DNA of 64,000 nucleotides, taken from NCBI RefSeq assembly GCF_030384885.1, contig NZ_CP128613.1; one strand, written 5' to 3'. This DNA is from Escherichia coli. Its GTDB lineage: Bacteria > Pseudomonadota > Gammaproteobacteria > Enterobacterales > Enterobacteriaceae. The notes under the pieces are model-generated. The model ran no database searches and had not been told where the DNA came from. It was given only the letters and a program-made list of their open reading frames with translations. Shown here piece by piece: positions 1-64,000 of the stretch; positions within the stretch are counted from its first letter, which is position 1; every line of letters begins with the position of its first letter. The position numbers were made by a program, and so were the translations under genes.

Positions 1-732
1 TTCTTTCTCTGTCAGTGAGAAATCCCAGATAGCAAAATTTTCTTCGATACGCTGTTGATGTGTCGATTTCGGAATAACGACCACTCCCCGTTGAATATTC
101 CAACGCAGAATGACTTGAGAAATCGATTTTTGATGGGCATCTGCAATACTCTGAAGCAGATTATTTTCAAAGGGTTTATGTCTTCCACCGCCTAACGGAG
201 CCCATGCTTCAGGCTTCACGTTATAATACTTCATGGTTGCCAGCGCCTCTGGTTGGGCAAAATAGGGATGCAACTCGACCTGGTTGACCATCGGTTTAAC
301 TCTTGCCGTTTCACAAAAGTTCGCCAGAACATGAGGATAGAAATTGGAAACCCCAATTGCTTTTAATTTGCCCTCTTCATAGGCATCTTCGAGTGCACGC
401 CACGCACTGAAATAATCGCGCATAGCCTGGTGCAATAAATAGAGGTCGAAGTATTCTAGTCCCGATTTTTTTAATGACGCTTCAATACCTGCTTTTGCCG
501 TATCCTGATTCAACATATCCTGCACCCACAATTTAGACGTTATAAATAACTCATCTCGGGTACATAAACCTTCAGATATAGCTTCACGAACGGCTTCACC
601 GACGGCATCTTCATTACCGTATACCGCTGCAGTGTCGATGAGTCGATAACCCGTGCGGATAGCGTTCAACACTGACTGTTTGCACACGTTTTTATCGGTA
701 ACCTGAAAAACACCAAATCCCATCATCGGCAT
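1..732 (-). CDS. aldo-keto reductase, partial (C-terminal end runs off the window start)
   Basis: Open frame from ATG at 730-732 down to position 1; N-term MPMMGFGVFQ, internal NQVELHP and LEYFDLYLLHQ motifs, C-terminal IEENFAIWDFSLTEKE; absent from ORF track because open at window edge. Confidence 0.7.
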   Translation of the reverse strand, partial: MPMMGFGVFQVTDKNVCKQSVLNAIRTGYRLIDTAAVYGNEDAVGEAVREAISEGLCTRDELFITSKLWVQDMLNQDTAKAGIEASLKKSGLEYFDLYLLHQAMRDYFSAWRALEDAYEEGKLKAIGVSNFYPHVLANFCETARVKPMVNQVELHPYFAQPEALATMKYYNVKPEAWAPLGGGRHKPFENNLLQSIADAHQKSISQVILRWNIQRGVVVIPKSTHQQRIEENFAIWDFSLTEKE

Positions 733-1013
733 TTTCAGATTGTTACTTAATACGGAAAATTCCACTGTCAGTCCCTCCATTAGGCATGAACAATGAGTCT
801 ACGTTAAAACGTAACCTCAAATTAGTATGTGGATTTTGATATCACTTATGCAAAAAATTCATTAATAATGTAGGACTGAAACCTCTCTATTTTCGGGGAC
901 AACGAAGCAGACGCTACCAGTGCTTTTGCCTTCGCCCTTGCTGTTTTTGATACACTTAGGGCCCAGGGCATAACGAAAATGTGCGATATGACAAAGAATT
1001 AACGGAGAATGTG

Positions 1014-1871
1014 ATGATCAGGCAGAAGATTCTACAGCAGCTCCTGGAGTGGATTGAGTGCAATCTTGAGCACCCTATTTCAATCGAAGATATCGCACAG
1101 AAATCTGGCTACAGCAGACGCAACATCCAGCTTCTGTTCCGAAATTTCATGCATGTGCCTTTGGGAGAATACATTCGCAAACGAAGGCTTTGTCGTGCCG
1201 CCATTCTTGTCCGGCTCACCGCGAAATCTATGCTTGATATTGCACTCTCTTTGCATTTTGATTCACAGCAGTCATTCAGCCGCGAATTTAAAAAGTTATT
1301 CGGCTGCTCTCCCCGTGAATACCGCCACCGTGATTATTGGGATCTCGAAAATATCTTCCCTTCTTTTTTAATACGTCAACAGCAAAAGACGGAGTGTAGA
1401 TTAGTCAACTTTCCTGAGACACCTATTTTTGGCAATTCATTTAAATATGATATTGAAGTGTCGAATAAATCACCGGATGAAGAAGTCAAACTGCGACGTC
1501 ATCATTTAGCCAGATGTATGAAGAATTTTAAGACGGATATCTATTTCGTCTCCACGTTCGAACCGTCAACAAAATCGGTCGATTTGCTCACAGTTGAAAC
1601 TTTTGCCGGTACGGTATGCAAACAAACCGATTCAGAGATGTCGAAAGAGTGGACAATTAACCGAGGACTGTATGCCTCTTTCCGCTATGAAGGTGAGTGG
1701 GAGCACTACCCTGAATGGGCGCGAAACCTCTATCTGATGGAATTACCTGCCAGGGGGTTAGCCAGAGTGAACGGCAGTGATATTGAGCGATTTTATTACA
1801 ATGAAGATTTCGTAGAAAAGGATAGCAATGATGTTGTTTGCGAAATATTTATCCCTGTTCGTCCGGTTTAG
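1014..1871 (+). CDS. ykgA: AraC-family transcriptional regulator
   Basis: ORF 981-1871; internal ATG at 1014 preceded by GGAGA; N-terminal AraC-type HTH-like region; neighbourhood next to eaeH. Confidence 0.55.
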   Translation: MIRQKILQQLLEWIECNLEHPISIEDIAQKSGYSRRNIQLLFRNFMHVPLGEYIRKRRLCRAAILVRLTAKSMLDIALSLHFDSQQSFSREFKKLFGCSPREYRHRDYWDLENIFPSFLIRQQQKTECRLVNFPETPIFGNSFKYDIEVSNKSPDEEVKLRRHHLARCMKNFKTDIYFVSTFEPSTKSVDLLTVETFAGTVCKQTDSEMSKEWTINRGLYASFRYEGEWEHYPEWARNLYLMELPARGLARVNGSDIERFYYNEDFVEKDSNDVVCEIFIPVRPV

Positions 1872-1991
1872 TTATCGCTATGTCTAAATGAATTTATAAC
1901 AAGACTACTGTCAGGCAATTCAATAAATAATGGCGTTGAAGATGTCAACGCCATTATTGTTTATTAGAATGTTACTTTCATACTCTTAATA

Positions 1992-4900
1992 TTATTTCAT
2001 CGCCTCCTCGCCCGTTGCCGTATTGGCATCCACCGCGGTAATGGTCACCGTCACTGGCTTCATTTCGTACCCGCCATAGGTCAGGGCGTTAAATGTGAAC
2101 GTATAGACACCAGGCTTGCTGGTACTAAATGTACGCGTGATTTTTCCGCTCACGAAATGGTCATTTTTCGACGGCAGGAACTGATAATCCTTCTCCGTCA
2201 CCCCTTCCGGCGTCTGAATGTCGACCCACATATTCCCGCCAACGGGGTTATTTGCCGACATCAGGGTCACCTCCAGCTTCGCAGTCGATTTCCCATCCGC
2301 CACCAGAGATTGCACATCAGATGATGCGGCGAGCACCGCGTTTTTATCATCCGCCACGAAACTGGATTCAGCCGTTTTCGTTGATACCTGACCGTTGTCC
2401 TGACTCACTTGCGCCGTAAGTGTATATTTCGCTGCAACAGTCGTGGTGGCGGTGAAAATAGCCTGCCCTTGCTCATTCGTTGTCGCTGTGCCATTCGGTT
2501 CCAGGTTTAACGAAGCCGGGCTGGCGGTCAGCGTCACTTCGCTATCTTTCAACAAATTGTTATTGGCATCAGTCACCGTAACTTTATACGTCTGTTTGGC
2601 TTTGCCATCCGCCACTGCACGGTTGCCAATCACCTCAATACTGGAGATGGTCGCCGTAGTCTTATCCGCCACAAACGTAATGCTCTTCGCGTCTGAAGGC
2701 TGGTTATTTCCTGCTGAAGCCGTGATCTCATACGTTCCGGCAGTCACTGAAACCACCTGCAACTCTGCTTTCCCCTCATCGTTGGCTTTCACCCAGACAT
2801 TATCGCCAGTAAGCGGTTTGACACCCCGGGGCAGATTAAATGTCACCAGAGTTCCTGGAACAGGGTTACCGTTTTTATCCTCAACGGTCGCCGTCAGCGT
2901 AAAGGCATCTTTGCCGTTTGCCACTTTTTGAGCGGCAGTGTCAACCTGCAGGTTTGCCTGACCGGTGCTGGCGTCTGCGTTGAATTTCACCGTGACCGTC
3001 TTCTGAGCATTATTCACTGAGGCCGTGATACTGTGTTCCCCAGCAACGGTTGCTATCAACTCAATGTCCGCTTTACCTGCCGCATTGGTTGTTACTGTAT
3101 TCCCCGTCTTGCTAGTCACACCCTGCGGTAAAGTCAGCGTAACTTCTTGCCCCTGCAACGGGTTACCATAGCTGTCCACGACGGTCAGGGTTACCTGGTT
3201 AGCAGACTGTCCATTTGCCAGTTGGTTATTCACCTTCACCGCCATATCACTGATCACTGCCCGGGAAGCGTCGCCTGCAACATTCAGCACCAATGGCTGA
3301 GCAACGGCATTTTGGCCGTTCACGCGTGGCATGACAGACAACTGACCTGCAGCCGATCCCAGCGTTAAGGTCGACACGTAGACCCCATTACCTTTCTCTG
3401 TCCAGTTTCCTGCTGAAGGACGCTCACTCCCCGTGCTGGCGGCACCGCTAAACACTGGTGCATCTGGCTTCAGCCCGGTGACCGGGTTCCCGTACGCATC
3501 CTTCACGGTGAAGGTGAGTTCCGTCGTCGTTTTAACCGTTGGAGTCTTATTGTCCGCAACAAGCGTAGAGTTCGCTGATGACATCTCCCCGGCGATGACC
3601 GTCAACTGCGCGGCTTCGGTGGCTGCTGGCTGGCCGTTGAAGAGCGGCATGACACGAAGCTCGCCCGTCTTTCCGCCTGTGGTCAACGTAGCAACATAGG
3701 AACCGTCACCTTTTTCGGTCCAACTGGAAATAGTCGCCCCTTCAGAGGCGGTCCCCGTCAAACTTGCCGACAACGAAAGACCACTGATAGCGTTGCCATG
3801 CGCATCTTTCGCCACCAGCGTCACGGTTGTGCTTTCGCCTGCTTTTACGCGATCTGCGGCTACAGACACTGTCGACTGGCCTGAAGATAACGCATCAGCC
3901 ACCACGGTTACTTTTGCCGCGTTTGCTGCCGCGTCCTGCCCATTGAGCTTCGGCATAACCTCTAATTCACCCGCCGTAGAGCCGAGAGTAATTTGCGCAG
4001 TCCACGTCCCATCACCATTATTTGTCCAGCCCGATGCCGTAGAACCTACAGCAGCGGCACCCGCTAATGACGGCGCTTCCGGCGTGAGGCTGGTCACAGG
4101 GTTGTCATAGGCATCTTTTGCCGTCCAGATTGCCGTAACTGTACCGCCAACCACCGGTTTATCAGGATTCAGTGTGATGGACGAATGTGCTGCATCAAGC
4201 GGCCCGGCAACAAACTTCAGCGTTTGTTGTAACGTGCCCAGCTGATACTGCTCGCTGAAGGCACGCACAACAACGTTTCCGGCACGGGTCGAAGAAACCG
4301 TGGCGCTGTAAACCCCTGGTTTTATTTCCGAAATGGCACCAACGGTTACACCATTAGTGTCTTGCGGAACAAGTCGCAGGCGGCTGGCTTCTCCCGTCAC
4401 CGGATTACCCTCGGAGTCCACCGCTGTCAGTGTCAGCGTGTAGGCTTGCTGACCATCAGCAACCACATCACCTGACGGCTCGTTAGCGCTCAGGGTGGAG
4501 TTTGCCACATCCATCATCGTGGCCCGCAGTTCTGCAGTGACAGTTTTGCTCATGTCATCAACGCTAACAGTAATCGTTACCTCACCTGACTGCGTTCCGG
4601 TAGTAAAGACAGACTGATACACCCCTGCTTCAGTTTCGGTGAACTCACCCAGTGTGGGTTTTGCCTGTGATTTAGTGGCCTTCAGGGTACGAGTCACAAT
4701 ATTTCCAGCCGGTTTGAAGGTTAGTTCAGTCTTGATCTGATCTTTCATGCCCGTGACTGGCTGGCCCTCGGCGTCGCGCAGAGACAGCACCAGCGGCTTT
4801 TGCTCATTACCGTTAGCAAGCATTTGAATACTGCTCTGACCGTCAAGCGTTAACGCCGTACGATCGGCGCTCATACCAGCTCCGCTAATAACCACTTCTG

Positions 4901-6245
4901 TCTGCACACGTTTCGAGGCATTGCCTTTGTTATCGTAGGCAACTGCTGAAATCGCATAATAATTGTCTTTGCCTGGACGGTAAGCCGGGAGCGTTACTTG
5001 CCACTGACTACCCTGACCGGTAATTTTGCCACCTTCAGCCAGTAATGACGGCGCTTCCCACTGCACATTTTTCAGTCCGTGAGTTGCTTTGCTGACCACA
5101 AGCCCCAGGGAAACCGTCTGACCGCCCTTGCCTTCAATACGCTCAGGCAGAGCAATACGGATCACTTCAGATTTGCGGTACTCAAGAACGATGTTGTTAT
5201 TACGCTCAACCAGGTCATAGCGGCTGCCTGCCAGCATTCGACGCTCGCGAATGCTGTCTGTATCGAGTTGTTTTTGCAGAGGTTCGCCAATTCGGTAGTT
5301 AACTTCCAGGCCAAAGCGAGTGTCATTCTCACCACTCTTGCCCTGCTTATGCCCGGCGCTCAGTGTCAGAAGAGGCACTGGTGTATAGGTTACCTCGGCA
5401 GAAATAGCATGCGGGTCTTTCTGGCGTTTATCTTTACCAAACAGCCCGACTTCATCGCCATAATACTGCTCATACATCAGGCTTGCGCCAAGCTGCGGCC
5501 AGGCAGGTAAATAGCCCTCAGCACGAATATCCCAGCCATTCGCCGGGCGTTCCTGATAATCCTCAACATCCGGTGATTTTTTCCAGCCAGAAGCCCGGAT
5601 ATAACCATTGGCGCTCAGTTTCAAATAATCACGCCAGTATTCCGCACCAACACCAATGCGGGTATGACTACGGGATAAATCATGATCGATAAAAGTATTC
5701 ACCCCCGCCATCCAGTCATTTCCTGAAAAATGACGCCAGCCAAAACCAATATTTGACTGAGTACGATCGTCGGTACGATGTATTGCCCCCTGAGTGAACA
5801 ACATATTTGTCGGCGTGTCATAAATCGGATAAAGCATTTCCAGCGAAGAGTCCTTCAGCGAGAAATTTTTATCGACATTCAGTTTGACGCGCGCAGTACC
5901 ATATTTCCCGAGCCACTCCTGTATTTCCTGGTTAGCTTTAGCTGTGGCCATTCCGGTAATAAAGTTACGTGTCGCATCGCTATCTGGCTGACTGCTTAAA
6001 AATGTCCCGGCATTTGCGGCAAACGATGCGACATTTTTCTCCACATTATTATCAGCAGCTACCGTGGTATTTTCCATGCTCAACCGTGGCTGAACCGCAT
6101 GCTGCGCGCGTGCTGCCATTACTGGGGTAAAGGTGACAGCGAGTGGGAAAAGAACCTGAACAGAGATATTTGCCCACGCCACGCAGCGGGCCAGAACTGA
6201 ATAACGAAATCGTGGTTGTTTATGACCTGTTTTATAACGTGACAT
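1992..6245 (-). CDS. fdeC: intimin/invasin-like adhesin with beta-barrel anchor and tandem Big domains
   Basis: 1417-aa ORF; N-terminal beta-domain then repeated Ig-like modules (TVTLTA.D..GNP.. repeats); matches recollection of FdeC/EaeH. Confidence 0.85.
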   Translation of the reverse strand: MSRYKTGHKQPRFRYSVLARCVAWANISVQVLFPLAVTFTPVMAARAQHAVQPRLSMENTTVAADNNVEKNVASFAANAGTFLSSQPDSDATRNFITGMATAKANQEIQEWLGKYGTARVKLNVDKNFSLKDSSLEMLYPIYDTPTNMLFTQGAIHRTDDRTQSNIGFGWRHFSGNDWMAGVNTFIDHDLSRSHTRIGVGAEYWRDYLKLSANGYIRASGWKKSPDVEDYQERPANGWDIRAEGYLPAWPQLGASLMYEQYYGDEVGLFGKDKRQKDPHAISAEVTYTPVPLLTLSAGHKQGKSGENDTRFGLEVNYRIGEPLQKQLDTDSIRERRMLAGSRYDLVERNNNIVLEYRKSEVIRIALPERIEGKGGQTVSLGLVVSKATHGLKNVQWEAPSLLAEGGKITGQGSQWQVTLPAYRPGKDNYYAISAVAYDNKGNASKRVQTEVVISGAGMSADRTALTLDGQSSIQMLANGNEQKPLVLSLRDAEGQPVTGMKDQIKTELTFKPAGNIVTRTLKATKSQAKPTLGEFTETEAGVYQSVFTTGTQSGEVTITVSVDDMSKTVTAELRATMMDVANSTLSANEPSGDVVADGQQAYTLTLTAVDSEGNPVTGEASRLRLVPQDTNGVTVGAISEIKPGVYSATVSSTRAGNVVVRAFSEQYQLGTLQQTLKFVAGPLDAAHSSITLNPDKPVVGGTVTAIWTAKDAYDNPVTSLTPEAPSLAGAAAVGSTASGWTNNGDGTWTAQITLGSTAGELEVMPKLNGQDAAANAAKVTVVADALSSGQSTVSVAADRVKAGESTTVTLVAKDAHGNAISGLSLSASLTGTASEGATISSWTEKGDGSYVATLTTGGKTGELRVMPLFNGQPAATEAAQLTVIAGEMSSANSTLVADNKTPTVKTTTELTFTVKDAYGNPVTGLKPDAPVFSGAASTGSERPSAGNWTEKGNGVYVSTLTLGSAAGQLSVMPRVNGQNAVAQPLVLNVAGDASRAVISDMAVKVNNQLANGQSANQVTLTVVDSYGNPLQGQEVTLTLPQGVTSKTGNTVTTNAAGKADIELIATVAGEHSITASVNNAQKTVTVKFNADASTGQANLQVDTAAQKVANGKDAFTLTATVEDKNGNPVPGTLVTFNLPRGVKPLTGDNVWVKANDEGKAELQVVSVTAGTYEITASAGNNQPSDAKSITFVADKTTATISSIEVIGNRAVADGKAKQTYKVTVTDANNNLLKDSEVTLTASPASLNLEPNGTATTNEQGQAIFTATTTVAAKYTLTAQVSQDNGQVSTKTAESSFVADDKNAVLAASSDVQSLVADGKSTAKLEVTLMSANNPVGGNMWVDIQTPEGVTEKDYQFLPSKNDHFVSGKITRTFSTSKPGVYTFTFNALTYGGYEMKPVTVTITAVDANTATGEEAMK

Positions 6246-6795
6246 TGAGATAATTTCCTGATGAACGAATTAACGAACATAGGCAAACACAAATAATGGT
6301 GTCTGCTTGTCAGAAAAGCCGGGGATTTCCCGGTTTCCTTTTCCGCAGAAAAGGAAATACCTTTATGTAAGAAAGTACACCGCCACCTAATATATCCAGT
6401 GTCTGTAGCCACTCATCAGGTGGGTGGGCGCGGGATTATATTTTTATTTATGGGTAAAAATTTAGCTTTTTGTGCAAGTCATTAAATAGATACCTAAGTT
6501 ATATTTCTTACTCTGCGGACAGTGAATAATTCATTATTCAGAGTGAATAATAATGACCTGCTTTTAATTTACCACGATTGGAAATACGTCGAAGTAGGTA
6601 TATACGCCAGGATAAACCGATATATTTTTTTTGGATATTCATTTTCCTTCATCGGACTGTAAATTGCGGGGATATCGAACTTGCACGACTCATCGCAACA
6701 CTCAAACAGATTTATGAATTTCGTTCATAACCCCTGACAAATCCTGCCGTCTAATCGAGCTCTTCCCTTTACGTTATGCTTCTCATGAACGATAA

Positions 6796-7386
<591 letters not shown>

Positions 7387-7578
7387 GCGATTATGCATCT
7401 ACCTATTTACGTCGGTCACTCAGTCAGAGTCTTGCCCATATTCAATGAGGTTCAACACCGCAGCCAATGAAAAGTAGGCCATGCGGGGATTAATAGCATT
7501 ACTCATTAACCAATCGCTCTTTTCATTTACGTGCTCTTTATGTAACGTATTGCTTTTATTGATCTTCCTAGAGTTTGC

Positions 7579-7935
7579 ATGAATAAGAATCTCATCCTCG
7601 CATTTGCATTATTTTCCTTACCTGTATTTGCAGAAGAAGATCTGGGGCCAGGCAAATATGTTTGTGACATTAGGATTTCCAGCCTGGATACCGCTACTCA
7701 AATTCTGTCAAAATCCGCAACAGTTCTCGATAATGGAAACAATTTCATCGTTCAAATGCCAAATGGAGATCAATTGTACTCTCCAGATCTGGAAAATGTT
7801 GATGATGGTATAAAACAAAAAGCAACAATAGGTGGAGTGACATTTATTCGTCGTCCAACTTTTAACGATCGCTTCATCGTGGAAGATGGAAATACAGGAT
7901 TCTTCTATAAGATGCGAAACTGCGAGAAGAAATAA
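7579..7935 (+). CDS. hypothetical secreted protein (signal peptide), low-GC islet
   Basis: 118-aa ORF, N-terminal hydrophobic signal-like segment MNKNLILAFALFSLPVFA; AT-rich composition. Confidence 0.45.
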   Translation: MNKNLILAFALFSLPVFAEEDLGPGKYVCDIRISSLDTATQILSKSATVLDNGNNFIVQMPNGDQLYSPDLENVDDGIKQKATIGGVTFIRRPTFNDRFIVEDGNTGFFYKMRNCEKK

Positions 7936-8223
7936 AGGAAGTTTGATAGCGATATCCTCCTGATTTTCAGGCTTTGTACCTGTTCAAGACTTACAACTAC
8001 AAGCCGCTACGTGTTAACGCCTCCCAAAATAACCACCGTTAACCGTAGCGGCCATAGATACTATTATTTTAGCCACATTACTGGTGATAATGATAATTGA
8101 TATTATGGCCGTATAGAAAATAAGTATTAATTATCAGAAAGTTTATTATGTAAACGCGTCCTAATGATTACGTTATTCCTCTTACCGATATTCGCCCAGA
8201 GCAACCATCAATTACACACATCA

Positions 8224-9150
8224 TTAACTTTCTATTTTTACTCTTTTCTCCACCATAAAATCAATAAAAGCACGAACTTTAGAGGGCATTCTCACCCGTG
8301 ATGAAACATAAATATAAAATCCAGGAAATGAAACAGCCCAATCCTCAAGAATCGGCTGTAACTTGCCCGCATTGATATGTTCAGCGATTGCAAAATCCAG
8401 ATGTTGAATGATACCCGTTCCATTCAGCGCCATTCGTATCATGCTTTCGTCATCATTAGAAATATACTTACCTGAAACCTCTATTTCGAACTCTTCATTA
8501 CCCCCCACAACATTAGAAAACTCCCATGCAGAGAGTGCACCGCTACTTTTATGCCGCAACCGAAGGCAATTATGGTTACTCAGTTCCTGAGGCGTTTCAG
8601 GAATACCGTGTTCTTTTAAATAATCTGGCGATGCCACAGTAACCAGTTTAATAAGCGGAGAAACAGGAACGGCAGTCATATGCTCATCCAGTCCTTGCTC
8701 AAGACGTATGCCCACATCACAGCCGTCCGCAATAATGTTAGATAAACCGTCATCCATAATGAGTTCTATCTTTGTTTTGGGGTAACGAGTAAGAAACTCG
8801 CCAATATGAGGCTCAACAAGCATCCGTGCTGCAACACGGGAGGAATTTATTCTCAACAGGCCTGTAGGTTCAAGTTGGGTATCACCAACATCTTTCAAAG
8901 CATCATCAATTTGCCCCAAAGCCGACACCAGCACTTCATACAGACGCTGTCCTTCCTCAGTAAGCGACATATTGCGGGTCGTACGGTATATCAGCTTGGT
9001 GTTAAGACGTTCCTCAAGAGATTTTAAATTCTGGGACAATGCGGCCCGCGTAATACCCATTTCAGAAGCGGCTCTGGAAAAACTGCCGGCACGAACAATC
9101 AGCGCAAACCAGGCAAGAGAAGGCAAAATTGAAGGCTCTATTTTCATCAT
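8224..9150 (-). CDS. LysR-family transcriptional regulator
   Basis: N-terminal HTH (FSRAASEMGITRAALSQNLKSLEERL) from Met at 9150/9147; ORF-track start at 9243 is probably too far upstream; divergent from hydrolase gene. Confidence 0.75.
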   Translation of the reverse strand: MMKIEPSILPSLAWFALIVRAGSFSRAASEMGITRAALSQNLKSLEERLNTKLIYRTTRNMSLTEEGQRLYEVLVSALGQIDDALKDVGDTQLEPTGLLRINSSRVAARMLVEPHIGEFLTRYPKTKIELIMDDGLSNIIADGCDVGIRLEQGLDEHMTAVPVSPLIKLVTVASPDYLKEHGIPETPQELSNHNCLRLRHKSSGALSAWEFSNVVGGNEEFEIEVSGKYISNDDESMIRMALNGTGIIQHLDFAIAEHINAGKLQPILEDWAVSFPGFYIYVSSRVRMPSKVRAFIDFMVEKRVKIES

Positions 9151-9306
9151 TGTAAACCTTAACTTAACACTGTGATAGATATTAGACCATTGATGATAAC
9201 CAATACAAGTCATACTATTACGCCGTTCTCGATATGAACACAAATGCCAGTTGCGGATAATAGAAATGATATTTAAATCTGTTTAGGCAAATCCCTGGAG
9301 CTTGAA

Positions 9307-10227
9307 ATGAAAACGGTTTCGATAAAACACACTTACTGGGATATAGCTGCTGATATCTATTTCCCTGACGATTTTAATAGTGAAAAAAAGTATCCTGCCA
9401 TTATCAGTGCCCATCCAATTGGAAGCTGCAAAGAACAGACATCGGGTAGTGTGTATGGTGCCGCCCTGGCAAAAGCTGGCTTTATCGTCATTGCTTTTGA
9501 TGCCAGTTTTCAGGGAAGCAGCGGTGGAGAACCGCGTTATCTGGAAGATCCAACAATGCGAGTAAAAGACTTCAGCATTGTCGTTGATTACCTTACCACC
9601 TTACCTTACGTTGATGCCGGGCGTATTGGTGTACTGGGTATTTGTGGTGGAGGTGGATATGCCATTAATGCCGCAATGACAGAACGTCGGATTAAAGCCA
9701 TTGGTACTGTCACGGGTGCAAACTACGGGCGTCTTATGCGTGAGGGATTTACAGCGTTTAATCCTATCGGAGCACTCGAAGCAATGGCGCAACAAAGAAC
9801 AGACGAAGCTAACGGCGCAAAACTTCGCGTAGATGATTTACTCCCCTCTTCTCCGGATGCAGCTCTTGAAGCGGGATTAACAGAAATAGACCTTTTTGAA
9901 GCAACAGAATATTATCGTTCGCCACGAGGCTGTGCGACTAATGGGGTAAATCGTTCGCTATTTTCACATCAGACTGTTGCCGTGGGCTGGGATGCTTTTC
10001 ATCTTGCAGAAGTCCTGTTAACTCAACCACTAATGGTTGTAGTGGGCGATAGAGTGGGCGCTTTTGGTGCCTATCGTGACGGCTGCGAAATTATTGGTCG
10101 TGCAGCCTCAAAACATAAAGAGTTGGTCGTGGTTGAAGGTTATTCACATTACGACCTGTATGATAAGCCAGAACCTGTGAAACAGGCGCTCGATAAATTA
10201 ATTCCTTTTTACAAAACACATTTGTAA
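9307..10227 (+). CDS. alpha/beta hydrolase (dienelactone hydrolase-like)
   Basis: 306-aa ORF with GxCGGG nucleophile-elbow-like motif and late His; RBS GGAG upstream. Confidence 0.7.
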   Translation: MKTVSIKHTYWDIAADIYFPDDFNSEKKYPAIISAHPIGSCKEQTSGSVYGAALAKAGFIVIAFDASFQGSSGGEPRYLEDPTMRVKDFSIVVDYLTTLPYVDAGRIGVLGICGGGGYAINAAMTERRIKAIGTVTGANYGRLMREGFTAFNPIGALEAMAQQRTDEANGAKLRVDDLLPSSPDAALEAGLTEIDLFEATEYYRSPRGCATNGVNRSLFSHQTVAVGWDAFHLAEVLLTQPLMVVVGDRVGAFGAYRDGCEIIGRAASKHKELVVVEGYSHYDLYDKPEPVKQALDKLIPFYKTHL

Positions 10228-10399
10228 TAACCTTGCAGGGAGATTCATTATCTCCCTGAGATTTATCCTTTATTGACTACACAACAATAATGAAATTACT
10301 CAAAAAGAATTCTATTAAAGGAAAAAAGCATCAAAAAGTAGCAACTCAACTTATTAAGATTATACGCATTAAAATCAGATAAACATTTGAGGTATTGTT

Positions 10400-11542
10400 A
10401 TGACAAATAAACACCCATCATTGTTTTCTCCTTTTATGCTGACAGAAAAAATAAAGCTACGTAATCGTATCGTTATGGCCCCTATGACGACCTGGTCAGC
10501 GAATCCTGATGGAACCATCTCTGAGCAAGAACTCGAATTTTATAAACGCCGCTCACAAAATGTTGGTTTAGTAATAACAGGATGTACCTATGTCACGCCA
10601 AGCGGCATTGGGTTTACTCATGAATTTGCCGCATATGACGACCGTTTCATTAACAGCCTTGAAAAGTTAGCAGCGGCAGCCCAAAGTGGGGGTGCTCCGG
10701 CTATTTTGCAGATTTTCCACGCCGGTAATAAAGCCATCCCGGAGCTTGTACCAAATAACGATGTTATTAGTGCCAGCGCATCAAGCGTAAAATCTGGTGA
10801 CTTTATGAAGAGAGTGGTACAAAGCAGGGAAATGACTGAAAACGAAATTCAGGAAACCATTAGAGCATTCGGAGATGTCACAAAAAGGGCGATTAAAGCA
10901 GGTTTTGATGGCATTGAACTTCATGGTGCGCACGGATTCCTTCTACAGAATTTCTTCTCCCCTCTATTTAACCAGCGTAATGACCGATGGGGAGGAGATC
11001 TCGAAGGACGTATGCGCTTCCCGCTGGCCGTATTACAGGAAGTAAAAAATGTAGTCTATGAATATGCGACAAAGCCCTTTGCCATCGGTTACAGAATATC
11101 TCCTGAAGAATCTGCAACAGGGGGGCTGCGGATAGAGGATACTTATAAACTCCTTGATCGGCTCATTTCATCCGGTATTTCGTATATACATACCTCGCTG
11201 GTCAGTATTAACGATAGCTACCCTGTTGAGTCGCCAAATGGCCCCCGAACTATTGAATTGATTTTAAATCATATTGCAGGCAGAGTGCCGGTAATCGCTG
11301 CAGGTAAAATACGCACACCGTCTCAGGCTCAAGAAGCAATTTCCACTGGCCTGCCACTTGTTGCGATCGGTAAAGGGCTGGTGATAAATCCAGAATGGGT
11401 GACTTTAGCTGAATCAGGTAGAGGCCATGAAATTCAAACAACCCTTAATCCACAACTTGTTCCTGAATTAACCATTCCGGATAAACTATGGGATCAAATT
11501 CAGACATCGAAAGGAACTGGCTGGTTTCCGTTAATGGATTAA
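10400..11542 (+). CDS. NADH:flavin oxidoreductase (Old Yellow Enzyme family)
   Basis: 380-aa ORF; RIVMAPMTT.. and HGAHGFLL motifs typical of OYE/NemA-type reductases. Confidence 0.75.
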   Translation: MTNKHPSLFSPFMLTEKIKLRNRIVMAPMTTWSANPDGTISEQELEFYKRRSQNVGLVITGCTYVTPSGIGFTHEFAAYDDRFINSLEKLAAAAQSGGAPAILQIFHAGNKAIPELVPNNDVISASASSVKSGDFMKRVVQSREMTENEIQETIRAFGDVTKRAIKAGFDGIELHGAHGFLLQNFFSPLFNQRNDRWGGDLEGRMRFPLAVLQEVKNVVYEYATKPFAIGYRISPEESATGGLRIEDTYKLLDRLISSGISYIHTSLVSINDSYPVESPNGPRTIELILNHIAGRVPVIAAGKIRTPSQAQEAISTGLPLVAIGKGLVINPEWVTLAESGRGHEIQTTLNPQLVPELTIPDKLWDQIQTSKGTGWFPLMD

Positions 11543-12014
11543 ATATCTATTACTCTCCCGAGAGTAAAACTATCAAACCAATGAGTAACCGATACAGCCT
11601 CGCAAATTCTTTCAGATAATTAACCCGTCACTGCGGCACGTTCTCTCATAAGGCGTGCCTGCTGTGTAATCCAGTATGTATCCGGCATACTTGACGGTTT
11701 AATAGAACTCAATTCCTTTCCCAGGTTACCAACAACGATATCTTGTATAACACCCCAGGAGATACGACATTATGATGAGATGAGGTATGCTCCTCAGCGC
11801 CAATCAACGCCAGGGCTGGGCCAGTTTTGAGATCAGACTCATTCCCGGACTGACTTCAGGCGACATATATCAATGACGTTGGGGCAATAAAAGATAGCCG
11901 ATGTAATACATCTATTCAAATTTGTGATACATGTCAAAAAATTGGTTGACCAAACTCGTTATTTATATAAGGGCACTTACGAAGTGCACTCTTTTTTAAA
12001 GCGAGGAAGTACCA

Positions 12015-12116
12015 ATGAAAGAGAATAAAGTACAGCAAATCAGTCATAAACTGATTAATATCGTTGTTTTTGTCGCAATTGTAGAATACGCCTATTTATT
12101 TCTCCATTTCTATTAA
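12015..12116 (+). CDS. ykgR: small membrane protein (33 aa)
   Basis: ATG at 12015 with GAGGA RBS; MKENKVQQISHKLINIVVFVAIVEYAYLFLHFY; below ORF-track length cutoff; position relative to ykgM fits recollection of ykgR. Confidence 0.4.
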   Translation: MKENKVQQISHKLINIVVFVAIVEYAYLFLHFY

Positions 12117-12452
12117 TAACGGCAATAAACTGTTCACTTCAGTGATATTTAAAATATGCATCCTCTCCCTTTTTTTTAAGTAATTATTATATTCGTGGGG
12201 GAGGAATACACGCTGTCAGGTAATCAATCAAACTGCGATAAATCATCGGCCAGTAAAGTGGAGATAGCCTCCATTCTCGAAAAATTCATACTCTCAGCGA
12301 AACCATCATCAATCACTCATCCAGGCGTTTATGGGAGCGTCGCCAATGGCTGCTAACAATGCCAGACTTCCCCGTTGCCGAAATTCCACATACCACAAAT
12401 GGTCACAGGAATTGGGTGTTGAAATGATTCGGATGAGCATGTATCTTTACGG

Positions 12453-12468
12453 TTATGTTATAACATAA
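12453..12468 (+). promoter_or_regulatory. candidate Zur box (palindrome TTATGTTATAACATAA) overlapping ykgM promoter
   Basis: 16-bp perfect palindrome 10 bp upstream of ykgM start; resembles Zur operator core; ykgM-type L31 paralogues are classically Zur-repressed. Confidence 0.55.
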
Positions 12469-12477
12469 CAGGTAAAA

Positions 12478-12744
12478 ATGATGAAACCCAATATCCATCC
12501 TGAGTATCGTACTGTGGTGTTCCATGACACCAGTGTTGATGAGTACTTTAAAATCGGCTCGACTATCAAAACAGACCGTGAGATTGAGCTGGATGGCGTA
12601 ACGTATCCGTACGTGACAATTGATGTCTCTTCGAAATCGCACCCGTTCTATACAGGGAAGCTGAGAACAGTGGCATCAGAAGGAAATGTTGCACGGTTCA
12701 CCCAACGTTTTGGTCGTTTTGTTAGCACGAAAAAGGGGGCGTGA
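12478..12744 (+). CDS. ykgM: ribosomal protein L31 paralogue (zinc-independent type B)
   Basis: 88-aa [27 protein letters not shown]...; lacks the Cys zinc ribbon. Confidence 0.9.
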
Positions 12745-12884
12745 TGAAAGTCCTTAACTCTCTGCGTACCGCAAAAGAACGCCATCCAGACTGTCAGATT
12801 GTGAAGCGAAAAGGACGGCTGTATGTGATTTGTAAATCTAATCCACGTTTTAAGGCCGTTCAGGGACGTAAGAAAAAGCGTTGA
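12744..12884 (+). CDS. ykgO: ribosomal protein L36 paralogue (46 aa)
   Basis: ATG overlapping ykgM stop (TGATG); [46 protein letters not shown]; not in ORF track (below cutoff). Confidence 0.85.
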
Positions 12885-12935
12885 TTCATAATTCGCCGGA
12901 TTAACGATATTTGTCTGATTAATAATCAGACCGGA

Positions 12936-12974
12936 TTAATGTTGGTGTATTGATTACACCAACATTAATTTTCC
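12936..12974 (+). terminator. rho-independent terminator after ykgMO
   Basis: Perfect 14-15 bp stem ATTAATGTTGGTGTA/TACACCAACATTAAT followed by TTTT. Confidence 0.6.
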
Positions 12975-13206
12975 TGGAAATATATTCTTTAAGTTCATTT
13001 AAAGCCAACTGCCTGACGTTTCTCTCTGAATATTCCATTATATTCATGTTGATTTATTGACCAACTTCTCCCCTGTATGCTGGTATCAACTCTCTTTTAG
13101 ACTGAACAAGCCACTCCGCCCCCTCCCTTTGCGGAGCAGCCTGCATTTACACTCAAACTGTTAAGATGATAAATGTGGTAAATCTGTTGGTACTAACATA
13201 AAACGT

Positions 13207-13437
13207 TTACGCCACAGGAACAGCCTGATCCACCGGTAACCCCATCGCCGACGTTCGAGTGCCAGTTAGAGTAACGCGCACAGATGACTGCACGCAGTGC
13301 CCTGTCAAAGAGGCCATCGTTCCTGTGACAGCTGGCAGCCTTCGTTTAACTTCACTTAATTTGGCTCTTGGGGGGCTTACCGAACAGATGACGTAGTCAC
13401 ACCTATTCAATTTTTCACCACTTATTGGAGTAAACAC
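13207..13437 (-). CDS. hypothetical small protein (possibly ykgL)
   Basis: 76-aa ORF between ykgO and ecpR; no recognisable motif; assignment by position only. Confidence 0.3.
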   Translation of the reverse strand: MFTPISGEKLNRCDYVICSVSPPRAKLSEVKRRLPAVTGTMASLTGHCVQSSVRVTLTGTRTSAMGLPVDQAVPVA

Positions 13438-13900
13438 CCATAACCATTTTGTGCGGCATGTTAATCCATTAAAACACCTTATTGATTGTCAAATCCTCTT
13501 TAATGATGGCCAATAATAGTTTTATGTTCTATTTATTATCATTAAAACTTGTTTTTTTACTAGTCGAGCACAAAACGCATTAAGACTATTCCTAACACCT
13601 CAGGGCAAAGTTCCTGGCTAATATAAAATGTAAGTAAGAATTGAACGTTATATTGCCAATAACCTTATGAAACTGAATGTCTTTTTCTTCTTATCAAAAA
13701 AGCAATATTTTCATTTTTAGTAAATATTGACTTAACCATGGAATTCCTTTTCTGTTCACATATTGACACTCATCAGGAAAAAAACATAAATTTAAGCCCA
13801 ATCGAAAATAATTAAAACTTAATCTCGTTTAACCTATATTGATATGTGCTACGTATCTTATTTACTTCCGATTTACTAACAACACTGAATGTACCTGTAA

Positions 13901-14512
<612 letters not shown>

Positions 14513-14586
14513 ACTCCAGGCAAGTTAGTTTTAAAAAATGACTCACAGGGACATCATGTCCTCAATTTAACTCGGGAAGAAAAGCA

Positions 14587-15174
14587 ATGAAAAAAAAGGT
14601 TCTGGCAATAGCTCTGGTAACGGTGTTTACCGGCATGGGTGTGGCGCAGGCTGCTGACGTAACAGCTCAGGCTGTAGCGACATGGTCGGCAACAGCCAAA
14701 AAAGACACCACCAGTAAACTGGTGGTGACGCCACTCGGTAGCCTGGCGTTCCAGTATGCCGAAGGCATTAAAGGCTTTAACTCACAGAAAGGTCTATTTG
14801 ACGTGGCTATTGAGGGTGACTCAACGGCTACCGCCTTTAAACTGACCTCACGTCTTATCACCAACACCTTAACCCAGTTGGATACCTCAGGTTCCACACT
14901 GAATGTGGGCGTGGATTATAACGGCGCGGCAGTCGAAAAAACTGGCGATACCGTGATGATCGATACCGCCAACGGCGTACTGGGCGGCAACCTTAGCCCG
15001 CTGGCTAACGGTTACAATGCCAGCAATCGTACCACCGCACAGGATGGTTTCACCTTCTCCATCATCAGCGGTACCACCAATGGTACCACCGCAGTAACCG
15101 ATTACAGCACTCTACCGGAAGGCATCTGGAGCGGCGACGTTAGCGTACAGTTCGACGCGACCTGGACCAGTTAA
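14587..15174 (+). CDS. ecpA: E. coli common pilus major subunit
   Basis: 195-aa ORF with signal peptide [22 protein letters not shown]; operon context. Confidence 0.9.
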
Positions 15175-15231
15175 TCTCTCTGATGTACCAGCAGGGGTAG
15201 CCCCCCTGCTTTATTCCTGGACGGAATTGTT

Positions 15232-15900
15232 ATGAAAAAGCACCTTCTGCCTCTCGCTCTGCTGTTTGCCGGAATATCTCCGGCCCATGCGCTGGATGTC
15301 GGCGATATATCATCGTTTATGAACAGTGACAGCAGCACGCTGAGCAAAACAATCAAAAACAGTACCGACAGTGGTCGCCTCATCAATATCCGTCTCGAAC
15401 GGCTCTCTTCACCGCTTGACGACGGGCAGGTTATCGCAATGGACAAGCCGGATGAGTTGCTACTCACTCCCACCAGCTTGCTGCTACCCGCCCAAGCCAG
15501 CGAAGTGATCCGCTTCTTCTATAAGGGACCAGTAGATGAGAAAGAGCGCTATTACCGCATTGTCTGGTTCGATCAGGCCCTCAGTGATGCGCAGCGCGAT
15601 AATGCCAACCGCAGCGCTGTAGCCACTGCTTCCGCCCGCATCGGCACCATTCTGGTCGTCGCCCCCCGCCAGGCGAACTACCGCTTTCAGTACGCCAACG
15701 GCTCCCTGACAAATACAGGAAATGCGACGCTGCGGATCCTCGCCTACGGCCCCTGCCTGAAAGCCGCCAATGGTAAGGAGTGTAAAGAAAACTACTACCT
15801 GATGCCGGGCAAGTCGCGTCGTTTTACCCGCGTGGACACTGCGGATAACAAAGGACGGGTTGCACTTTGGCAGGGTGATAAGTTCATTCCCGTGAAATAG
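15232..15900 (+). CDS. ecpB: pilus chaperone
   Basis: 222-aa ORF, signal peptide, operon context. Confidence 0.85.
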
Positions 15901-15925
15901 ATAGCTGTGCAGATGGATAACGACA

Positions 15926-18451
15926 ATGCCTTTACGACGGTTCTCCCCAGGACTGAAAGCCCAGTTTGCCTTCGGCATGGTCTTTTTGTTCGTTCAGCCC
16001 GATGCCAGCGCTGCTGACATAAGCGCGCAGCAAATAGGTGGGGTGATTATTCCGCAGGCCTTCAGTCAGGCGCTTCAGGACGGCATGAGCGTCCCGCTCT
16101 ATATTCATCTTGCCGGTAGCCAGGGTCGCCAGGACGATCAGCGAATCGGCAGCGCTTTTATCTGGTTGGATGATGGACAGTTACGCATCCGGAAAATACA
16201 GCTGGAAGAGAGTGAAGATAACGCCAGTGTCAGCGAACAAACTCGACAGCAGCTGATGGCTCTGGCGAACACCCCGTTCAATGGGGCCCTTACCATCCCC
16301 CTGACTGACAACGCGCAGTTGGATCTCAGCTTGCGCCAACTGCTGCTGCAGCTGGTAGTCAAGCGCGAAGCACTGGGCACCGTACTACGCTCACGTAGCG
16401 AAGACATCGGGCAATCCAGTGTTAACACCCTCAGCAGTAACCTGAGCTATAACTTCGGCATCTATAACAACCAGTTGCGTAACGGCGGGAACAATACATC
16501 CAGCTATCTGTCGCTAAATAACGTGACAGCACTGCGCGAACATCATGTGGTGCTCGACGGCTCGCTGTATGGGATCGGTAGCGGTCAACAGGACAGTGAA
16601 TTATATAAAGCGATGTATGAACGCGATTTTGCTGGTCACCGATTTGCCGGTGGAATGCTCGACACCTGGAACTTGCAGTCCTTAGGGCCGATGACCGCCA
16701 TTTCAGCAGGGAAGATTTACGGCCTTTCCTGGGGAAACCAGGCCAGCTCCACCATCTTCGACAGCAGCCAGTCGGCCACGCCAGTGATCGCCTTTTTACC
16801 TGCAGCGGGCGAAGTACATCTCACCCGTGATGGGCGGTTACTGAGTGTTCAGAACTTCACCATGGGCAATCATGAAGTGGATACCCGAGGTCTACCGTAC
16901 GGTATTTACGATGTGGAAGTTGAGGTGATCGTTAACGGTCGCGTGATCAGCAAACGCACTCAACGGGTCAATAAGCTGTTTAGCCGGGGGCGCGGTGTCG
17001 GTGCGCCGCTGGCGTGGCAGATATGGGGCGGTAGCTTTCATATGGATCGCTGGTCGGAAAACGGGAAAAAGACGCGACCAGCTAAAGAGAGCTGGCTAGC
17101 AGGTGCCTCGAGCTCCGGCTCACTGAGTACGCTTAGCTGGGCGGCAACGGGATATGGATACGATAATCAGGCGGTGGGTGAAACCCGTCTGACGCTGCCG
17201 CTTGGGGGAGCGATCAACGTTAACCTGCAAAATATGCTGGCCAGTGACAGCTCATGGAGCAGCATCGGCAGCATCAGCGCCACTCTACCGGGAGGCTTTA
17301 GTTCGCTATGGGTTAATCAGGAAAAAACCCGCATTGGCAATCAATTGCGACGTAGCGATGCCGACAACCGTGCAATCGGCGGCACACTCAACCTGAACTC
17401 ACTGTGGTCGAAGCTGGGCACATTCAGCATCAGCTACAATGATGACCGCCGTTACAACAGCCATTATTACACGGCAGATTACTATCAAAATGTCTACAGC
17501 GGTACCTTTGGTTCGCTTGGCCTGCGAGCCGGTATTCAGCGCTATAACAACGGCGACAGCAGCGCCAATACAGGGAAATATATCGCTCTCGATCTCTCGC
17601 TACCTCTGGGCAACTGGTTTAGCGCAGGGATGACCCATCAAAACGGCTACACCATGGCAAACCTGTCAGCACGCAAACAGTTTGATGAAGGGACCATTCG
17701 CACTGTTGGTGCCAATCTGTCACGAGCCATCTCCGGCGATACCGGTGATGACAAAACCCTCAGCGGTGGGGCGTATGCACAGTTCGACGCTCGTTACGCC
17801 AGCGGAACGCTGAACGTCAATAGCGCGGCGGACGGCTACGTCAATACCAACTTAACTGCCAATGGCAGCGTTGGCTGGCAGGGTAAAAACATTGCTGCCA
17901 GCGGGCGGACTGATGGCAACGCCGGGGTGATATTCAATACCGGGCTGGAGGACGACGGTCAGCTCAGCGCCAAAATCAACGGACGGATTTTCCCGCTTAA
18001 CGGCAAGCGCAACTACCTCCCGCTCTCTCCGTATGGGAGATATGAGGTGGAGTTGCAGAACAGCAAAAACTCAATCGACAGCTACGATATCGTCAGCGGC
18101 CGCAAAAGCCATCTGACCCTCTATCCAGGCAATGTCGCCGTCATTGAGCCAGAGGTGAAGCAGATGGTTACCGTCTCCGGTCGTATCCGTGCAGAAGACG
18201 GCACACTGCTGGCTAACGCACGGATTAACAACCATATCGGCCGAACCCGAACCGATGAAAACGGCGAGTTTGTCATGGACGTGGATAAGAAATACCCCAC
18301 TATCGATTTTCGCTACAGTGGCAATAAAACCTGCGAAGTGGCACTGGAACTCGACCAGGCGCGCGGTGCCGTCTGGGTCGGTGATGTGGTCTGCAGCGGC
18401 CTCTCATCGTGGGCGGCGGTGACGCAGACAGGAGAAGAGAATGAGAGTTAA
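15926..18451 (+). CDS. ecpC: pilus usher (outer-membrane)
   Basis: 841-aa ORF, operon context. Confidence 0.85.
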
Positions 18452-20084
18452 CCTACTGATAGCGATGATAATCTTTGCGCTATTCTGGCCAGCAACCGCG
18501 CTCAGAGCTGCAGTGAGCAAAACAACCTGGGCGGATGCACCGGCACGCGAGTTTGTGTTTGTCGAAAACAACTCAGACGACAACTTTTTCGTCACTCCTG
18601 GCGGGGCGCTGGATCCGCGCCTGACCGGTGCCAACCGCTGGACCGGTTTAAAATACACTGGCTCAGGAACCATCTATCAACAAAGCCTCGGCTACATTGA
18701 TAACGGTTACAACACCGGCCTTTATACCAACTGGAAGTTTGATATGTGGCTGGAAAATTCGCCGGTTTCATCTCCTTTAACTGGCTTGCGCTGCATCAAC
18801 TGGTACACAGGGTGTAATATGACCACCAGTCTTATCCTGCCGCAAACCACCGACGCCAGTGGATTTTATGGCGCGACGGTGACCAGCGGCGGCTCGAAGT
18901 GGATGCACGGCATGTTGTCAGACGCGTTTTACCAGTATCTGCAACAAATGCCCGTTGGCAGCAGCTTTACGATGACCATCAATGCCTGCCAAACCTCAGT
19001 GAACTATGACGCCAGCAGCGGCGCGCGCTGTAAGGATCAGGCCTCCGGCAACTGGTATGTTCGCAACGTCACCCATACGAAAGCAGCAAATTTGCGGTTG
19101 ATAAATACCCATTCGCTGGCGGAGGTATTTATCAACAGCGACGGAGTACCGACTCTGGGCGAAGGGAACGCCGACTGCCGGACGCAAACCATCGGCAGCC
19201 GTTCAGGATTAAGTTGTAAGATGGTTAACTATACCCTGCAAACAAACGGGCTCAGCAACACCTCAATCCATATATTCCCGGCGATCGCCAACTCGTCGTT
19301 AGCCTCGGCCGTCGGGGCGTACGATATGCAGTTCAGTCTGAATGGCAGTTCATGGAAACCGGTGAGCAATACCGCCTATTACTACACCTTCAACGAGATG
19401 AAGAGCGCAGACTCGATCTATGTTTTCTTCTCGAGCAACTTCTTTAAGCAGATGGTGAACCTGGGGATCAGCGATATCAACACCAAAGATCTATTCAACT
19501 TTCGCTTTCAGAACACCACATCACCGGAGTCTGGCTGGTATGAATTTTCTACCTCCAACACGCTGATTATCAAACCCCGTGATTTCAGCATCAGTATTAT
19601 CTCCGATGAATATACTCAGACACCGTCGCGAGAGGGATATGTCGGCAGCGGCGAACCGGCACTCGATTTCGGCTATATCGTAACCACCAGCGGTAAAACA
19701 GCTGCCGACGAAGTGCTGATCAAGGTGACCGGACCCGCGCAGGTGATTGGCGGGCGCTCCTATTGTGTCTTCAGCTCCGATGACGGTAAGGCGAAAGTAC
19801 CGTTCCCGGCGACGCTTTCCTTTATTACCCGCAACGGAGCTACAAAAACCTACGATGCCGGGTGCGATGATAGCTGGCGGGATATGACCGATGCGCTGTG
19901 GCTAACCACACCGTGGACTGATATCTCTGGCGAAGTGGGGCAGATGGATAAGACCACAGTCAAATTTTCGATTCCAATGGATAACGCCATTTCGCTGCGT
20001 ACGGTAGATGATAACGGCTGGTTTGGCGAAGTCAGCGCTTCAGGAGAGATTCATGTTCAGGCGACGTGGCGTAACATTAACTAA
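18441..20084 (+). CDS. ecpD: pilus tip adhesin subunit
   Basis: 547-aa ORF overlapping ecpC end, operon context. Confidence 0.85.
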
Positions 20085-20763
20085 GACCCTGCTGACAGTG
20101 GTCTGTATGCTGGCGACACCTTTGACACAGGCGATTTCGGTCGGCAATCTGACTTTTTCACTGCCGTCCGAGACTGACTTTGTCAGCAAACGTGTAGTGA
20201 ATAACAACAAAAGCGCGCGGATATACCGTATTGCCATCAGTGCCATCGATAGTCCAGGCAGCAGTGAATTGCGCACTCGACCGGTGGATGGTGAACTGCT
20301 TTTCGCTCCCCGCCAGCTGGCGTTGCAGGCTGGTGAGAGTGAGTATTTTAAATTTTACTATCATGGTCCACAGGATAACCGCGAGCGCTACTACCGGGTC
20401 TCATTTCGCGAGGTCCCCACTCGCAACCAGACAAGACGCAGCCCAACCGGCGGCGAGGTCAGCACGGAGCCGGTGGTGGTGATGGATACCATTCTGGTAG
20501 TACGACCTCGTCAGGTTCAGTTTAAATGGTCCTTCGACCAGGTGACAGGAACGGTAAGTAACACCGGCAACACGTGGTTTAAGCTACTGATTAAACCAGG
20601 ATGTGATTCGACCGAAGAGGAAGGCGACGCCTGGTATCTACGTCCGGGAGACGTAGTTCATCAGCCTGAGTTACGTCAGCCGGGGAATCATTATCTGGTC
20701 TATAACGACAAATTCATTAAGATTAGCGATTCCTGTCCTGCTAAGCCCCCTTCGGCGGACTAA
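20053..20763 (+). CDS. ecpE: pilus chaperone-like protein
   Basis: Internal Met ([11 protein letters not shown]) gives 236 aa; overlaps ecpD 3' end. Confidence 0.8.
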
Positions 20764-21076
20764 GACTTATCCATCGGACGAGGGAAGAATTCCACCTCAG
20801 AGACTCAAATAATCGTTTAAATGATGTGGAAGCGATCGTCAATGTCACCTGTAATGATGGGCTTTCTCATATGTACACCATAGTGTTCAGGAGACACGGA
20901 AAAGTGCCAGGCAGCCTGCTAACGAGTGGTTTCTTCACGAATTAGTACGTAAAATCGGTAACGGCTGGAAATCATTCAATACTCACACTATCGAAAGTTC
21001 CCCAGCCAACCGCGGTACGTTCTTACATACGATGTACCGCTGTTCTCTTTACGATTTATAGCTGTACTGGTGAATT

Positions 21077-21406
21077 ATGAGCAATCTGAATCCATGCATG
21101 ACGTGTGGTGCCTGTTGTGCATTTTTCCGCGTCTCTTTTTACTGGGCCGAAGCCGACGATGCTGGCGGTACCATTCCCGCCAGGCTCACTGAACAAATAT
21201 CCCCTTTTCACCGATGCATGAGCGGTACCAATCAGAAAAACCCCCGATGTATTGCCCTTGCAGGAACACCGGGCAAAAATGCCTGCTGCACGATATATAA
21301 AAATCGATCGTCCACGTGCAGAGAATTCGCCATGTCTGGTGAGAACGGAGAAGTCAATGAGGCTTGCAATCGTGCAAGAGCTAAATACGGGCTGACACCG
21401 TTATAA
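21077..21406 (+). CDS. ykgJ: Cys-rich ferredoxin-like/zinc-binding protein
   Basis: 109-aa ORF with CxxCxxCC and further Cys clusters. Confidence 0.8.
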
Positions 21407-21654
21407 ATATGCAATAATTAATTGCACTGCCCCGCCAGCTATAATCGCGGGGCTTCGTTTTTCAGGGATAACAAAACCCGAAACTTCTTCCATCTGCCAG
21501 CAACAATGCCTCTTCCTCTATAGTGTTCTCCGGATCTACAGCATCCTGAAGTAGCGCGATGTACTCACTGGCTATCTGCATCAGAAAGTTAAAAACAATG
21601 TTTTTAACCTATAAAAATGGCGCTGTATTTGCGCCATTTTTATCATTCAATGCA

Positions 21655-22269
21655 TTATCTGTTTGAGCCTAAAGGGATCTCAGGGTCTGGCTCATGAGTA
21701 ATTCTGTTTCGTAAATCTCTGCGAATAATTTCAATGGACCAGAACCAGACTAAATGTCCAAAAATTTCAGAAACATTCTCATACCACGGGAGATCAAACA
21801 GAGGTGGCGTCAGTCCCATGAGAGGGAATGAAATCATATGAACAAAAAGTTGGGCTAAAGCACCTGCCAGTAAGCCCTGCCAGAGTTTAATTTTTGGAAA
21901 TACTTCAGCGACCACACAATAACCGACAGCAAACACTATCGAAAAGATAATGTGCGTAACACCAACCCAGTTAAAGACATGCCCGGCAAAGGTATAAACA
22001 GCCGCATTGGGATCTGTCAGCCCCAGCCAGTCTCGAAGAAAAATATACGGAGGATTGAGAAAATTACGGGAGCAATCAATTTGCCCAGCAGCCCTGATTA
22101 ATGATTCCGGGCCACACGCTGCATTAAACATATCCACCGGGCTACGTGGCGGCAATGGAACTTCAGCCCCCCACTTCACAAATGCGGAAACAACGCCAGC
22201 AATTAGCCCAATGAATGCAGCAAGACCATAACGTCTGCGGTTCGGTGGAGTTTGTTCAAATATATTCAT
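21655..22269 (-). CDS. yagU: inner-membrane protein, DUF1440 family
   Basis: 204-aa ORF, multiple hydrophobic segments; matches recollection of YagU. Confidence 0.85.
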
Positions 22270-22475
22270 ATTTACCCTGTTTGTTTCATTATGTTGTACA
22301 CCTCTTCAGGAGTATTCATAAAACAAGATAAATGTAAAGAACTGTATTGTTTTGTATAATGCAATGGTGACTAATCGCCAATTAATATAAGCACCATCAT
22401 TTCTCCATATTTTTATGTTAGAAGTGACAAGGAGAAATGTAATGTTTCTCTCAGAGAATATAAATCATTCCTTTT

Positions 22476-22500
22476 GCCCACCTTAATGGTGGGCTTTTTT
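22476..22500 (+). terminator. rho-independent terminator of a short transcript
   Basis: GCCCACC-TTAA-TGGTGGGC hairpin followed by TTTTTT; extended -10 TGTATAAT at 22353-22360 about 120 nt upstream. Confidence 0.5.
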
Positions 22501-22730
22501 ATGCAAAACCTGAACACCCTGTGGTATTCCCCTGGCATTATCACTTTCGCGATTAACCAACAGCCAGACCAGCAAACACGCCACTACAGGCACAGCAAAA
22601 TCCATCAGGCTTGCCACACCCCATGCGTGCGGCTCAAAGCCGCCCCGCCATGGCATATTAATCCGCTTACCATTTTCGAACAGCTGATTGGTTTAGTCCG
22701 GTGTTTCCCTGCTTGCACTTAAAAATGAGC

Positions 22731-22820
22731 GGATGGGAAACTCTCGAAATGGTTCGTCGATATGCTCACCTTTCAGTCAGGCATTTCACCGCGCACGCGA
22801 GCAAAATCAAAGGCACATGA
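22731..22820 (+). pseudogene. 3' remnant of a second P4-type integrase gene
   Basis: Encodes ..[14 protein letters not shown].. then stop, matching the C-terminus ([14 protein letters not shown]) of the intact integrase at 34943-36106; lies directly beside the left att copy. Confidence 0.6.
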
Positions 22821-22851
22821 GGAGAATGTGGTTGACTTAAAAACGAGGAAA

Positions 22852-22913
22852 CTTATTGATTTAAATGGTGCCGATAATAGGAGTCGAACCTACGACCTTC
22901 GCATTACGAATTA
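22852..22913. repeat. left 62-bp direct repeat (att copy; duplicates 3' part of tRNA-Thr plus 16 bp)
   Basis: Identical to 36105-36166 by direct comparison. Confidence 0.8.
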
Positions 22914-23282
22914 TAAGAATCCGTTTCTAATTCAAAGCATTACCACATCAACACTGCGCTCACACGTCCCACCACATCAAAACATGTAAAGCCTTGCAAG
23001 CCATTGTGAGGCCTTATGTGTCTCAGTTTTGTCCCACCTTGTATTACGACTTGCATAACCAATGAAGATAAACGTGACGACAAACGACGCAGCAGTCTTC
23101 TTTTCTTTCACACTTTCCCCACTCAGCATGCATACCTTCTACTATAACTGTAGTGAATGTCTGTTATGAGCGAGGAGCGGACTATCTTTCTGTGCTAAGC
23201 ACAGAAGTTTAAATTAATAAATAGAGATTAAGATGTTTATTGGTTACATTGATATTTATAATTTGATTGCCTTGAAATTCCT

Positions 23283-23322
23283 AAGCCGAATTCATGACGT
23301 CTTCATCACATGAATTCGGCTT
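23283..23322 (-). terminator. hairpin downstream of the 447-aa cargo gene (possible terminator)
   Basis: Perfect 14-bp stem AAGCCGAATTCATG/CATGAATTCGGCTT, 12-nt loop, about 30 nt past the stop codon; no clean U-run. Confidence 0.35.
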
Positions 23323-23351
23323 ATGCATAATACTAAGTTGGTTTTATTAAG

Positions 23352-24695
23352 TCATTTCTTTGCCGCGCTTTTATTGCACTTCTTACAGCCTTCAATCAAT
23401 TTTTCAGTTATTATATAATAATAAGGAATGTAAATGTTTAACCCGCAAGTTTTAATCGAATCGAAAGCAAGAACTTTCACAATGGATTCTTCTCCATCTT
23501 TCTCCATTAGCAATATATCACTTAAAGGCAAATCATTAGGATTGTAAATCCTCACATCGCCAGGCTGTCTTTCATAGGCTTCGATGTCATCACCTGGTTG
23601 GCCATAGGCTAAATGAGTGGCTTTAATCCAGTTTATTGGTTCAGCATTTTGACACCAGGAGATTATTTTTTCTAATTTTTCAGGTGTGTAAGCTTTTACA
23701 TAATCTCCATGTTTTTCACATCTACCTAGTTCTGAAAAATGGCCCAGGGTGTATTCATAAGAATAATCACCAGCAGTCAATGGTAGTCTAAAGTATTGCT
23801 GAGGCAATGCCTTCTGGACTTTGGTTTTACTCAGCAAATTAAAGGTGATATCATAAAGTTGATATAGACAAACACCCTCTCGATCTGGATATCCATAAGG
23901 CTTGATGTCAGAAAGCATCTCAATATCAGAATTATAAACACTTGCATAATCATCACTTCCAAACATGAAAAAACCTTTTGATAGAATGAATATTGCATTA
24001 GGAAGAACGTTTTTTTCAAAATTCTGCGAGTGAGTTTTTATTTCTTGTACTATGTCCATCCAATCCATATCAGTATCATAGGCGAAGATAATTCCAAAAC
24101 CATTAGTCTGAATTCTCTCCTCTGAATGTATAAATATGTTCTGATTTATACCATGTTTCTTTAGTTTTTTGAATGAGCGGATATTTTCGAAAGCACTTTT
24201 CAGTTCTTTTTTTGTTAGTTTTGACTTAACCTGAATCACACCATAGCAGTACTCCACAGGTAAAACCTCAAAAATTTCCTGTCGCTGCATAAGCGAAAAT
24301 GAATTAAAAGCATCATAAAAAAGAATGTCGATTTCATTACTGAGATGTCCTGAGGTTGACGCTACACGGACACTTGATTTTGAGATGGCATAGCTTTGCG
24401 GTAAGAGTTTATTTTCATTGAAAAAGCATCTTAAGAGTTCCTCTCTGACAGTACCAACATCTCTTGGATGCTTAATATCTTTCGATATTTCAAAATCTTG
24501 AAGCATTTTCCTCTGTAAGTGAATGAACTCCCTTTCAAGACCATAAAATTCTTTATCTTTAGATCTCAGTTTGCTTGCACGAGAAACTTGATCGGATATC
24601 CATTCCTTTGTGCGAGACTCTCTCTCAGCAAAATCATCACGTTGTTTTTTTACAGCACCGGTCAAGCGTTTTCTTGTGTTTTCATTATCGGACAT
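23352..24695 (-). CDS. hypothetical protein, low GC; possible PD-(D/E)xK / Mrr-like nuclease fold
   Basis: 447-aa ORF; motif ..SNEIDILFYD..(about 25 aa)..YGVIQVKSKL reminiscent of a D...(E/Q)xK nuclease core; AT-rich relative to neighbours; no confident family assignment. Confidence 0.55.
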   Translation of the reverse strand: MSDNENTRKRLTGAVKKQRDDFAERESRTKEWISDQVSRASKLRSKDKEFYGLEREFIHLQRKMLQDFEISKDIKHPRDVGTVREELLRCFFNENKLLPQSYAISKSSVRVASTSGHLSNEIDILFYDAFNSFSLMQRQEIFEVLPVEYCYGVIQVKSKLTKKELKSAFENIRSFKKLKKHGINQNIFIHSEERIQTNGFGIIFAYDTDMDWMDIVQEIKTHSQNFEKNVLPNAIFILSKGFFMFGSDDYASVYNSDIEMLSDIKPYGYPDREGVCLYQLYDITFNLLSKTKVQKALPQQYFRLPLTAGDYSYEYTLGHFSELGRCEKHGDYVKAYTPEKLEKIISWCQNAEPINWIKATHLAYGQPGDDIEAYERQPGDVRIYNPNDLPLSDILLMEKDGEESIVKVLAFDSIKTCGLNIYIPYYYIITEKLIEGCKKCNKSAAKK

Positions 24696-25214
24696 AAATT
24701 AACCTTAAGTTGATAAGTTTTGTGGTGAATTTATAAAGCCTGAGGGATAAACATTTATAGTCTATAAGTTACTATTTATTTGAGATAGTAAGCCAATTTT
24801 ATTAGATGAAGAAACGTTCATAACCTCCTCAACTACGTTTCAATCGGCAACATCGGAGAAGTACACTTTGACAATATATAGCATATTGAAGCAGCTGTAA
24901 CTTAGAGCGCGTACACTCAAGATTTCCCGCTGCGGTGATGGCGGACGACTGCGTTTGATAACTCATTTCCCTCACCAACTATCGGACCTGTTCCTGATTG
25001 ATTATCACATTATAATGTGAGCAATGTCCGCTCCTAGCACATAGCAGTTCTAGAGACAATGGCGTAAAGTCATGGAGAATCGGTGGGAGGATATTCAGTT
25101 TCATTCATGCCGAAATACGGTAAAATCTATAACAGATAGAAATCATTCAATATTCGCACTATCAGAAGCTGGCCAGCCAACCGCGCACGATTTTGCATAC
25201 GACATGCTACGGTT

Positions 25215-25814
25215 TCATTTATCTCCGACCGGAAACTTCTTATACAGTGTCGATACACCAACATCATAGATGATCTCCACCTTCTGGCGAGGAACGCCTG
25301 ATGCAATTAATCGCCCGGCCTGCGCCCTTTGTTCTGGTGTAAGTTTGGGACGACGTCCACCAATTCGTCCCTGTGCGCGAGCAACTTCCAGTCCAGCTTT
25401 TGTTCGTTCAACAATCAGTTCTCGTTCCATTTCAGCCAGGGCACCCATCACATGAAAGAAAAAACGCCCCATCGGTGTGCTGGTATCAATAGCATCCGTC
25501 AGGCTGCGAAAATTAACGCCACGTTCGCGCAACTCCTCAACCAGAATGACCAGATGGACAAGCGTGCCGGGACCGGGTTTATTCAGCGCTTCAATCAGGC
25601 GATCGCGCTGGTCAAAGCAGTCATCTCCCACCACATAAGCTGTGATGGACGGGCGGAAAGTGACTTTTCCCAGATCTTCGGTATAGGGCTTGTCGCGGTT
25701 CGGGTATTCATGTGTTTCCACACGGCGACCGGTTCCCGCACTTTCTTCTTCAACCTTAAACGGCACACCTCGAAATGACGCATCCTGAAGCCTGTCTTTC
25801 CACGTCATATACAC
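25215..25814 (-). pseudogene. chimeric ORF: C-terminal half of a Pin/Gin/Hin-family serine DNA invertase fused to a Mu-N-like (DNA circularisation protein) N-terminus
   Basis: C-terminal about 110 aa (VEELRERG..FRSLTD.IDTSTPMGRFFFHVMGALAEMERELIVERT..GGRRPKLT..) matches invertase C-terminus and HTH; catalytic Ser-containing N-terminus missing; first about 85 aa (WKDRLQDASFRGVPF..GRRVETHEYPNRD..EDLG) resembles phage DNA_circ_N proteins. Confidence 0.6.
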
Positions 25815-25869
25815 TCCGAAAATAAAAAAGCCACCTATTAGAAGGTGGCCTTGTAATGAATTTTATTAA

Positions 25870-26400
25870 TTAGCGAGTCAGAAACAACGAATCTTTATAC
25901 TTTTGCTGTTGTTCATTTAAATACTTAGCTGTTTCATCGCTGGCAAATGGAAATATTACCGTATTTTTAGGCATGGTAATTTCTTTTTTGTCCAGCGTCA
26001 GAGTAAACATAGGAACATACTGAGCAGAGTAACGCACCGCAGAAACGAGCTCTAGTTTAGACTCTTCAATAACACTTAAATTATCCAGGCTAACTTTCTC
26101 TTCATCTTTTTTCTTTGACGCATTTAAAGTTTTTATTACTTTATTTAATTTCTCCTGAAAATCCTCCTTAAAGTTTTCAGGATTGCCGTCGACAACAAGA
26201 ATCTGTTCACCCTGATTATCTGGAAAAATAATCTTTGCACTTATCAATTTATTTTCTTTATAAACATCACCAAGTTTTATGGCTCCTCCAGATAACTGAA
26301 TAATATGTTCATCTTTAAAGGAGATGTTGCCAGAGATTATGAGAGATGAAAAAATAGCCGCTGCTCCAAGAATTACACTTGCTGTGATATAGCCTTTCAT
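25870..26400 (-). CDS. hypothetical membrane-anchored/secreted protein, low GC
   Basis: 176-aa ORF with N-terminal hydrophobic segment MKGYITASVILGAAAIFSSLIISG; Lys/Glu-rich; AT-rich. Confidence 0.5.
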   Translation of the reverse strand: MKGYITASVILGAAAIFSSLIISGNISFKDEHIIQLSGGAIKLGDVYKENKLISAKIIFPDNQGEQILVVDGNPENFKEDFQEKLNKVIKTLNASKKKDEEKVSLDNLSVIEESKLELVSAVRYSAQYVPMFTLTLDKKEITMPKNTVIFPFASDETAKYLNEQQQKYKDSLFLTR

Positions 26401-26491
26401 TTTTCGCCTATTAACATTTTTCTAAATGTGCATTAATTCTATCACTCTATTTATGACTTACAACCAGCAATACATGTGAGGGGAATCCTGG

Positions 26492-27623
26492 CTACCAAAA
26501 TCGGGTATAGCCAACATCGTGATTTATATCAATGCCACTGGAGCGTGTTTCCGTAACCCGCATACCTGGTGGCATATTTATAAATGATACCTTGATCTCA
26601 CCATCAACTTTTGGCGCGGTAGCTTTATTAATCATGAAGGGATTCGGGCCTGTGGCATCGGAGGCGTTGTTTGCCTGAGCCGGATCCACCGCCGGATAAG
26701 GAGTGTATCCCCGTGCCGGTATTCCCGTCTTCGATATTGTTGAAGGTGGCGCGATCGGTGTTCTGCACCATGTGCAACGGCACCCGGAACAGACGACAGA
26801 TTTCTTCAAGCTGAAACTTGCGGGTTTCCAGGAACTGGCTGTCCTCGGCGTTCAGCGCCATCGACTTCCAGTCCAGCCCCATCTCAAGGATCATCGGGCG
26901 GTGAGCATTACCAAGCCCGGTGTGACGCTCCTCAAAATCTTTCTTCAGGCGCTCATAAGCCTGATCCGACAGCGTCTGTTCTGTACGCAACACACCCGAC
27001 GTCACCGCGCCATTGCTGAACAGTCTGGCCCCGTGCTCTTCGGTCGCAGCTGCCAGCGATATTGCCTCACGGGCATAGGCGATGGGATTCAGTCCCACCA
27101 GACCGTCCAGCGTCAGCGTGCGCACATGCCAGATATCCTCCTGGCTCAGTACATCCGTGGAGCCATCCGGGAATGTGACCTGATAGACCGGCTCCCAGCT
27201 ACTGTTAAGCTTCGGTACCACACAGCCGGGATCGACGGGCAGCAGTTCAGCCACTTCGCCAAATGCTTTCACTTTGTAGGCGTAAAAGTTTCCCCGCAGG
27301 CACAGACAGGTGACCACCAGCTCCCAGAACTCCTGCGGCGTCATATAGCCATTGGGATGCGTGGAGATCAGCTTATGCAGACGTTCGCCAGTGGCTCTCT
27401 GCTTCAGGCTGCCGTTCAGGTGATACAGGTTGCAGGGCAACATCCCGACCGACTCCGCCAGCACCCTGACACAGGAAAAAACCGCCGTCAGTCGCATGGC
27501 CCGCTGGCTGCTGATCTGCTTTCCGGTATAGGTGTCGTAGGACAACCCGATGGCATCCGCCAGCTCTGCTGGCGTGGTCACCGGTGCGTCACTTTTTCGT
27601 TGAAATAATCCCGAAAAGAACAC
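26492..27623 (-). pseudogene. phage portal protein (HK97-family), frameshifted and 3'-truncated
   Basis: 331-aa ORF with portal-like N-terminus continues in another frame as a 105-aa ORF (26492-26809); normally followed by protease/capsid genes, which are absent. Confidence 0.6.
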
Positions 27624-27805
27624 TATTTACCTCCGCCGACAGACAGCTGTGTACGATCGAGATATCGCGCCACCAGCCACGACCAGAACAGGCACAGCGC
27701 CCCGGCAACAACAAAACCCGCCGGGGGATAAATCAGCCAGGCACCATATGCCAGCAAAAGCGCACCCAGCACGCCCACCAGAGGCGCGAGAATCAGCATG
27801 ATCAT
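27623..27805 (-). CDS. small hydrophobic phage protein
   Basis: 60-aa ORF, two hydrophobic stretches, between terminase and portal. Confidence 0.3.
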
Positions 27806-27816
27806 AATTACCTCAG

Positions 27817-29550
27817 TTAAAGCGAGCGGATCCCGTAGGACTCAATGTGGTCAGACAGCGTGTCTTCTTTCTCGTACAGCATGGCTCTGCCAACCGCCAT
27901 AATCAGCGCAACTGCACCATCGATTTTGTTTTCCGCCTGCTCTTTGACGGGTTTCACCACATCATCGTTACCCGGAATGGTTTTGCCGACCACGTTGCCG
28001 ATACACCAGGTCATGATGGGATTGCCGTCATGATGAAAGCGCCCCGATTCAATTGCCGCTTCCAGCTCTTTCATCGGGTCGGACATGTTGGTGTAGTTCT
28101 GAATGATAGTGATGGGGTTCAGGTCTTCATCAGCAAGGTCATGTGACAACCCGGTCGCCCCGAAGGGGTCGATGGGTGACTCACTGACCGGGCTGATTTT
28201 GTTCGCCGCTTTGGCCTCCTCGAGGATGTAGCGATAATCCACCTCCGCACCATCGGTAACGGTCAGAACGCCCATTTCCACCCATTTCTGAAAGCGTTCG
28301 GCTGTCCGTCGATCTTCATTTTTCTCGACGCTGTACACCGTGTCATACGGTACCCAGAAACGCGGGGCCACACTGTAGTAATGCGTTTTACCGTCAATCT
28401 CGCGGGTATAAAGTCGCGCCATGCTGTTCATATCCAGCTTACGCGCCAGGTCAAAGGCCAGAATGCACGGCTGCCCCTCGAACTGCTCAAGAGTCAGTGA
28501 TTTATCCTCGCATCTCTGCCAGCTCACCAGGTTGAAATACGCCGAACGCGCCGACACCCAGATATTGAGGTGTTTTGTTTTAAAGACGTTTGCCAGACGG
28601 GCGTTATTTTTCGCACGTTGCTGCTGGCTTAACAAAAACTCGCGATAAACCGACACACCGATATTCGGGTTAGCTTTTTCAAGTACCTGCGGGTCGGTCC
28701 AGTCGTCGCCTTCGTCAACGGTATAGATGATCCCGAACAGTTCATCGTTGGGCACCGAGCCGTTGAGCATCTCGATGACTTCCCGCCGTTTGTCGTAGCA
28801 CGGCCCCTCAATGTTGTACCCGGCGGTGGTAATGGCCCACATCAGTGGCTGGCGTCGCGCCCCCATCCCGGTAAGCATCGTGGTGTAAAGCGCATCTGTG
28901 GCGTGCTCGTGATATTCATCCACCACCGCACAGTGGGGTGATGAACCATCACCGGGGTTACCGATCAGCGGTTCAAACCGCGCACCATCCTCCGGACGGT
29001 TCATGTTTGAGGCGTTAACCTCAATCCCGAACGCTTCCGTCAGCATGGGTGTGCGTTTACACATCAGTCGTGCCGGACGAAAGACTTCCCATGCCTGTTT
29101 CTCCGTCGTGGCACCGGAATACACTTCCGCGCCGAACTCGTTATCACAGGCAAAACAATACAGGGCGACACCGGCAGAGATTGCCGATTTGCCGTTCTTA
29201 CGGGGGATTTCGGTATACACCTCACGGAAGCGGCGCAGCCGGGAGCCTTTATTGACCCAGCCAAACGCGCAGCAGATCACAAAGAGCTGCCACGGCTCCA
29301 GCGTGATGGGCATCCTCTTAAATGCCCACTCACCCTTGGTGTGCGGCAACAGCTGAATAAATTTCGCGGCCCGTTCAGCCAGGTCCTTGTCGAAGCGGTA
29401 ACGAAACGACTTACTTTTTTCCTCCATCAGGTCATCAAGATGGCGCTGGCAGGCCTGAATCACAAACTGGCAGGCCACAATCTTTCCGTGCACGACATCA
29501 CGGGCATACTGATTGGCAGCATTTACGTTGGGGTAAGATTTCCGGCTCAT
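27817..29550 (-). CDS. phage terminase large subunit
   Basis: 577-aa ORF with ATPase Walker-like region and C-terminal nuclease region; overlaps small-subunit stop (ATGA). Confidence 0.9.
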
Positions 29551-30050
29551 GATTCGATGATTTTCAGAAACGGGTTAGTGGCTTTCTTCTGCCCCGCCAG
29601 GCCAATCAGACGCTGGCGGCTGCTGGGGTCGAGTCCGAGCATTGCCCCCGTACTGCTCATCTCGGACTCCTGTTCTTTTTTGGCGGTCAGCTCCGGATTT
29701 TTGACCATACCGCCCATTGCACCGGTGATGGTGTTGCCCTGTCTGGCAATATTTTTCACGGCACGTCGCCAGAACTCGTAGGCCACGCACCACCGCTCAA
29801 GCACCGCGAGGTCAGTCACGCACAGCAGGCCCTGACCGCAGAGTTCTTTAGTTGTCAGTTGCCACATGATCGTGGCGAGAGGGAGATCTTCTTCAGCGAA
29901 CCACTCCGGTGGCTCAACACCTTTGATGGGCGTAAAAACAGGTTCATCTTTATTCAGGGCTCGCTTGCCGGGGTTTCCGGCCAGCGCCTTGCGCGCCGTT
30001 GGCTTGGGGCGACGCCCGGAACGCCCCGCCGTTCCAGCCATATGCGGCAC
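29547..30050 (-). CDS. phage terminase small subunit (P27-like)
   Basis: 167-aa ORF, basic N-terminus [22 protein letters not shown], immediately upstream of large subunit. Confidence 0.8.
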
Positions 30051-30166
30051 TCCTGGTTAAATTTCATTTTTCGCGGGTATAAAAAAACGATGGGGCGGGC
30101 AGTCCGGAAGACGTCAGGTCACAGGGATTTGACCCGCCCCTCCCCTCTGGCAGTGGGAACTGGTTC

Positions 30167-30517
30167 TTACTTCAGCCGTTCACGGGCCGTCTTCGCCTTA
30201 TGACACGGCCAGCACAAACTCTGCAGATTACTGTCGACATCAGTGCCGCCATGCGATTTAGGGATGATGTGGTCAACGGTCTTCGCCTCACGCACCACAC
30301 CAGCACGCAGACATAACTGACACAGGCCTTTGTCACGCTTCAGGACACGCGCGCGGATACTGTCCCACTTCGAACCGTAGCCGCGCTGATGACGGGATTG
30401 TCCAGGTTTGTATTGCTTCCAGCCTTCGCTTTTGTGGCTTTCGCAGTAGCCTGAAGGGTCCGTGGTTGTAAAGCGGCAGCCGCGAACACGGCAGGCTTTT
30501 GGGGTTCGTGGGGGCAT
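30167..30517 (-). CDS. HNH endonuclease (phage packaging-associated)
   Basis: 116-aa ORF with CxxC...HIIPKSHGG..D..NLQSLCWPCH HNH motif. Confidence 0.85.
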   Translation of the reverse strand: MPPRTPKACRVRGCRFTTTDPSGYCESHKSEGWKQYKPGQSRHQRGYGSKWDSIRARVLKRDKGLCQLCLRAGVVREAKTVDHIIPKSHGGTDVDSNLQSLCWPCHKAKTARERLK

Positions 30518-31041
30518 ATGTACTCCAATGAAGAAACCAGCGAAATAGCTGCCTTCATTCGTAGTAAACCTTTTTCATCAACGCAGTAATGGATTCTTTG
30601 AAGAGTCGCGATCAATACAACTCACTAATGGAGAGACTTGTCTCACGCATGAGACAAATTTCCCGTTTGATTTAATGGACACTATAGAGGGACAGAATGC
30701 CTTCCTCACTCGAATCACATCAATTAAGGAGGTTCAACATGTTTCATTCCACAAGTCATCAGGCTGTAATTATGGCAGCATCAGTTTGTGCCAAAGACCT
30801 TTTCCGCTTCACTTTGAGCCTGATTCATTTCTACCTGACCGGCTCGCCTCTATCTTTTTAATCCCCGCTTTATCCAAATTGCATTGCCATAATGCCGACA
30901 ACACACTGACATTCAAATCCAGACTACCTCCAATAGTCTGACCGTACACCTATATAGTTTTAATTTTCATCAATCCATTTAACTATCGTTTAATTGTTGT
31001 CACATAGGATTCTGCCGTTTTTAACAATGCAGGATAATAAG

Positions 31042-31335
31042 ATGAAAAAAATGTTGTTTTCTGCCGCTCTGGCAATGCTTATTACAGGATGTGCTCAACA
31101 GACGTTTACTGTTGGAAACAAACCGACAGCAGTAACACCAAAAGAAACCATCACCCATCATTTCTTCGTTTCGGGAATTGGACAGGAGAAAACTGTTGAT
31201 GCAGCCAAAATTTGTGGCGGCGCAGAAAATGTTGTTAAAACAGAAACCCAGCAAACATTCGTAAATGGATTGCTCGGTTTTATTACTTTAGGCATTTATA
31301 CTCCGCTGGAAGCGCGTGTGTATTGCTCACAATAA
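31042..31335 (+). CDS. bor: Bor/Iss-family outer-membrane lipoprotein
   Basis: 97 aa from internal Met; lipobox LITGC; closely matches recollection of lambda Bor. Confidence 0.9.
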   Translation: MKKMLFSAALAMLITGCAQQTFTVGNKPTAVTPKETITHHFFVSGIGQEKTVDAAKICGGAENVVKTETQQTFVNGLLGFITLGIYTPLEARVYCSQ

Positions 31336-31366
31336 TTGCATGAGTTGCCCATCGATATGGGCAGCT

Positions 31367-31828
31367 CTATCTGCACTGCTCATTAATATACTTCTGGGTT
31401 CCTTCCAGTTGTTTTTGCATCGTGATCAGCCTCTCTCTGAGGGTGAAATAATCCCGTTCAGCGGTGTCTGCCAGTCGGGGGGAGGCTGCATTATCCACGC
31501 CGGAGGCGGTGGTGGCTTCACGCACTGACTGACAGACTGCTTTGATGTGCAACCGACGACGACCAGCGGCAACATCATCACGCAGAGCATCATTTTCAGC
31601 TTTCGCATCAGCTAACTCCTTCGTGTATTTTGCATCGAGCGCAGCAACATCACGCTGACGCATCTGCATGTCAGTAATTGCCACGTTCGCCAGCTTCAGT
31701 TCTCTGGCATTTTTGTCGCGCTGGGCTTTGTATGTAATGGCGTTATCACGGTAATGATTAACCGCCCATGACAGACAGACGATGATGCAGATAACCAGAG
31801 CGGAGATAATCGCGGTTAATCTGTTCAT
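31367..31828 (-). CDS. Rz: i-spanin Rz
   Basis: 153-aa ORF, N-terminal TM, coiled-coil; closely matches recollection of lambda Rz. Confidence 0.9.
31426..31608 (-). CDS. Rz1: o-spanin Rz1 (embedded in +1 frame of Rz)
   Basis: 60-aa ORF with lipobox VVGC and proline-rich PPPPP segment, fully inside Rz. Confidence 0.8.
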
Positions 31829-32301
31829 ACCTCAATCTCTCTGACCGTTCCGCCCGCTTCTTTGAATTTTGCAATCAGGCTGTCAGCCTTATGCTCGAAC
31901 TGACCATAACCAGCGCCCGGCAGTGAAGCCCAGATATTGCTGCAACGGTCGATAGCCTGACGAATATCACCGCGATCAATCATCGGTAAAGCGCCACGCT
32001 CTTTAATCTGCTGCAATGCCACTGCGTCCTGGCTTTTGGGGGAGAAGTCTTTCAGGCCAAGCTGCTTACGATAGGAATCCCACCAACGGGAAAGAAGCTG
32101 GTAGCGCCCGGCTGCTGTTGATTTGAGTTTTGGGTTTAGCGTGACAAGTTTGCGAGGGTGATCGGAGTAATCAGTAAATAGCTCTCCGCCTACAATGACG
32201 TCATAACCATGATTTCTGGTTTTCTGCCGTCCGTTATCCGTTCCTTCTGACCATGCCACCATATCGAGGAAAGCTTTACGCTGAGGATTAAGATTTTGCA
32301 T
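31825..32301 (-). CDS. R: endolysin, lambda R-type lytic transglycosylase
   Basis: 158-aa ORF closely matching recollection of lambda R (..[31 protein letters not shown]..). Confidence 0.9.
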
Positions 32302-32605
32302 TTTTCACCCCTGTCAGTCGTTCCCAGAAGTACGTCAGTGCAACCGAACCCATCGCACCACTAATCCCCGCTGTCGCGAGAATCATGTAAATACTGAATC
32401 CACTTTCGATGCTGATCAGGCCACCAATAACACCGGTGAATCCTGATACCACTATCTGAGCCAGAGCATTTATCCAACTCCACGTTGCTTTACTCTGCTT
32501 CACATCTATCAGGTAGCGGACTAGACCGCCCCAACCTGCGATGATCAGCAAAACGAGCCAGAACGCTCCGGCAAGGCTCTCTTTTTCGTGCATATGAATA
32601 GCCAA
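32288..32605 (-). CDS. putative holin
   Basis: 105-aa ORF with hydrophobic helices, overlapping start of endolysin; not lambda S-like. Confidence 0.55.
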   Translation of the reverse strand: MAIHMHEKESLAGAFWLVLLIIAGWGGLVRYLIDVKQSKATWSWINALAQIVVSGFTGVIGGLISIESGFSIYMILATAGISGAMGSVALTYFWERLTGVKNAKS

Positions 32606-32711
32606 TGTTTCGCCGCCGACAAAAGGCCGGGACGTTAAATGTCAGAAATCAGGCTCACGGGGTAATTTAACGACAAAGCACGGAGTTGATGCTCCCCGCA
32701 AGCCTGGAATA

Positions 32712-32734
32712 AAAAAGCCAGCATGTAGCTGGCA
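32712..32734 (-). terminator. intrinsic terminator of short late-promoter transcript (tR'-like)
   Basis: On minus strand GCCAGCTACATGCTGGC hairpin followed by TTTTTT, between Q and the holin. Confidence 0.5.
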
Positions 32735-32914
32735 ACAGAGGGTTAAGCAATATCAACTCAACAGCTGAAGACACCCTGGCTGGGGTACATTGGAAGGATA
32801 CTCACCGCCCAGAAACAGAAAAGCCCAAGGCTTTAAACCTCGAGCTTGAATTTGGATTACTGCCAGTGCGTACAACATTGGCAAAATATCAGATTTATAT
32901 GAAATATATGCTTT

Positions 32915-33604
32915 TTAATCCAGTTTTGCAATATTTTGCTGTGAAAATGTCGCCTTTTGTTTTGAACGTGTTCTCGTTAGAAGCAATAAAGCTTCGCTAT
33001 CAAGCTGTAGAAAAATGTGCTTCATTGCAACCCAGCGTTCAGTGAATGTCTCAGACCAGTTTTTTGATGTCACTCCCACCAGTGACGCCAGTTCCTGGTA
33101 TTCATAAGCCTCACGCCCTGCCAGTTCGCTCTTCACATCCTGTGCCGCCAGCCAGATCAACTTCTTCAGGCGTTCCAGTGTCTTACCTGCAATTTTTCTG
33201 GTACCCAACAGAGTCTTAAACTCGCTCCATGCCCACTGCGTTATGGCAACCTGATGCTCCCAGCGAATATTTTCACTGTAACTCCACAGCAACCATGCTT
33301 TCTGATGCTCATCGAGAGACAGAACAGCGCGGCGCCATGAAGAGGTTGAAAACTCGACCGGACTGATCAGGGCGACAGATGAACCTTTTGCGTACGACTG
33401 TTTACCGGAAATCGGCAGATTATCCAGCATAATAATCTTGCCAGTTACCTCATCCAGAATGCGTCGCTTCTTTCGTTTGTATGTACCAGTATCAAATTGT
33501 GCATGCTCCAGCCAGGCTTCAAGCTGGCCTTTCGTTGCTCCGCTCAAGTCAGCGGTAGCCACCATGAGTTGCTCGCGGACATATTGTAAATATTGGGTAT
33601 TCAT
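32915..33604 (-). CDS. late-gene antiterminator Q-like protein
   Basis: 229-aa ORF directly upstream of the lysis cassette and downstream of rusA; position-based, not lambda-Q-like in sequence. Confidence 0.55.
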   Translation of the reverse strand: MNTQYLQYVREQLMVATADLSGATKGQLEAWLEHAQFDTGTYKRKKRRILDEVTGKIIMLDNLPISGKQSYAKGSSVALISPVEFSTSSWRRAVLSLDEHQKAWLLWSYSENIRWEHQVAITQWAWSEFKTLLGTRKIAGKTLERLKKLIWLAAQDVKSELAGREAYEYQELASLVGVTSKNWSETFTERWVAMKHIFLQLDSEALLLLTRTRSKQKATFSQQNIAKLD

Positions 33605-33737
33605 GCGGCAGCTCCTTTCAGTGTTTTGGCGTAATTCCTCAGTATTCGGTAATCGGTCAAAACAGAACCGGGGAAACGATATAAGCGCAGATGCCCCCAG
33701 CGGTGGCGAAGAAGTTCTGCCATATAAAACTCAAACA

Positions 33738-34100
33738 TCATTCATTCCCCATTTCGGTGATGGTCAGTTCCAGCCTCCCACCTTTGGTAACAGGCATCTT
33801 CACAACACGGTAATCAACGACCTGAGCATCATCCAGCCAGAAACCTGCTTTAGTGAGTGCGTCAAAAGCGGCTTTTTGCAGATTATCCAGGTCACGGCGA
33901 CGGCGATCCGGCATGTGGCACTCAATGCGGATTTTCACAGGCATAGCCAGGCCGATATCCAGCATTGCGTTTTTAATGATTCGGGCGACGTTATCGCGGT
34001 ATGCCTGCCCCTCTGCGCTGACGTGCGTGCGCCCGCGATTATGGCGGTAATAGCGATTATTGCTCGGAGGCCAGGGTAATGTGATGCTGTAGGTATTCAC
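33738..34100 (-). CDS. rusA: Holliday junction resolvase RusA
   Basis: 120-aa ORF matching recollection of RusA (..[31 protein letters not shown]..). Confidence 0.85.
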
Positions 34101-34387
34101 GCCTTAATAACCCCCTCTTTCAGCCAGATAACCTGTGTTCTCGCCATACCTTCCAGCGCGCATTCTTTTGCATATGCAGCATCGACAAAATGTGTGCGGC
34201 GGTCGATTTCGTCGTGGCAGGCAGAACATGCAATGGTGGCAATCAGGTCTGGCGGTTTGGTACCGGTGCCGCACAATCCAGTCAGCCGGATATGTGCCAG
34301 TACAGACGTTTCAGGGTTGCCATTACATACGCCAGGGATTCTTACCTGGCATTCCCGACTACGCGCTGCTTTTCTCAAATCAGCCAT
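34097..34387 (-). CDS. phage protein, Cys-rich (DUF1364/YbcO-like)
   Basis: 96 aa from [10 protein letters not shown]; four Cys; nin-region position. Confidence 0.5.
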
Positions 34388-34550
34388 GATTCCTCCTTGC
34401 TGCCAGTCGCAACCATTTTTTATCAACCAGGCTGGCGGTATATCCGAGCAGTGTTGGTATTTCGGAAGGCTTCAGCTCCGGTTTACGCTTACGACGATTT
34501 GGTACTCTGTAGATGTGTCCGTTCATGACACGAATAAGCGGTGTAGCCAT
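34380..34550 (-). CDS. NinE-like small protein (56 aa)
   Basis: [56 protein letters not shown]; stop overlaps next start; not in ORF track. Confidence 0.45.
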   Translation of the reverse strand: MATPLIRVMNGHIYRVPNRRKRKPELKPSEIPTLLGYTASLVDKKWLRLAARRNHG

Positions 34551-34831
34551 TACGCCTCCTGTTTGTCGCGGAGCTGCTGGAACTCGCAGCTCTGCGGAAT
34601 AGTCAGGTGGCAGCCAATATTCATCGCCCAGGCTTCAACCTTACACAGGAAGACATACATCTCTCCGGTATCAAGATCGGAGGTATGGCGTAACGACTGG
34701 ATAGTGGTGATATCACCGGTTACGACATCAACCAGGTCTTTGGTTTCATAACCGAGATATGTGTGTTTGAGAGCATCTTTTACCCAAGCTGGAGTGGCGA
34801 ACGTTTTACAGGCAACACGCAAAGACCCCAC
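34550..34831 (-). CDS. phage nin-region protein, possibly 5'-truncated
   Basis: 93-aa ORF abutting the integrase upstream region. Confidence 0.35.
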   Translation of the reverse strand: MGSLRVACKTFATPAWVKDALKHTYLGYETKDLVDVVTGDITTIQSLRHTSDLDTGEMYVFLCKVEAWAMNIGCHLTIPQSCEFQQLRDKQEA

Positions 34832-34942
34832 TAAACCAAAATCTCCTTACCTCACAACGCGACAAGCCTGCATTGCGGCGCTTCAGTCTCCGCTGCATAC
34901 TATCAAGGTGAGCGCGGGTGATGGCATAACAGAGGAAAGAAA

Positions 34943-36106
34943 ATGTCACTCTTCCGCAGAAGTGAAATATGGTACGCCAGTTTCACATTGCCGAACGGTA
35001 AAAGATTTAAACAGTCTCTTGGAACAAAGGACAAAAGGCAGGCGACAGAGCTCCATGACAAGCTAAAGGCTGAAGCATGGCGGGTCAGCAAACTTGGTGA
35101 AATACCTGATATGACGTTTGAGGAAGCGTGTGTCAGGTGGCTCGAAGAGAAAGCACATAAGAAATCACTGGACGATGACAAAAGCCGGATCGGATTCTGG
35201 CTTCAACATTTCGCAGGGATGCAACTAAGAGACATCACTGAATCAAAAATTTATTCAGCGATGCAGAAAATGACAAACCGGCGTCATGAGGAAAACTGGA
35301 AACTCAGGGCAGAAGCATGCAGAAAAAAAGGGAAACCTGTTCCAGAATACACGCCAAAACCAGCGTCCGTTGCAACGAAGGCTACGCATCTTTCATTTAT
35401 AAAGGCCCTGCTAAGAGCCGCAGAGCGTGAATGGAAAATGCTGGATAAGGCACCAATTATTAAAGTGCCTCAACCGAAGAATAAACGTATCCGCTGGCTG
35501 GAGCCTCATGAAGCACAAAGGCTGATTGATGAATGTCCGGAGCCATTAAAGTCTGTTGTTGAATTTGCACTGGCAACAGGCTTAAGACGCTCGAACATCA
35601 TCAACCTTGAATGGCAACAAATAGACATGCAGCGCCGGGTGGCATGGATAAACCCGGAAGAGAGTAAATCAAACCGCGCAATTGGCGTTGCGCTGAATGA
35701 TACTGCATGTCGCGTATTGAAAAAACAAATCGGGAATCATCACCGTTGGGTATTTGTATACAAGGAAAGCTGTACCAAACCAGACGGAACGAAAGCGCCA
35801 ACGGTCAGGAAGATGCGGTATGACGCAAACACAGCCTGGAAAGCGGCGCTGAGACGAGCAGGTATTGATGATTTCAGATTTCACGACTTGAGACACACCT
35901 GGGCAAGTTGGCTGGTTCAAGCCGGAGTCCCGTTGTCAGTGTTACAGGAAATGGGAGGCTGGGAGTCTATCGAAATGGTTCGTCGATATGCTCACCTCGC
36001 ACCTAATCACCTTACCGAACATGCACGGCAAATAGACTCGATCCTGAACCCATCGGTCCCAAATTTGTCCCAGTCAAAAAATAAGGAAGGTACTAATGAT
36101 GTGTAA
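34943..36106 (+). CDS. int: tyrosine integrase (P4/DLP12 IntD-like)
   Basis: 387-aa ORF with HDLRHT...YAHL catalytic tail, ending 15 bp before the tRNA 3' end. Confidence 0.9.
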
Positions 36107-36166
36107 CTTATTGATTTAAATGGTGCCGATAATAGGAGTCGAACCTACGACCTTCGCATTACGAAT
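36105..36166. repeat. right 62-bp direct repeat (att copy overlapping tRNA-Thr 3' end)
   Basis: Identical to 22852-22913. Confidence 0.8.
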
Positions 36167-36196
36167 GCGCTGCTCTACCAACTGAGCTATATCGGC
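36121..36196 (-). tRNA. thrW: tRNA-Thr (anticodon CGU)
   Basis: Reverse complement reads GCCGATATAGCTCAGTTGGTAGAGCAGCGCATTCGTAATGCGAAGGTCGTAGGTTCGACTCCTATTATCGGCACCA; cloverleaf-compatible, CCA end. Confidence 0.9.
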
Positions 36197-36310
36197 CCTG
36201 AAAGGACATGTTCACGAGCGTGAATCACGGTGGACAAGGTTAAAACTAACCGGGCGATGCGTCAATGGCCTTGTGAATCAAATGGCTACTTTTGCATCAC
36301 CCGGTTTTAT

Positions 36311-37564
36311 TTACGCACGAATGGTGTAATCACCAATGCCGATCCACTTGTAAGTGGTCAGTGCTTCCAGCCCCATTGGGCCACGCGCGTGGAGTTTTTG
36401 TGTGCTTACCGCCACTTCCGCACCCAGACCAAACTGGCCGCCGTCGGTAAAACGCGTAGAGGCGTTAACGTAAACAGCGGACGAATCCACTTCGTTAACA
36501 AAACGCTGGGCATTACGCATATCGCGGGTCAGGATCGCATCGGAGTGTTGCGTACCGTGTTCACGAATATGGGCGATGGCATCGTCAAGATCGCTGACGA
36601 TTTTGACGTTCAAGTCTAATGACAGGAACTCATCGTCATACTCTTCGGCTTTAACAGCCACCACCTTCGCGGGGCCTGCCTGCAACTGCGCCAGCGCAGT
36701 TGCGTCAGCGTGTAATGTCACGCAGCTTTCCGCCATTTGCTTGCTTAATGCGGGCAGGAAGCTATCTGCGATGTTTTTATTTACCAGCAACGTTTCTACC
36801 GTATTACACGTGCTCGGGCGCTGAGTTTTCGCGTTGACAATCACTTTCAATGCTTCAGCGATCTCTGCACTTTCATCAACGTAAATATGGCATACGCCTA
36901 TACCACCTGTGATTACCGGAATCGTCGACTGTTCGCGGCACAGTTTATGCAACCCAGCCCCGCCGCGTGGGATCAGCATGTCGATGTATTTATCCATACG
37001 CAGCAGTTCACTGACCAGCGCACGGTCAGGATTATCAATCGCCTGCACGGCACCCGCCGGTAAACCGCAGGATTTCAGGGCGTCCTGAATCACCGCCACC
37101 GTTGCAGCGTTAGTGCGACAGGTTTCTTTGCCGCCGCGCAGGATCACCGCGTTACCGGTTTTCAGGCACAGTGAAGCAACATCAACCGTCACGTTCGGGC
37201 GCGCTTCATAAATTACACCAATCACCCCCAGCGGTACGCGACGGCGTTCCAGACGCAGGCCGCTGTCCAGCACCCCGCCATCAATTACCTGCCCCACTGG
37301 ATCGGCGAGGTTACATACCTGGCGCACATCATCGGCAATGCTTTTCAGCCGTGCGGGCGTCAGTGCCAGGCGGTCAAGCATCGCTTCGCTAAGGCCATTG
37401 GCACGCGCGTCAGCAACATCCTGGGCATTAGCATTGAGGATGCTTTCGCTTTGTGCTTCCAGTTCATCGGCGATTTTTTCCAGCACGCGATTTTTTTCGC
37501 GACTGGAGAGTTGCGCTAAATTATACGAGGCTTGCTTCGCGGCAATGCCCATTTGTTCCAGCAT
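36311..37564 (-). CDS. proA: gamma-glutamyl phosphate reductase
   Basis: 417-aa ORF, recognised ProA sequence. Confidence 0.95.
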
Positions 37565-37574
37565 CGGCTGCTCC

Positions 37575-38678
37575 TTAACGGGTAATCATATCATCACGGT
37601 GAACGGCAACCGGGCCGTATTCATATCCCAGTATTGCATCAATTTCTTGCGAGTGATGTCCGGCAATACGGCGTAATGCATCGCTGTTGTAACGACTGAC
37701 GCCGTGGGCGATATCGCGACCTTCAAGGTTGCAAATGCGAATGACTTCACCACGCGAGAAGTTGCCGGTTACGCTTTTAATGCCTTTCGGCAACAGGGAG
37801 CTGCCGCGTTCAAGAATGGCGGCGGTTGCCCCTTCATCTACCGTGATTTCACCCGCAGGCGGCGCACCGAAAATCCAACGTTTGCGGTTTTCAAGCGGAG
37901 TCGCCTGGGCATGGAACAGCGTACCGACGGAAATACCTTCCATCACATCACCAATGACACCCGGCTTACTGCCCGCGGCAATAATGGTGTCGATACCCGC
38001 ACGGCAAGCCACGTCAGCGGCCTGCAATTTAGTGCTCATGCCGCCGGTTCCAAGACCTGAAACGCTATCACCGGCAATCGCGCGCAGTGCGTCATCAATG
38101 CCGTACACATCTTTAATCAGTTCTGCCTGCGGATTGCTACGCGGGTCAGCGGTATACAAACCTTTTTGATCGGTCAGCAACAACAGTTTATCGGCACCTG
38201 CCAGAATCGCCGCCAGTGCCGAAAGGTTATCGTTATCGCCGACTTTAATCTCTGCAGTAGCGACAGCATCGTTCTCATTGATTACCGGAACGATGTTGTT
38301 ATCGAGCAGTGCACGCAAGGTGTCGCGGGCGTTCAGGAAGCGTTCACGGTCCTCCATATCAGCACGAGTTAGCAGCATCTGCCCGACGTGAATACCATAA
38401 ATCGAAAACAGCTGTTCCCACAGTTGAATCAGTCGACTCTGCCCTACCGCCGCCAGAAGTTGTTTCGAGGCGATAGTCGCTGGCAGTTCCGGGTAACCCA
38501 GGTGCTCACGTCCGGCGGCAATCGCACCCGACGTCACAATTACAATCCGATGCCCGGCGGCATGTAGCTGCGCACACTGGCGAACAAGTTCAACGATATG
38601 GGCACGGTTCAGGCGGCGCGATCCGCCTGTTAGCACACTGGTGCCGAGTTTTACCACCAGCGTCTGGCTGTCACTCAT
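37575..38678 (-). CDS. proB: glutamate 5-kinase
   Basis: 367 aa from [16 protein letters not shown]; ORF-track start lies upstream. Confidence 0.95.
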
Positions 38679-38965
38679 GATTCTCTGCCATTCAATTTTA
38701 GGGAAAATGATATCAAACGAACGTTTTAGCAGGACTGTCGCCGGTTGCCAACCATCTGCAAGCAAAGCATGGCGTTTTGTTGCGCGGGATCAGCAAGCGT
38801 AGCGGCAGTTGTTTACGCTTTTATTACAGATTTAATAAATTACCACATTTTAAGAATATCATTAATCTGTAATATATCTTTAACAATCTCAGGTTAAAAA
38901 CTTTCCTGTTTTCAACGGGGCTCTCCCGCTGAATATTCGCGCGTTAATTAAAATCAGGAATGAAA

Positions 38966-40021
38966 ATGAAAAAGAGCACTCTGGCATTAGTGGTGATGGG
39001 CATTGTGGCATCGGCATCCGTACAGGCCGCAGAAATATATAACAAAGACGGTAATAAACTGGATATCTATGGCAAAGTTAAAGCCATGCATTATATGAGC
39101 GATAATGACAGTAAAGATGGCGACCAAAGTTATATTCGTTTTGGTTTTAAAGGCGAAACACAAATTAACGATCAACTGACCGGTTATGGTCGCTGGGAAG
39201 CAGAGTTTGCCGGAAATAAAGCAGAGAGTGATACTGCTCAGCAAAAAACGCGTCTTGCCTTTGCCGGGTTGAAATATAAAGATTTGGGTTCTTTCGACTA
39301 TGGTCGTAACCTGGGGGCGCTGTATGACGTGGAAGCATGGACCGATATGTTCCCGGAATTCGGCGGCGATTCCTCCGCGCAGACCGACAACTTTATGACC
39401 AAACGCGCCAGCGGTCTGGCAACGTATCGGAACACCGACTTCTTCGGCGTTATCGATGGCCTGAACTTAACCCTGCAATATCAAGGAAAAAACGAAAACC
39501 GCGACGTTAAAAAGCAAAACGGTGATGGCTTCGGCACGTCATTGACATATGACTTTGGCGGCAGCGATTTTGCCATTAGTGGGGCCTATACCAACTCCGA
39601 TCGCACCAACGAGCAGAACCTGCAAAGCCGTGGCACGGGCAAGCGTGCAGAAGCATGGGCAACAGGCCTGAAATACGATGCCAATAATATTTACCTGGCA
39701 ACTTTCTATTCTGAAACGCGTAAAATGACGCCAATCTCTGGCGGCTTTGCCAATAAGACGCAGAACTTTGAAGCAGTCGCTCAATACCAATTCGACTTTG
39801 GCCTGCGTCCATCGCTGGGTTATGTCTTATCGAAAGGGAAAGATATTGAGGGCATCGGTGATGAGGATCTGGTCAATTATATTGATATCGGTGCTACATA
39901 TTATTTCAACAAAAATATGTCAGCGTTTGTTGATTATAAAATAAACCAACTGGACAGCGATAACAAATTAAATATTAATAATGATGATATTGTCGCGGTT
40001 GGGATGACCTATCAGTTTTAA
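38966..40021 (+). CDS. phoE: phosphate-starvation outer-membrane porin
   Basis: 351 aa from [21 protein letters not shown]. Confidence 0.95.
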
Positions 40022-40029
40022 TGGAGATT

Positions 40030-40056
40030 GCCGGATGCGGCGCATCCGGCACTTTT
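40030..40056 (+). terminator. phoE terminator
   Basis: GCCGGATGC-GGC-GCATCCGGC hairpin then ACTTTTC. Confidence 0.5.
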
Positions 40057-40059
40057 CAC

Positions 40060-40518
<459 letters not shown>

Positions 40519-41763
40519 TTAACACAATCGTTTTTCGATCCAGCTCGTGATTTCCTGAAGACCTTTGTCAAAATTCCGATACACGGGGTTAAACGGAATC
40601 TCTAACAATTTACCATCAGCAGATGATGAGGTGATTAAGCGAGAGTCCTCTTCCGGGCTGAACGGATCGTTCTTCCAATAGCCTGATAACATTGGCGTTG
40701 GGCAGCGACGGCCCAGCAATCCTTGCACTTTTAATGAATAACGATTCAGTTCCACACGCAACGCTTCATCGGAAGCATCATGCATCCCCAAACGACTCGC
40801 CAGAACGTCAAGATACATTTCCGGCACCTGTTGCTGGCACTTAAAATCACTCAACAGGGTATGAACTACCGGACCAAGACAGGCAACCGCTTTCAGACGC
40901 GGCGATTCAAGATATGCCAGACGCACAGCAACGTTAGCGCCAAAACGGAAACCAAAGGCCGCGACACGGGTGTGATCCACCCACGGGACGTTAGGCAGCG
41001 CCTTTAAGACGTGCTGATGCAACAGGCTGGAGTCCTGGGTGAGCTTCCATTTTGAAGAAAAGCCCACCGACGGCATATCAATAGTCAGCATCGCAATGCC
41101 GCGCGGGGCAAAATAACGTTCATACAGACTGTAATAATCCGTCTGCATCGCATCCAGACCACCACACATTAATACCGTCGGGAACGGGCCATCGCCTTTC
41201 GGCATATGCAAAAAGCCGGTGATGGGCGCACCGCCTGGTACGGTAAACTCCATCTGCCGCATCGTGCCCGGCAGACGTTGGGCGGCCTCTTCATAGGCAC
41301 GGTTTGACAAAGCCTGCGCTTGCTCGGCCAGGTCATCCCCTTTCAGATGAGGATAGGCGGCAATGTTGTACAACGTGGCCGCATGCAGCCAGTGACGACC
41401 ACTGAGTTGTGGATCTTCTTCCGCACAAGCTTTTTGTTGCCACACCATCGCCTGGGTGGCCCATTCATAAATCCAGTTGCCGCCGCGGTAGCCAATCACC
41501 GTATCGTATAAATCATCGTCGGTACGTTCAGCATCGCTCATCACAATACGCGCCTGAACGTCGAGGATTTCACGTGGGTCAATGCCGCGCCAGATCCACA
41601 TCAGACGGTTTATCATGCGATACCAGTGGGGGATGGTTTTACCATCAAGGGCCGACTGCACAGGCGGTTGTGCGCCGTGATTAAAGCGGCGGACTAGCGT
41701 CGAGGTTTCAGGATGTTTAAAGCGGGGTTTGAACAGGGTTTCGCTCAGGTTTGCCTGTGTCAT
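40519..41763 (-). CDS. frsA: fermentation/respiration switch esterase
   Basis: 414-aa ORF recognised. Confidence 0.95.
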
Positions 41764-41854
41764 GGATGCAGCCTCCAGAATACTTACTGGAAACTATTGT
41801 AACCTGCCTGAAGTTAAAAAGAACAACGCCCGGCAGTGCCAGGCGTTGAAAAGA

Positions 41855-42313
41855 TTAGCGACCGGAGATTGGCGGGACGAATACGACGCCCATATCCCAC
41901 GGTTGTTCAATCCAGGTATCTTGTGGGATATCAACAACATAATCATCAACCAGCGGACGACCTGCCGGTTTAGCGAAGATGGTGACAAAGTGCGCTTTTG
42001 GATACATTTCACGAATCGCAACTGCAGTACCGCCGGTATCCACCAGATCATCAATAACGATGAAGCCTTCGCCATCGCCTTCTGCGCGTTTCAGCACTTT
42101 AAGCTCGCGCTGGTTGTCGTGATCGTAGCTGGAAATACAAACGGTATCGACATGACGAATACCCAGTTCACGCGCCAGTAACGCACCCGGTACCAGACCG
42201 CCACGGCTTACGGCAATAATGCCTTTCCATTGTTCAGAAGGCATCAGTCGGCTTGCGAGTTTACGTGCATGGATCTGCAACATGTCCCAGGTGACGATGT
42301 ATTTTTCGCTCAT
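41855..42313 (-). CDS. gpt: xanthine-guanine phosphoribosyltransferase
   Basis: 152-aa ORF recognised. Confidence 0.95.
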
Positions 42314-42573
42314 GTGAAGTGTCCCAGCCTGTTTATCTACGGCTTAAAAAGTGTTCGAGGGGAAAATAGGTTGCGCGAGATTATAGAGATCTGACGCACT
42401 AAAAACCAGTATTTCACATGAGTCCGCGTCTTTTTACGCACAGCCTCTCCCTGACGCGGGATAAAGTGGTATTCTCAAACATATCTCGCAAGCCTGTCTT
42501 GTGTTGACAACATTTTCTGCTAACCCTGTGACCTGCAATACTGTTTTGCGGGTGATCGACAAGGAGACTTAAC

Positions 42574-44031
42574 GTGTCTGAACTGTCTCAATTATCTCCA
42601 CAGCCGCTGTGGGATATTTTTGCCAAAATCTGTTCTATTCCTCACCCGTCCTATCATGAAGAGCAACTCGCTGAATACATTGTTGGTTGGGCAAAAGAGA
42701 AAGGTTTCCATGTCGAACGCGATCAGGTGGGTAATATCCTGATTCGTAAACCTGCTACCGCAGGTATGGAAAATCGTAAACCAGTCGTCTTGCAGGCCCA
42801 CCTCGATATGGTGCCGCAGAAAAATAACGATACCGTGCACGATTTCACTAAAGATCCTATCCAGCCTTATATTGATGGCGAATGGGTTAAAGCGCGCGGT
42901 ACCACGCTGGGCGCGGATAACGGCATTGGTATGGCCTCTGCACTGGCGGTTCTGGCTGACGAAAACGTGGTTCACGGCCCGCTGGAAGTGCTGCTAACCA
43001 TGACCGAAGAAGCCGGTATGGACGGGGCGTTCGGCTTACAGAGCAACTGGTTACAGGCTGACATTCTGATTAACACCGACTCCGAAGAAGAAGGTGAAAT
43101 CTACATGGGTTGTGCTGGGGGTATCGACTTCACCTCCAACCTGCATTTAGATCGTGAAGCCGTTCCGGCTGGTTTTGAAACCTTCAAATTAACCTTAAAA
43201 GGTCTGAAAGGCGGTCACTCCGGCGGTGAAATCCACGTTGGCCTGGGTAACGCGAACAAACTGCTGGTGCGCTTCCTTGCGGGACATGCAGAAGAACTGG
43301 ACCTGCGTCTTATCGATTTCAACGGCGGCACACTGCGTAACGCCATCCCGCGTGAAGCCTTTGCGACCATTGCTGTCGCAGCTGATAAAGTCGACGCGCT
43401 GAAAACGCTGGTGAATACCTATCAGGACATCCTGAAAAACGAGCTGGCAGAGAAAGAGAAAAATCTGGCCTTGTTGCTGGACTCTGTTGCGAACGATAAA
43501 GCTGCCCTGATTGCGAAATCTCGCGATACCTTTATTCGTCTGTTGAACGCCACCCCTAACGGTGTGATCCGCAACTCCGACGTAGCAAAAGGCGTGGTTG
43601 AAACCTCACTGAACGTCGGTGTCGTGACCATGACCGACAACAACGTAGAAATTCACTGCCTGATCCGTTCTCTGATCGACAGCGGTAAAGACTACGTGGT
43701 GAGCATGCTGGATTCGCTGGGTAAACTGGCAGGCGCGAAAACCGAAGCGAAAGGCGCATATCCTGGCTGGCAGCCGGACGCTAATTCTCCGGTGATGCAT
43801 CTGGTACGTGAAACCTATCAGCGCCTGTTCAACAAGACGCCGAACATCCAGATTATTCACGCGGGCCTGGAATGTGGTCTGTTCAAAAAACCGTATCCGG
43901 AAATGGACATGGTTTCTATCGGGCCAACCATCACCGGTCCACACTCTCCGGATGAGCAAGTTCACATCGAAAGCGTAGGCCATTACTGGACACTGCTGAC
44001 AGAACTGCTGAAAGAAATTCCGGCGAAGTAA
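42574..44031 (+). CDS. pepD: cytosol non-specific dipeptidase (aminoacyl-histidine dipeptidase)
   Basis: 485-aa ORF recognised. Confidence 0.95.
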   Translation: MSELSQLSPQPLWDIFAKICSIPHPSYHEEQLAEYIVGWAKEKGFHVERDQVGNILIRKPATAGMENRKPVVLQAHLDMVPQKNNDTVHDFTKDPIQPYIDGEWVKARGTTLGADNGIGMASALAVLADENVVHGPLEVLLTMTEEAGMDGAFGLQSNWLQADILINTDSEEEGEIYMGCAGGIDFTSNLHLDREAVPAGFETFKLTLKGLKGGHSGGEIHVGLGNANKLLVRFLAGHAEELDLRLIDFNGGTLRNAIPREAFATIAVAADKVDALKTLVNTYQDILKNELAEKEKNLALLLDSVANDKAALIAKSRDTFIRLLNATPNGVIRNSDVAKGVVETSLNVGVVTMTDNNVEIHCLIRSLIDSGKDYVVSMLDSLGKLAGAKTEAKGAYPGWQPDANSPVMHLVRETYQRLFNKTPNIQIIHAGLECGLFKKPYPEMDMVSIGPTITGPHSPDEQVHIESVGHYWTLLTELLKEIPAK

Positions 44032-44041
44032 TTACAATAAT

Positions 44042-44071
44042 GTCCACGCCTGCGGGCGTGGACTACTGTTT
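44042..44071 (+). terminator. pepD terminator
   Basis: GTCCACGCC-TGCGG-GCGTGGAC hairpin then T-rich tail. Confidence 0.5.
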
Positions 44072-44078
44072 GAAGCCA

Positions 44079-44321
44079 ATGGCTATCTATATCGAAATAA
44101 CAAAACATTATGAAACTCATGAAAAGGTCGCATATTTATATAGCTGCGACCATATTTCATGGGGAGAATTTCTGATCACCAAAGAAAGTTTTGCGCTGGA
44201 ATCCGTGAAAGAACTTAAGGGTGAAAAGCAGAATTTTTATATGTTCAGAGCCTGGGGCAAAGTCAGGAAAACATACTTAGCCACGGGAGAATTTCCCCAG
44301 GAAACATGTTACGCCGCTTAA
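44079..44321 (+). CDS. hypothetical small protein (low confidence)
   Basis: About 80-aa AT-rich ORF after pepD terminator; no motif. Confidence 0.2.
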   Translation: MAIYIEITKHYETHEKVAYLYSCDHISWGEFLITKESFALESVKELKGEKQNFYMFRAWGKVRKTYLATGEFPQETCYAA

Positions 44322-44329
44322 AGTCAGAA

Positions 44330-44854
44330 TCATTTTTTCACGCGTTTTACATTTACCATTTTAGCATTACGCCTGCACCACATGGCAATGGCGGCAGCTA
44401 CTAATGCCAGTTCCAGTAAAAACGACCAGTGTAATAAAAAATTGAGCCACCACGGATGATGTACCGCCGTAATATGAAAGAGTGCAAAGGGTTGGTTAAC
44501 GAAAGGCATCAACCACCAGATATCACCGACCAGCGTATCAAGCAACAAATGCACAATACCATTCAGGCAAAACACCACGCCCAGCCACGCCGGAAGTTTA
44601 TTCTTCGCAATTGCGGCCCAGACTAATGTCGCCGCCAGCAGAGCAAACCATAATAATGGCCAATGAGACGGGTAAAGATGATGATGTCGTTGCCCGTTAT
44701 CCACCAGATAACACCAGAAGAGATCAAAATCGGGTGCAACGGCCCCGACTAAGCCAATAACCATCGCCCACCGCGCATGACGAGAAATCAGCGGTAGGCG
44801 TTTCACTAAAGTACAAGTTATTAAATATCCAGCCGGAAGATGACCGATAAACAT
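44330..44854 (-). CDS. membrane-bound metal-dependent hydrolase-like protein (YdjM/DUF457-like)
   Basis: Hydrophobic His-rich ORF; start chosen at Met with AAAGGA RBS (alternative Met at 44869). Confidence 0.55.
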   Translation of the reverse strand: MFIGHLPAGYLITCTLVKRLPLISRHARWAMVIGLVGAVAPDFDLFWCYLVDNGQRHHHLYPSHWPLLWFALLAATLVWAAIAKNKLPAWLGVVFCLNGIVHLLLDTLVGDIWWLMPFVNQPFALFHITAVHHPWWLNFLLHWSFLLELALVAAAIAMWCRRNAKMVNVKRVKK

Positions 44855-44916
44855 GACGAATCCTTTCATTTTTGCCCGCCGCTTTCACGAAGAAAACGGC
44901 GGGTGACATTCCTCTA

Positions 44917-45531
44917 TTACACAGCGATAAAAGCCATCCCTGTAAACGTCCGTCGCGGGTTGCCACGTTCAATCTGGTGATGGAACATTCGCCGCTGCGA
45001 TTTCAGCGCCGCGCTATTTTCCTGTCGCTGTTGTTCCAGCTTCCAGGCAATCAGTAATCGCGCCAGCCGTTTGTTAGCATGCTGGCTGCGCTCTGACTGA
45101 ACCTTCACGCTAATCCCGGATGCCAGATGCGTGGCGCGTACCGCCGAGTCGGTTTTATTGACATGTTGACCGCCCGGCCCCGACGAACGCAGCGTCTCAT
45201 AATGGATCGCATCGGATTGCTCCTGCTCATCTGAAGTAAAACGCCCAATGCCCAGAAACCAGTTTTTGCGCCCATGATGAGGGCGATACGGACTCGGACA
45301 AATCCACTGGATAGTGCCACACCAGCTTTCGCTTAGTGCCCATGCGTTGTCGCCATCAAGTGAAACCAGCGCCGAACGCAGTGTGTCAGAGTAGCGACCC
45401 GTTTCTGTTTCCAGCACCGTTACCGCGACGTCTTGTCGGGCAGCTTCTTTAATCAGCCTGTCCAGTGCCTTTTTCACTGCGAGACAACATTCTTCCGGCC
45501 CCTGAGCTGAGGAGAGTTGTAGCAAGATCAT
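44917..45531 (-). CDS. prfH: peptide chain release factor homologue PrfH
   Basis: 204 aa from MILLQ; contains [16 protein letters not shown] (GGQ motif); start overlaps rtcB stop (ATGA). Confidence 0.85.
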
Positions 45532-46667
45532 CCTTTTTTCCCTCCACTGTTTTTGAGCGTCAGCACCGGACGCAGTCGCGCGACAGGAATAATTAAACCG
45601 GCCTGCACCAGACATTGCACCACACTTTCAGCCGATTTATAGGCTTGTGGCGCTTCTTCAAAGATGAGTTGTTTATCGCGACAAATTACCCGACTGCCAA
45701 GTTCAGTACGTGAGAGTTGCGTCGCCGTGTGTTTCGCTGCCAGACGCCCTTTACACTCGGTGCGCCCCCATTTACGCCCTGCCCCATGCGCCAGCGAGTG
45801 GAGCGTTTTTTCGTTCGCAACAGGCTTAACCAGCCAGGAGTAATCACCGCGTGAACCGGGAATAATCACCAGACCGTTGTCATCCGGCGTAGCCCCTTTA
45901 CGGTGTAACCATCCTTGTTGATCGCCGATTCGACATGCGCTAACAAAGTTATGCGCCACATCCAGAACCGAATTTCCGTTGGCCTTAACTTGTTGCATTA
46001 TGCGCAAAGCGATCAGCTGGCGATTAATACGCGCAAACGCCAGCGCATCGTCATGTTCCGCAATATACCGTAGCGCGTCGTCACTGCCTTGAGGCAAACC
46101 ATGATGCGAAAACGAGGCAATATGCCGCTGTAAAATAGACTGCCCCAGCCCCCTCGAGCCGCTATGAACCAGCAGTTGCAGATGCTGCGCATCCAGACCT
46201 GCCAGTGCAAACAGTTCCGCGTCGATGATTTGATCAACTTTTTGCAGTTCTGCGAAGTGGTTTCCGCCACCGATAGAGCCAAGCGCGCAGCGCCACGGAT
46301 GCTGTGCAAACGCTGACGGCAGGTTTTCCTCCAGCCAGCTTTCTTCAGCAACGTCATCCAGCGCAGATAATCGCTTTTCAAACTTATCGGCGTTGTATTT
46401 ACGCGCGAGAATATCTGTTTGCCATAGCGCCATGCCGCAGCCGATATCATTGCCGACCAGTGCCGGGTAAAAACGGCCTACGGAGAAGAACGCTGCGCCA
46501 ATCGGATAGCCGCGTCCGGGGTGTAAATCTGGCATCCCTACTACGCGTTGCATGTCGGGTAAATTTGCCGAGGTGTGTAATTGTTGGATCGCTGAACTCT
46601 CGATCCACAGGTCATCAGATGCGATGGTAAATACCGCATCGGATAAGGGACGAATATATTTGCCCAT
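45528..46667 (-). CDS. rtcB: RtcB-family RNA ligase paired with PrfH (RtcB2-type)
   Basis: 379-aa ORF with RtcB-like His/Cys metal-site motifs (..GGNHFAE.., ..HSGSRG.., ..AHGAGR..); translationally coupled to prfH. Confidence 0.8.
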
Positions 46668-46671
46668 GTAT

Positions 46672-46770
46672 CATTCCATTTATACTCGTCATACTTCAAG
46701 TTGCATGTACTGCGACTGCGTTCGTTCACCCCAGTCACTTACTTTAGTAAGCTCCTGGGGATTCACTCGC
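46672..46770. repeat. ERIC/IRU element
   Basis: Reverse complement reads GTGAATCCCCAGGAGCTTAC.AAGTAAGTGACTGGGGTGAACGAACGCAG..ATGCAACTTGAAGTATGACGAGTATA, matching the ERIC consensus from memory. Confidence 0.65.
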
Positions 46771-46984
46771 TTGTCGCCTTCCTGCAACTCGAATTATTTA
46801 GAGTATATAAATATAAAAATCAAGAAATGGCAGACGAATCCAGGGCAAGAAAAAAAGAATTAATCCTGGAAAGGTCTGCAAAGAGTCATTGATAAAGGAT
46901 TTTTCATGATTTACCTCCTTGCAGTTTGTGGAATAAGAAAACGCGCACATATTAGGCGGGCGTTATTTTCATTGCAAGCTGGAT

Positions 46985-47437
46985 TTAGTGTTGCGGTTTA
47001 TATCGCATATGAAAATTAGTAAACCACGCTCCCCGGCATTCAACGCGCTGCTGCTTAACTGTCTGAAAACCATAACGTTCAAAAAAGGGTTTTGCGGTTA
47101 TGCTGGCATCTACCGTAAGTTCGGATTCAGACTTAATCAAAGGTTTTAACAAAGCGCTGGCAACCCCGCAGCGGTTGTATTTCGGATCAACAAATAACAT
47201 ATCGATATAATGCTCAATGCAGGTAATAAAGCCGACCAGTTGTGTATTAATAACCGCAACCCGCACTTGTGATTTCGCGAGTTTCTCTTTCCATCGATGT
47301 TCATCAATCTGCGCCCAGGCGGCAATTTGTTGTGGTGAATAATGCTGACTAGCGGTCATCGTAACCGCTCTAATAAAAATAGCGCATAGTTGCTGAAAAT
47401 CGCCAGGCTGATAGTTCCTTATTTGTATATTATTCAT
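46985..47437 (-). CDS. yafP: GNAT-family acetyltransferase
   Basis: 150-aa ORF; start overlaps dinB stop. Confidence 0.85.
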
Positions 47438-48489
47438 AATCCCAGCACCAGTTGTCTTTCCATTTGCGGATCAAGCAACGTCACATGCAGCCCCACCAGT
47501 CGCACACCGCGCCCGCCACGGCGTTCATCCCAGGTTTTACGCGCAGTGGCGATCAAGTCAGCTTTATTCAGCCGCGGCCAGACGTGTTCCTGGGTGGTTT
47601 GCTGAAAATCGTCGAACTTTAATTTCACCCCCTGGCGGGCAATCAGTAAATCAGGTTTTACCTTTGCCAGACGACGTTCAAGTTCCGGGTACAACCGCTC
47701 GATGATCGCTTCACATTCAGACCAGTGATGAATATCTTCCGCCATCGTGCGTTCTACACCGACGGATTTTCGCAACCTTTCGCTGTTAACGTCGCGCTCG
47801 TCAATGCCCTGACTACGCTCCCACAAAATGCGGCCAAATTTGCCAAAGCGTTTAAGCAATGTCACCAGATCACACTTTTGTACATCGCCGCAGGTTCGTA
47901 GCCCCATCGCTTCCAGTTTTGCCGCCGAGACTTTGCCGACACCGGGAATTTTTGCCAGCGGTAAGGTTTGCAGAAATGCCGGAACTTCTGCTGGCGTAAT
48001 CACAAACTGACCGTTGGGTTTATTCATGTCTGAGGCGATTTTGGCGAGAAACTTGACCGGCGCAACGCCCGCAGACGCCGTCAGTTGCAGCTCGTTGAAG
48101 ATCGTCTGGCGGATTTCCTGAGCGATAAGGGTCGCAGAGCCGTGGCAATGGACACTATCGGTGACGTCGAGATAGGCTTCATCCAGTGACAGCGGCTCAA
48201 TACGCGATGTGTAGCGAGAGAAGATTTCGCGGATATGATTTGACGCTTCTTTGTAGGCGTCAAAGCGCCCTGGAAGCAAGGTGAGATGCGGACACAGTTT
48301 GAGCGCCATGCCGGTTGGCATTGCGCTACGCACGCCAAATTTACGCGCAGGATAATTGGCGGTGCTGATCACCCCCCGGCGTTCGCGGCTGCCGCCAATA
48401 GCAATAGGGATATCGCGCAGGGCGGGATTGTCGCGCATCTCCACCGCGGCGAAAAAGCAGTCCATATCCACATGAATGATTTTACGCAT
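47434..48489 (-). CDS. dinB: DNA polymerase IV (Y-family)
   Basis: 351-aa [29 protein letters not shown]... Confidence 0.95.
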
Positions 48490-48503
48490 TGCTCACCTCT
48501 CAA

Positions 48504-48523
48504 TACTGGTAAAGTATACAGTG
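48504..48523 (-). promoter_or_regulatory. LexA (SOS) box of dinB
   Basis: Minus strand reads CACTGTATACTTTACCAGTA (CTGT-N8-ACAG class) 15-35 bp upstream of dinB start. Confidence 0.7.
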
Positions 48524-48559
48524 ATTTCAGAGTTTGAGAAATGCGTAAAGATTCAGCAT

Positions 48560-49138
48560 TTAACGCGTTCGCTGCGAAAGCACCTGCTGCTTATCCAGCT
48601 TTTTCACCAACGGCTGCACCACTTTATCGCCATGCTGACCAAAATATTGATACAACGTATCGGACGCGCTTTTGGTGAGCACCATAATCTCAATGCGCCG
48701 ATTGCCCGCGCTTTGTGGATTTTTGGCATCCAGCAGCATCTGGTCCGCCATTGCGCTCACCCGCGCTTCGCCCTGTAACACCGGCTGCAACTGGCGGTCC
48801 ACCGCGCCGCCGGAAAGTGCGGTGCGTTTGTCCAGCATCTGCGTGAGCGCCGTACCCTGCGCCTGCCCGCTCTTACGCTGGCTATGACGATAATCGAGCA
48901 ATTGCTGCTCCAGTTGCCCGAGATAGTGATCCGCCTGCTGCAACGTGGTGAGCTGATCGTTAAGCTGCACGCTGTAACGCTGCGGGCGAGTGGTAATCAG
49001 CGGCGAGGCCGGATATTCACTCGCCGTCGCCGGGAGCTTTTGCCGCACCGCCTGAGTGGGCGCAACGGTTGACGACGATACCGCAGCGCTATGCGCGCCG
49101 CCGGTGGCGAGTGATGAAGATGTAAGTCCGACCTGCAT
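48560..49138 (-). pseudogene. remnant ORF carrying a MotB/OmpA-type C-terminal motif (LafU/MbhA-like), probably a deletion-fusion product
   Basis: 192-aa ORF ending ..NRRIEIMVLTKS.. (OmpA-like peptidoglycan-binding signature) but lacking MotB N-terminal TM region; sits where the flagellin/motor (laf) cluster would be. Confidence 0.45.
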
Positions 49139-49154
49139 ACTGTTCCTGAAAGAG

Positions 49155-50084
49155 TTAGAGAACGCTGAACAAATTCAACTCACTCACCTTCGAGTAAGTC
49201 TTGAGGGTAGCTTCCATTGCCACTTCCAGTCCGGTAAAGGTGATCGACGCCGGGCCGTAATCGAGATCCTGCAATGAACCAATCAACTCATCATTAGAGG
49301 TAGAGATATCGGTCTGCGCATCGCTCAGCATCGACATGGTGTTTTGTGTCTCGCCGAGCGACGCAATCGAGGCGTTGAGGTCGTCCGAGGCGGTGTCCAC
49401 CACATTAACGGCGTTTTGAATATCGCTTTGTACCTGCGGATCTGCCGGGTCAACGTTAGGGTTTTGCAACTCCTGCGACAGGGCATTGAGCGTGTTGAGC
49501 ACATCTAAATTGCTGCCAAAGAAATCGCTCGCCGCCACGTTGGTGTCTACTTCGACGCCGTTCGACACCGTAGTCTGGCGATGGTCGCTGTTACCCTGAT
49601 AGCTGTAGCGATCGGTCACGCCATCACCGTCATCGTCCACCGCCACAATCGGCGGTTGATCGTTGATAGTGCCGCCAAAGACGTAATGCCCGTCTTCATC
49701 CTGATAGTTGAGCGCCGCCACCATCGATTCGGTTAGCGACTCAATATCCTGACCGAGGCTTGCCAGCGAATCGGCGGTATTGGTGCCGTTCGCTGCTTCC
49801 AGCAGGTCGTCGCGCACCGCCAGCAGGCTGTTGTTGACGCCATCAAGAATGGATTCCTGCTGGCTTAAGCCCGCCGACGCGGAGTCGATATTGCTCTGAT
49901 ACTGCTCAATCGCCGACTGCTGGCGGTTCAACTGGGTGATACGTGTGGCGGCGATAGGATCATCCGATGGCTGCAAAATTTCCTTGCCGGTTGCCATCTG
50001 CTCGACCACGTGCGCCAGTTCGCCAGAAAGATTATTAAAACTTTGCGTCATCGAGACGTAGGTTTGTTGGGTGGTTACTCGCAT
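49155..50084 (-). CDS. lfgL: flagellar hook-associated protein 3 (lateral system)
   Basis: FlgL-like N-terminus from MRVTTQQ; flagellin-type terminal helices. Confidence 0.8.
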   Translation of the reverse strand: MRVTTQQTYVSMTQSFNNLSGELAHVVEQMATGKEILQPSDDPIAATRITQLNRQQSAIEQYQSNIDSASAGLSQQESILDGVNNSLLAVRDDLLEAANGTNTADSLASLGQDIESLTESMVAALNYQDEDGHYVFGGTINDQPPIVAVDDDGDGVTDRYSYQGNSDHRQTTVSNGVEVDTNVAASDFFGSNLDVLNTLNALSQELQNPNVDPADPQVQSDIQNAVNVVDTASDDLNASIASLGETQNTMSMLSDAQTDISTSNDELIGSLQDLDYGPASITFTGLEVAMEATLKTYSKVSELNLFSVL

Positions 50085-50098
50085 TTTCGCGCTCCCGC

Positions 50099-51475
50099 TT
50101 AGCTGCACATTTCCAGCACCGAATCAAAAATCTCGGCCCCGGCGGAAATGACTTTCAGATTGGCTTCATAAATTTGTTGATAGGTGATCAGGTTCACCGC
50201 CTCTTCGTCCATGCTGACGCCGCTGACGCTGCTCTGCTGGTTTTGCGCCTCAGAATAGACATTGGACGCAGCGGTCACTTCGGTCTGGTTTTGCTGAGTG
50301 TAAATGCCAATATTGCTGATGATCGACGAGCACGCTTGCCCGACCGTCACGCTGCCGAGGTTGGCTATCTCCAGCGGCTCAGTGGAGATGTTGATCAGCG
50401 CCTGCAGGTTGTCGCTGTTGCCGCTTTCGTCCGGCGAACTGGAGAACGCCAGTTCATCGGCGGTGATATCCGGGTTAACGGTCAGCGGGCCATCGGCATT
50501 ACTGGCATCGTAAATAAACAGCGGCTCGCCGGGGTTACCGTTGAGATCATAGCCCTGCGCCAGCTGATTGTTGACCGCATCGGCGAACTGCGACGCCATG
50601 CTGTTGATGGTGTCGGTCAGCGGCGTCAGCACGTCGTTTTGATAATCAAAAAGTGCGCCTAATGAACCGCCGGTATCGGTGGTCATGGTCGAGGTCGTTC
50701 CGGCAAAGGTCAGTGTCATCGTTGGCGTGCCATCGGCGTTGGTTTCCAGCGCGATGGTCGAACTTTGCTGCCCGCTCACCAGCGGCTGACCGTTTTGCAG
50801 GGTGACGTTGTAGTTGCCCTGGTCGTCGATATTGACCTGCACATCCATCATTCCGCTGAGTTCTTCCACCATCTGATCACGAGCGTCATACAGCGCGGAG
50901 GCGTTATCACCGTTGGCTTCGGCCTGGGCGATTTGCTGGTTATAGCTGGCGATGCCGCTGGTGAGCGTATTGATTTGCGACACCATCGCCTGCTGCTGGC
51001 TGATGATTTCTGTGCTTTGCGAGTCGATGTAATCGAGCGTGTTATCGATACGCAACGACAGCGCCCCGGCTTCGCTGATCACCTGCTCGCGCAGGGCAGA
51101 ATCATCGGGGCTGGTGGTCGCTTCGTTGAGGGCCGCGAAAAAGTTATCGAACCCGCCGCTCAGGCTACTGTTATCGTCGCTCAATACCGCTTCCAGTTGC
51201 GTGAGATACCCTTGCTGGGTGTTGTAATAGCCGTAATCGCTGGCGGCATACCACACCTGATTCACCTGATACTGGTTGGAGACGCGACGAATGCTGTCCA
51301 CCTGTACACCGTTTCCGGCGCTGTTCGGCGAACCGCCGCTGGCACCGATGGTGCTGATCTCCGCCACCTGGCGGGTGTAGCCCGTGGTCATGGCGTTAGC
51401 GGTGTTTTGCGCCGTGACGTTCAGCTCCACCTGCGCCGTTGATGCGCCGCTGTAGCCGATGTTAATCATGTCCAT
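50099..51475 (-). CDS. lfgK: flagellar hook-associated protein 1 (lateral system)
   Basis: 458-aa ORF; FlgK-like N-terminus ..AQNTANAMTTGYTRQ.. Confidence 0.85.
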   Translation of the reverse strand: MDMINIGYSGASTAQVELNVTAQNTANAMTTGYTRQVAEISTIGASGGSPNSAGNGVQVDSIRRVSNQYQVNQVWYAASDYGYYNTQQGYLTQLEAVLSDDNSSLSGGFDNFFAALNEATTSPDDSALREQVISEAGALSLRIDNTLDYIDSQSTEIISQQQAMVSQINTLTSGIASYNQQIAQAEANGDNASALYDARDQMVEELSGMMDVQVNIDDQGNYNVTLQNGQPLVSGQQSSTIALETNADGTPTMTLTFAGTTSTMTTDTGGSLGALFDYQNDVLTPLTDTINSMASQFADAVNNQLAQGYDLNGNPGEPLFIYDASNADGPLTVNPDITADELAFSSSPDESGNSDNLQALINISTEPLEIANLGSVTVGQACSSIISNIGIYTQQNQTEVTAASNVYSEAQNQQSSVSGVSMDEEAVNLITYQQIYEANLKVISAGAEIFDSVLEMCS

Positions 51476-51544
51476 GTTGGATCCTTACCGGTAAATCGTG
51501 CCGGATAAAAGCGGCGTGAAGTTGGGGATTCTTAAGTTCCGTAA

Positions 51545-51895
<351 letters not shown>

Positions 51896-51896
51896 C

Positions 51897-52196
51897 TCAT
51901 TTATGCTTCGGCGACAACTGCTTCACAATCATCGCCGCGATCCCTATCCCGTGCTGCTGCGCCAGGGTGTTACACAACTCATCGTCATAAAACCCCTGCA
52001 TCATGCGCACCGAATCGCTGTTAAATGGGTTATCTTTCGAATCAAACAACTCGTTGGTTTTACGCATCTCTTTCAGCATGTTGCGTAAAAAAATCGCCTC
52101 AAACTGTTCGGCGGCCTGCTTAATATCATTGGCCTGAACCTTCGGCCCCATTAACGCATCGCTGCCGTCAATCCCGCCGCTGGCGTTGACTTTCAT
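51897..52196 (-). CDS. lfgJ: FlgJ-like rod-binding protein, short form without muramidase domain
   Basis: 99-aa ORF; ..QFEAIFLRNMLKEMRKT.. aligns with FlgJ N-terminal rod-binding domain. Confidence 0.7.
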   Translation of the reverse strand: MKVNASGGIDGSDALMGPKVQANDIKQAAEQFEAIFLRNMLKEMRKTNELFDSKDNPFNSDSVRMMQGFYDDELCNTLAQQHGIGIAAMIVKQLSPKHK

Positions 52197-53296
52197 CAGA
52201 TCACCTCCAGGTCGGCATCCAGCGCGCCCGCTTCATGCAGCGCCTGCAAAATCGACATAATGTCGTCCGGCGTTGCGCCTAAACTGTTCAGCGCATTGAC
52301 CAGCGTTTTCAGGCTGCTCGACTCCGGCAAACTCACCACGCCCGGACGGGCATGATTCACCGCGATATTGCTCTGCGGCGTTACCGCCGTACGCCCGCCC
52401 GCAAAGGCATTCGGCTGGCTGACGTTGCTGGTTTCGTTAATTGAGACGGTCAGGCTGCCGTGCGACACCGCCGCCGCGTGCAGCGCGATGCCATCGCCCA
52501 TCACCACCGTACCGGTACGCGAGTTAAACACCACGCGGGCGCGGATTTTCTCCGCCTGCACCTGCACATCATCCAGTTGCGACATAAACGCCACCCGCGC
52601 GCCGGGGCTGGTGGGCGCACGCACGGTGACGTTGGTGGAACTCTGCGCCGTGGCAATGCCGCCAAACGAAGCGTTGATCGCCGCCGCAATGTTGTTGGCG
52701 TCTTTAAACGACGGGCGTTTCAGGTTAAGCGTGATGGTGTCGCCCATCTGAAAATCGCTGGGGATTTCGCGCTCCACCGTCGCGCCATTGGGGATTAACC
52801 CGGCGGTCGGCGTATTAACCGTTACGCTCGAGCCGCTGGCCCCGGTGGCATTCATCCCGCCCACCACCACACTTCCCTGCGCCAGGGCATACACTTCGCC
52901 ATCTGCGCCGTGCAACTGGGTCAGCAGCAAGGTGCCGCCGCGAATACTTTTGGCATCGCCAATCGACGAGACGGTGACATCAATAGTCTGCCCACGCGAG
53001 TACATCGGCGGCAACGTGGCGCTCACCGCCACCGCGGCGACGTTTTTCACCTTCGGGTCGATTTTATTTGGCAACTGCACGCCAAACTGGCGCAGCATAT
53101 TGGTGATGGTCTGGTTGGTGAATTTGACCTGGTTTTTATCGCCCGTACCGTCGAGGCCGACCACCAGGCTGTAGCCGACCAGTTGGTTTTCACGCACGCC
53201 CTGTACGTTGACCAGCGACTCCAGCGATTGCGCCAGCGCCACGCCAGGTAGCGCCAGGCTTACGGCTACCATCACCGTTTTTATCCAGTTTTGCAT
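52196..53296 (-). CDS. lfgI: flagellar P-ring protein
   Basis: FlgI-like; start at Met with GGAGAG RBS giving signal peptide [22 protein letters not shown]. Confidence 0.9.
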
Positions 53297-53310
53297 TGCA
53301 CTCTCCGGCA

Positions 53311-53976
53311 TTAAATCGGGAACAGAGGATGGTTAAACAGCCGGGTCAGCCAGCCTGCGGCGTTGGCGTCGCTTAACGCGCCACGTCCGGCATAGGAGAT
53401 ACGGGCGTCGGCGATCCGCTGGGAAGAAACCGAGTTGTCATTCTGGATATCGTCGGCGCGCACCAGGCCGCTTAAGCGGATGTACTCATCGCCCTGATTG
53501 AGGGTGAGCCATTTCTCGCCGCGAATTTCCAGGATGCCGTTGGGCTGCACCGCATGGACGGAAACAGTGATCTCCCCGCGCAGACTGTTCTGCTGCTGGG
53601 ACGTGGCGCTGCCGTCAAAGTCGCGGTTGGCGTCGATGGAGCCGGAGAGGTTATTTTTGGTGTGACCAAATACCGTTGGCGCGGTGATATCGACGCTGTT
53701 GCTTTTGCCGAAATTGGTTTTCGCCTGTTTGCTCGACTGGGTCGATTCTTCGAGGATCACCGTCAGGATATCGCCCACGCGATAAGCCCGCCGATCGGCG
53801 GTTAGCGACCAGTTGTAGCCCGTTTCAAACACGCCCCCGGCACGCCCGTCTGCCGGAGGCGGCGCTTCGGTTTTCGGTGGCGCAAAGTATGCGTCGTCTT
53901 TTTTGACCAGAATGGCCTGCGATTCACACCCGCTAAGCAGGGGAAGCAGCGCCACCAGCCAGAGATAATTTTTCAC
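53311..53976 (-). CDS. lfgH: flagellar L-ring lipoprotein
   Basis: 221-aa ORF with lipobox LLSGC. Confidence 0.9.
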
Positions 53977-54045
53977 GTTCTGCCTGTTTAGTGTTGCAGG
54001 CCACGGGGTGGCCGGTTGTTTGGTGGGTTGGAGCGGGTTTGTTCC

Positions 54046-54158
54046 CCCTCACCCTAACCCTCTCCCCAAAGGGGCGAGGGGACCGATCGAGCGCGTTTTT
54101 ACATCGTGCTCCACTTTTCTCCCTCTCCCTGTGGGAGAGGGCCGGGGTGAGGGCATCA
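54046..54158. repeat. about 112-bp GC-rich palindromic intergenic repeat, copy 1
   Basis: Terminal inverted motifs CCCCTCACCC...GGGTGAGGG and internal hairpin CCCTCTCCC-TGT-GGGAGAGGG; reverse complement of copy at 61282-61392. Confidence 0.65.
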
Positions 54159-54179
54159 GGCCGCACCGCCCTTAACGCC

Positions 54180-54965
54180 TTACAGCGTCTGACTGATGTA
54201 CTGCAACATATCGTCCGCCGCCGACACCATTTTGGCGTTCATCTCGTAGGCACGTTGCACCGTAATCATCGCCACCATTTCGTTGACGATATCCACGTTC
54301 GAGCCTTCGAGCGCATTGTCCTGCAAGGTGCCAAGCCCATCTTCGCCCGGTACGCCTTCGGTCGGCTGACCGCTGGCGGCGGTTTCCAGATAGAGGTTGT
54401 CACCCTCGGCAGAAAGCCCCGCCGGGTTGGCGAAGTTGACCAGCGTCAGTTGCCCTAACTCGGTCACGTCGCTGTCGCCAGGTAAGATAGCCGTCACCGT
54501 GCCGTCCTCACCAAACGCAACATTCGTCGCCCCCGCCGGAACGTCGATTTCCGGCTGTAACGGCAAGCCCTGCGAGTTGGTCAGCACGCCGTCGGCGTTC
54601 ACCTGCAAGTTGCCGTCGCGGGTATAGGCGATATCGCCGTTGGCCTTTTGCACCTGCAAAAACCCCTGCCCCATAATGGCGACATTCATCGCGTTGTCGG
54701 TGGTTTCGACGTTGCCTTCGGTAAAGGTTTTCTGAGTGCCGACAATGCGCACGCCGCTACCGAATTGCAGCCCGGTCGGCATGATGTTGTTCTGGTCGAG
54801 CATCGCGCCCGGCGCTTCCTGGGTCTGGTAGAACAGATCCTGAAACATCACCCGGTCGCGCTTGAAGCCGGTGGTGTTAACGTTGGCGATGTTGTTGGCA
54901 ATCGCGCTCATTTCAGCATCCTGCGCCGAGAGGCCGGTTTTGCTGATCCATAATGCTGCGTTCAT
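54180..54965 (-). CDS. lfgG: flagellar distal rod protein
   Basis: 261 aa from MNAALWISKTGL; ORF-track extension upstream runs into a REP element. Confidence 0.85.
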   Translation of the reverse strand: MNAALWISKTGLSAQDAEMSAIANNIANVNTTGFKRDRVMFQDLFYQTQEAPGAMLDQNNIMPTGLQFGSGVRIVGTQKTFTEGNVETTDNAMNVAIMGQGFLQVQKANGDIAYTRDGNLQVNADGVLTNSQGLPLQPEIDVPAGATNVAFGEDGTVTAILPGDSDVTELGQLTLVNFANPAGLSAEGDNLYLETAASGQPTEGVPGEDGLGTLQDNALEGSNVDIVNEMVAMITVQRAYEMNAKMVSAADDMLQYISQTL

Positions 54966-54984
54966 GGTGGTAAATTCCGTGTTA

Positions 54985-55140
<156 letters not shown>

Positions 55141-55143
55141 CGG

Positions 55144-55881
55144 TTACGAGCCGCGCAATAAGCGGTTGCCCGCGTCGCTGATATCTTCGGCGGTTTTCAT
55201 CATTTTGATCTGCGCTTCAAACTGGCGGTTCATGGCGATGGACGACATCATTTCGCTCACCGCCGAGACGTTGCTGCCCTCGAGAAAACCGCCGCTGACT
55301 TTGATGTTTTCATCACGCTGGGCCGGAACGCCGTCGCTAGTCACCAGCATCCCTTCAGGATTTTTCGCCAGGTTAGCAACCGGGATATCCACCAGCTTCA
55401 GGCGGTCGATATCCATCGTGGCGGTCACGTCACCGTCATCGGGCGTCACCGACAGCGTGCCGTCGCTGCCAAACGAGGCAATGGCGTTCGGCGGCAGAAT
55501 GATCGGGCCGTTATCCCCCAGTACCAGATTGCCGTCGATGGTCAGTTGCCCCTGATCGTCCTGCTGAATGTTGCCGTTGCGGGTATAAACTTCGTTGCCG
55601 TTTTTATCCTGCACCGCAATGTAACCCGCCCCCTGAATCGCCACGTCCAGCGGGCGTTCGGTTTTCTCCGCCACACCCGTGCTGTCGTTCACGCCGCTGG
55701 CCCCTTCCTGCGCCATATAGCGCGTGTCGAAGCCGCCGCCTTTCACCTTGTCGTTGGTCGCCATCGCCATATCGGCGCGAAAACCGTTGGTGTTGACGTT
55801 CGCCAGGTTGTTGGCGCTAATTTGCTGCTCGTACAACGTCTGAGAAGCCCCGCTCAGGGCGGTATAAATCAAGCGATCCAT
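55144..55881 (-). CDS. lfgF: flagellar proximal rod protein
   Basis: 245-aa FlgF-like ORF; start overlaps lfgE stop. Confidence 0.9.
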   Translation of the reverse strand: MDRLIYTALSGASQTLYEQQISANNLANVNTNGFRADMAMATNDKVKGGGFDTRYMAQEGASGVNDSTGVAEKTERPLDVAIQGAGYIAVQDKNGNEVYTRNGNIQQDDQGQLTIDGNLVLGDNGPIILPPNAIASFGSDGTLSVTPDDGDVTATMDIDRLKLVDIPVANLAKNPEGMLVTSDGVPAQRDENIKVSGGFLEGSNVSAVSEMMSSIAMNRQFEAQIKMMKTAEDISDAGNRLLRGS

Positions 55882-57083
55882 TACATTGCCTGGAACAGCG
55901 CGTCATCGAGCTGTGTGCTGGTGGCGATAACTTTGGTGTTGGCCTGATAGTTACGCTGGGCGGTCATCAGGTTAACCAGTTCGCTGGTGATATCGACGTT
56001 AGAGCTTTCGAGCACACCGGACGACAGCGTGCCGCAGGTGCCGGAGCCGGGAACGCCAATCAGTGGCGTGCCGGATTCCCCGGTTTGTACCCATGCGGTG
56101 CCGCTCACTGCCTCCAGGCCGTTTTCATTCGGGAAAGTCGCCAGCACCACTTGGCCCTGCAACATGCGCTCGCCGTTGCTGTAGGTGGCGTAAACTTTGC
56201 CATCGTCATCAACCTGCACACCGTTTTGCGTGGCGGAAGCGTAACCGTTGGCGGAGTTGGTGGTGACAGAAAATTCAGAACCGTATTGCGTACAGGTGGA
56301 GTAATCGACGGTCAAATCGATGGGCGCGGCGGCGTCGGTCTGAAACTCAATGGTCTGCGGCGTAGTTGGCGAGGTCAGTTTTCCGGTATTCGGGTCGAAG
56401 GTTAAGGTCGTCGCCGGAACACCAGTCTGCTGCTGACCGTCGAAGGTGTACTGCACTTCCCAGGTGTTATCGCTGGTTTTGGTGAAGTACTGGCATACCG
56501 AGTGTTCGTTACCTAATGAGTCATACACCGTGGTGGTGTAGCTGTCGGTGTACGAACTGCTGTTGGTCGGATCGAACGGCACGGTAGTGCGGTCGATAGC
56601 GTCGTCACTGGCATCGAAGTTGGCGGTAAAGGTCAGGCTGCTGCTGGCCTGCGCCGGGATATTGCCGGTTTTGATCTGGATATCCGTCACCGTACCGGTT
56701 TGCAAAGTGCCGCTGTCATCGACCGGATAGCCCTGCAAATAAGCGCCCGAGGCGTTAACGATATAGCCGTCTTTGTCCGTTTCAAACGATCCGGCGCGGG
56801 TATAAGAGATGTTGCCTGCGCTGTCGCACATCACAAAAAAGCCGTCGTCGTTAATCGCCAGATCCAGCGCATTACCGGTGGAGACCAGCGAACCGCCGCG
56901 CGAAATACTTTGCGCGGTGCCCGCCACGCTGACGCCCATTGCCTGGCTTCCGGCATACATGGCTGAAAACTGGGTAGTCATCGACTTATACCCCACCGTT
57001 CCGGCGTTAGCGATGTTGTTACTGATCCCGTCCAGCTGTTCGTTAACGGCATTCAGCCCCGTTGCGGCAATTTCATAACTCAT
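55881..57083 (-). CDS. lfgE: flagellar hook protein
   Basis: 400-aa FlgE-like ORF. Confidence 0.9.
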   Translation of the reverse strand: MSYEIAATGLNAVNEQLDGISNNIANAGTVGYKSMTTQFSAMYAGSQAMGVSVAGTAQSISRGGSLVSTGNALDLAINDDGFFVMCDSAGNISYTRAGSFETDKDGYIVNASGAYLQGYPVDDSGTLQTGTVTDIQIKTGNIPAQASSSLTFTANFDASDDAIDRTTVPFDPTNSSSYTDSYTTTVYDSLGNEHSVCQYFTKTSDNTWEVQYTFDGQQQTGVPATTLTFDPNTGKLTSPTTPQTIEFQTDAAAPIDLTVDYSTCTQYGSEFSVTTNSANGYASATQNGVQVDDDGKVYATYSNGERMLQGQVVLATFPNENGLEAVSGTAWVQTGESGTPLIGVPGSGTCGTLSSGVLESSNVDITSELVNLMTAQRNYQANTKVIATSTQLDDALFQAM

Positions 57084-57106
57084 TGTTTCTTCCTGTTAAT
57101 TGATTC

Positions 57107-57820
57107 TTACGCCACATCACTGTCGGCATCGGGTACGCCAAACTGGCTAATCATGGTGAACGGCACTTCGCCCACACCTGCAACGTTGAGCACCGGAGAG
57201 CTGCCGTCGAGCGGGATACGTACATCCTCCACTTCGCCGGAGACTTCAATCGGTACCTCTTCTTCCCCGGTGTTGGTCACCACCGAAACGTCGTAATCAC
57301 CCGGCGGGATGCCGTAATCCGCCGGATTAATCGAGAAATCAACCTGGCCTGGTCCAACCGACGAACTCCCTTCCGGGATCAGCGAGACGGTGTAGTCATC
57401 GCCCGCGGCATCGGTAAAGTGGAGTTCGGCGGTGGTACAGGCGTCGTCCAGTGTGGCGCGACCGTTAATGGTCTGGTCACTCACCTGCAAGGCGGTGGTC
57501 TGCACCATAATGTCGTCGCCCACCAGGTTGCCGAGCGCCATCACCTGAATGTTGCTCATCAGCACCGCGTTGGTATTGGCCTGCACGCTCATCTCTTCCA
57601 TCATCGCCACCTGCGCCATCGACGAAAGCTGGTCGATATATTCGGTGGCATCGGTCGGGTCGGTCGGGTCCTGGTTTTGGATCTCGGCGACAAACAGCGT
57701 CAGGAAAGTATCGACGGGCGAGCTATCGCTGCTGCTTGTCGTGTCGCTGGCCGCCACGTTGTTGCTTTCCGCCGTGGCGGTCGGCTGCGGCGATTGCGCA
57801 TTCAGCGCCAGGGTATTCAT
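57107..57820 (-). CDS. lfgD: flagellar hook capping/assembly protein
   Basis: 237-aa FlgD-like ORF. Confidence 0.85.
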   Translation of the reverse strand: MNTLALNAQSPQPTATAESNNVAASDTTSSSDSSPVDTFLTLFVAEIQNQDPTDPTDATEYIDQLSSMAQVAMMEEMSVQANTNAVLMSNIQVMALGNLVGDDIMVQTTALQVSDQTINGRATLDDACTTAELHFTDAAGDDYTVSLIPEGSSSVGPGQVDFSINPADYGIPPGDYDVSVVTNTGEEEVPIEVSGEVEDVRIPLDGSSPVLNVAGVGEVPFTMISQFGVPDADSDVA

Positions 57821-58251
57821 CAGGCTTCTCCCAGTTTCAGCAGGCTTTGCTGCATACTTTTCACGTTGTTGAGCACATCGACATTGGTTTCAAAATCGCG
57901 CGAAGCCGACATCATGTCCGCCATCTGTTCCACCACGTTGACGTCGGGATACCAGACATCGCCGTTGGCATCCGCCAGCGGCGAATGCGGTTCATAGCGT
58001 TTCAGCGCCCCGCCGGTTTGCAGCACGTCCTGCACCTGCACGCTGGCGCCGTCAATGGCATGACGATGCGTTCCCGCCAGCAAACTGTGGTGATACACCG
58101 CGGCAAACACCGGGCTGCGTGCTTTATACGCCTGCGCCTCGCTGCTGGCGGGCGCATTGGCATTCGCCAGGTTACTGGCGACGGTATTCAGACGCAGCGT
58201 TTGCGCCGTCATCGCCGAGCCGGAAATCTGATAGATATCAGTAAATGACAT
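57820..58251 (-). CDS. lfgC: flagellar proximal rod protein
   Basis: 143-aa FlgC-like ORF. Confidence 0.9.
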   Translation of the reverse strand: MSFTDIYQISGSAMTAQTLRLNTVASNLANANAPASSEAQAYKARSPVFAAVYHHSLLAGTHRHAIDGASVQVQDVLQTGGALKRYEPHSPLADANGDVWYPDVNVVEQMADMMSASRDFETNVDVLNNVKSMQQSLLKLGEA

Positions 58252-58253
58252 GC

Positions 58254-58589
58254 TTATTTCCCTTCAATGGCCTCTCTGATACCGCTGATTTGCAGATTCA
58301 GAAAGGTCAGACTGCTTTGATAATCCATACTATTTTGTGAAAACCGCGCCTGTTCGCTGTTCAGTTCCACGGTGTTACCATCTTCCGACGGCTGCATCGG
58401 CACGCGGTACTGCACATCCACCGCCGCGTTATTTGCCCGTTGCATCTCCCTGGCAAAATCAATATCTTTAGCCTTGAAATTTGGCGTATCGACATTCGCC
58501 AGATTCGCAGTCAGTAGCTCGGTCCTCTCAAGACGTAACTTCACTGCCTGCGGATGTACTCCCAATGCTTGCTGAAAACTGATCCCCAT
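58254..58589 (-). CDS. lfgB: flagellar proximal rod protein
   Basis: FlgB-like; start at MGISFQQ because a sigma-54 promoter occupies the longer ORF's first codons. Confidence 0.8.
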   Translation of the reverse strand: MGISFQQALGVHPQAVKLRLERTELLTANLANVDTPNFKAKDIDFAREMQRANNAAVDVQYRVPMQPSEDGNTVELNSEQARFSQNSMDYQSSLTFLNLQISGIREAIEGK

Positions 58590-58624
58590 TTCTTGCGTCA
58601 CTCCCGCTTCAATCCGCATACGCT

Positions 58625-58641
58625 AAGCAATCGCTGTGCCA
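58625..58641 (-). promoter_or_regulatory. sigma-54 (-24/-12) promoter for lfgB operon
   Basis: Minus strand reads TGGCAC-AGCGA-TTGCT, exact -24 GG / -12 GC spacing. Confidence 0.55.
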
Positions 58642-58670
58642 ATTTTTAAGTGACTGATGAGAAAGGGTTT

Positions 58671-59408
58671 ATGAGTTTTCAATTTTGCAGGCGGAAGTTG
58701 TATTTCCTCCTGGCGCTGGCCTTACCGGGCTACGCCGCCGTCCATCCCGTGCAACATAGCGCGCGGGAACAAGTCAACGCCCAGGTGCTGAATGCCGCGA
58801 GCCAGCAGATTGAATCGCTGGCGCAACAGCGGCAGTGGCATGACTATCGCTACACCTTTAAGGTCTACATTCCCTCGCAGATTGCGACCGCCGCGCCCTG
58901 CGCTACGGCCCCCGGCGTCACGCTGACTTCGCCTGCGGAAATCGCTCTCAACCGGATGAACTTCACCGTCAGTTGCCCGCAAAGCTGGCAGATGAACGTT
59001 GCGGTGCGCCCGGATGTTCTGGTGCCGGTGGTGATGGCGAAGTCACTGGTTGCCCGCGATACGCCGCTCACGGCAAATGATGTGGAGCTGAAGCCCTACA
59101 ACGTCAGCGCCCAGCGGCGGGATGTGCTGATGGATCTCAATGAAGCGATTGGTTTAAGCAGCAAACATGCCCTGCAACCAGGCAGGCCGCTTACCAAAGA
59201 AGAACTGGTTTCGCCAGTGCTGATCGAGCGCGATCAGCCGGTGATGATTGTTTACCAGAGCGCGGGGATCACCGCCTCGATGCCCGGCGTGGCGCTGAAA
59301 AATGGTCGCAAAGGGGAAATGGTGAAAGTACGTAACGCCAGCAGTCAGCGGGTCATTAGCGCAATAGTGGCGGAAAGCGGCGTGGTGACAACGGTAAGCG
59401 CGGAGTAA
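58671..59408 (+). CDS. lfgA: flagellar P-ring assembly chaperone
   Basis: FlgA-like ORF, signal peptide from internal Met; divergent from lfgB. Confidence 0.75.
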   Translation: MSFQFCRRKLYFLLALALPGYAAVHPVQHSAREQVNAQVLNAASQQIESLAQQRQWHDYRYTFKVYIPSQIATAAPCATAPGVTLTSPAEIALNRMNFTVSCPQSWQMNVAVRPDVLVPVVMAKSLVARDTPLTANDVELKPYNVSAQRRDVLMDLNEAIGLSSKHALQPGRPLTKEELVSPVLIERDQPVMIVYQSAGITASMPGVALKNGRKGEMVKVRNASSQRVISAIVAESGVVTTVSAE

Positions 59409-59488
59409 TTTACGCAGGCGATTAAAGTTTTGCCGCCTGTTAACCGCTTTACCGGAGTAACACACCTTCAAACAGAGACGAGGTTGCG

Positions 59489-59764
59489 ATGAAAATCACC
59501 CCGACTATGCCAGGCAATCGCCCGACAGCCACAACGGCAGGCTCCAGCCAGCCGCGCAAAACTACGGCGACCACCACGACGCTCAGCGCCGACGACATTA
59601 CCCAGGCGGGATTGCAGTCTGCCCAGCAAACGCTGAACGACCAGCAAGAGAGCGATATCGACAGCGATAAAGTGGCGCAAATGCAGGCGATGCTGGCGTC
59701 CGGCAGCCTGCAAGTGGACACCGAACAGTTAGCCAGCGACATGCTGAGTTTTTTCCAGAACTAA
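59489..59764 (+). CDS. lfgM: anti-sigma-28 factor FlgM-like
   Basis: 91-aa ORF, Thr/Gln-rich, C-terminal amphipathic helix pattern. Confidence 0.7.
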   Translation: MKITPTMPGNRPTATTAGSSQPRKTTATTTTLSADDITQAGLQSAQQTLNDQQESDIDSDKVAQMQAMLASGSLQVDTEQLASDMLSFFQN

Positions 59765-59776
59765 GAGGCCGATGAA

Positions 59777-60205
59777 GTGAGTATCCGGTTACAACAGGTG
59801 AAGGCGTTGTTGCAGGGAATTCGTGACGACGACGCACTGTACGATTCCCTGCGCGAACTTCTCCAGCGTCAGCGGATCTGCATGATTCGCCGCGCCAGTG
59901 AAGAGTTGATGGCGGTAAACGACGAGATAACGCAGCACTATGAGCAGTTGCATGGGCATAGCCATCAGCGGCACAGCCTGCTGCAACTGCTGGGTGTCAG
60001 CGTAAATCGTGACGGTCTGGCGCAGGTGTTTGCCTGGCTTCCGGCGGTACAAAAAGCGGCAGCACAACAGTTGTGGCAACGCCTGGAGCAAAAAACGGAA
60101 CGCTGCAAAGCCTATAACGATAAAAACGGCGAGCTGTTGATTCGTCAGTATGAATTTATTCAGTCTTTTTTAGGCAGCGAAGCGGATTTTCTGTATCAGG
60201 AATAA
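59777..60205 (+). CDS. lfgN: FlgN-like export chaperone
   Basis: 142-aa ORF, GTG start, follows lfgM. Confidence 0.65.
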   Translation: MSIRLQQVKALLQGIRDDDALYDSLRELLQRQRICMIRRASEELMAVNDEITQHYEQLHGHSHQRHSLLQLLGVSVNRDGLAQVFAWLPAVQKAAAQQLWQRLEQKTERCKAYNDKNGELLIRQYEFIQSFLGSEADFLYQE

Positions 60206-60331
60206 CGCGAATACCTTCCCCATAGCGGAAACGGATTTTCCGCCTGATTTCCAATCCTTTGTTTTTGATGAAAAAAAATCCCGGCACGCTTATTGCACAT
60301 CCTGCACAGCATTAAAGACTGGAAGCCACCT

Positions 60332-61261
60332 ATGAGTTTTATTGAATGTTACGAACCGGAATATGTGCGCAATTTTATGGCGCAATATCCCGATTCGCCT
60401 TTATACGTCCGCAAGGTGTGGAAGAATGAGATTCGCCAGAGCCTGGCATTGACCGATATTGCCAGTTGCAAAGCAGTGCTCAACGATGCCAGGGCCTTTG
60501 AATTACAGCTTACCTATCGCCCTGTGGAAGAAAATGCCGCAGCACTCTCCGCGCGCGATGCGATAGTAAACCAGATAATTTTGAGCACCCTCACGCTCCC
60601 GGATTTAACCCCAGAGCTTTCACTGTATGCCGTCGGTATCCTGCTCTCCCGCGCCAATAAAATGCCGGGCAGAGACGGCGACACTCTTGCCCGGCTGACA
60701 ACGCTGCCGCAGGCGCTGGCCGATCACGCACAAAAAGGCACGCTACAGGCACAGTTCGCCCAGCTACCGCCCGTGCCACAGCTGGCGCGCCAACTGGTGA
60801 CACTGCTCGGCAGTTGTGCGTTTGACTGGTCGATTCTGCCAGAAAGCCCGCGCAAAGCCTCGCTACCGTTGCAGGTGACTTTGCTGACGCTGCACGACGC
60901 CAACAGCGAAGCCCTGTTACAGCATCAGCTTCAGACGCAGTGGCAAACCACCTGGCAACAGCATTTTGCCACCGCGCCGTGGATGATGCGTAACTGGCTG
61001 ATTTACCGCGTTTACCACGATGTGATTGGGCAGACTGACGGGGCGGATTATTGCCCGCTGGTGTGCGATTTTTACCTCATCCGCACGTTAATCAGTTTAT
61101 GGACGCTGGATGATTCACCGCTGCGGCAGGAGGATATTTTCGCCCTCTTCGCGGTGTTTGAACGCTGGCGAGTGAGTGAAAATGCGCTGTTAGTTCGCCA
61201 GCAAATTCAGTCGTTATGTGCCGCCGAGCCGCTGCTTTCAGCGTTTTCGCTGCTTACATGA
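60332..61261 (+). CDS. hypothetical protein associated with lateral flagellar locus
   Basis: ORF 60293-61261 (TTG-initiated in track); first ATG at 60332; no motif. Confidence 0.45.
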   Translation: MSFIECYEPEYVRNFMAQYPDSPLYVRKVWKNEIRQSLALTDIASCKAVLNDARAFELQLTYRPVEENAAALSARDAIVNQIILSTLTLPDLTPELSLYAVGILLSRANKMPGRDGDTLARLTTLPQALADHAQKGTLQAQFAQLPPVPQLARQLVTLLGSCAFDWSILPESPRKASLPLQVTLLTLHDANSEALLQHQLQTQWQTTWQQHFATAPWMMRNWLIYRVYHDVIGQTDGADYCPLVCDFYLIRTLISLWTLDDSPLRQEDIFALFAVFERWRVSENALLVRQQIQSLCAAEPLLSAFSLLT

Positions 61262-61281
61262 ATCGCTCTGTGCGCGCTGAT

Positions 61282-61392
61282 GCCCCTCACCCCGGCCCTC
61301 TCCCACAGGGAGAGGGAGAAAACCTGCGCCCAATTCAGCACCACGCTCGATCGGTCCCCTCGCCCCTTCGGGGAGAGGGTTAGGGTGAGGGG
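61282..61392. repeat. about 112-bp GC-rich palindromic intergenic repeat, copy 2 (inverted relative to copy 1)
   Basis: Reverse complement aligns with 54046-54158. Confidence 0.65.
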
Positions 61393-61451
61393 CAAAGCGC
61401 GCATAGCGCCTCCTAACCCATCACATTCACCCACTAACTCACCCAAACACC

Positions 61452-63923
61452 ATGCCAACACCAAGCATCATCAAAACACTCGCCACCCACCGCGAAAAAC
61501 CGTTCGTCAGCGTCGTCACGCCAACCTGGAACCGCGGCGCATTCCTCCCGTACCTGCTCTATATGTACCGCTATCAGAACTACCCGGCAGACCGCCGCGA
61601 ACTGATCATCCTCGACGACTCACCGCAAAGCCATCAACACATCATCGACCGCCTGACCAATGGCACACCGGAAGCCTTTAACATCCGCTACATCCATCAC
61701 CCGGAAAAACTGCCGCTGGGCAAAAAACGCAATATGCTCAACGAACTGGCGAGCGGCGAATATATCCTCTGCATGGATGACGACGACTACTACCCGGCAG
61801 ATAAAATCTCCTGGACCATCGCCATGATGCAAAAACACCGGGCGCTGATCTCTGGTTCCGACCAGATCCCCATCTGGTACAGCCATATCAACCGCATCTT
61901 TCAAAGCCGCAGCTTTGGCCCGCATAACATCCTCAACGGCACCTTTTGTTATCACCGTAACTACCTGAAAAAGCACCGTTACGATGACGATTGCAATTTA
62001 GGCGAAGAGAAAAGTTTCACCGACAATTTCAGCGTTAACCCGCTACAACTGCCCAGCGAACGCACCATTTTGTGTATCTCGCATAGCCACAACACCTTTG
62101 ATAAAGATTTTATTCTTGGGGCCAGCACGCCTGTAAATGCCGAACTGAGCGATATCGTCAGCGATCCGCTGCTACGCAATGCTTATCTGAGTCTGCATAA
62201 CGCCACGCATCACCAGGGGATCAACCATCAGGCGATCGATCAGATAGTTGTTGTGAATCTGGATAAACGCCCGGATCGTTTACGGCAGATCCGTGAAGAG
62301 CTGGCATTGCTGCATATTCCGCCTGAAAAAATTACCCGCCTTGCCGCCTGTGAAGATGAAAACGGTCAACGGGGCCGCCGCCTGTCGCACTTGCAGGCGC
62401 TACGCCTGGCGCAACAGCACAGCTGGCAAAATTACCTGCTGCTGGAAGATGACGCGGTTATTCTCAAGCAGGAGAAACATATTCAGGTACTGAACACGCT
62501 GCTGGCGAGCCTGGCGAAAATCCCCTGGCAGGTGATGATCCTTGGTGGCGAAATTTCGCAAGGAACAATGCTAAAAAGCCTGCCGGGGCTGGTGCACGCG
62601 CGGGACTGCCGCAAAGTGTGCGCTTATCTGGTGAACAGTCGTTACTACCCACAACTGGCGCAGCAGATGGGCAACGATGAGCACTCGCTGGAAGACGGCT
62701 GGCAGCCACTGCTACGCGCCGACAAATGGCTGGCCTGTTACCCGAGTATTTGTTACCAGCGACCGGGCTTTAGCGATATCGAGAAAAAAGCGACCGATAA
62801 CATCATTCACTATTTCAATAAGTTACCCATAGCCACAAAGCCATCCGCATTACCCATCGCCGACACCATCGGCTTTTTAATGGAAACCTCATTCCACTAC
62901 GCGCTCTATCGCCCAATCATCACCGCCCTACAGGCGCAGGGGCAAAGTTGCACACTGGTAATCAACGATCGCGTGTTTAAACCGTTTCTGGATGAAATGC
63001 TGGCGACGCTAAAAAGCATCGACGATCCGCAGCTTAAAGGTATGCGCTTGTCTGAAATGCAGGCACACGGTCAGCGGGTGAAATGCCTGGTCAGCCCCTA
63101 CCACACACCCGCGCTCAATGGCCTTTCACCCGTGAACATCCGCGCCATGTACGGCTTAGCCAAAGAAACGTGGAACCACGCCGACTGGAACCGTTTTTAT
63201 CAACGCATTTTGTGTTACAGCCACTACAGCCAGCAGGCGCTGGCGCACCTCAGCAGCGCGAAAGTGGTCGGCAACCCACGCTTCGACGCCTGGCATAACG
63301 GCACGTTTGACCGCGCCCTGCCGGAAAATATCCAACCCGATTCCCGTAAACCTACGGTGCTCTACGCCCCCACGTTTGGCGCATTAAGCTCCCTGCCCCA
63401 CTGGGCAGAAAAATTGGGGCGCTTGAGCGGTGATGTGAACCTGATTTGCAAACTGCACCACGGTACCTGCTCGCGCCCGGAAGAAGCCGCATCGCTAACC
63501 CAGGCACGCAGGCATTTAAAACAGTGCACCAACTCAGCCCAGCACACACTGGCGCAGCTGGCAAAGGCCGATTACGTGCTCACCGATAACAGCGGCTTTA
63601 TTTTCGATGCTATCCACGTTGATAAGCGAGTGATCCTGCTCGACTTTCCGGGTATGACGGAACTGCTCGACGGTGAGAAAAGTTACTCCACGGCGGAGAG
63701 CGCTGACCAGCGGATTCGCGAAATATTGCCGGTGGCTCATGATATGGCTGAGCTGCGTTACTTATTGTCAGAGGCGTTTGACTGGGGGGCGGTACAGGCG
63801 CGGCTTACGGAGATTCGCCATCACTATTGTGACGCGTTTATGGATGGCAAGGCGGGAGAACGGGCGGCGATGGTGGTTGTGGAGGCGCTGGCGGGCAAGG
63901 AACCGTCAGGAATATGTCGATAA
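61452..63923 (+). CDS. multidomain glycosyltransferase (GT2-like, GT25-like and TagF-like glycerophosphotransferase modules)
   Basis: 823-aa ORF; N-terminal VVTPTWNRG..LDDSP..CMDDDD (GT-A/DXD); middle VVNLDKRPDRL (GT25-like); C-terminal region TagB/F-like. Confidence 0.65.
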   Translation: MPTPSIIKTLATHREKPFVSVVTPTWNRGAFLPYLLYMYRYQNYPADRRELIILDDSPQSHQHIIDRLTNGTPEAFNIRYIHHPEKLPLGKKRNMLNELASGEYILCMDDDDYYPADKISWTIAMMQKHRALISGSDQIPIWYSHINRIFQSRSFGPHNILNGTFCYHRNYLKKHRYDDDCNLGEEKSFTDNFSVNPLQLPSERTILCISHSHNTFDKDFILGASTPVNAELSDIVSDPLLRNAYLSLHNATHHQGINHQAIDQIVVVNLDKRPDRLRQIREELALLHIPPEKITRLAACEDENGQRGRRLSHLQALRLAQQHSWQNYLLLEDDAVILKQEKHIQVLNTLLASLAKIPWQVMILGGEISQGTMLKSLPGLVHARDCRKVCAYLVNSRYYPQLAQQMGNDEHSLEDGWQPLLRADKWLACYPSICYQRPGFSDIEKKATDNIIHYFNKLPIATKPSALPIADTIGFLMETSFHYALYRPIITALQAQGQSCTLVINDRVFKPFLDEMLATLKSIDDPQLKGMRLSEMQAHGQRVKCLVSPYHTPALNGLSPVNIRAMYGLAKETWNHADWNRFYQRILCYSHYSQQALAHLSSAKVVGNPRFDAWHNGTFDRALPENIQPDSRKPTVLYAPTFGALSSLPHWAEKLGRLSGDVNLICKLHHGTCSRPEEAASLTQARRHLKQCTNSAQHTLAQLAKADYVLTDNSGFIFDAIHVDKRVILLDFPGMTELLDGEKSYSTAESADQRIREILPVAHDMAELRYLLSEAFDWGAVQARLTEIRHHYCDAFMDGKAGERAAMVVVEALAGKEPSGICR

Positions 63924-64000
63924 AATTCGATTTTTTAAACATGTCGTTGGAATACGTTTATGCCATCGACATGTTTTGGCGATATGTCGAAAAAACGCGA

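Follow-up and report, generated by a model that had tools for sequence, protein, structure and literature searches.

The gap between an HNH endonuclease gene and the small terminase gene terS in the analyzed window, a 64,000-nucleotide stretch of Escherichia coli DNA, is probably the cos site of a temperate phage of the SfV/SfI type. Such a phage would package its DNA in the HK97 style, with HNH, TerS, and TerL acting together. From sequence comparison, we place the probability of this reading at about 0.85. The cos of the SfV/SfI phage family is already known, and the window site mainly confirms its annotation. The gap also holds a perfect inverted repeat, and this repeat matters because it is homologous to a cos end measured by experiment, and not on statistical grounds.

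Gene Order and Layout of the Gap

The genes around the gap are read on the minus strand. Immediately upstream of cos lies the packaging-associated HNH endonuclease gene (30167..30517, 116 aa; Pfam HNH PF01844, E 7.8e-17). Its product is 45% identical to HK97 gp74 over 42 aa (E 2e-10), and its counterparts in SfI and in E. coli RefSeq are annotated as HNH endonuclease. On the other side of the gap are terS (29547..30041), encoding a small terminase subunit of the P27 family with 164 aa, terL (27817..29550), encoding a large terminase subunit of 577 aa with Pfam TerL_ATPase and TerL_nuclease domains, and a portal ORF (27623..26628) that covers positions 2–251 of the 321 in the Pfam profile. The HNH, terS, and terL reading frames are intact. 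The Pfam order of HNH, Terminase_4 (TerS), TerL_ATPase/TerL_nuclease, and portal is HK97-like, and HNH adjoins terS and terL with cos between them, as in phages of the HK97 type. The ATG at 30041 is the terS start annotated in SfV and SfI. The original prediction gave the HNH-terS gap as 116 bp, which is right for the alternative GTG start at 30050 and becomes 125 bp with the ATG. Vibrio phage VaK, with a TerL 68% identical to that of the window, has just 6 nt from HNH stop to terS start; this interval leaves no room for a cos, and the VaK cos must therefore be elsewhere.

Read in phage orientation, the gap begins with the G-rich box GGGGAGGGGCGGG (30133..30145, −54..−42 from the cut) and a TCAAATC box (30126..30132, −41..−35) that starts 41 nt before the top-strand cut. 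A variable spacer of 21 nt (30105..30125) is followed by GAC and the cohesive end TGCCCGCCCC (together 30092..30104), with the end itself at −10..−1. Past the cut are a T7 tract (30081..30087, +5..+11) and a 21-bp candidate TerS-binding site, CCCGCGAAAAATGAAATTTAA (30057..30077, +15..+35). The T-rich tract is kept in the SfV-type and Klebsiella relatives and possibly plays a role in DNA bending or flexibility.

Cohesive End and Close Relatives

Megablast against phage records matched the region across HNH, gap, and terS at 95–100% identity to Shigella phages SfV, SfI, SfII, and SfIV, as well as to Salmonella phage 118970_sal3 and several E. coli phages. ST64B and Klebsiella phages matched at lower identity. 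Several linear phage records start or finish within the HNH-terS gap. The SfI/SfV group shares with the window the sequence from G-box to terS, the HNH gene, a P27-family TerS, and TerL, with a few base differences in the variable spacer and the HNH-proximal flank.

Run-off sequencing from both ends of SfI virion DNA showed that 10 nt, 5′-TGCCCGCCCC-3′, were missing relative to the prophage, and the authors of that work read the missing bases as the cohesive end (PMC3636060). The exact 10-mer occurs at 30101..30092 on the minus strand, with 75 nt between it and the preceding HNH stop and 50 nt between it and the terS ATG that follows. The suggestion in the original prediction that the gap is a candidate cos site is borne out by this unchanged end, which contains one arm of the repeat, and by the 95–100% identity to the cos region of SfV, SfI, SfII, and SfIV. 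The 10-mer between HNH and terS and the orthologous flanking packaging genes are both present, placing the site in the SfV/SfI group.

HK97 ends are 10-nt 3′ overhangs (PMC9410871, PMC11331095). Because both SfI run-off reads stop before the 10-mer and HK97 has 3′ overhangs, we infer the same polarity here. The nicks would fall at 30092|30091 on the top strand and at 30102|30101 on the bottom strand, the ends of the window element being deduced in this way from those of its relatives. On overhang lengths, the Discussion of PMC9410871 gives 10-nt 5′ overhangs for lambda and 12-nt 3′ overhangs for HK97, whereas its own Figure 1 legend, like PMC11331095, assigns HK97 10-nt 3′ overhangs; the lengths in that Discussion appear to be swapped.

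Published records of these phages open at different points. The SfV record (U82619.2) opens at ...GACGTCT|TCCGGACTG, corresponding to window 30109|30108, and SfIV opens at the same point, judged by matching BLAST coordinates. The SfI (JX509734.1) measurement and the HK97 alignment put the top-strand cut 17 nt downstream of this opening. The published linearizations of the SfV/SfI family are therefore inconsistent. In ON470584.1, a partial genome of phage vB_EcoM-689R6, a run of 24 N occurs about 30 nt past the cos cut, some 15–40 nt before the terS ATG; it looks like an assembly gap near the physical genome end.

The Inverted Repeat

The repeat is a perfect 8-nt match, with GGGGCGGG at 30092–30099 and CCCGCCCC at 30133–30140 on the plus strand. 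An inverted repeat at 30082–30130 with a spacer of about 33 bp had been predicted. The repeat exists and its spacer is indeed 33 nt, but the predicted interval is displaced to the left by about 10 bases, and the second arm falls outside it. In phage orientation, the downstream arm makes up 8 of the 10 cohesive-end bases, and the upstream arm is the 3′ part (last 8 nt) of the G-rich box. Statistically, the repeat is unremarkable. Across the 64-kb window, 151 perfect 8-nt inverted-repeat pairs with spacers of 3–50 nt were counted, and about 9% of its 116-bp windows hold one. A shuffle test gave 0/100 for the repeat, a result that concerns exactly that sequence and nothing wider.

Two sets of data were used to follow the arms among relatives. 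The HNH-terS gaps of 13 phages were aligned, and 79 viral contigs with a TerS 99–100% identical to that of the window were tabulated, yielding 47 distinct intergenic variants. The TerS protein scan behind this table returned 99–100% identical relatives only (the best 80 related viral contigs all fall in this range), and it therefore reports fine-scale variation, not depth. Depth beyond close relatives came from annotated phage records and from a DNA-pattern scan. Of the 47 variants, 44 keep the cohesive-end arm intact and three read CGCCCGCCCC. The G-box arm drifts (GGGGGAGG, GGGCAGG, GGGGCGTG) opposite a constant CCCGCCCC while TerS stays identical, and no compensating change accompanies it. 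Phage sal3 carries CCCGCCTC opposite an unaltered GGGGCGGG. The longest perfect complementarity between G-region and end is 8 nt in the window, 7 in phi644-2, 6 in D3, 5 in the Klebsiella phage, and 3 in both HK97 and phiKO2. No covariation of the arms was found among the 47 close variants or across six lineages.

These data bear on whether the symmetry itself works in cos recognition or cleavage, as a cruciform, a hairpin, or a symmetric binding site for a dimeric packaging protein. We consider such a role improbable. It would gain from the perfect 8/8 G+C-rich match, the sole all-G/C 8-mer inverted-repeat pair within the 64 kb, from arm starts 41 bp apart, about four helical turns, which would set both arms on the same helix face, and from the 6–7 nt of complementarity retained in D3 and phi644-2; given the latter, symmetry may play a weak role. 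Against it, the upstream variants and sal3 change one side only, HK97 and phiKO2 are down to 3 nt, and the repeat is centered at about −25, some 20 bp upstream of the center of the staggered cut at −5/−6, unlike the two-fold symmetry of lambda cosN. Because the arms drift uncompensated, complementarity falls to 3 nt, and the center lies off the cut, the symmetry is judged incidental. As the variant sequences suggest, the complementarity most likely follows from having a G-rich box opposite a C-rich end, and not from selection for a hairpin, a cruciform, or a symmetric protein site. The conserved features are the G-rich box and TCAAATC upstream and the C-rich cohesive end downstream; the repeat is not conserved in HK97-type cos. 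The comparison with related phages proposed in the original prediction thus has a split outcome, in which the G-rich box and the C-rich end are kept but their complementarity is not.

The same arms could also be read as RNA. In phage sense, the stem GGGGCGGG/CCCGCCCC followed by AUCGUUUUUUU would form an intrinsic terminator or a regulatory RNA between HNH and terS, a reading to which we give very little credence. A seven-U run does start 4 nt past the stem, and a 76-nt RNA folds at −29.5 kcal/mol with the arms paired. However, this fold barely beats shuffled sequences (z = −1.79, with 8 of 200 shuffles equally good). An intrinsic terminator has a short G+C-rich hairpin with a 3–8 nt loop and a direct U-run, whereas the interior here is 33 nt, much larger than a terminator loop. 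A terminator and promoter scan of 29500–31000 found nothing, and a search of 29900–30300 against Rfam on both strands gave no match at E ≤ 1. The HK97 end sequence has no adjoining T-run, and the lack of arm covariation among the 47 variants speaks against a conserved stem. Lambdoid late transcripts are Q-antiterminated and must run from the lysis genes across cos into terS. With a marginal fold, no terminator or promoter hit, and no Rfam match, the terminator and RNA reading was rejected.

The Upstream Box across Lineages

With the gap read as cos, the part upstream of the cut can be compared directly with HK97. The HK97 right end, ...GGGGGGGGGATCAAATC-N21-GAC-CGCCGCCAAA|, aligns gap-free with the window sequence ...GGGGAGGGGCGGGTCAAATC-N21-GAC-TGCCCGCCCC|, and in each the distance from the start of TCAAATC to the cut is exactly 41 nt. 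A G-run stands directly before the TCAAATC box in the cos regions of SfV-type phages, Klebsiella phages, HK97, phiKO2, D3, and phi644-2. In phiKO2, D3, phi644-2, and the Klebsiella phages, G-run and box are followed by GAC and a C-rich 9–10-mer. TCAAATC, TCAAAAC, or TGAAAAA lies 40–42 nt from the cut in 9 lineages. Within the SfV family, the TCAAATC box is unaltered in all but 4 of the 47 intergenic variants. The 21-nt spacer is wholly divergent between lineages and variable inside the SfV family, yet its length never changes. This architecture is kept though TerL has diverged widely, the window protein showing tblastn identities of 69% to phi644-2, 55% to phiKO2, 47% to D3, and 26% to the HK97-like phage HK633.

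Viral contigs were also scanned with the DNA pattern GGGG-N0-1-TCAAATC-N21-22-GACCGCC, which returned at least 120 loci. Among these listed loci, 114 carry sufficient upstream sequence, and at 111 of them an HNH gene lies at most 700 nt upstream. Among the matches listed, TerL lies downstream at every locus of the four assigned downstream types that has enough flank, and a recognizable TerS is present at nearly all loci of these types. The scanned loci carry GGGG, TCAAATC, and GACCGCC by construction and are not independent support for the box. Independent support comes from the window/SfV group, HK97, phiKO2, D3, phi644-2, and the Klebsiella phages identified by terS homology.

The scan also showed how the two halves of cos combine. 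One upstream half, consisting of G-run, TCAAATC, spacer, and GACCGCCGCC, recurs with at least four unrelated downstream halves, the junction falling exactly at the cut (loci L106–L225). The downstream halves are of an HK97 type, an SfV/P27 type, a phiKO2-like type, and a "GCAGGTTAG" type, and each type brings its own TerS. At one scanned locus (L143), an HK97-type upstream half adjoins a "GCAGGTTAG"-type downstream half. The final 3 overhang nt track the downstream type. Since the same upstream half sits on unrelated downstream halves, the cos cut is a module boundary. Across the sequences compared, the upstream half is generic to the supergroup and the downstream half TerS-specific.

Judged by its position, the G-box/TCAAATC element may resemble lambda cosQ in function and be the signal that the incoming motor meets first, serving for termination or for positioning of the nuclease. 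A broader proposal, which we offer tentatively and would not bet on, is that it forms a third cos sub-site of the whole HNH-associated HK97 supergroup (phages of E. coli, Shigella, Salmonella, Klebsiella, Pseudomonas, and Burkholderia), read by the TerL/HNH core or by the terminating motor in a cosQ-like manner, while exchangeable TerS-side modules recombining at the cut would give specificity. An IHF-site reading of the TCAAATC box was rejected; in no lineage did it match the consensus within one mismatch. The upstream box is the only aspect of the site that is possibly new, and it might have been described earlier. No description of an upstream cos element in HK97-type phages was found in the literature searched, the original HK97, SfV, phiKO2, and D3 genome papers and Kala 2014 lying outside its scope, and a text search for TCAAATC returned irrelevant papers only.

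The Downstream Half and a Candidate TerS Site

The 21-bp non-coding sequence CCCGCGAAAAATGAAATTTAA is identical, both in sequence and in cut offset (+15..+35), in Burkholderia phage phi644-2. In a global alignment of the two phages, the block at 30077..30058 (+15..+34) is identical at 20/20 positions, while other 20-nt blocks of HNH, gap, and terS score 7–17/20 and the regional identities are 58–67%. The TerS proteins of the window and phi644-2 are 53% identical. In HK97, the minimal TerS site spans +15..+29; a 9-bp A-tract adjoins its C:G core, in which the G at position 21 is critical (PMC11331095). Position 1 of the HK97 GenBank record agrees with the numbering of that paper (T16, C21, T24–30). 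Like the HK97 site, CCCGCGAAAAATGAAATTTAA places a C:G core beside an A-tract, with its CCCG core 4 bp nearer the cut than in HK97. Because it overlaps the HK97 +15..+29 interval and is identical in phi644-2 despite 53% TerS identity, we regard CCCGCGAAAAATGAAATTTAA as a candidate small-terminase (TerS) binding site. BLASTP, Pfam, and PDB phmmer returned no homology of the window TerS to HK97 gp1; a signal appeared in fold comparison only.

Following the HK97 analogy, TerS would lock onto the +15..+35 site and set the TerL nuclease, aided by HNH, over the staggered cuts, which would leave 10-nt 3′ overhangs. Packaging would then proceed in the direction from terS to terL. The window site resembles HK97 cos, with its 10-nt 3′ overhang, HNH gp74-assisted cleavage, and TerS site at +15..+29, in gene order, in the distance of the G-box/TCAAATC from the cut, in where the candidate TerS site lies, in the presumed length of the ends, and possibly in the fold of TerS. 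The two differ in that the TerS proteins belong to sequence families without similarity to each other, TerL identity is low (26%, HK633, tblastn), the end is CGCCGCCAAA in HK97 and TGCCCGCCCC in the window, and the downstream halves are unrelated in sequence. The distance from HNH stop to cut is 319 nt in HK97 and 75 nt in the window, and HK97 cos has no inverted repeat.

In lambda, the overhangs are 12 nt long and 5′, its cosN is partly two-fold symmetric, and it is not known to have an HNH partner. In contrast, the window ends would be 10-nt, presumably 3′, and the repeat lies off-center from the cut. A lambda-type cos combines two-fold symmetry centered on the cut with an IHF site, and the window cos shows neither: the IHF consensus WATCARNNNNTTR has no match within one mismatch in the window cos region, while lambda cos uses an IHF site (PMC4856287). 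The likeness to lambda cosQ-cosN-cosB is in tripartite logic only, namely an upstream element met first by the motor, a nicking site, and a downstream TerS-binding region beside the terminase genes (PMC4856287).

The Prophage Remnant

The cos site lies in a prophage (25200–36200) that is a remnant of about 10 kb, whereas the SfI/SfV group consists of complete phages. It sits at tRNA-Thr(CGT) (36121–36196) beside an aldehyde-dehydrogenase-family (proA-like) gene, which is the SfV/SfI integration site, known in that group as tRNA-Thr (thrW) beside proA. The remnant reads, in order, integrase (34943–36106), nin/RusA, Q (32915–33604), lysis genes, HNH, cos, terS, terL, and truncated portal, with the integrase directly adjoining the nin/Q region. 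Past the portal are a DNA_circ_N/invertase fusion ORF, an ORF without a Pfam match, and DUF6602 and DUF1440 proteins. No head, tail, replication, or immunity genes were identified in the remnant. With no head or tail genes, the window cos therefore cannot support autonomous packaging.

This qualifies the cos assignment. We see an even chance that the site, though cos by descent, is a dead relic here that would function only with the help of a related phage. The integrase abutting nin/Q, the truncated portal, and the absence of identified head and tail genes point that way. On the other side, the HNH, terS, and terL frames are intact, the cos has the same sequence as the variant seen most often in the tabulated relatives, and helpers are common, the phage type occurring in 1,524 of 5,426 complete E. 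coli genomes at up to 4 copies per genome. Only a helper phage of the same kind residing in the same cell could use the window cos, and such helper action is conceivable. An intact cos with its terminase genes in a remnant could be cut by a helper, which bears on mobilization of adjacent chromosomal DNA. Of modest wider interest are the fixed-distance G-box/TCAAATC, the exchange of cos halves at the cut, and the 21-bp candidate TerS site; the box, the modularity at the cut, and the candidate site are concrete targets for the HK97 in vitro packaging system.

Two further ORFs of the remnant deserve mention. One at 30994–31335 on the plus strand possibly encodes a bor-like lipoprotein. The fusion ORF past the portal (25215–25814, minus strand, 199 aa) joins a Mu-type DNA circularization N-terminus (PF07157) to a resolvase/invertase catalytic C-part and its HTH, and it has the appearance of a junction left by a deletion or an inversion where the remnant ends.

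Follow-up and report, generated by a model that had tools for sequence, protein, structure and literature searches.

A defective prophage that still carries a complete set of lysis genes raises the question whether the host has kept these genes for its own benefit, or whether too little time has passed for them to be lost. Such a locus occurs in the window, by which we mean the whole stretch of 64,000 nucleotides of Escherichia coli DNA that was analysed. A first-pass annotation described full-length genes for a holin, R endolysin and Rz with embedded Rz1, an oppositely oriented bor and an upstream Q, all in an otherwise gutted prophage, and it took their retention as a sign of selection (domestication). 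The genes are indeed present and uninterrupted, essentially at the coordinates given, and the prophage is dead: BLAST breakpoints reveal three internal deletions, through which it has lost its regions for tail, head, immunity and replication. The step from retention to selection found no support. It is highly probable, at roughly 0.85, that a temperate phage integrated at thrW was truncated very recently and that the region is its late-control and lysis segment, in which the cassette is intact through youth.

The prophage remnant measures 13,255 bp, lies at thrW beside proA, and is bounded by perfect 62-bp direct att repeats. Its borders and outer parts comprise the following features:

22850-22911: attL, the left boundary of the element; its 62 bp repeat the 3' part of thrW together with 16 nt
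23352-24695, minus strand: gene for a DUF6602 protein of 447 aa (Pfam PF20247) with a PD-(D/E)xK / NucC-like nuclease domain
25215-25814, minus strand: chimeric ORF of 199 aa formed by deletion 1, with the junction at about 25555
25870-26400, minus strand: hypothetical gene, 176 aa
34808-35066, plus strand: xis, without approximately its first 30 codons
34943-36106, plus strand: intact P22-type integrase gene, 387 aa (Pfam Phage_integrase)
36105-36166: attR, within and adjoining thrW, with proA coming next
36121-36196, minus strand: thrW, tRNA-Thr(CGU)

The attL repeat matches 36105-36166 perfectly, and strain 2013C-4282, whose site is empty, has just one copy of it. The DUF6602 gene at the attL end is an accessory (moron-type) gene that shows 99.4% identity to the corresponding ends of related prophages, and its product gave PADLOC matches to PD_DExK (2e-27) and NucC (1.7e-16). 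At the other end, the alignment with the prophage of PSS-16 begins within its 116-aa HTH gene at the xis position, from which it follows that xis of the window is truncated. The 176-aa gene has a 99.9% match to prophages with the order hypothetical protein, DNA circularization protein, tape measure protein, and neither Pfam nor PADLOC gave a match for this ORF; in some related prophages it is positioned between the DNA-circularisation and tape-measure genes. When positions 22000-37000, including the leader between the late promoter and its terminator, were scanned with Rfam for known small RNAs, thrW was the only match.

Through the three deletions the window lacks about 28 kb that is present in intact thrW prophages, and each junction shows an overlap of 2-3 nt. 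Illegitimate deletion events took away the genes for tail fibres and baseplate, those for head and tail shaft, and the entire immunity, replication and recombination region. At deletion 1 a DNA-circularisation N-terminus is joined in frame to the C-terminal part of a Pin-type invertase, and the Pfam domains DNA_circ_N, Resolvase and HTH_7 occur in one 199-aa frame, for which PADLOC returned no match. Deletion 2 joins the 3' end of the tape-measure gene to the portal gene at about 26728, the position at which homology to intact prophages begins, and deletion 3 joins ybcN to xis at 34807-34809. What remains between these two endpoints is an uninterrupted block of 8.1 kb (26728-34809), in which the lysis region is flanked by:

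26628-27623, minus strand: truncated portal gene, 298 portal codons followed by a foreign tail
27623-27805, minus strand: ymfR, intact
27817-29550, minus strand: terL, intact (Pfam TerL_ATPase/TerL_nuclease)
29547-30041, minus strand: terS, intact (Pfam Terminase_4)
30167-30517, minus strand: HNH endonuclease gene, intact (Pfam HNH)
within 33601-34809, minus strand: the nin genes ylcG, rusA, ybcO and ninE, all intact
end of 33601-34809, minus strand: ybcN, with its 5' part missing

The lengths of ymfR, terL, terS and the HNH gene equal those in intact prophages, whereas the portal protein of the window covers profile positions 2-251 of 321 of Pfam Phage_portal, an intact portal having 413 aa. 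The only broken genes are those cut by a deletion endpoint; all other ORFs of the block are full length. They include the packaging module (terL, terS, HNH), which is useless because the head genes are gone.

An intact HNH-TerS-TerL set (cos-side packaging genes), next to Q and the lysis genes and in an element with perfect att repeats and an intact integrase, would also suit a satellite-like way of life, in which Xis, replication functions and virions come from a related helper phage, and the element is excised, packaged and released. Related complete phages that might act as helpers are common, the cassette being contained in 752 complete genomes, and excision would account for the precise empty site in a strain with nearly identical flanks, although the latter equally fits phage integration after the strains had split. 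Such an element would have to cope with a truncated xis and with the absence of a replication origin and replication genes, and every copy for which flanks are visible is at the same proA-thrW locus. Moreover, the junctions cut genes (portal, ybcN, pin and DNA-circularisation), as random deletions do, rather than delimiting an evolved layout. We therefore regard a helper-dependent satellite as very improbable.

The lysis genes of the retained block are contiguous and on one strand, with overlaps between holin and R (32288-32301) and between R and Rz (31825-31828):

32288-32593, minus strand: holin, 101 aa from an ATG, or 105 aa from a TTG at 32605
31825-32301, minus strand: R endolysin, 158 aa, of the lambda lytic transglycosylase type
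31367-31828, minus strand: Rz inner-membrane spanin, 153 aa (Pfam Phage_lysis, PF03245, 1e-53)
31426-31608, minus strand: Rz1 outer-membrane lipoprotein spanin, 60 aa (Pfam Rz1, PF06085, 3e-20)

The endolysin is 94.9% identical to lambda R and 100% identical to R of strain TK3896. A Pfam search of R gave no matches at E <= 0.001, and its identity was settled by a PDB sequence search, in which lambda lysozyme (1AM7) was matched over residues 2-158 with E = 9e-102; the catalytic Glu19 is present, as read in the motif WSEGT. Rz1 is embedded in Rz in a different frame, with the lipobox VVGC readable in its sequence, and the two spanins are 98.0% (Rz) and 98.3% (Rz1) identical to their lambda counterparts. 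Pfam places the holin in the P1 LydA family (Phage_holin_3_3, PF16083, E = 8e-22); it shows three hydrophobic segments by inspection, and has 100% identity both to WP_000544528.1 and to the PhiR47_2 holin, the latter from a phage record in which the host is given as E. coli C. Assignment to the lambda S family was rejected, in view of 17.7% identity to lambda S and the Pfam assignment to LydA. Nor is there a dual start of the S107/S105 type, the stretch between the two candidate starts having no Lys or Arg.

Thus, an R-family endolysin, a two-component spanin and the expected gene arrangement were found, but not a lambda S holin, and the label "lambda-type" that the cassette had been given holds for R, Rz, Rz1 and Bor (92-98% identical to lambda) but not for the holin, which is LydA, nor for Q and the late promoter pR', which are those of phage 82. 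The likeness to the lambda lysis region extends to the order S-R-Rz/Rz1 with its overlaps, to the position of bor antisense within the late operon, and to about 94.5% DNA identity over positions 30988-32284 of the window. Further downstream the two differ again, since the genes that follow in the window are an HNH-TerS-TerL set of the P27/HK97 type where lambda has Nu1/A. The source phage is a mosaic, lambdoid in the nin/Q/lysis region and of the Mu/SfV-like myovirus kind in the morphogenesis region.

Upstream of the holin, endolysin and spanin genes are the elements that would control them:

32915-33604, minus strand: Q antiterminator, 229 aa, of the phage-82 type (Pfam Phage_antiter_Q, PF06323, 1e-94)
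32872-32931, minus strand: pR' of the phage-82 type, located by a promoter scan
32811-32847 (hairpin 32847-32821), minus strand: second terminator-like hairpin, at about +50 to +86 of the leader
32733-32708, minus strand: intrinsic tR'-like terminator between Q and holin

Q has 213 of 229 residues (93%) in common with Q of phage 82 and is 100% identical to Q of the PSS-16 prophage; identification as lambda Q was rejected at 15.6% identity. The promoter has a -35 element TTGCAA at 32931-32926 and a -10 element TATATT at 32908-32903, and the predicted start is the A at 32896 (AAA), from where the leader reads AAATCTGATATTTTGCCAATGTTGT. The leader contains an extended -10-like pause element TGaTATTTT at +6 to +14, GCC at +15-17, and the pause U at +25 (32872). 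The published features of 82 pR' are an extended -10-like sigma70 pause element, GCC at +15-17 and pause U+25 (PMC5001585), and the leader of the window fits this description, the comparison being with described features and not with the full sequence. For the complete sequences of 82 pR', the Q-binding element (QBE) and t82, the literature search yielded described features only. The pR' region is invariant across relatives.

Two predicted hairpins with T-runs lie between pR' and the first late gene. The tR'-like terminator, which had been placed at 32712-32734, was found again; it has a 6-bp GC-rich stem, GCCAGC-TACAT-GCTGGC, at 32733-32717, followed by TTTTTTATT, is situated at about +164 to +189 of the late leader, occurs in both the minimum-free-energy and the centroid fold, and is invariant in seven related loci. 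The upstream hairpin has a 12-pair stem followed by TTCTGTTTCT, and relatives show substitutions inside this stem.

In comparison with phage 82 (X92588; the 82Q system of Roberts and Hochschild), the window has, in addition to the closely similar Q, a Rus protein that is 95.8% identical, the same gene order ybcN-ninE-ybcO-rusA-ylcG-Q, and a leader with the hallmarks of 82 pR', including the AAA start. It differs by 16 amino acids in Q and by deletion of the upstream part, which comprises orf33 with its putative promoter and the beginning of ybcN.

From what is known of these families, the 82-type pR' would fire constitutively, and RNA polymerase would pause at +25 and stop at the leader terminators, so that only short RNAs should be produced. 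If Q of the 82 type were supplied, polymerase would pass into holin, R and Rz/Rz1, and lysis would follow. The remnant Q is without every upstream early promoter, and since these promoters are lost the cassette should be silent, except upon read-through or when a matching Q comes from a co-resident phage. Transcripts from thrW/proBA may extend into the nin-Q genes, since only one weak terminator-like site was found on this strand. The opposite strand, antisense to the late operon, carries:

31042-31335, plus strand: bor/iss, 97 aa (Pfam Lambda_Bor, PF06291, E = 6e-31)

Its product has the lipobox LITGC, as read in the sequence, and by family it is an outer-membrane lipoprotein. The protein is 91.8% identical to lambda Bor and 100% identical to WP_000738423.1, which is named "Iss", and exactly this protein was found on at least 1000 contigs. 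By its sequence, Bor/Iss is a member of the serum-resistance lipoprotein family. In lambda, bor is a lysogenic-conversion gene for which phage induction is not needed, and expression of bor/iss independent of the late operon is to be expected here, as in lambda lysogens.

These properties are the basis for the idea of domestication, in which the host keeps Q-pR'-holin-R-Rz/Rz1 and bor for some benefit (controlled autolysis with release of eDNA, vesiculation, cell-wall turnover or serum resistance) and selection has filtered the deletions. All five genes and the regulatory sites are intact, and bor/iss could act without phage induction. Absence of cassette and bor from all three deletions is also the outcome that is expected under selection. 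Furthermore, a precedent can be found in DLP12 of K-12 (essD-rrrD-rzpD/rzoD-borD; PMC7918800, PMC3105296), where lambdoid lysis genes and bor are likewise present in a defective prophage, beside rusA/nin genes. This prophage is long established in K-12 and has a holin of the phage-21 type. Host phenotypes have been reported for the DLP12 lysis module, which has served in print as the example of a "domesticated lysis module" (PMC7918800), and by analogy a benefit of the window cassette is conceivable. DLP12, however, is at another locus, and the remnant described here is strain-restricted and essentially undiverged from intact phage.

The adjoining genes speak against domestication, since in the same block terL, terS, HNH, ymfR, ylcG, rusA, ybcO and ninE are just as full length as the lysis genes. 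In a simulation with three deletions of the observed sizes placed at random, the cassette was spared with P of about 0.16, which is unremarkable, and the probability that all ORFs are intact was about 0.9. The ratio dN/dS, which had been proposed as a check, is low for lysis and non-lysis genes alike (0.00-0.22 for lysis genes, 0.02-0.10 for portal, terminase and HNH genes), and it is uninformative on domestication because it reflects selection during phage life and not after inactivation. Relaxed selection on Rz was also considered, in view of six window-specific changes, three of them nonsynonymous, relative to 10 relatives, and the same comparison showed a seemingly divergent HNH allele. 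The idea was dropped; these "private" changes of Rz and HNH are not specific to the remnant, since the exact Rz allele and that of HNH occur in intact prophages and the phage contig L024 matches both.

The age of the remnant is most relevant in this respect. Block 26728-34809 is identical to L024, a complete-looking phage contig, at 8080 of 8082 positions, without gaps; one difference falls in terL (29423), and the other is synonymous and affects Q (33584). For the lysis cassette this amounts to one synonymous difference from an intact phage, and consequently its intactness carries no information. The lack of divergence also removes the power to detect selection, the absence of which is not proven thereby. 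The same genes are found in the intact thrW prophages PSS-16 and NADC1036, in the 36.7-kb phage contig SRR28282016_61 and in PhiR47_2, which share the order Q-holin-R-Rz-bor-HNH-terS-terL-portal at 97-99.98% identity and have identical holin, Bor, Rz1 and Q proteins; R is likewise 100% identical to an intact-prophage protein. What distinguishes these phages is that they have complete early, head and tail regions, which the window lost.

The distribution of the remnant leads to the same conclusion. A search of 5,426 complete E. coli genomes found not one of the three deletion junctions. The closest strain, 2013C-4282, has an empty thrW site with flanks that are 99.98-99.99% identical, and contigs with the same ProA allele that were examined mostly have an empty thrW site or a different occupant. 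Conservation at the orthologous locus after inactivation was thus not found. A match of 99.98-100% between the flanks and those of 2013C-4282 also led us to reject the possibility that the window stems from a divergent Escherichia species, which had been considered because of 96% identity to the PSS-16 flanks. Copies of the remnant, essentially identical, were found in four Logan runs and in GCA_036346665.1. The Logan contigs have 0-1 mismatch to the window, and the GCA_036346665.1 contig spans frsA-proA and continues via int into the remnant.

These copies also bear on the suspicion that the deletions are mis-joins of a complete prophage, for which nothing can be brought forward beyond the general possibility of assembly artefacts with repeated prophages. 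Since the truncated portal ORF and the neighbouring junctions are present in four independent Logan assemblies and in GCA_036346665.1, an artefact can practically be dismissed. As judged from these sequence comparisons, the remnant is a very young, recently truncated prophage. Its confinement to a few near-identical isolates, together with the loss of the promoters upstream of Q, makes domestication unlikely. The chance is equally small that the unit and bor/iss are useful to this clone as a trans-activatable lysis or vesiculation module, or through a small RNA from the pR'-tR' leader, with deletions filtered by selection. Activation may then come from transcription that continues beyond thrW/proBA, or from a co-resident prophage of the 82 type that supplies Q, and StxS of Stx phages, a regulatory small RNA, is a model for the short leader RNAs. 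Recent truncation accounts for the intact cassette, which is situated inside the retained block and has hardly mutated since the deletions took place.

Every module of the element was known already, i.e. R, Rz, Rz1 and bor of lambda, the LydA holin, Q and pR' of phage 82, and the P22-type integrase at thrW. Prophage remnants made by deletion are commonplace in E. coli, and this one is an ordinary, recently truncated prophage built of known modules. The locus would gain importance if the few carrier isolates needed the cassette or bor/iss for some phenotype, to which the sequence gives no pointer. The difference of only 2 in 8,082 bases from a phage contig marks the remnant as very young, and the lesson for the method is that intact ORFs in a defective prophage signal domestication only if the remnant is old and its neighbouring genes have decayed.

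The lysis cassette lies in a prophage integrated at thrW, a tRNA-Thr gene (36121-36196) adjoining proA and proB, where a perfect direct repeat of 62 bp (22850-22911 and 36105-36166) bounds an element of 13,255 bp. Alignment with the intact thrW prophage of E. coli PSS-16 and with other prophages revealed three internal deletions.

Internal deletions of the thrW prophage
Deletion 1, at about 25555: joins the Pin invertase gene and the DNA-circularisation gene, making an in-frame chimeric ORF
Deletion 2, at about 26728: joins the 3' end of the tape-measure gene and the portal gene, which keeps 298 of 413 codons
Deletion 3, at about 34808: joins ybcN and xis; all immunity, replication and recombination genes and approximately the first 30 codons of xis are gone

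The first-pass annotation had regarded this prophage as dead, which is correct, since it has lost about 28 kb from a length estimated at 41 kb. The BLAST segments that meet at each junction share only 2-3 nt, as expected if the deletions arose by illegitimate recombination. An assembly artefact as their source was rejected, as independent assemblies agree. The ORF made by deletion 1 (25215-25814, minus strand, 199 aa) fuses the N-terminus of the DNA-circularisation protein in frame to the C-terminal half of a Pin-type invertase with its HTH domain; it is also called in another assembly (L015) and is probably a chance product of the deletion. At the attL end, an intact gene (23352-24695, minus strand) encodes a DUF6602 protein of 447 aa with a PD-(D/E)xK / NucC-like nuclease domain (PADLOC: PD_DExK, 2e-27; NucC, 1.7e-16). 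It is 99-100% identical in other thrW prophages and may be an anti-phage defence gene carried by the prophage.

All genes previously named in the cassette were recovered when the ORF list was combined with a Pfam scan and protein comparisons.

Genes of the lysis cassette
31042-31335, plus strand: bor, 97 aa, Lambda_Bor (Pfam)
31367-31828, minus strand: Rz, 153 aa
31426-31608: Rz1, 60 aa, embedded within Rz in another frame
31825-32301, minus strand: R endolysin, 158 aa, E = 9e-102 against lambda lysozyme 1AM7, Glu19 present
32288-32593, minus strand: holin, 101 aa, P1 LydA family (PF16083)
32915-33604, minus strand: Q, 229 aa

All six are free of stop codons and frameshifts and equal in length to their counterparts in intact prophages. 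The earlier description of the cassette as lambda-type is appropriate for R, Rz, Rz1 and Bor (94.9, 98.0, 98.3 and 91.8% protein identity to lambda), but not for the holin and Q, which are unrelated to lambda S and Q (17.7 and 15.6%). Instead, Q is 93% identical to Q of phage 82, and the nin genes upstream of it (ybcN-ninE-ybcO-rusA-ylcG) share the phage 82 arrangement. Holin, R, Bor, Rz1 and Q all have 100% identical counterparts in intact prophages, and Bor, Rz1 and the holin are each found with exactly this sequence in at least 1000 contigs. The cassette is present in 752 of 5,426 complete E. coli genomes as well as in PhiR47_2, a phage record that names E. coli C as the host. In PhiR47_2 (3904-4379) and in CP050198.1 (9528-10004), both otherwise complete-looking, R is called as two ORFs, which would imply a frameshift or sequencing error; this lysis gene looks worse in these "intact" records than in the window remnant. 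The spacer between HNH and bor (30518-31041, 524 bp) shows lambda homology only in the last 54 nt before bor and carries an annotated gene in none of the relatives. A simple scan gave no plus-strand promoter for bor. Lambda bor is expressed in lysogens, and the bor/iss gene described here is probably expressed on its own.

The retention of these genes had been taken to suggest selection, i.e. domestication by the host. Evidence of a general kind that selection acts on defective prophages was reportedly presented by Bobay et al. in PNAS in 2014. The cassette is, however, part of a single uninterrupted block of 8.1 kb between deletions 2 and 3 (26728-34809; portal', ymfR, terL, terS, HNH, bor, Rz/Rz1, R, holin, Q, ylcG, rusA, ybcO, ninE, ybcN'), in which all ORFs except those interrupted by a deletion endpoint are full-length, including the genes for terminase and HNH and those of the nin region, all of no use to a phage that lacks head, tail and replication genes. 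By exact-protein look-up a complete-looking phage on a 36.7-kb contig (SRR28282016_61) was reached, with O/P replication genes, a full portal gene, and head and tail genes. It matches the whole block at 8080 of 8082 positions without gaps, the differences being at 29423 in terL and at 33584, a synonymous change in codon 7 of Q. Divergence this low predicts about 0.55 substitutions in the cassette coding sequence, and in a simulation using our own rough assumptions for the share of disabling mutations all five ORFs escaped disruption in about 90% of cases without selection. When deletions matching the three observed ones in size were placed randomly and without overlap in a 41.1-kb prophage, the 2.56-kb cassette remained untouched with P of about 0.16. 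The dN/dS values against ten relatives, proposed earlier as a check, are indeed low for the lysis genes, bor and Q (0.00-0.22), but equally low for portal, terminase and HNH (0.02-0.10); such values reflect selection during phage life and do not separate domestication from its absence.

None of the 5,426 complete E. coli genomes carries any of the three junctions. The remnant carriers found were four sequencing-run assemblies, with 0-1 mismatch to the window, and GCA_036346665.1, which indicates one shallow clone. These data show that intactness is the default expectation at this locus. Domestication is neither required nor supported, and we consider it improbable, although the data are compatible with a benefit of the cassette because too little time has passed for selection to leave a signature. 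The finding is already known in kind, since all modules belong to described families (lambda lysis region, phage 82 Q unit, LydA holins, Bor/Iss, P22-type thrW integrase) and the idea that a defective prophage may harbour a domesticated lysis module has been published for DLP12 (PMC7918800; see also PMC3105296); the specific evolutionary claim is unsupported here.

Regarding expression, a promoter-like site overlaps the Q stop on the minus strand (32931-32903; TTGCAA, 17 nt, TATATT), and with the A at 32896 taken as +1 the leader transcript starts AAAUCUGAUAUUUUGCCAAUGUUGU. An extended -10-like element (TGaTATTTT, +6 to +14), GCC at +15-17 and U at +25 are features described for the sigma70-dependent pause at phage 82 pR' (PMC5001585); the function of 82 Q at a site like 82 pR' is also described (PMC4914094). 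There are two terminator-like hairpins, one at 32847-32821 with a 12-pair stem and one at 32733-32717 followed by TTTTTTATT. The latter was flagged before as a terminator between Q and the holin, an observation that is upheld by the hairpin and by the leader, which from the pause element on does not vary across seven related loci; the sole private substitution of the window in this part is at 32789, between the two hairpins. Judging from the family, pR' would be constitutive and give terminated short RNAs, and Q-dependent read-through would carry transcription into the lysis genes. From the leader between pR' and the terminator (32708-32896, minus strand), short RNAs of two sizes would be expected, one of about 75-86 nt and one of about 189 nt. 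The fold of this leader is more stable than those of shuffled controls (z = -3.9), and no Rfam family matches it. An analogous leader RNA is StxS of Stx phages (PMC7547250), and the pR' leader RNAs could act as sRNAs. The 5' context of Q is gone, the region upstream of ybcN having been deleted together with the putative promoter annotated there in phage 82. Upstream of Q on its strand now lie antisense xis and int, followed by thrW and proBA, and since only one, weak, terminator-like site was found there, low-level read-through into Q is possible. Most likely, the cassette would be silent, yielding only short pR' leader RNAs, and trans-activatable by an 82-type Q.

The nearest strain by flanks, 2013C-4282 (2 mismatches in 19,967 bp; 1 mismatch and 1 gap in 12,660 bp), has an empty thrW site with one att copy. 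Such a clean empty site, together with int, att and terminase genes, is suggestive of a helper-dependent, satellite-like element, but the remnant has no replication module, its xis is truncated, the junctions cut through genes and it occurs at a single locus only, which makes this explanation highly implausible, even more so than domestication. Beyond dinB, the window departs from 2013C-4282 (48764-60000), with genes for FlgK, FlgI, FlgG/F, FlgE, FlgD and flagellin-like proteins; this is apparently a Flag-2 lateral-flagella cluster, which in 2013C-4282 is cut down to lafU and a truncated flhA. Among the contigs read with an identical ProA protein, an empty thrW was the commonest state shown, and several have other islands. 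Three of them (L018, L021 and L023) come from close relatives and carry quite different ones at thrW, among them one that pairs an integrase with a reverse transcriptase and one in which an integrase accompanies AlpA and AntA. Just outside attL (22723-22807) lies part of another, older integrase gene, which shares 73% identity with the 3' end of the present int; because this fragment is also present in 2013C-4282, thrW has been occupied and vacated before. The variety of islands in close relatives shows that the integration hot spot at thrW turns over rapidly.

Follow-up and report, generated by a model that had tools for sequence, protein, structure and literature searches.

A small gene after pepD in Escherichia coli as a probable orphan member of a widespread toxin–immunity family

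A small gene in a variable segment between pepD and prfH

We examined a small open reading frame (ORF) in a 64-kb stretch of Escherichia coli DNA (hereafter the window, meaning the whole stretch that was analysed), where the gene order is crl, frsA, gpt, pepD, the small ORF, a gene for a YdjM-like hydrolase, prfH, an rtcB-family ligase gene, yafP, and dinB. The pepD gene (42574..44031, + strand) lies upstream of the small ORF and on the same strand, and is followed by a hairpin at 44042..44063, 16 nt beyond which the ORF begins. The ORF itself comprises 80 codons on the + strand, from ATG at 44079 to TAA at 44319-44321 (44079..44321 including the stop), and its stop lies 8 bp from that of the convergent YdjM-like gene (44330..44869, - strand), which encodes a membrane protein named ‘metal-dependent hydrolase’ by PGAP and matching Pfam PF04307 (E = 8.7e-9). 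The initial annotation, made from the letters of the DNA, had described an AT-rich, compositionally atypical frame of about 80 codons directly after the pepD terminator, wedged between pepD and a membrane hydrolase gene, and this description stands in all its parts: the G+C content of the ORF is 0.391, compared with 0.514 for pepD and 0.502 for the window, and its GC3 is 0.41 versus 0.56 for pepD. The region from 43950 to 44950 is 100% identical to the corresponding DNA of E. coli strain 2013C-4282.

Alignment of the window with GF60 and with ST131 delimits an accessory segment of about 886 bp (44036..44921) that holds the small gene and the YdjM-like gene. Most E. coli have in its place a pepD-prfH spacer of about 55 bp with a different hairpin, and in the ST131 form prfH comes directly after pepD. 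The segment is carried by 325-328 of 5,426 complete E. coli genomes (~6%), in which the small ORF is single-copy and chromosomal; we found no plasmid or phage copies, the lone ‘plasmid’ match being a mislabelled chromosome. Of 328 carrier genomes, 327 have the ORF intact across 80% or more of its length, and the damaged copies that occur are either frameshifted or truncated (P0005, P0014, and P0018) or cut by IS1 (L022). Escherichia loci have either both the small gene and the hydrolase gene, adjoining prfH, or neither. The YdjM-like gene stands beside the small gene only in Escherichia loci, and is probably a neighbor outside the module described below, with no functional relationship between the two. 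Near the hydrolase stop, a 7-bp indel leaves the window protein with a different and longer C-terminus (...NVKRVKK) than the GF60-type form (...NA); the gene lies directly downstream of prfH on the same strand.

Start codon and expression signals

The RefSeq/PGAP call places the start of the small gene at an ATG at 44040 (L001 4091..4372, equivalent to window 44040..44321), yielding a 93-aa ‘hypothetical protein’ (WP_000106440.1) with a 13-codon in-frame extension (44040..44078, + strand). The hairpin stem begins with the G of this ATG. Homologs of 78-82 aa begin at a methionine equivalent to that at 44079, and the 80-aa homologs of E. albertii, L011-type E. coli, and Salmonella lack the 13 codons and have different upstream DNA, such that the extension occurs only in the window-type arrangement of E. 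coli. Comparison of the homologs thus points to 44079, the start chosen in the initial annotation, as probably the true start codon, and to the extension as probably untranslated; this position agrees with the conserved start better than that of RefSeq.

Signals for expression of the gene are poor. The hairpin, terminator-like on both strands, has a nine-pair stem with seven G-C pairs (dG -23.8 kcal/mol, z -3.25), and its tails are TACTGTTTGA on the + strand, where the U tract is weak, and ATTATTGTAA on the - strand; it is also kept in the E. albertii and L011-type E. coli forms of the locus. The only bases before ATG 44079 that resemble a Shine-Dalgarno sequence are a weak GAAG at 44072..44075 (+ strand) with a spacing of 3 nt; in Salmonella the start codon is preceded by AGGAG at 7 nt, in L011 by AGGGA at about 8 nt, and E. 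albertii likewise keeps the native ribosome-binding region. A search of 43800-45000 found no sigma-70-like promoter, and transcription would thus have to enter from pepD through the hairpin, making read-through from pepD the probable source of any transcript.

The small gene of E. albertii and L011-type E. coli is separated from the pepD hairpin by an ORF of 171 aa (L011 4458-4973; L008 4450-4965). This ORF encodes a protein with two predicted transmembrane (TM) helices and no family match, has been seen only in Escherichia loci, and is absent from the window, where it would fall at approximately 44064-44078. Because the window sequence just 5′ of 44079 (CTGTTTGAAGCCA) is similar to the leader of the 171-aa ORF (TGTTCAAGGATGAACA), the window arrangement looks like a deletion derivative of the longer form, in which the 171-aa ORF was removed from start codon to start codon. 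Such a deletion would have swapped a good Shine-Dalgarno sequence (AGGGA in L011, AGGAG in Salmonella) for the weak GAAG. The 171-aa two-TM protein might be a further immunity-like membrane protein. We also considered it as the missing toxin of the small gene and rejected this candidate, as it is unrelated to the Rhs C-terminal domain described below, has two TM helices, and is confined to Escherichia.

A conserved protein family and its selection regime

The initial annotation had left open whether the frame encodes a small accessory protein or is a non-coding spacer, proposing conservation of the frame in relatives as a check. A word-indexed search of 5.8 billion proteins recovered 22 relatives, which include a protein of Salmonella enterica with 60% identity and, from E. 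albertii and other Escherichia, proteins of 80 aa; in all these groups the 80-aa frame is intact. A family profile run with HMMER against all 1.84 billion cluster representatives (E <= 1e-3) enlarged the family to 56 representatives at 50% clustering, nearly all of 77-84 aa and matched end to end. The window protein retains all seven of the invariant or nearly invariant family residues (M1, A2, K9, E12, Y19, G29, and P73). AlphaFold2, given an alignment of 54 sequences, predicts a confident fold of four strands, a long helix, and a fifth strand (beta1-4/alpha/beta5; pLDDT 95.8, pTM 0.84), superseding an earlier run on eight close sequences (pLDDT 70). Searches of Pfam, NCBIfam, and PADLOC with the small protein and 54 family members returned no meaningful match (none below E 0.01), single-sequence and profile searches of PDB sequences with the small protein returned none (profile E >= 0.36), and comparison of the predicted fold with solved structures gave no significant match. 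By sequence, the 80-aa family is outside the named immunity families (Imm1-Imm74, SUKH, CdiI, and others).

Substitution patterns argue for the protein and against the spacer. With the window allele as reference, dN/dS by the Nei-Gojobori method was 0.10 against E. albertii, 0.13 against the L011-type E. coli allele, and 0.19 against Salmonella, and fell between 0.10 and 0.14 among Escherichia lineages. In contrast, the off-frames gave dN/dS of 0.52-2.19, 1.50-1.60, and 0.78-1.24 in the same three comparisons and contained 3-9, 4-6, and 4-12 stops, respectively. Differences fall mostly at third positions (14 of 21 against E. albertii, 20 of 32 against the L011 allele), and synonymous change is saturated at the deep distances (dS 1.4-3.5). 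Taken at the level of sequence, these patterns are those of a real protein-coding gene under purifying selection across genera.

Among closely related alleles, the pattern is different. Between the window and GF60, the small ORF shows no synonymous and five non-synonymous differences, compared with 33 and 2 in the last 300 codons of pepD and 20 and 8 in the YdjM-like hydrolase. The flanks lead one to expect 7.4 silent differences in the small ORF where none was observed (Poisson P = 6e-4), and the relative excess of non-synonymous change is significant by Fisher’s exact test against both the hydrolase (P = 0.005) and pepD (P = 3e-5). Several close E. coli allele pairs reach dN/dS of 0.4-0.6, and the comparison of the window with the alleles L002, L018, L020, and L021 shows the same shortage of silent and surplus of amino-acid-changing differences relative to pepD and the hydrolase gene. 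In the E. coli alleles compared, the altered residues of the 80-aa protein lie within 36-37, 47-54, and 64-68, and alleles that differ by 4-10% in their flanks share the first ~110 nt of the ORF without a single difference. In this small sample, the deficit of silent change could reflect a recently spread block combined with diversifying selection, which an immunity protein would be expected to show, or relaxed constraint.

A putative toxin domain linked to the family, and the probable orphan gene of the window

The genomic setting of the Salmonella homolog suggests what the family does. In the locus L005, the homolog (6001-6243) begins 10 bp after, and on the same strand as, a gene for a 1,683-aa Rhs protein, and carries the AGGAG Shine-Dalgarno sequence noted above. 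The Rhs protein comprises DUF6531, 15 RHS repeats, the RHS core, the sequence NNPTQWVDPLGL with its DPLGL motif, and, directly after this, a 141-aa C-terminal domain (L005 5566-5987). In Rhs proteins, the variable toxin domain begins at the PxxxxDPxGL motif, and rhsI, the gene for the cognate immunity protein, comes directly after the toxin-encoding rhs-CT (Poole et al. 2011, PMC3150448). In three other loci (L004, L006, and L007), the homolog instead follows a 167-aa fragment made up of the end of the Rhs core and the same C-terminal domain; judged by their sequence, these are classical orphan rhs-CT/rhsI cassettes.

The association extends far beyond Salmonella. The first relatives of the toxin domain, at ~50% identity, came from metagenomic arrays that also hold genes for Tox-SHH, Tox-MPTase4, Tox-ART-HYD1, SUKH, and Imm26, and in these arrays each toxin relative is followed by a 79-83-aa protein homologous to that of E. 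coli (hhalign probability 94-95%, E = 2e-8 and 2e-7). A profile search brought the toxin domain family to at least 269 proteins, spread over five or more phyla, with taxa including Proteobacteria, Firmicutes, Cyanobacteria, and Actinobacteria. The domain is borne on Rhs proteins in Salmonella and Xenorhabdus and on proteins with PT-TG (PF14449) and WXG100 (PF06013) domains in Bacillus and Paenibacillus; in cyanobacteria, it stands alone (~122 aa) and is paired with a 79-aa partner. The downstream gene matches the family HMM in such distant hosts as Bacillus (E = 1.6e-17), Nostoc (2.5e-33), and Xenorhabdus (3.1e-25). We measured this linkage in species-representative genomes, where the toxin alignment yielded 42 loci from Gamma-, Alpha-, and Deltaproteobacteria, Firmicutes, Cyanobacteria, and Actinobacteria: in 38 of these, the toxin domain is followed after 5-121 bp by a same-strand gene of the 80-aa family; the other four, one of them at a contig end, are exceptions. 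The order toxin-then-immunity gene is thus conserved in other taxa.

Varied N-terminal carriers are a hallmark of polymorphic toxin domains. Given the linkage of the two genes across phyla on several delivery scaffolds, we interpret them as a polymorphic toxin–immunity pair, in which the demarcation motif and the unrelated scaffolds mark the partner domain as a polymorphic toxin domain. Searches of Pfam, NCBIfam, PADLOC, and PDB sequences with this domain returned no match. Its conserved motif (H..F ... RFDPD..IA.AW.RL ... HEYFES.FE ... Y.TAH; alignment A6) includes invariant residues (H..DP..W.R..D..HEYFES.FE..Y..H) that suggest an enzyme; in the numbering of the 141-aa domain these are H72, D83, P84, W92, R94, D104, H110, E111, Y112, E114, E118, Y125, and H129. 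Searches of a literature library for the accessions and sequence motifs returned no paper.

No such toxin was found beside the E. coli gene. The toxin HMM had no match within the 64 kb of the window or in the Escherichia loci examined; the Salmonella toxin DNA had no blastn match in the 5,426 E. coli genomes, a search that would miss toxins as divergent as the rest of the family; and there were no Escherichia entries among the eight first toxin matches, the best 120 of 269, or the 42 loci from species representatives. As no toxin gene was found near the small gene, we label it an orphan, and from the DNA-level search and the listed protein matches it is most likely an orphan immunity gene. Orphan immunity genes can be expressed and protective (PMC3150448), and an islet of them has been described in S. 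Typhi (PMC7400221). Two other orphan cases of the family occur. In an enterobacterial contig (L023 1079-1321), a 48%-identical homolog stands alone between the convergent genes queE and queD, by its sequence a second, independent orphan insertion between convergent genes. In the second case (L025 5828-6822), the gene is flanked by a 39-aa remnant of the toxin C-terminus on its upstream side and a SUKH_6-like gene on the other; the surrounding element has AntA and a D5-type primase and has the look of a mobile vehicle for orphan immunity genes.

Comparison with known systems places the gene nearest to immunity proteins of polymorphic toxins. Like RhsI of Dickeya dadantii 3937 (RhsIA and RhsIB) and of the Salmonella Rhs orphan modules, the protein is small and predicted to be cytoplasmic, its Salmonella homolog follows a same-strand rhs gene with a PxxxxDPxGL-type boundary at a distance of 10 bp, and orphan cassettes of rhs-CT plus immunity gene exist for the new pair. 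Unlike RhsI, it belongs to a separate sequence family without a match in Pfam, NCBIfam, or PDB, and stands alone in the window, far from any rhs locus; the position downstream of a toxin gene is thus found for the family and not in the window itself. Like the genes of orphan immunity islets (the T6SS/CDI islet of S. Typhi, PMC7400221; the orphan cdiI of E. coli EC93, PMC3150448), it has no detected cognate toxin, is low in G+C, and is variably present among strains, whereas the window holds a single gene between convergent genes instead of an array, without an integrase or mobile-element signature. Immunity proteins of T7SS LXG/PT-TG toxins offer a third parallel, since the same 80-aa family occurs behind WXG100-PT-TG toxins in Bacillus, Paenibacillus, Lysinibacillus, and Listeria; the E. 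coli copy, however, is distant from these (~25-35% identity) and unlinked to a secretion locus. The cyanobacterial arrangement of toxin domain and 79-aa partner, a stand-alone two-gene pair, recalls type II toxin-antitoxin systems, but in the new pair the toxin gene comes first, which is the order of polymorphic toxin modules; no DNA-binding domain is recognizable in the small protein; and the window has no toxin.

We consider it likely that the small ORF is a genuine orphan immunity gene, a member of the 80-aa family paired with the Rhs-, PT-TG-, and WXG100-borne toxin domain. The gene would encode an 80-residue cytoplasmic protein with the predicted beta1-4/alpha/beta5 fold. The toxin domain would be delivered by Rhs proteins and type VI secretion in Salmonella and Xenorhabdus, and by PT-TG/WXG100 proteins and type VII secretion in Bacillus and its relatives. 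By analogy with the tested Rhs-CT/RhsI and CdiA-CT/CdiI pairs, the 80-aa protein would bind the toxin domain and thereby block it. The E. coli copy, having no detected toxin of its own, would then probably provide acquired protection against neighbors that inject the toxin, such as Salmonella strains, in the way proposed for orphan immunity genes elsewhere (PMC7400221). The E. coli and Salmonella proteins are only 60% identical; cross-protection against the Salmonella toxin may occur, but an immunity protein as a rule protects against its cognate toxin alone (PMC3150448). On this reading the gene would be unrelated to pepD. Besides this modest identity, the observations that count against the immunity reading are the weak GAAG, the lack of a promoter-like site, a start 16 nt after a terminator-like hairpin, the mostly non-synonymous change among close E. 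coli alleles, and the existence of frameshifted, truncated, and IS1-cut copies.

Several of these observations also feed the main alternative, that the small ORF is a decaying relic, formerly an immunity gene and now a poorly expressed, drifting leftover of an islet that once held the gene for the 171-aa membrane protein. The window form lacks both that ORF and the native Shine-Dalgarno region, no promoter-like site was found for the gene behind the hairpin, frameshifted and IS1-cut copies occur, the segment has been lost from or was never present in 94% of E. coli genomes, and the within-species values (dN/dS 0.4-0.6; five non-synonymous and no synonymous differences from GF60) could indicate relaxed constraint. 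Decay is difficult to reconcile, however, with an ORF intact in 327 of 328 carriers, with retention of every family-invariant residue, and with dN/dS of 0.10-0.14 deep within Escherichia, where no toxin is known; moreover, the non-synonymous excess over both flanks suits diversifying selection at least equally well. We therefore hold the relic to be rather unlikely, if the foremost rival of an orphan immunity gene still in use.

Two other explanations carry far less weight. That the frame is no gene at all, being a chance AT-rich ORF, an sRNA derived from the pepD 3′-UTR, or an antisense target of the hydrolase transcript, would fit its composition, its place directly after the hairpin, its poor expression signals, and the invariance of its first ~110 nt between alleles with diverged flanks. 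But the frame is held at 60% protein identity despite saturated synonymous change, third-position changes dominate, and the protein belongs to a family in five phyla with a confident predicted fold; on these comparisons we regard a non-coding reading as refuted as a full explanation, and give it almost no credence. It is scarcely more probable, and still very improbable, that the protein is a partner of the YdjM-like hydrolase or of the rtcB-prfH ribosome-repair pair, for example a regulator or antitoxin. The small and hydrolase genes do travel in Escherichia as one ~886-bp segment beside prfH, yet they are convergent, on opposite strands; most E. coli rtcB-prfH loci lack the small gene; and outside Escherichia the family never adjoins a YdjM, PrfH, or RtcB gene, adjoining the toxin domain instead.

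As an orphan immunity gene, the small ORF provides a proposed role, together with a corrected start codon, for a ‘hypothetical protein’ of ~6% of complete E. coli genomes. Orphan immunity genes are a known arrangement and the concept is already established, such that the gain lies in a new family and a testable case, not in a new principle: an uncurated and broadly spread family pair, absent from curated libraries, in which at least 269 toxins have a closely linked partner of ~80 aa. If the E. coli copy does protect against Salmonella Rhs toxins, it would represent natural acquired immunity across genera in gut Enterobacteriaceae.

A wider reading, which we regard as doubtful, is that the whole pepD-dinB interval is a variable islet of interbacterial defense, composed of RtcB2-PrfH, the orphan immunity gene, and membrane proteins, with immunity alleles diversifying under attack by Salmonella-type Rhs toxins, as their surplus of amino-acid changes and shortage of silent ones relative to the flanks would then reflect; the YdjM-like hydrolase and the 171-aa two-TM protein may then be further immunity factors. 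The rtcB-prfH pair has been tied to the repair of ribosomes cut by colicin E3 (PMC9223846, PMC9304027), and with it the window would hold two anti-toxin devices side by side.

Several minor features of the neighboring genes were also recorded. The prfH and rtcB-family genes are intact and overlapping in the window (44917-46667, - strand). Beyond them, yafP and then dinB follow at 46985-48489 (- strand) without the yafN-yafO toxin-antitoxin pair, which is present in GF60. The dinB gene is an intact ORF of 351 codons in the window; in strain 2013C-4282, identical in other respects, the annotation marks it as frameshifted. Finally, in E. coli isolate 648 (L022 1479-2414), an IS1 copy truncates the small gene, and on the far side of the insertion the locus lacks the hydrolase gene, prfH, rtcB, and part of yafP.

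Follow-up and report, generated by a model that had tools for sequence, protein, structure and literature searches.

Does the chromosome analysed here carry a complete pair of rtcB2 and prfH, encoding an RtcB-like RNA ligase and a release factor homologue, and would the two proteins be expected to reverse the damage that ribotoxins inflict on the decoding centre? A sequence-only reading of the window (the whole stretch of 64,000 nucleotides of E. coli DNA that was analysed) had proposed as much. The operon, its decay in K-12, translational coupling, structure and in vivo protection are all already published, and the question concerns the allele found in this strain.

Organisation of the locus

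The gene order in this part of the E. coli chromosome is frsA-gpt-pepD ... rtcB-prfH ... yafP-dinB. The pair and its junction comprise the following features.

45528..46667, minus strand: rtcB2, 379 aa, an uninterrupted ORF whose identical sequence is annotated in RefSeq
44917..45531, minus strand: prfH, peptide chain release factor H, 204 aa, with its ATG at 45531 and its stop at 44917
45528..45531, minus strand: ATGA overlap of the rtcB2 stop and the prfH start, read from the sequence
45540..45545, minus strand: GGAGGG, a Shine-Dalgarno-like hexamer within the 3' end of rtcB2, 9 nt before the prfH ATG

The plus strand at 45528-45531 reads TCAT, giving ATGA on the minus strand, and the rtcB2 TGA and the prfH ATG share two bases. 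The overlap is thus exactly as the sequence-only reading had described it. Reading of the sequence and alignment of alleles identified no frameshift and no internal stop in either gene. In the mechanical ORF list prfH begins at an upstream ATG (45615, giving 232 aa); the homologous start is best placed at ATG 45531, which matches both the protein in PDB 7SA4 and the RefSeq annotation. With rtcB2 immediately upstream of prfH, in the same orientation and with stop and start overlapping, the locus has the arrangement of a PrfH-coupled RtcB. Such stop/start adjacency is described by Baranov et al. in 2006 (PMC1586002), who were the first to propose translational coupling.

The 1,751-bp locus was aligned for the window and four other full-length E. 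coli alleles (L003-L006). These five alleles have zero indels, and the junction GGAGGGAAAAAAGGATGATC, which includes the overlap and GGAGGG, is invariant. A relative from another enterobacterial genus (L007, with 81% nucleotide identity in pepD) has dinB-rtcB-prfH in the same orientation. Its two proteins are 74% and 76% identical to those of the window, and the pair retains every key residue and the ATGA overlap, with an SD-like GGGGAG at the equivalent position. The overlap is kept both in the E. coli alleles and in this relative, which is consistent with translational coupling. The initial claim of an intact pair stands on these observations, both ORFs being uninterrupted and their overlap extending across alleles and to a second genus.

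Protein families and functional residues

Pfam RtcB (PF01139) matches RtcB2 in two pieces (E 8.9e-59 and 4.1e-12) and PrfH matches the Pfam RF-1 (GGQ) domain (E 5.3e-24). RtcB2 fits the models of the PrfH-coupled RtcB subfamily, namely NCBIfam NF007153 (638.9 bits against a cut-off of 407, aligned over 1-378 of 379) and TIGR03073 'release_rtcB' (617.4 bits against 271.8), and not other RtcB models. PrfH scores 326.2 bits with TIGR03072 'release_prfH' (cut-off 166.65), its residues 2-201 covering positions 1-200 of the 200 in the profile. Given these Pfam matches and the NCBIfam equivalog scores above cut-off, rtcB2 and prfH are best read as genuine genes and not as a chance pair of ORFs. None of the four locus proteins matched a PADLOC defence-system model, and the 2023 library used thus does not include the system.

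Alignment of RtcB2 to the P. horikoshii and T. thermophilus RtcB structures places the metal ligands and nucleophile at D74, C77, N136/H137, H168, H239 and H294, all of which are present. With the P. horikoshii numbering counted from the structure-sequence alignment, D74, C77 and H137 stand opposite D95, C98 and H203, whilst H168, H239 and H294 stand opposite H234, H329 and H404. We take those P. horikoshii residues to be the two-metal site and the guanylylated histidine. In EcRtcB2, H294N is a catalytic knockout (PMC9304027); the same paper supplied H294, and the PrfH residues considered below, for our list of key residues. E. coli RtcB1 resembles RtcB2 in its RtcB fold, its GTP/Mn ligase chemistry and its catalytic residues, but the two are reported to be only ~28% identical and RtcB1 is specific for tRNA, not 30S (PMC9304027). 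RtcB1 also differs in operon partner and regulator, being encoded by the rtcBA operon under RtcR/sigma-54 control. Neither rtcA nor rtcR is found near the window rtcB2, whose neighbours are yafP/dinB and prfH/YdjM-like/pepD.

The best PDB match of PrfH is chain 8 of 7SA4, 'Peptide chain release factor H' (E 4.9e-133), the ATCC 25922 protein solved on the damaged ribosome. The two are ~96% identical, with six substitutions over residues 1-202 (K20R, A31T, V56I, S100A, H110R, R169Q), and the last two residues are AV in the window protein versus EG in that of ATCC 25922. In the published structure R83, H86, R88 and R189 read the 3'-phosphorylated A1493 end of the cut 16S rRNA, K89 and N90 contact h18 and S12, H85 stacks on C1054, R52, S53, R181 and H184 contact C1914, and Q122 is the catalytic glutamine of the GGQ motif (PMC9304027). 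Every one of these residues is present in window PrfH. The GGQ, whose retention had been claimed, was located at G120, G121 and Q122. Alignment to a characterised RtcB2-PrfH pair, the check proposed with that claim, thus finds the functional residues kept, and neither a frameshift nor a missing catalytic residue, named as what would count against an intact pair, is present.

PrfH lacks release factor domain 1; its 204 aa align to RF2 residues ~115-305 of 351-365 (domains 2-4). It has in common with RF1, RF2 and ArfB the GGQ peptidyl-tRNA hydrolase domain, but the signal read by PrfH is cleaved rRNA, in place of a stop codon or an empty mRNA channel (PMC9304027). Window PrfH falls far below the cut-offs of the canonical release factor models (prfB, 91.7 against 370; prfA, 79.7 against 423.25), and of PRK00591 (81.4 against 400) and ArfB (34.2 against 100). 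The next PDB match is the tailed Capnocytophaga PrfH 9MOR (231 aa; E 3.4e-39 over residues 3-201). This C. gingivalis protein (CgPrfH, 9MOR/9MQ4) belongs with window PrfH to IPR017509/TIGR03072 and has the same two-domain core and GGQ, but at 231 aa it carries a basic C-terminal tail that enables it to rescue intact non-stop ribosomes too (PMC12829566). Such dual activity defines the PrfH-CT subfamily of 225-250 aa with a basic C-terminal tail (PMC12829566). Window PrfH ends at residue 204 and is the short form (TIGR03072/IPR017509); since it has no such tail, it is not expected to act on intact non-stop ribosomes as well.

Function of the characterised operon and a model for the window pair

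The operon of ATCC 25922 (Tian 2022; Maviza 2022, 2026) is the closest characterised system. It is alike in species, chromosomal position, gene order, ATGA overlap, protein lengths (379/204 aa), rRNA-contact residues, Q122, H294 and metal ligands. The window differs in the six PrfH substitutions and C-terminal AV given above, and in its prfH-pepD interval, where a YdjM-family gene and a 93-aa ORF are found that occur in only ~6% of genomes.

Published data on this operon can be set out as (i) peptide release by EcPrfH is confined to 70S ribosomes with a 16S rRNA cut between A1493 and G1494, and occurs with or without mRNA in the A site (PMC9304027); (ii) EcRtcB2 ligates cleaved 30S and does not ligate colicin E5- or D-cleaved tRNAs, the reverse of EcRtcB1 (PMC9304027); (iii) expression of the pair reverses colicin E3-like toxicity, an effect abolished or reduced by Q122E and H294N (PMC9304027); (iv) ATCC 25922 becomes more sensitive to colicin E3 once the genes are deleted, K-12 derivatives being sensitive regardless (PMC9223846); (v) the operon is protective at native expression levels (PMC9223846, PMC13166195) and gives no in vivo protection from colicins E5 and D (PMC9223846). 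The requirement for PrfH is disputed between two published groups, as overexpressed RtcB2 alone suffices (PMC9223846, PMC13166195). In the 2026 study RtcB2 needs no partner to repair 30S and vacant 70S, and translating ribosomes are repaired faster with PrfH (PMC13166195). The suggestion that such pairs rescue or repair ribotoxin-cleaved ribosomes has therefore been shown by experiment for the ~96%-identical pair of ATCC 25922 (PMC9304027, PMC9223846, PMC13166195).

We propose that the locus is very probably an intact chromosomal rtcB2-prfH operon, encoding a two-protein system that would reverse ribotoxin damage to the decoding centre. The 16S rRNA is cut between A1493 and G1494 by toxins such as colicin E3 and CdiA-CT(ECL), and ribosomes stall during translation. 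[quoted passage not shown] RtcB2, a GTP/Mn-dependent 3'-phosphate/5'-OH RNA ligase, would then reseal the 16S rRNA, with free 30S subunits as its best substrate. Co-expression of RtcB2 and PrfH would be secured by the four-base ATGA overlap together with the internal Shine-Dalgarno. We infer from sequence that the window allele would be expressed and active in this strain, and no feature of the sequence speaks against this reading. An intact pair predicts tolerance to colicin E3, CdiA-CT(ECL) and related 16S rRNA-cleaving toxins, and such tolerance would bear on gut competition and on strain typing, since half of E. coli are without the system.

Loss in K-12 and divergence within E. coli

Alignment of the window with K-12 identifies one segment of the pair that K-12 lacks.

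45434..46460: the 1,027-bp segment lost in K-12, BL21 and O157:H7 (the 41%-coverage class)

The deletion takes out residues 1-33 of PrfH and 70-379 of RtcB2, and the K-12 MG1655 annotation has ykfJ and prfH as pseudogenes (b0235/b0236). The claim that the locus has decayed to a prfH pseudogene in K-12 is confirmed in these terms, with ykfJ and prfH both pseudogenes that arise from this single deletion. A '~1000 nt deletion' at the K-12 locus was already described in 2006 (PMC1586002). The K-12 locus is orthologous, lying between pepD and yafP with flanks that are 95-99% identical, the ERIC element included. It differs in being without 45434-46460 and without the 44032-44924 segment, and in carrying yafN-yafO, which is absent from the window.

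Counting as full-length those genomes that carry at least 80% of the locus, 2,674 of the 5,426 complete E. coli genomes have rtcB2-prfH. The other genomes include remnant classes of 41% (K-12, BL21, O157:H7), 32% and 22% coverage. With a full-length locus in this many genomes the intact state is not special; the intact pair is common and ordinary in E. coli.

The window allele belongs to a lineage that is 4-5% divergent in DNA from nearly all other complete genomes. Across 44917-46667 just one of the 5,426 genomes reaches 99% identity with it and the next best stands at 95.7%. In protein it is ~4-5% divergent from other E. coli alleles, its RtcB2 having 18-21 amino-acid differences from them. 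Among the five aligned alleles 38 positions vary in RtcB2 and 14 in PrfH, and none of these is a key residue. Mean dN/dS by the Nei-Gojobori method is 0.15 for rtcB2 and 0.08 for prfH. Compared with the other alleles, that of the window gives values of 0.08-0.19, which indicate continuing purifying selection on rtcB2-prfH.

The dS between E. coli alleles is high at rtcB2 and prfH (0.10-0.30), and the yafP of strain MS 198-1 is only 92% identical to that of the window. Taken with the scarcity of near-identical alleles, this suggests that there may be old allelic lineages, or recombination, in the rtcB2-prfH interval.

Upstream region and expression

46685..46808, minus strand: ERIC-type repeat in the 5' region of rtcB2, ending ~15 nt before the start codon

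The ERIC2 primer sequence is found in this repeat with one mismatch (46723-46744). The repeat, shared with K-12, forms an extended hairpin (-57.9 kcal/mol, z -9.35). The sole Rfam match lies over it, a full-length but sub-threshold match to V_AS5 (Vibrio RNA AS5; E 4.5e-8; 46.7 bits, with a gathering score of 96), suggesting an overlap of this Rfam family with ERIC-like repeats.

No sigma-70-like promoter was recognised in 46668-46984 (317 bp, minus strand), a scan that leaves the presence of a promoter possible. A search of the accessible literature found no mapping of a native rtcB2-prfH promoter. We also looked for a LexA box or a sigma-54 promoter directly upstream of rtcB2, and neither was found in 46668-46984; the dinB box (48506-48521) is the sole LexA-like site in the vicinity. 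The operon could be expressed at least in part by read-through from the LexA-controlled dinB-yafP unit upstream, although we regard this as unlikely. In the window dinB, yafP, rtcB2, prfH and the downstream YdjM-family gene are all co-oriented and there is only a weak hairpin after yafP. In the relative from another genus dinB, rtcB, prfH and a YdjM-like gene likewise point the same way, and only ~215 bp separate dinB from rtcB, which follows it. Were read-through to occur, it would link ribosome repair to SOS, the signal that also triggers colicin release in neighbouring cells.

A 15-codon ORF (MKNPLSMTLCRPFQD; 46860-46907, minus strand) lies between yafP and the ERIC element. It has a strong Shine-Dalgarno (AAGGAGG) with 5-nt spacing, is kept in K-12 with one amino-acid change and is unannotated in the two RefSeq records examined. 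It may encode a small protein or a leader peptide, or be a chance ORF. Strain MS 198-1 (L003, 3273-3970) has an IS1 copy between yafP and rtcB2, ~20 bp before the rtcB2 start, where it could change how the operon is expressed in this lineage.

Alternative explanations

The genes might be intact yet silent or ineffective, as a cryptic locus drifting towards a K-12-like loss or one with substitutions that impair activity. Around half of E. coli are without the locus through several independent deletions (the 41%, 32% and 22% classes), so it is dispensable, and both the lack of a recognised sigma-70-like promoter upstream of rtcB2 and the number of amino-acid differences in its RtcB2 would fit this account. 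Set against them are the dN/dS of the window allele, with its signature of purifying selection, the unaltered key residues of both proteins and the protection that the ATCC 25922 operon affords at native expression levels. On balance a silent or ineffective locus is very unlikely, and we favour a functional operon.

Still less credible are two readings that would divorce the proteins or fuse them. RtcB2 has its fold and catalytic residues in common with RtcB1, and might for that reason be a general tRNA/mRNA repair enzyme whilst PrfH served in unrelated ribosome rescue. The window protein nonetheless fits the PrfH-coupled subfamily models and not other RtcB models, and rtcA, rtcR and a sigma-54 promoter are absent nearby. 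The opposite substrate preferences of EcRtcB2 (cleaved 30S) and EcRtcB1 (colicin E5- and D-cleaved tRNAs) (PMC9304027), and the failure of the operon to protect against colicins E5 and D in vivo (PMC9223846), also argue against this division of labour, to which we attach hardly any weight. The A6 run at the junction (GGG AAA AAA GGA TGA) raises the question of a -1 frameshift that fuses RtcB2 to PrfH, as the prfH frame is -1 relative to rtcB2 and the SD-like GGAGGG immediately precedes the run in a manner superficially like dnaX. We rejected this candidate and give it next to no chance. Read in the rtcB2 frame, the A6 run does not form a canonical X XXY YYZ heptamer, the orthologue from the other genus keeps the overlap and the SD but not the A-run (GAGAAAAACGCATGA), and both the structure and the assays have PrfH functioning as a free protein of 204 aa (PDB 7SA4, PMC9304027). 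The preferred reading remains two separate proteins, co-expressed and directed at the cleaved ribosome.

The segment between prfH and pepD

Downstream of prfH the window contains the following.

44875..44903, minus strand: hairpin with a 12-bp stem and no U-tract, 14 nt after the prfH stop
44032-44924: extra segment between pepD and prfH, 893 bp, absent from K-12 by alignment
44330..44854/44869, minus strand: gene for a YdjM-family inner-membrane 'metal-dependent hydrolase' (Pfam PF04307, E 1.1e-8)
44040..44321, plus strand: 93-aa ORF with no family match

The hairpin at 44875-44903 has a fold of -22.9 kcal/mol (z -4.85). It was not called as an intrinsic terminator and may be a 3'-end or stabiliser structure. 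One boundary of the 893-bp segment falls in the last codons of prfH, where it changes the C-terminal dipeptide from EG to AV; this ending of PrfH would appear to stem from the neighbouring insertion or replacement. The segment is found in 325 of the 5,426 complete E. coli genomes, and all 325 have an intact rtcB2-prfH.

NCBIfam gave no match for the 93-aa ORF or for the YdjM-like protein. A three-gene system that includes the YdjM-family gene was considered and rejected, as Klebsiella aerogenes has a YdjM-like gene in the same dinB-yafP/pepD slot with rtcB and prfH absent. A Halopseudomonas YdjM homologue likewise has no rtcB/prfH-type neighbours. Since the gene is found without the pair in both organisms, it is best regarded as a neighbour by synteny that does not form part of the system. 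Right after the pepD stop there is a 9-bp GC-rich palindromic hairpin (44042-44063), called terminator-like on either strand. As this hairpin shares sequence with the opening codons of the 93-aa ORF, it is somewhat doubtful that the ORF is a real gene.

The wider neighbourhood

Within 46985-48489 dinB runs straight into yafP, stop and start overlapping at 47434-47437, whereas in K-12 the yafN-yafO toxin-antitoxin pair separates the two genes. Window dinB is intact (351 aa), unlike the gene of strain 2013C-4282, which carries a frameshift according to its annotation. Over 38917-48761 the window and this strain otherwise agree at 99.99% with one gap, and the match ends at 48761.

A 192-aa ORF (~48560-49138) seems to join the 3' part of lafU to a lafW-like gene that normally follows lfgL. 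The junction lies near 48757-48761 and the lfg genes of the lateral flagella (Flag-2) continue beyond 49155. No complete E. coli genome covers both sides of this junction in one place. It would be a partial Flag-2 deletion different from that of K-12.

Inside the Flag-2 lateral flagellar region there is a perfect sigma-54 promoter core (TGGCACAGCGATTGC; 58627-58641, minus strand), the only zero-mismatch site of its kind in the window. Lateral flagellar genes are sigma-54/LafK-dependent, a dependence that would fit the position of this core within the Flag-2 region.

Follow-up and report, generated by a model that had tools for sequence, protein, structure and literature searches.

The dinB gene of Escherichia coli, which encodes DNA polymerase IV (Pol IV), is found in a four-gene and a two-gene operon. 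K-12 MC4100 is annotated with the order dinB, yafN, yafO, yafP, in which yafN encodes an antitoxin and yafO a ribosome-dependent mRNA interferase toxin. Gutierrez et al. (2011, Nucleic Acids Res 39:4192) found dinB and yafP alone in 40% of sequenced strains and 50% of ECOR strains, the two genes being invariably joined by a 4-nt ATGA overlap; the distribution of the two forms tracks phylogroups, and E. fergusonii carries the four-gene operon (PMC3105422). In CFT073, a two-gene strain, mitomycin C and stationary phase each induce a YafP-YFP fusion (PMC3105422). A 2023 survey reported that YafO is less prevalent in phylogroups C, B1 and G and in ST131 and ST73 (PMC10790755).

Here we describe the dinB locus in a 64-kb stretch of E. 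coli DNA (hereafter the window; Table 1). It is the CFT073-type two-gene form of the operon, most likely produced by deletion of yafNO. The two-gene operon is real, but it is an ordinary, common and already published polymorphism.

Structure of the dinB-yafP operon

Table 1. Features of the dinB locus and of other parts of the window, with coordinates in the numbering of the window.
Feature	Coordinates	Strand	Description	Basis
dinB	47434..48489	minus	DNA polymerase IV, 351 aa, intact	ORF list and Pfam
yafP	46985..47437	minus	GNAT-family N-acetyltransferase, 150 aa, intact	ORF list and Pfam
dinB-yafP overlap	47434..47437	minus	ATGA stop/start overlap, the yafNO-less junction, inside 7-bp ATTATGA	Sequence reading, K-12 alignment
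LexA (SOS) box of dinB	48505..48522	minus	ACTGTATACTTTACCAGT, core CTG-N10-CAG	Motif scan, K-12 comparison
Putative sigma-70-like promoter	48513..48540	minus	TTCTCA, 16-nt spacer, TATACT	Consensus scan, 9/12 positions
dinB Shine-Dalgarno sequence	48493..48501	minus	GAGAGGTGA	Predicted anti-SD duplex, -10.1 kcal/mol
Possible intrinsic terminator after yafP	46931..46964	minus	Imperfect GC-containing hairpin followed by UUUUCUUAUU	Tentative prediction
lafW(5')::lafU(3') fusion ORF	48560..49138		192 aa, upstream of dinB; junction at ~48757-48764	SMS-3-5 comparison
tRNA-Thr(CGT) (thrW)	36121-36196		Adjoins tyrosine integrase at 34943-36106	
Phage Q antiterminator	32915-33604			
Large terminase	27817-29550			

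Both reading frames of the operon are intact and bear signs of purifying selection. DinB matches the Pfam domains IMS (E = 4.9e-51), IMS_HHH and IMS_C of a Y-family polymerase and is 99.7% identical to K-12 DinB at the protein level, with residues D8, F13, Y79, D103 and E104 (D8, D103 and E104 being catalytic) and the C-terminal QLVLGL all retained. Divergence of the gene from its K-12 counterpart is almost wholly synonymous (dS 0.31, dN/dS 0.006). YafP matches Acetyltransf_10 (E = 2.4e-19), as a GNAT acetyltransferase, and shares 92% protein identity with K-12 YafP; its dN/dS of 0.13-0.20 indicates weaker constraint than in dinB.

Bases 47437-47434 read ATGA on the minus strand, in which the TG is common to the yafP ATG and the dinB TGA stop; an earlier note on this DNA had described the overlap of the dinB stop with the yafP start. 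The locus combines the sequence features of the CFT073-type two-gene operon: an intact dinB, an intact yafP directly downstream on the same strand, the ATGA overlap and a LexA box over the predicted promoter. The interval given in the earlier note (47434-48523) does span dinB and its LexA box; it omits yafP, and the operon reaches down to 46985.

Comparison with the K-12 operon

When the window was aligned to K-12, the junction appeared as one clean 759-base gap in the window, lying after the dinB stop and ahead of the yafP start. The 759 extra bases of K-12 encode yafN and yafO and are flanked by two copies of the 7-bp sequence ATTATGA, the first comprising the last dinB codon plus TGA and the second holding the yafP ATG. 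The window keeps a single copy, which gives rise to the ATGA overlap. In the remainder (dinB, yafP, the LexA box and the promoter region) the two operons are orthologous, whereas K-12 adds the antitoxin and toxin genes, and its yafP, rather than overlapping dinB, starts 9 nt past the yafO stop. The earlier note had stated that yafN and yafO lie between dinB and yafP in K-12, and had named a K-12 alignment with the same junction as the outcome that would contradict it; annotation and alignment bear the statement out, and the K-12 junction differs. Its description of a simpler two-gene SOS operon agrees with the absence of yafNO and the presence of an upstream LexA box.

Relocation of yafNO within the window was considered and rejected, since tblastn of the 64-kb window with K-12 YafN and YafO gave no homologue (best E = 1.2). 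The YafN-YafO type II toxin-antitoxin system is accordingly present neither at the locus nor elsewhere in the window.

Control region and predicted expression

The canonical LexA box that the earlier note placed upstream of dinB is found there: ACTGTATACTTTACCAGT lies 15 bp upstream of the dinB start, has a core identical to that of the K-12 dinB box, and has no second match in the window when up to three mismatches are allowed (chance expectation 0.03). Across the 111-bp dinB upstream region only two positions differ from K-12, one of them a base flanking the LexA box. The -10 hexamer of the predicted dinB promoter falls within the LexA box, in a region conserved with K-12. For translation initiation, the predicted anti-SD duplex of yafP amounts to -5.5 kcal/mol in the window and +0.4 kcal/mol in K-12, compared with -10.1 kcal/mol for dinB.

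At the distal end of the operon, folding of the minus-strand RNA over 46860-46990 gives a z-score of -2.5, and the hairpin and U-tract within it constitute a candidate terminator; a consensus terminator scan called no minus-strand terminator downstream of yafP. Between 44,000 and 51,600, a range that includes the operon, the Rfam scan returned no gathering-level match and the tRNA scan no tRNA. Further downstream of yafP (44917-46667) are an rtcB-family RNA ligase gene (379 aa) and prfH (release factor H), both intact in the window and truncated pseudogenes in K-12.

Because the control region is conserved, the window strain would be expected to transcribe dinB and yafP from the LexA-repressed promoter as one mRNA, yielding DinB and then the YafP acetyltransferase, as was shown for CFT073 (PMC3105422). 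SOS-induced synthesis of YafP, demonstrated in CFT073 (PMC3105422), is likewise expected here from the identity of the control sequences. Lacking a usable Shine-Dalgarno sequence, yafP probably relies on ribosomes that finish dinB at its UGA and then reinitiate at the overlapping AUG. Termination-reinitiation is the simplest mechanism for bacterial genes overlapping in AUGA. Gutierrez et al. (2011) describe the overlap as a requirement for "frameshifting" (PMC3105422). By either mechanism, YafP synthesis would be tied to that of DinB, and no YafP would be made unless dinB was translated. Such dependence fits the reported harm caused by YafP when Pol IV is absent (PMC3105422). The window strain would therefore be expected to induce Pol IV and YafP in the SOS response, minus the mRNA-interferase arm provided by YafO.

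Distribution of the two-gene form

Of 5,426 complete E. coli genomes, 5,416 have the dinB-yafP locus. An uninterrupted dinB-yafP junction, scored as an uninterrupted match to a 160-bp probe across the two-gene junction, was present in 2,569 genomes (47%), and K-12 yafN-yafO DNA in 2,847 (52%); the two classes add up to exactly the 5,416 genomes with the locus. Two-gene rows spanned exactly the query length in every case inspected, both under even sampling of the ranking (15/15) and at its top (24/24). All 11 two-gene loci read base by base carry the identical junction, GGGATTATGAATAA. The window shares with CFT073 and the two-gene half of ECOR its gene content, ATGA overlap, LexA-box promoter and this same junction (PMC3105422). 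For roughly half of natural isolates, K-12 is a poor model of the dinB locus.

What sets the window apart is its allele, which differs from most E. coli alleles at ~6% of nucleotides, with almost all of the dinB differences synonymous. Its dinB-yafP sequence is 99.9% identical to that of strain 2013C-4282; besides this strain, 24 records are at least 95% identical and the remaining 5,399 stand at ~94%, so that the clade at or above 95% identity comprises 25 of 5,424 records. The lineage that carries the window allele is rare and divergent within E. coli, and the examined members of this small clade are all two-gene. For the neighbouring pepD-crl segment, identity to nearly all E. coli is 95-99%. 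Two annotated frameshifts, each reflecting either real inactivation or a sequencing error, were noted among the compared strains: dinB of 2013C-4282 (L002:6535-7589) has one base fewer than in the window, and yafO of SMS-3-5 (L020:1903-2302) is similarly annotated.

Origin of the yafNO-less junction

Deletion of 759 bp between the two direct ATTATGA copies would leave the dinB and yafP frames complete and overlapping in ATGA, precisely as observed. We infer that the two-gene form most likely arose in this way, by loss of yafNO between the 7-bp repeats. The QLVLGL clamp-binding motif at the DinB C-terminus ends in a codon inside the ATTATGA repeat. A junction at ATTATGA, and there alone, would preserve both this clamp-binding C-terminus and the YafP start, which could explain why the junction is invariant.

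Microhomology deletions do occur in the yafNO cassette, as is evident from Escherichia sp. E1V33 (L004:3600-4030), whose operon reads dinB-yafN-yafP. At the same locus as in the window, the toxin gene has again been lost by a microhomology deletion; unlike the window, E1V33 keeps yafN, now an orphan, together with a 26-nt 5' remnant of yafO, and its junction lies at TTAT, not ATTATGA. A scan for YafP in species-representative genomes, performed by exact peptide-pattern match and not recovering E. fergusonii, E. albertii or E. marmotae, yielded five loci, four from Escherichia and one unrelated GNAT (Thalassoglobus). A non-coli species representative, Escherichia sp. MOD1-EC7003 (L003:2949-4453), has the two-gene ATGA form with an identical junction, and E. 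whittamii has the four-gene form.

The reverse history, in which the two-gene ATGA operon is the older and yafNO was inserted once, duplicating ATTATGA, and then spread among Escherichia by homologous recombination through the conserved flanks, is in our view improbable. It draws on the low divergence of the toxin gene. Across six four-gene loci (L001, L005, L006, L013, L016 and L017), mean dS was 0.233 for dinB, 0.119 for yafN, 0.048 for yafO and 0.128 for yafP, which places yafO synonymous diversity about five-fold below that of dinB and under half that of yafP. Between E. coli strain 1105 and E. whittamii, dS is 0.365 in dinB and 0.012 in yafO. The pattern holds in the identity ranges of larger samples: yafO was 98.2-100% identical to K-12 in all full-length rows evenly sampled from 2,850 matching records, and dinB of four-gene genomes fell to 95.1% in the sampled rows. 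Low yafO divergence of this kind would be compatible with a cassette of more recent origin than the flanking genes. The low dS values, however, are based on 133 codons and six sequences, and may equally mean that the dinB alleles are unusually old.

A 7-bp direct repeat bounding the cassette resembles a target duplication, but the cassette carries no transposase, integrase or terminal inverted repeats. A better repeat, the 8-bp TATTATGA, is also available in four-gene operons 39 bp past the dinB stop, but is unused in the sampled two-gene loci; this would be unexpected were deletions many and random, and every sampled two-gene junction is identical despite the better alternative. A plasmid donor for yafNO was rejected, as close YafO orthologues on plasmids occur only in F-prime or misfiled chromosomal records and the YafO-family toxins of Klebsiella plasmids are 32-36% identical; the lack of a close plasmid-borne copy counts against gain as well.

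The two-gene form in divergent lineages, namely the clade of the window and Escherichia sp. MOD1-EC7003, would suit an ancestral two-gene operon, whereas the four-gene form in E. fergusonii (PMC3105422), E. whittamii and about half of E. coli argues against it. Local neighbour-joining trees do not separate two-gene from four-gene alleles, and the topology for dinB differs from that for yafP, which marks the locus as recombinant and leaves the number of deletion events indeterminate. Were gain correct, a selfish toxin-antitoxin element would have invaded an older, translationally coupled dinB-yafP operon, and the divergent two-gene allele of the window would represent the older state. On balance, loss of yafNO is the better explanation, and repeated loss versus gain-and-spread is one point of modest evolutionary interest at this locus. 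An error of assembly or sequencing in the window as the cause of the yafNO gap, a reading raised only because the closest public genome, 2013C-4282, has the 1-base dinB frameshift and with no evidence in its favour, can be dismissed with near certainty, given the same junction in 2,569 complete genomes and two intact frames under apparent purifying selection.

Other features of the window

Upstream of dinB, the window has lost ~9.0 kb of the Flag-2 lateral flagellar cluster relative to SMS-3-5, at a TCACC microhomology. The deletion takes lafZ, the lafA flagellin gene, fliD, fliS, fliK, fliL, a sigma factor gene, motA and the 5' part of lafU, leaving the lafW::lafU fusion ORF, in which no Pfam match was found. 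The fusion junction was present in none of 5,426 complete E. coli genomes, and the ~9-kb deletion is apparently strain-specific; the otherwise near-identical strain 2013C-4282 has a K-12-type flhA'-lafU scar instead.

The segment from 27817 to 36196, with a large terminase, a Q antiterminator and an integrase next to the tRNA gene, has the appearance of a prophage, or of what is left of one, at the thrW site. Towards the left end of the window (1992-6245 and 13922-20763) are a gene for a 1,417-aa intimin/invasin-type inverse autotransporter and a CS1-type fimbrial operon (CooC/TcfC usher). Rfam matches at 21449-21649, 51612-51807 and 55055-55131 correspond to IS009 and three naRNA4 (REP-derived) elements, and two of the naRNA4 copies sit between Flag-2 flgK and the next gene.

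Follow-up and report, generated by a model that had tools for sequence, protein, structure and literature searches.

A chimeric lafW-lafU reading frame beside dinB, very probably the scar of one recent 9,111-bp deletion in an otherwise complete Flag-2 locus of Escherichia coli

The E. coli DNA analysed here, a stretch of 64,000 nucleotides from contig NZ_CP128613.1 (assembly GCF_030384885.1; hereafter the window), carries the lfg genes of the Flag-2 lateral flagellar locus next to dinB. Between them stands a single 192-aa ORF, at the place where complete Flag-2 loci carry the laf genes. How did this ORF arise, and what became of the genes that are missing? In our assessment it is very probably the scar of one recent 9,111-bp deletion in an otherwise complete locus.

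As stated in the initial annotation, which had been made from the sequence alone, the lfgL-dinB interval contains only one credible ORF (Table 1). It starts 16 nt past the lfgL stop codon and ends 70 nt ahead of the dinB start, and the remaining ORFs of the interval are short, overlapping frames of the plus strand. Its product (HBA5946412.1 at NCBI, named only ‘hypothetical protein’) is a chimera in which LafW 1-127 continues in frame into LafU 243-307, with V127 common to both. Residues 127-192 are identical to LafU residues 242-307 (66/66), and the NRRIEI motif, from which an OmpA/MotB-type ending had been deduced, occupies residues 146-151 within this stretch. The N-terminus, on the other hand, had been considered unrelated, which is incorrect: residues 1-127 are those of LafW, the product of the first gene of the deleted cluster. 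They agree with LafW of E. coli MFDS1022581 at 124 of 127 positions, and the DNA encoding them is 100% identical to that of the closest complete locus (L009, see below). As the N-terminus is LafW, the chimera derives at either end from Flag-2 cluster 3.

Table 1. Position of the chimeric ORF, the retained Flag-2 genes and neighbouring features in the window
Feature	Position	Strand	Remarks
dinB, chromosomal flank	47434..48489	-	promoter and LexA box untouched by the deletion
chimeric ORF lafW'-'lafU	48560..49138	-	ATG start, 192 aa; sole credible ORF of the lfgL-dinB interval
lafU-derived 3' part	48560..48761	-	codons 242-307 and stop, 202 bp; 100% identical to L009 20435-20930
deletion junction	48757..48761	.	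sole surviving 5-bp repeat copy: TCACC on the plus strand, GGTGA in gene orientation
lafW-derived 5' part	48757..49138	-	codons 1-127, own start codon, AGGA ribosome-binding site 6 nt upstream
lfgL	49155..50084	-	upstream neighbour of the chimera
Flag-2 cluster 2 structural genes lfgL, K, J, I, H, G, F, E, D, C, B	49155..58589	-	full length, Pfam families
lfgA, lfgM (anti-sigma-28), lfgN	58671..60205	+	mapped from L006 gene calls, 100% identity
variable region 1 (VR1) cargo: FliB-like protein (PF27117) and 823-aa glycosyltransferase	60332..63923	+	
recombinase-like fragment	25215-25814	-	22911-36105 island
HK97-type portal	26628-27623	-	22911-36105 island
P27-type small terminase	29547-30050	-	22911-36105 island
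tyrosine integrase	34943-36106	+	22911-36105 island

Stator proteins of the MotB/LafU kind bear a transmembrane helix with a plug (PF13677), a complete OmpA domain (PF00691) and a score above the cutoff of the NCBIfam LafU model NF005273. Full-length LafU contains both MotB_plug (PF13677) and OmpA (PF00691), the OmpA-like domain spanning approximately residues 143-268. None of these features is found complete in the chimera, which aligns to NF005273 (297 positions) over positions 240-297 only, with a score of 112.7 bits (cutoff 383), and has no Pfam match on record. It retains roughly the last 27 residues of the peptidoglycan-binding, OmpA-like domain of about 125 residues and is devoid of the transmembrane helix and the plug. 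Judged by its domain content, the chimera is a fragment of LafU and no member of the LafU/MotB family. As the helix, the plug and some 80% of the OmpA-like domain are missing, it should be unable to act as a stator. LafW is described as a putative hook-associated protein specific to flag-2 in the account given in PMC6993521; it matched no NCBIfam family and has no Pfam match on record. No sigma-70-like promoter belonging to the chimera was found in the sequence, and we predict that the chimeric protein is non-functional.

The breakpoints were mapped, as had been proposed, by alignment to complete loci, namely L009 (GCA_049984605.1) and L001 (E. coli MFDS1022581), the latter being 97.4% identical. 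The right arm of L009 is complete (lafW-lafZ-lafA-lafB-lafC-lafD-lafE-lafF-lafS-lafT-lafU), and the gene order in MFDS1022581 is dinB-lafU-lafT-lafS-lafF-lafE-lafD-lafC-lafB-hyp-lafA-lafZ-lafW-lfgL. The expectation that a complete locus carries flagellin, cap, sigma factor and motor genes at this place was thus borne out by MFDS1022581, and also by 23 long contigs (see below). L009 1-11328 corresponds to window 60084-48757, and L009 20435-20930 to window 48761-48266, both at 100.000% identity. The two blocks share exactly 5 bases at the junction, and relative to L009 exactly 9,111 bp (3 x 3,037) are missing, the breaks lying in lafW codon 127 and lafU codon 242; alignment to L001 places the breakpoints identically. 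The laf cluster is therefore replaced by a fusion remnant (LafW 1-127 plus LafU 242-307), just as the initial annotation had held. When the 11 Laf proteins were compared with the whole window by tblastn, only the LafW and LafU fragments were found, besides a weak paralogous match of LafA to LfgL. The flagellin, cap, chaperone, hook-length, FliL-like, sigma-28 and MotA genes present here in complete loci are absent from the window.

The 5 shared bases are a direct repeat, GGTGA, found in L009 at 11324-11328 and 20435-20439 with a spacing of 9,111 bp; when extended, the repeat matches at 7 of 8 positions (TCACCyGC). The junction contains no IS, no filler DNA, no inverted segment and no integrase or att-like sequence. 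A repeat at both parental endpoints, one remaining copy, and neither filler nor mobile element in between are the features by which a microhomology deletion is recognised. A random junction would show homology of at least 5 bp with a probability of about 0.5% [P(k) = (k+1)(1/4)^k(3/4)^2, our own calculation], and for this reason the GGTGA repeat very probably guided the deletion. The most likely route would be short-homology illegitimate recombination: replication slippage (copy-choice) or microhomology-mediated end joining between the GGTGA copies may have taken place independently of RecA, leaving one copy and inserting nothing. Since 9,111 is divisible by three and lafW and lafU are read in the same direction, the outcome was an accidental in-frame ORF of 192 aa, which by chance is expected in one case out of three.

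Short-homology, RecA-independent deletions are reportedly represented in the lacI deletion spectra described for E. coli by Albertini et al. in 1982, and the misalignment models are said to have been reviewed by Lovett in 2004. The junction in the window resembles such E. coli deletions in its two short direct repeats, the single copy left and the seamless joint. It differs from typical examples in that 9.1 kb is a large distance to be bridged by a 5-bp repeat; slippage across 9 kb with only 5 bp of homology is a rare event, which counts against slippage as the particular step.

Two readings would leave the laf genes in the genome, either at another site or hidden by an error of assembly. The laf cluster might have been moved by inversion or translocation and be present elsewhere in the same genome, the sequence examined for laf genes being 64 kb of that genome. 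However, the truncated lafW and lafU are collinear, in the same orientation and in frame, and their flanks are in native order, which is the signature of a deletion, whereas after an inversion one of the ends would abut sequence in reverse complement. Inversion was rejected on these grounds. The junction offers no IS, integrase or att-like sequence on which a translocation could rely, and an excised 9.1-kb circle would, according to its gene list, carry no replication or integration functions; we consider relocation extremely improbable. The idea that the junction is an assembly artefact, i.e. a collapse between short repeats, draws on the fact that the NCBI record is a third-party short-read assembly. 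Yet the junction occurs with 100%-identical flanks in the source of the window, in GCA_017755465.1, and in the Logan assemblies of ERR12948940 (and one more sample), SRR34489103 and SRR12517544. A 5-bp repeat is, moreover, unable to collapse an assembly graph. Because the junction is identical in GCA_017755465.1 and in the Logan assemblies of at least three other runs, it is not an artefact, and the probability that we would still assign to such an error is negligible.

A genuine deletion raises the question of how much of the locus it left intact. The retention of the lfg cluster, claimed in the initial annotation, was borne out in full: all 14 of the 14 genes of cluster 2 (lfgNMABCDEFGHIJKL) are full length, without a mismatch to L009 over 11,328 bp. 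Cluster 3 (lafWZABCDEFSTU) is represented by lafW codons 1-127 and lafU codons 242-307 only, and the locus keeps its chromosomal position beside dinB. Direct reading of the sequence shows the LexA box of dinB (CTG-N10-CAG, approximately 48504-48523) and the promoter-like hexamers to be intact. The window ends, at 64000, in VR1 (a concept introduced from PMC6993521), which lies between clusters 2 and 1. In relatives whose sequence is 100% identical to window 51452-64000, cluster 1 is complete (lfiJIHGFE, lafK, lfiMNPQR, lfhBA) and is followed by hicAB-yafL; the composite intact locus of these relatives measures about 38.1 kb and holds all 39 of the genes given as conserved by De Maayer et al. 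(PMC6993521). The junction-bearing contig is 77 kb long and runs 22 kb past the window end. It is therefore likely, judging from these identical relatives as far as cluster 1 is concerned, that two of the three Flag-2 clusters are retained, which refines the ‘half present’ of the initial annotation.

Some smaller differences were noted within cluster 2. The lfgJ-lfgK spacer is 421 bp long in the window and 210 bp in MFDS1022581, and a tandem array at 51569-51884 (118-bp period, 2.7 copies, 86% matches) with REP/BIME-type palindromes lies in it, resembling the REP copies around rayT in K-12. MFDS1022581 bears a type II restriction-modification pair (C5 cytosine methyltransferase and endonuclease) between lfgA and lfgM (L001 30478-33194), which the window does not have.

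The loss comprises lafZ, lafA, lafB, lafC, lafD, lafE, lafF, lafS and lafT as a whole, and lafW and lafU by truncation. The functions concerned are those of the regulator LafZ, the flagellin LafA, the cap LafB, the chaperones LafC and LafD, the hook-length control protein LafE, sigma-28 (LafS) and the stator proteins LafT (MotA) and LafU; LafF is also lost. The lateral system would thereby be left without filament, late-gene transcription and torque, and with these genes gone the lateral flagellum should be neither built nor turned. The retained lfg genes would then constitute functionless cargo that has not yet begun to decay.

How old and how widespread is this deletion? Junction-spanning matches were found in 0 of 5,426 complete E. 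coli genomes, whereas the K-12-type junction is present in 4,073 of them. In the same collection, 1,270 genomes contain lfgKL, and 1,168 contain the 9.1-kb segment to at least 80%. A 31-nt junction pattern gave no match among 100,044 GTDB species representatives (one genome each), which fits a strain-level event. Among about 15 billion proteins the chimera forms a singleton cluster at 90% identity; it is present on about 6 contigs, all 100% identical to the window, and no fewer than 4 independent assemblies have the identical junction. An LfgL protein identical to that of the window, on the other hand, occurs in 219 blocks of the assembly collection, and all 23 of the 23 long contigs examined with identical LfgL have the full right arm, from lafW through lafU, beside dinB. 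An intact laf cluster is the norm for this lineage. Over the retained lfg region there are no differences from the intact relatives, neither over 11,328 bp (L009) nor over 12,549 bp (L006). As the flanks do not diverge at all from those of intact relatives, the deletion must be very recent, and secondary decay has not begun.

The best known Flag-2 remnant is the K-12-type scar, a fusion of lfhA (fhiA) to the 3' part of lafU (mbhA), reported by Ren et al. 2005 as summarised in PMC6993521. Like the deletion in the window, it lies in the locus beside dinB, leaves a 3' fragment of lafU and has short direct repeats at its ends. K-12, however, keeps 772 bp of lafU, joined to lfhA, and has lost about 35.6 kb with all three clusters, while the window keeps 202 bp of lafU, joined to lafW, and has lost 9.1 kb with cluster 3 alone. 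In K-12 (L013) positions 5294-7191 align to L001 up to 11464. The K-12-type junction, ...CTGTTGACwATC of lafU joined to AACTTTATTGTC... of lfhA, was not found in the window, where lafU homology ends at 48761, 202 bp from the stop codon. Because both endpoints differ, the erosion in the window is independent of that in K-12, as the initial annotation had proposed from the deletion endpoint.

A K-12-type scar was also encountered in a very close relative of the window. E. coli 2013C-4282 (NZ_CP027579.1) bears the lfhA'-'lafU scar (L014 4642-7111 / L015 35304-37773), and its sequence is 99.99% identical to window 1-22911 and 36105-48761, up to exactly the junction. Between this scar and the intact locus of the lineage there are 0 differences, whether on the lafU side (770 bp compared) or on the lfhA side (1,700 bp). 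The divergence of the 2013C-4282 scar from that of K-12 is about 6%, and yet the breakpoint nucleotide is the same. At distances of 4, 13, 16 and 25 bp from the junction, and also at dozens of other sites, the scars of K-12 and EC42405 have bases different from those of the window lineage. Import of a K-12-like or EC42405-like scar into 2013C-4282 was rejected, as this strain has the lineage bases at the four positions named. A similar pairing of scar and haplotype holds for K-12, whose dinB-lafU remnant has 1 mismatch in 1,898 bases to E. coli LR-33, in which lafU is full length. In the distance matrix each scar pairs with an intact allele of its own haplotype (1/1,066 and 1/1,065 differences), while 57 of 1,065 positions distinguish one scar from the other. 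By these distances, the scar alleles are polyphyletic relative to the intact alleles.

The homology at the lfhA-lafU junction is weak, consisting of a perfect ATC inside an imperfect CTGnTGAnnATC. The simplest reading would be that the same junction formed independently on haplotypes about 6% apart, and the 2013C-4282 scar suggests recurrent deletion at a very weak repeat. It is also possible that this scar was acquired by very fine-scale conversion, or from a donor of the same haplotype whose scar has not been sampled. Three Flag-2 states occur on flanks with at most about 1 difference in 10,000 bases, namely the intact locus, the 9.1-kb lafW-lafU deletion and the K-12-type scar. We suggest only tentatively, and without considering it the more probable view, that Flag-2 has been dismantled repeatedly and by different routes in one clone, and that the near-universal ‘K-12 scar’ is a recurrent hotspot and not a single ancestral event.

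The lineage itself is divergent at this locus. Window 46900-64000 departs by about 5-6% from nearly all other E. coli, locus- or scar-bearing alike, and window 1-12000 by only about 2-3.5% from its better matches. Assignment to another Escherichia species, first suggested by the 94% identity to most E. coli, was rejected, as 2013C-4282 is 99.99% identical over window 1-22911 and 36105-48761 and many NCBI assemblies of E. coli match the lfg region at 100% identity. The dinB-Flag-2 segment may be an old or introgressed haplotype around the locus.

Several further features of the flank were observed. An island of about 13.2 kb (22911-36105), located beside tRNA-Thr and proA and missing from 2013C-4282, looks like a cryptic prophage or a satellite remnant (see Table 1 for its genes). 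Its site is presumably the one where K-12 has CP4-6. The yafN-yafO toxin-antitoxin pair, found in K-12 between dinB and yafP (L013 4548-5242), is absent at window 46985-48489, where dinB and yafP overlap directly. In 2013C-4282 dinB is annotated as frameshifted, and the aligned block containing dinB has a one-base gap relative to the window; the frameshift may be an assembly error.

Partial losses of Flag-2 are well documented. According to De Maayer et al. 2020 (PMC6993521), 22% of flag-2 loci are devoid of at least one conserved gene; Y. enterocolitica lacks cluster 1 and Citrobacter clade A lacks clusters 2 and 3 (PMC6993521), and lafK-lfiEFGHIJ is missing from E. albertii (PMC11420993). 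The deletion in the window resembles these published en bloc losses in that one whole cluster is gone and the others are kept. A loss of cluster 3 alone in E. coli was not among the cases found in PMC6993521 or PMC11420993. Transposition is named in PMC6993521 as the main driver of flag-2 deletions; in contrast to such losses, the junction in the window is IS-free with 5-bp microhomology, and an IS-mediated deletion was rejected in view of its seamless joint.

A third kind of internal deletion was noticed in E. coli LR-33 (NZ_AP027523.1, L020 6001-6544), in which a 168-bp remnant of lfgK is joined to lafC (fliS). The 3' part of lfgK, lfgL, lafW, lafZ, lafA and lafB are gone, while lafC through lafU are kept on a K-12-like haplotype. 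LR-33 and the window have in common an independent internal deletion, the loss of flagellin and cap genes, and the joining of truncated or neighbouring flagellar genes.

Might the deletion in the window be adaptive? The cell would then shed a flagellin antigen, sigma-28 and an energy-consuming stator, and keep an export-competent hook-basal body together with an exported chimera in a new role. The in-frame fusion retains the LafW N-terminus, the ribosome-binding site and the operon position, the remaining genes are undamaged, and Flag-2 was lost a second time, in a different way, in the same clone; LR-33, with its third kind of deletion, is likewise without lafA and lafB. However, one deletion in three would produce an in-frame fusion by chance, and the chimera is devoid of any recognisable domain. 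The loss extends to LafE (hook-length control) and LafS, there are about 6 contigs with the junction against hundreds with an intact locus, and at zero divergence from intact relatives the deletion is too young for purifying selection to be visible. We therefore regard adaptation as highly unlikely.

The deletion is ordinary reductive evolution. As partial Flag-2 deletions have already been documented, it represents a new allele of a known process, which is unusual only in being IS-free and in frame, and in being caught at zero divergence. By itself it is of minor importance, i.e. a very young, lineage-restricted allele within the well-documented decay of Flag-2, although it captures an exact IS-free breakpoint without any divergence from the intact parent type. 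The occurrence of a K-12-type junction on unrelated haplotypes bears on the question of whether that scar had one origin or many. If the repeated dismantling of the locus in one clone were true, it would point to a continuing pressure to shed the flagellin and motor genes of the lateral system. No function of Flag-2 has ever been demonstrated in E. coli (PMC3032704), and natural near-isogenic sets, with the locus intact, with cluster 3 deleted and with the whole locus deleted, could be helpful in testing it.

Follow-up and report, generated by a model that had tools for sequence, protein, structure and literature searches.

The window, that is, the whole 64,000-nucleotide stretch of Escherichia coli DNA that was analyzed, contains a short flgJ gene, lfgJ, embedded among the rod and hook genes of a Flag-2 locus, a secondary flagellar locus of the lateral type. 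The features of the region that enter into the analysis are listed below.

48560..49138, minus strand: fusion ORF consisting of the 5' part of lafW and the last 58 codons of lafU, with its junction at 48757-48761 (BLASTN and LafU profile)
50099..51475, minus strand: lfgK, hook-associated protein 1 homologue, the next gene downstream of lfgJ (ORF and SMS-3-5 annotation)
51557..51910, no strand given: three tandem 118-nt REP/BIME-type units in the lfgJ-lfgK spacer (repeat search)
51897..52196, minus strand: lfgJ, single-domain (rod-binding only) FlgJ homologue of Flag-2 (99-aa ORF)
52196..53311, minus strand: lfgI, P-ring protein FlgI homologue, directly upstream of lfgJ (ORF and SMS-3-5 RefSeq annotation)
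52204..52208, minus strand: Shine-Dalgarno motif GGAGG, 7 nt 5' of the lfgJ ATG and within the 3' end of lfgI (read from the sequence)
53311..59408: remaining rod/hook block, with lfgH, lfgG, lfgF, lfgE, lfgD, lfgC and lfgB on the minus strand and lfgA on the plus strand (ORF lists compared with SMS-3-5)

According to the ORF map and the sequence, lfgJ starts with ATG and ends with TGA. This ATG and the stop codon of lfgI have one base in common (TGATG), and because of this overlap translation of lfgJ is probably coupled to that of lfgI; the primary flgI/flgJ pair of strain K-12 has a one-base overlap too. The FlgI protein of the window is 62% identical to the lateral FlgI of Plesiomonas and 47% identical to the primary FlgI of K-12. 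lfgJ occupies the flgJ slot between flgI and flgK, an order which is common to Citrobacter rodentium, to a more distant Flag-2-like locus (L005), to Plesiomonas and to Photobacterium. The spacer between lfgJ and lfgK measures 421 bp and is filled by the REP/BIME units, two of which are 84% and 74% identical to the first one, and the last unit covers the final 14 nt (3' end) of lfgJ. In E. coli SMS-3-5 the same REP-filled spacer of ~420 bp is present, and a 1-kb query including the array found a median of 29 matching places per E. coli genome.

The ORFs of the rod/hook block are intact, have about the same lengths as the SMS-3-5 genes and are collinear with them at 93-96% identity in BLASTN. 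REP-like sequence was also seen 5' of lfgG (~55040-55100), and it accounts for false upstream GTG starts among the listed ORFs. Between lfgH and lfgG, ~186 bp (53990-54177) are not found in SMS-3-5. Within them are two GC-rich palindromes of the 'ccctctcccc...gggagaggg' type that resemble a small dispersed intergenic repeat.

The domain content of LfgJ was analyzed by profile searches. The Pfam profile Rod-binding (PF10135) matched with an E-value of 3.1e-14 and 53.7 bits (gathering score 25.1), and the alignment comprised LfgJ residues 42-93 and the whole profile (1-51). No domain besides PF10135 was detected in the Pfam scan and Glucosaminidase (PF01832) was absent; all positive controls for PF01832 (P0114 through P0234) were found at E<=1e-31. 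With TIGR02541, the NCBIfam model of dual-domain FlgJ, LfgJ reached 68.1 bits, which is below the cut-off of 193, and the match was confined to profile positions 20-91 of 294. In BLASTP, residues 22-98 of LfgJ aligned with residues 30-102 only of the 313-aa K-12 FlgJ (34% identity over ~77 residues). The original prediction had described a FlgJ of 99 aa that consists of the rod-binding domain alone and lacks the C-terminal muramidase domain of the primary FlgJ, and had proposed a domain search for rod-binding versus glucosaminidase domains. Both statements hold: the ORF lies exactly at 51897-52196, PF10135 is its sole domain, PF01832 is missing, and the alignment with K-12 FlgJ does not extend beyond 30-102. 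LfgJ thus belongs with the single-domain FlgJs and not to the dual-domain TIGR02541 family.

Within the protein, the conserved residues F32, E33, R45, D71, G85 and Q93 do not vary among the 36 homologues compared. The N-terminus carries no hydrophobic Sec-type segment as seen from its sequence. An AlphaFold2 model, calculated from the 36-sequence alignment, predicts that residues 1-21 are disordered and are followed by three helices, albeit with low confidence (pLDDT 61). When a solved structure of a rod-binding domain was sought by sequence search, the best match was an unrelated protein with an E-value of 0.25.

From ~48.5 kb to its end the window is collinear with the Flag-2 locus of SMS-3-5 (93-97% DNA identity). 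The locus is found at the Flag-2 site, between dinB and the fli genes, shows the cluster 2 gene order and adjoins dinB/lafU. Comparison with the SMS-3-5 locus (L001) revealed that window positions 47434-48761 correspond to L001 7007-8334 and window positions 48757-53990 to L001 17358-22590, so that ~9 kb are gone. This stretch contains motA, the gene of a FliA-type (sigma-28-type) factor, fliL, fliK, fliS, fliD, lafA, a regulator and most of lafU. At the junction lies the 192-aa fusion ORF, residues 126-183 of which correspond to LafU profile positions 240-297 of 297; lafW, which provides the 5' part, is the unnamed gene adjoining flgL. Most E. coli carry the classic lafU-lfhA deletion of Flag-2, from which the lafU-lafW deletion described here is distinct. 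The junction at 48757-48761 was spanned in none of 5426 complete E. coli genomes. Flag-2 comprises a complement of 39 conserved genes (De Maayer et al., 2020), which in this genome is incomplete by the ~9 kb between the 3' end of lafU and lafW. Flag-2 is borne by ~590 Enterobacterales and is reported to be functional in Yersinia enterocolitica W22703. The deletion described here is private to this genome. As judged from the gene content, neither the Flag-2 filament nor the motor would be made here; a working Flag-2 flagellum is precluded, since the flagellin, cap, sigma-factor and motA genes are deleted. In this genome lfgJ is an intact relic within a broken Flag-2 locus, a context that was absent from the original prediction.

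E. coli 2013C-4282 carries the classic Flag-2 deletion, and to the left of the junction the window is nearly identical to this strain (100% identity at 20663-22911 and 99.99% at 36105-48761). This identity ends exactly at base 48761, at the lafU/lafW junction, and to the right of it the best E. coli match drops to ~97%. Recombination, or else independent deletions among closely related strains, might explain why the break in homology coincides with the deletion junction. The ~13 kb in between (22912-36104), which adjoin tRNA-Thr (thrW) and proA, are absent from 2013C-4282. Their matches in other E. coli carry the annotations phage terminase, tail sheath and tape measure, and for this reason the ~13 kb probably represent a prophage or a prophage remnant. 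At 46985-48489, yafP abuts dinB both here and in 2013C-4282, and the yafN-yafO toxin-antitoxin pair, which lies between yafP and dinB in SMS-3-5, is missing.

LfgJ is 100% identical to WP_000867179.1 of SMS-3-5, which bears the RefSeq name 'rod-binding protein'. The gene was found in ~1130 of the 5426 complete E. coli genomes, with a match counted when at least 80% of the surrounding 1-kb stretch was present. A search of 5.8 billion proteins yielded 104 homologues of LfgJ from Escherichia, Citrobacter, Leclercia, Scandinavium, Dryocola and Pseudescherichia, all of which, fragments aside, have a length of ~95-134 aa. Beyond the Escherichia/Citrobacter group, the nearest non-fragment relatives in an exhaustive representative search measure 103-132 aa, those with names being from Buttiauxella, Enterobacter ludwigii and Tatumella. 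Orthologues of LfgJ are thus short down to ~40-50% identity. The LfgJ of C. rodentium has 104 aa, and the spacer following its gene is 99 bp long and without a REP array. Relative to C. rodentium, a dN/dS of 0.068 was determined for lfgJ, comparable with that of the neighboring genes lfgI, lfgH and lfgK (0.04-0.07), and relative to SMS-3-5 dN was 0 and dS 0.13.

A short flgJ next to a repeat array raises the question of whether lfgJ is a mere stump, left over from a longer dual-domain flgJ that a recent frameshift, nonsense mutation or REP/BIME insertion turned into a pseudogene. The arrangement at the locus has some appeal for such a scenario: the 3' end of lfgJ (14 nt) lies within the third 118-nt REP unit, the lfgJ-lfgK spacer is unusually long with 421 bp, and the surrounding Flag-2 locus is decaying in this genome. 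However, when K-12 FlgJ and five other dual-domain FlgJs were used as tblastn queries against the loci of the window, SMS-3-5, C. rodentium and L005, no remnant of a glucosaminidase was detected in any frame at E<=1, and all six queries matched the four loci by their N-terminal ~25-110 residues only; no glucosaminidase-like translation exists 3' of lfgJ or elsewhere in the window. Moreover, the C. rodentium orthologue is just as short (104 aa) despite its REP-free spacer of 99 bp, orthologues down to ~40-50% identity are all short while dN/dS is 0.068, and the identical protein is encoded in SMS-3-5, whose examined Flag-2 stretch does not have the 9 kb deletion. We therefore consider a stump highly improbable, and a truncated or frameshifted longer flgJ is effectively refuted by the tblastn searches, the C. 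rodentium orthologue and the dN/dS value. The original prediction had named a frameshifted longer gene as the finding that would overturn it; the test came out negative, as there is no hydrolase remnant and the short length is kept under purifying selection across genera. The missing remnant, the short orthologues, the REP-free spacer of C. rodentium and the dN/dS of 0.068 argue that the short form is conserved and selected. Based on these comparisons, short LfgJ appears to be the normal, selected architecture in enterobacterial Flag-2 loci and not a truncation.

Whether the short form is ancestral or derived was addressed by comparison with other lateral clusters. The lateral cluster of Plesiomonas shigelloides, which De Maayer et al. 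(PMC7526173) count among the flag-2 loci, is collinear with E. coli Flag-2. In its lfgJ slot (L007 10001-10987) it encodes a FlgJ (FlgJ_L / LfgJ) of 328 aa with both a Rod-binding and a Glucosaminidase domain, which aligns with K-12 FlgJ over 308 residues and with LfgJ over its own residues 25-105 only (36% identity). Since this syntenic lateral/flag-2 gene retains the Glucosaminidase domain, it was reasonable to call LfgJ 'reduced', and, as far as can be read from the genes compared, the most likely origin of the short LfgJ is that its GH73 glucosaminidase domain was lost. Photobacterium aphoticum harbors a collinear lateral cluster with a FlgJ of 173 aa that is rod-binding only (L008 10001-10522). 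Relatedness was gauged by the identities of the neighboring FlgI proteins and not by a tree of the N-domain, because ~75 alignable N-domain residues are too few to resolve the phylogeny. Among the clusters compared, P. aphoticum is closest to Plesiomonas both in FlgI (67.6%) and in the N-domain of FlgJ (57%). A short FlgJ in P. aphoticum versus a dual-domain FlgJ in its nearest cluster, that of Plesiomonas, suggests a separate loss of the hydrolase. From this handful of loci, dual-domain FlgJ is probably ancestral in the lateral/Flag-2 family and the hydrolase was probably lost more than once. No published statement on repeated hydrolase loss in lateral/Flag-2 systems was found in the literature covered (Ren et al. 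2005 lies outside this scope). One tentative explanation, to which we would give rather less than even weight, is that GH73 was lost in enterobacterial Flag-2 and separately in Photobacterium because secondary systems can make use of lytic activity that is already in the cell, be it that of the primary FlgJ or that of housekeeping lytic transglycosylases.

The peptidoglycan step was also considered, as the original prediction had stated that peptidoglycan remodeling for this system must come from a separate enzyme and had proposed a search for a stand-alone lytic transglycosylase near the flagellar genes. In the Flag-2 stretch searched, which in this genome ends with the window and so before the site of Flag-2 cluster 1, no such gene was present. 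Among the unnamed Flag-2 proteins no Pfam or NCBIfam lytic family was matched at E<=0.01, and in the SMS-3-5 Flag-2 stretch no gene is annotated as lytic, its genes being flagellar, regulatory, involved in glycosylation or otherwise non-lytic. In the pepD-dinB interval prfH, an RtcB-family gene, yafP and a metal-dependent hydrolase are encoded. Two genes adjoining the lfhA end, yafL (encoding a C40 peptidase) and dpaA, were considered as partners and rejected, as they also occur in a strain without Flag-2. Hirano and co-workers are said to have found, in 2001, that the N-terminal half of Salmonella FlgJ alone allows weak motility, from which it follows that a dedicated lytic partner is not strictly required. 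A separate remodeling enzyme is a reasonable inference. However, 'must' goes too far and is overstated, given that no lytic match was found in the locus, that the N-terminal half of Salmonella FlgJ suffices for some motility, and that the locus is deleted in part here; owing to the lafU-lafW deletion the question of an enzyme partner is moot in this genome.

It is conceivable that a lytic partner resembling SltF is encoded, so far unrecognized, by one of the uncharacterized Flag-2 genes, e.g. lafW or cargo genes. There are conserved Flag-2 proteins without a family among which it could be sought, namely the 325-aa protein adjoining flgL and proteins of 103, 273 and 179 aa, and in Rhodobacter sphaeroides sltF sits inside a flagellar operon (PMC7277832). 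These proteins, however, match no lytic family of Pfam or NCBIfam at E<=0.01. Plesiomonas, with its hydrolase-bearing FlgJ, also possesses a gene of similar size and without a Pfam match at the lafW-like position adjoining flgL, so that the presence of a lafW-like gene does not track the missing domain. A hidden partner within the locus is therefore very unlikely in our opinion.

Alternatively, an intact Flag-2 system might use the hydrolase half of primary FlgJ or depend in some other way on the primary flagellar system. In favor of this, the hydrolase is missing in at least two separate lateral/Flag-2 branches, the enterobacterial group and P. aphoticum. However, primary FlgJ is exported by a gate of its own and reaches the tip of its own rod, and for this reason it is not expected to act in trans at another basal body. 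Plesiomonas, moreover, has a dual-domain FlgJ in both of its flagellar systems. Two taxa with flag-2 and without flag-1 are described as non-motile (De Maayer et al., PMC6993521), which fits a dependence on the primary system, but one of the two also lacks lafZ (PMC6993521). We regard such a dependence as improbable, if somewhat less so than a lytic partner hidden in the locus. In an intact Flag-2 system the hole in the peptidoglycan would have to come from something encoded outside the locus, for which housekeeping lytic transglycosylases would be the preferred candidates, ahead of the hydrolase domain of the primary FlgJ and, lastly, of pre-existing gaps in the wall.

With respect to its function, LfgJ would be translated together with LfgI and, having no Sec signal, may be exported by the Flag-2 type III apparatus via the N-terminus that is disordered in the model. 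The predicted disordered N-terminus and the three helices are compatible with type III export and with folding upon assembly. At the tip of the growing rod, LfgJ would by analogy form a cap that promotes polymerization of the rod proteins LfgB, LfgC, LfgF and LfgG, and judging from its domain content it would have no enzymatic activity of its own. The steps of export, capping and polymerization are derived from Salmonella FlgJ and from single-domain FlgJs (PMC7277832, PMC8517470, PMC6913195). In Salmonella the minimal functional N-terminal region of FlgJ comprises 151 residues, and LfgJ is shorter with its 99 aa (PMC6913195). In addition, the 112-aa FlgJ of Liberibacter did not complement an Agrobacterium flgJ mutant (PMC6913195). 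In view of these two observations it is no given that 99 aa are sufficient; the size of LfgJ does not guarantee function, and purifying selection argues for it. Taken together, we hold it to be very probable that lfgJ is the Flag-2 FlgJ orthologue, serving as a rod-cap scaffold only, that its short form is selected, and that it persists as an intact relic in this genome.

Part of this was already known, as lfgJ is correctly annotated in RefSeq and the single-domain class of FlgJ is well described. What is mildly new is that lateral/Flag-2 systems seem to have lost the hydrolase domain repeatedly. That a gamma-proteobacterium has a domain-less FlgJ in its secondary system, while close relatives such as the lateral cluster of Plesiomonas have the hydrolase, offers a comparative handle on how the rod passes through the cell wall in the absence of a dedicated enzyme. 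In the genome studied here the point is academic with the genes of flagellin, cap, sigma factor and MotA lost. If repeated loss through reliance on lytic activity already in the cell is true, secondary systems would be natural experiments on the enzymes that replace a flagellum-dedicated autolysin. If instead an intact Flag-2 does depend on the primary flagellum, loss of the hydrolase would mark the reliance of the secondary system on the first system of its host.

Among known systems, the Flag-2 LfgJ of E. coli SMS-3-5 is the closest, being an identical protein with the same placement relative to flgI and flgK. The gene is no different in the two strains, and only the locus of the window has the lafU-lafW deletion. 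In E. coli and Salmonella, the primary FlgJ (313-316 aa) combines a rod cap with a GH73 beta-N-acetylglucosaminidase. Its N-terminal domain is homologous to LfgJ, and both primary flgJ and lfgJ are placed after flgI, but LfgJ lacks the counterpart of residues ~103-313, the whole PF01832 domain included. The lateral FlgJ of P. shigelloides lies in the lfgJ slot as in Flag-2, yet has kept the Glucosaminidase domain.

In R. sphaeroides, a single-domain FlgJ is accompanied by a separate lytic transglycosylase, SltF (PMC7277832). Like LfgJ, the FlgJ of the R. sphaeroides Fla1 system has no muramidase domain, and it acts as a rod scaffold (PMC7277832). SltF is encoded in the flgG operon of R. sphaeroides, whereas the search of the Flag-2 locus yielded no gene of this kind, and from gene content the resemblance to the FlgJ/SltF arrangement thus appears confined to the FlgJ half. 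Rod-binding-only FlgJs like LfgJ are also present in Borrelia burgdorferi, in epsilon- and delta-proteobacteria and in Rhizobiaceae. The single-domain FlgJ of Borrelia is paired with a separate lytic transglycosylase (PMC8517470), and for these single-domain FlgJs in general the lytic function is supplied by separate SLT-type enzymes where it has been studied (PMC8517470; PMC6913195). Single-domain FlgJs are said to occur mostly outside the beta- and gamma-proteobacteria (PMC8517470, citing Nambu et al., 2006). Those short FlgJs belong to primary systems of distant phyla, whereas LfgJ belongs to the secondary system of a gamma-proteobacterium whose primary FlgJ has both domains.
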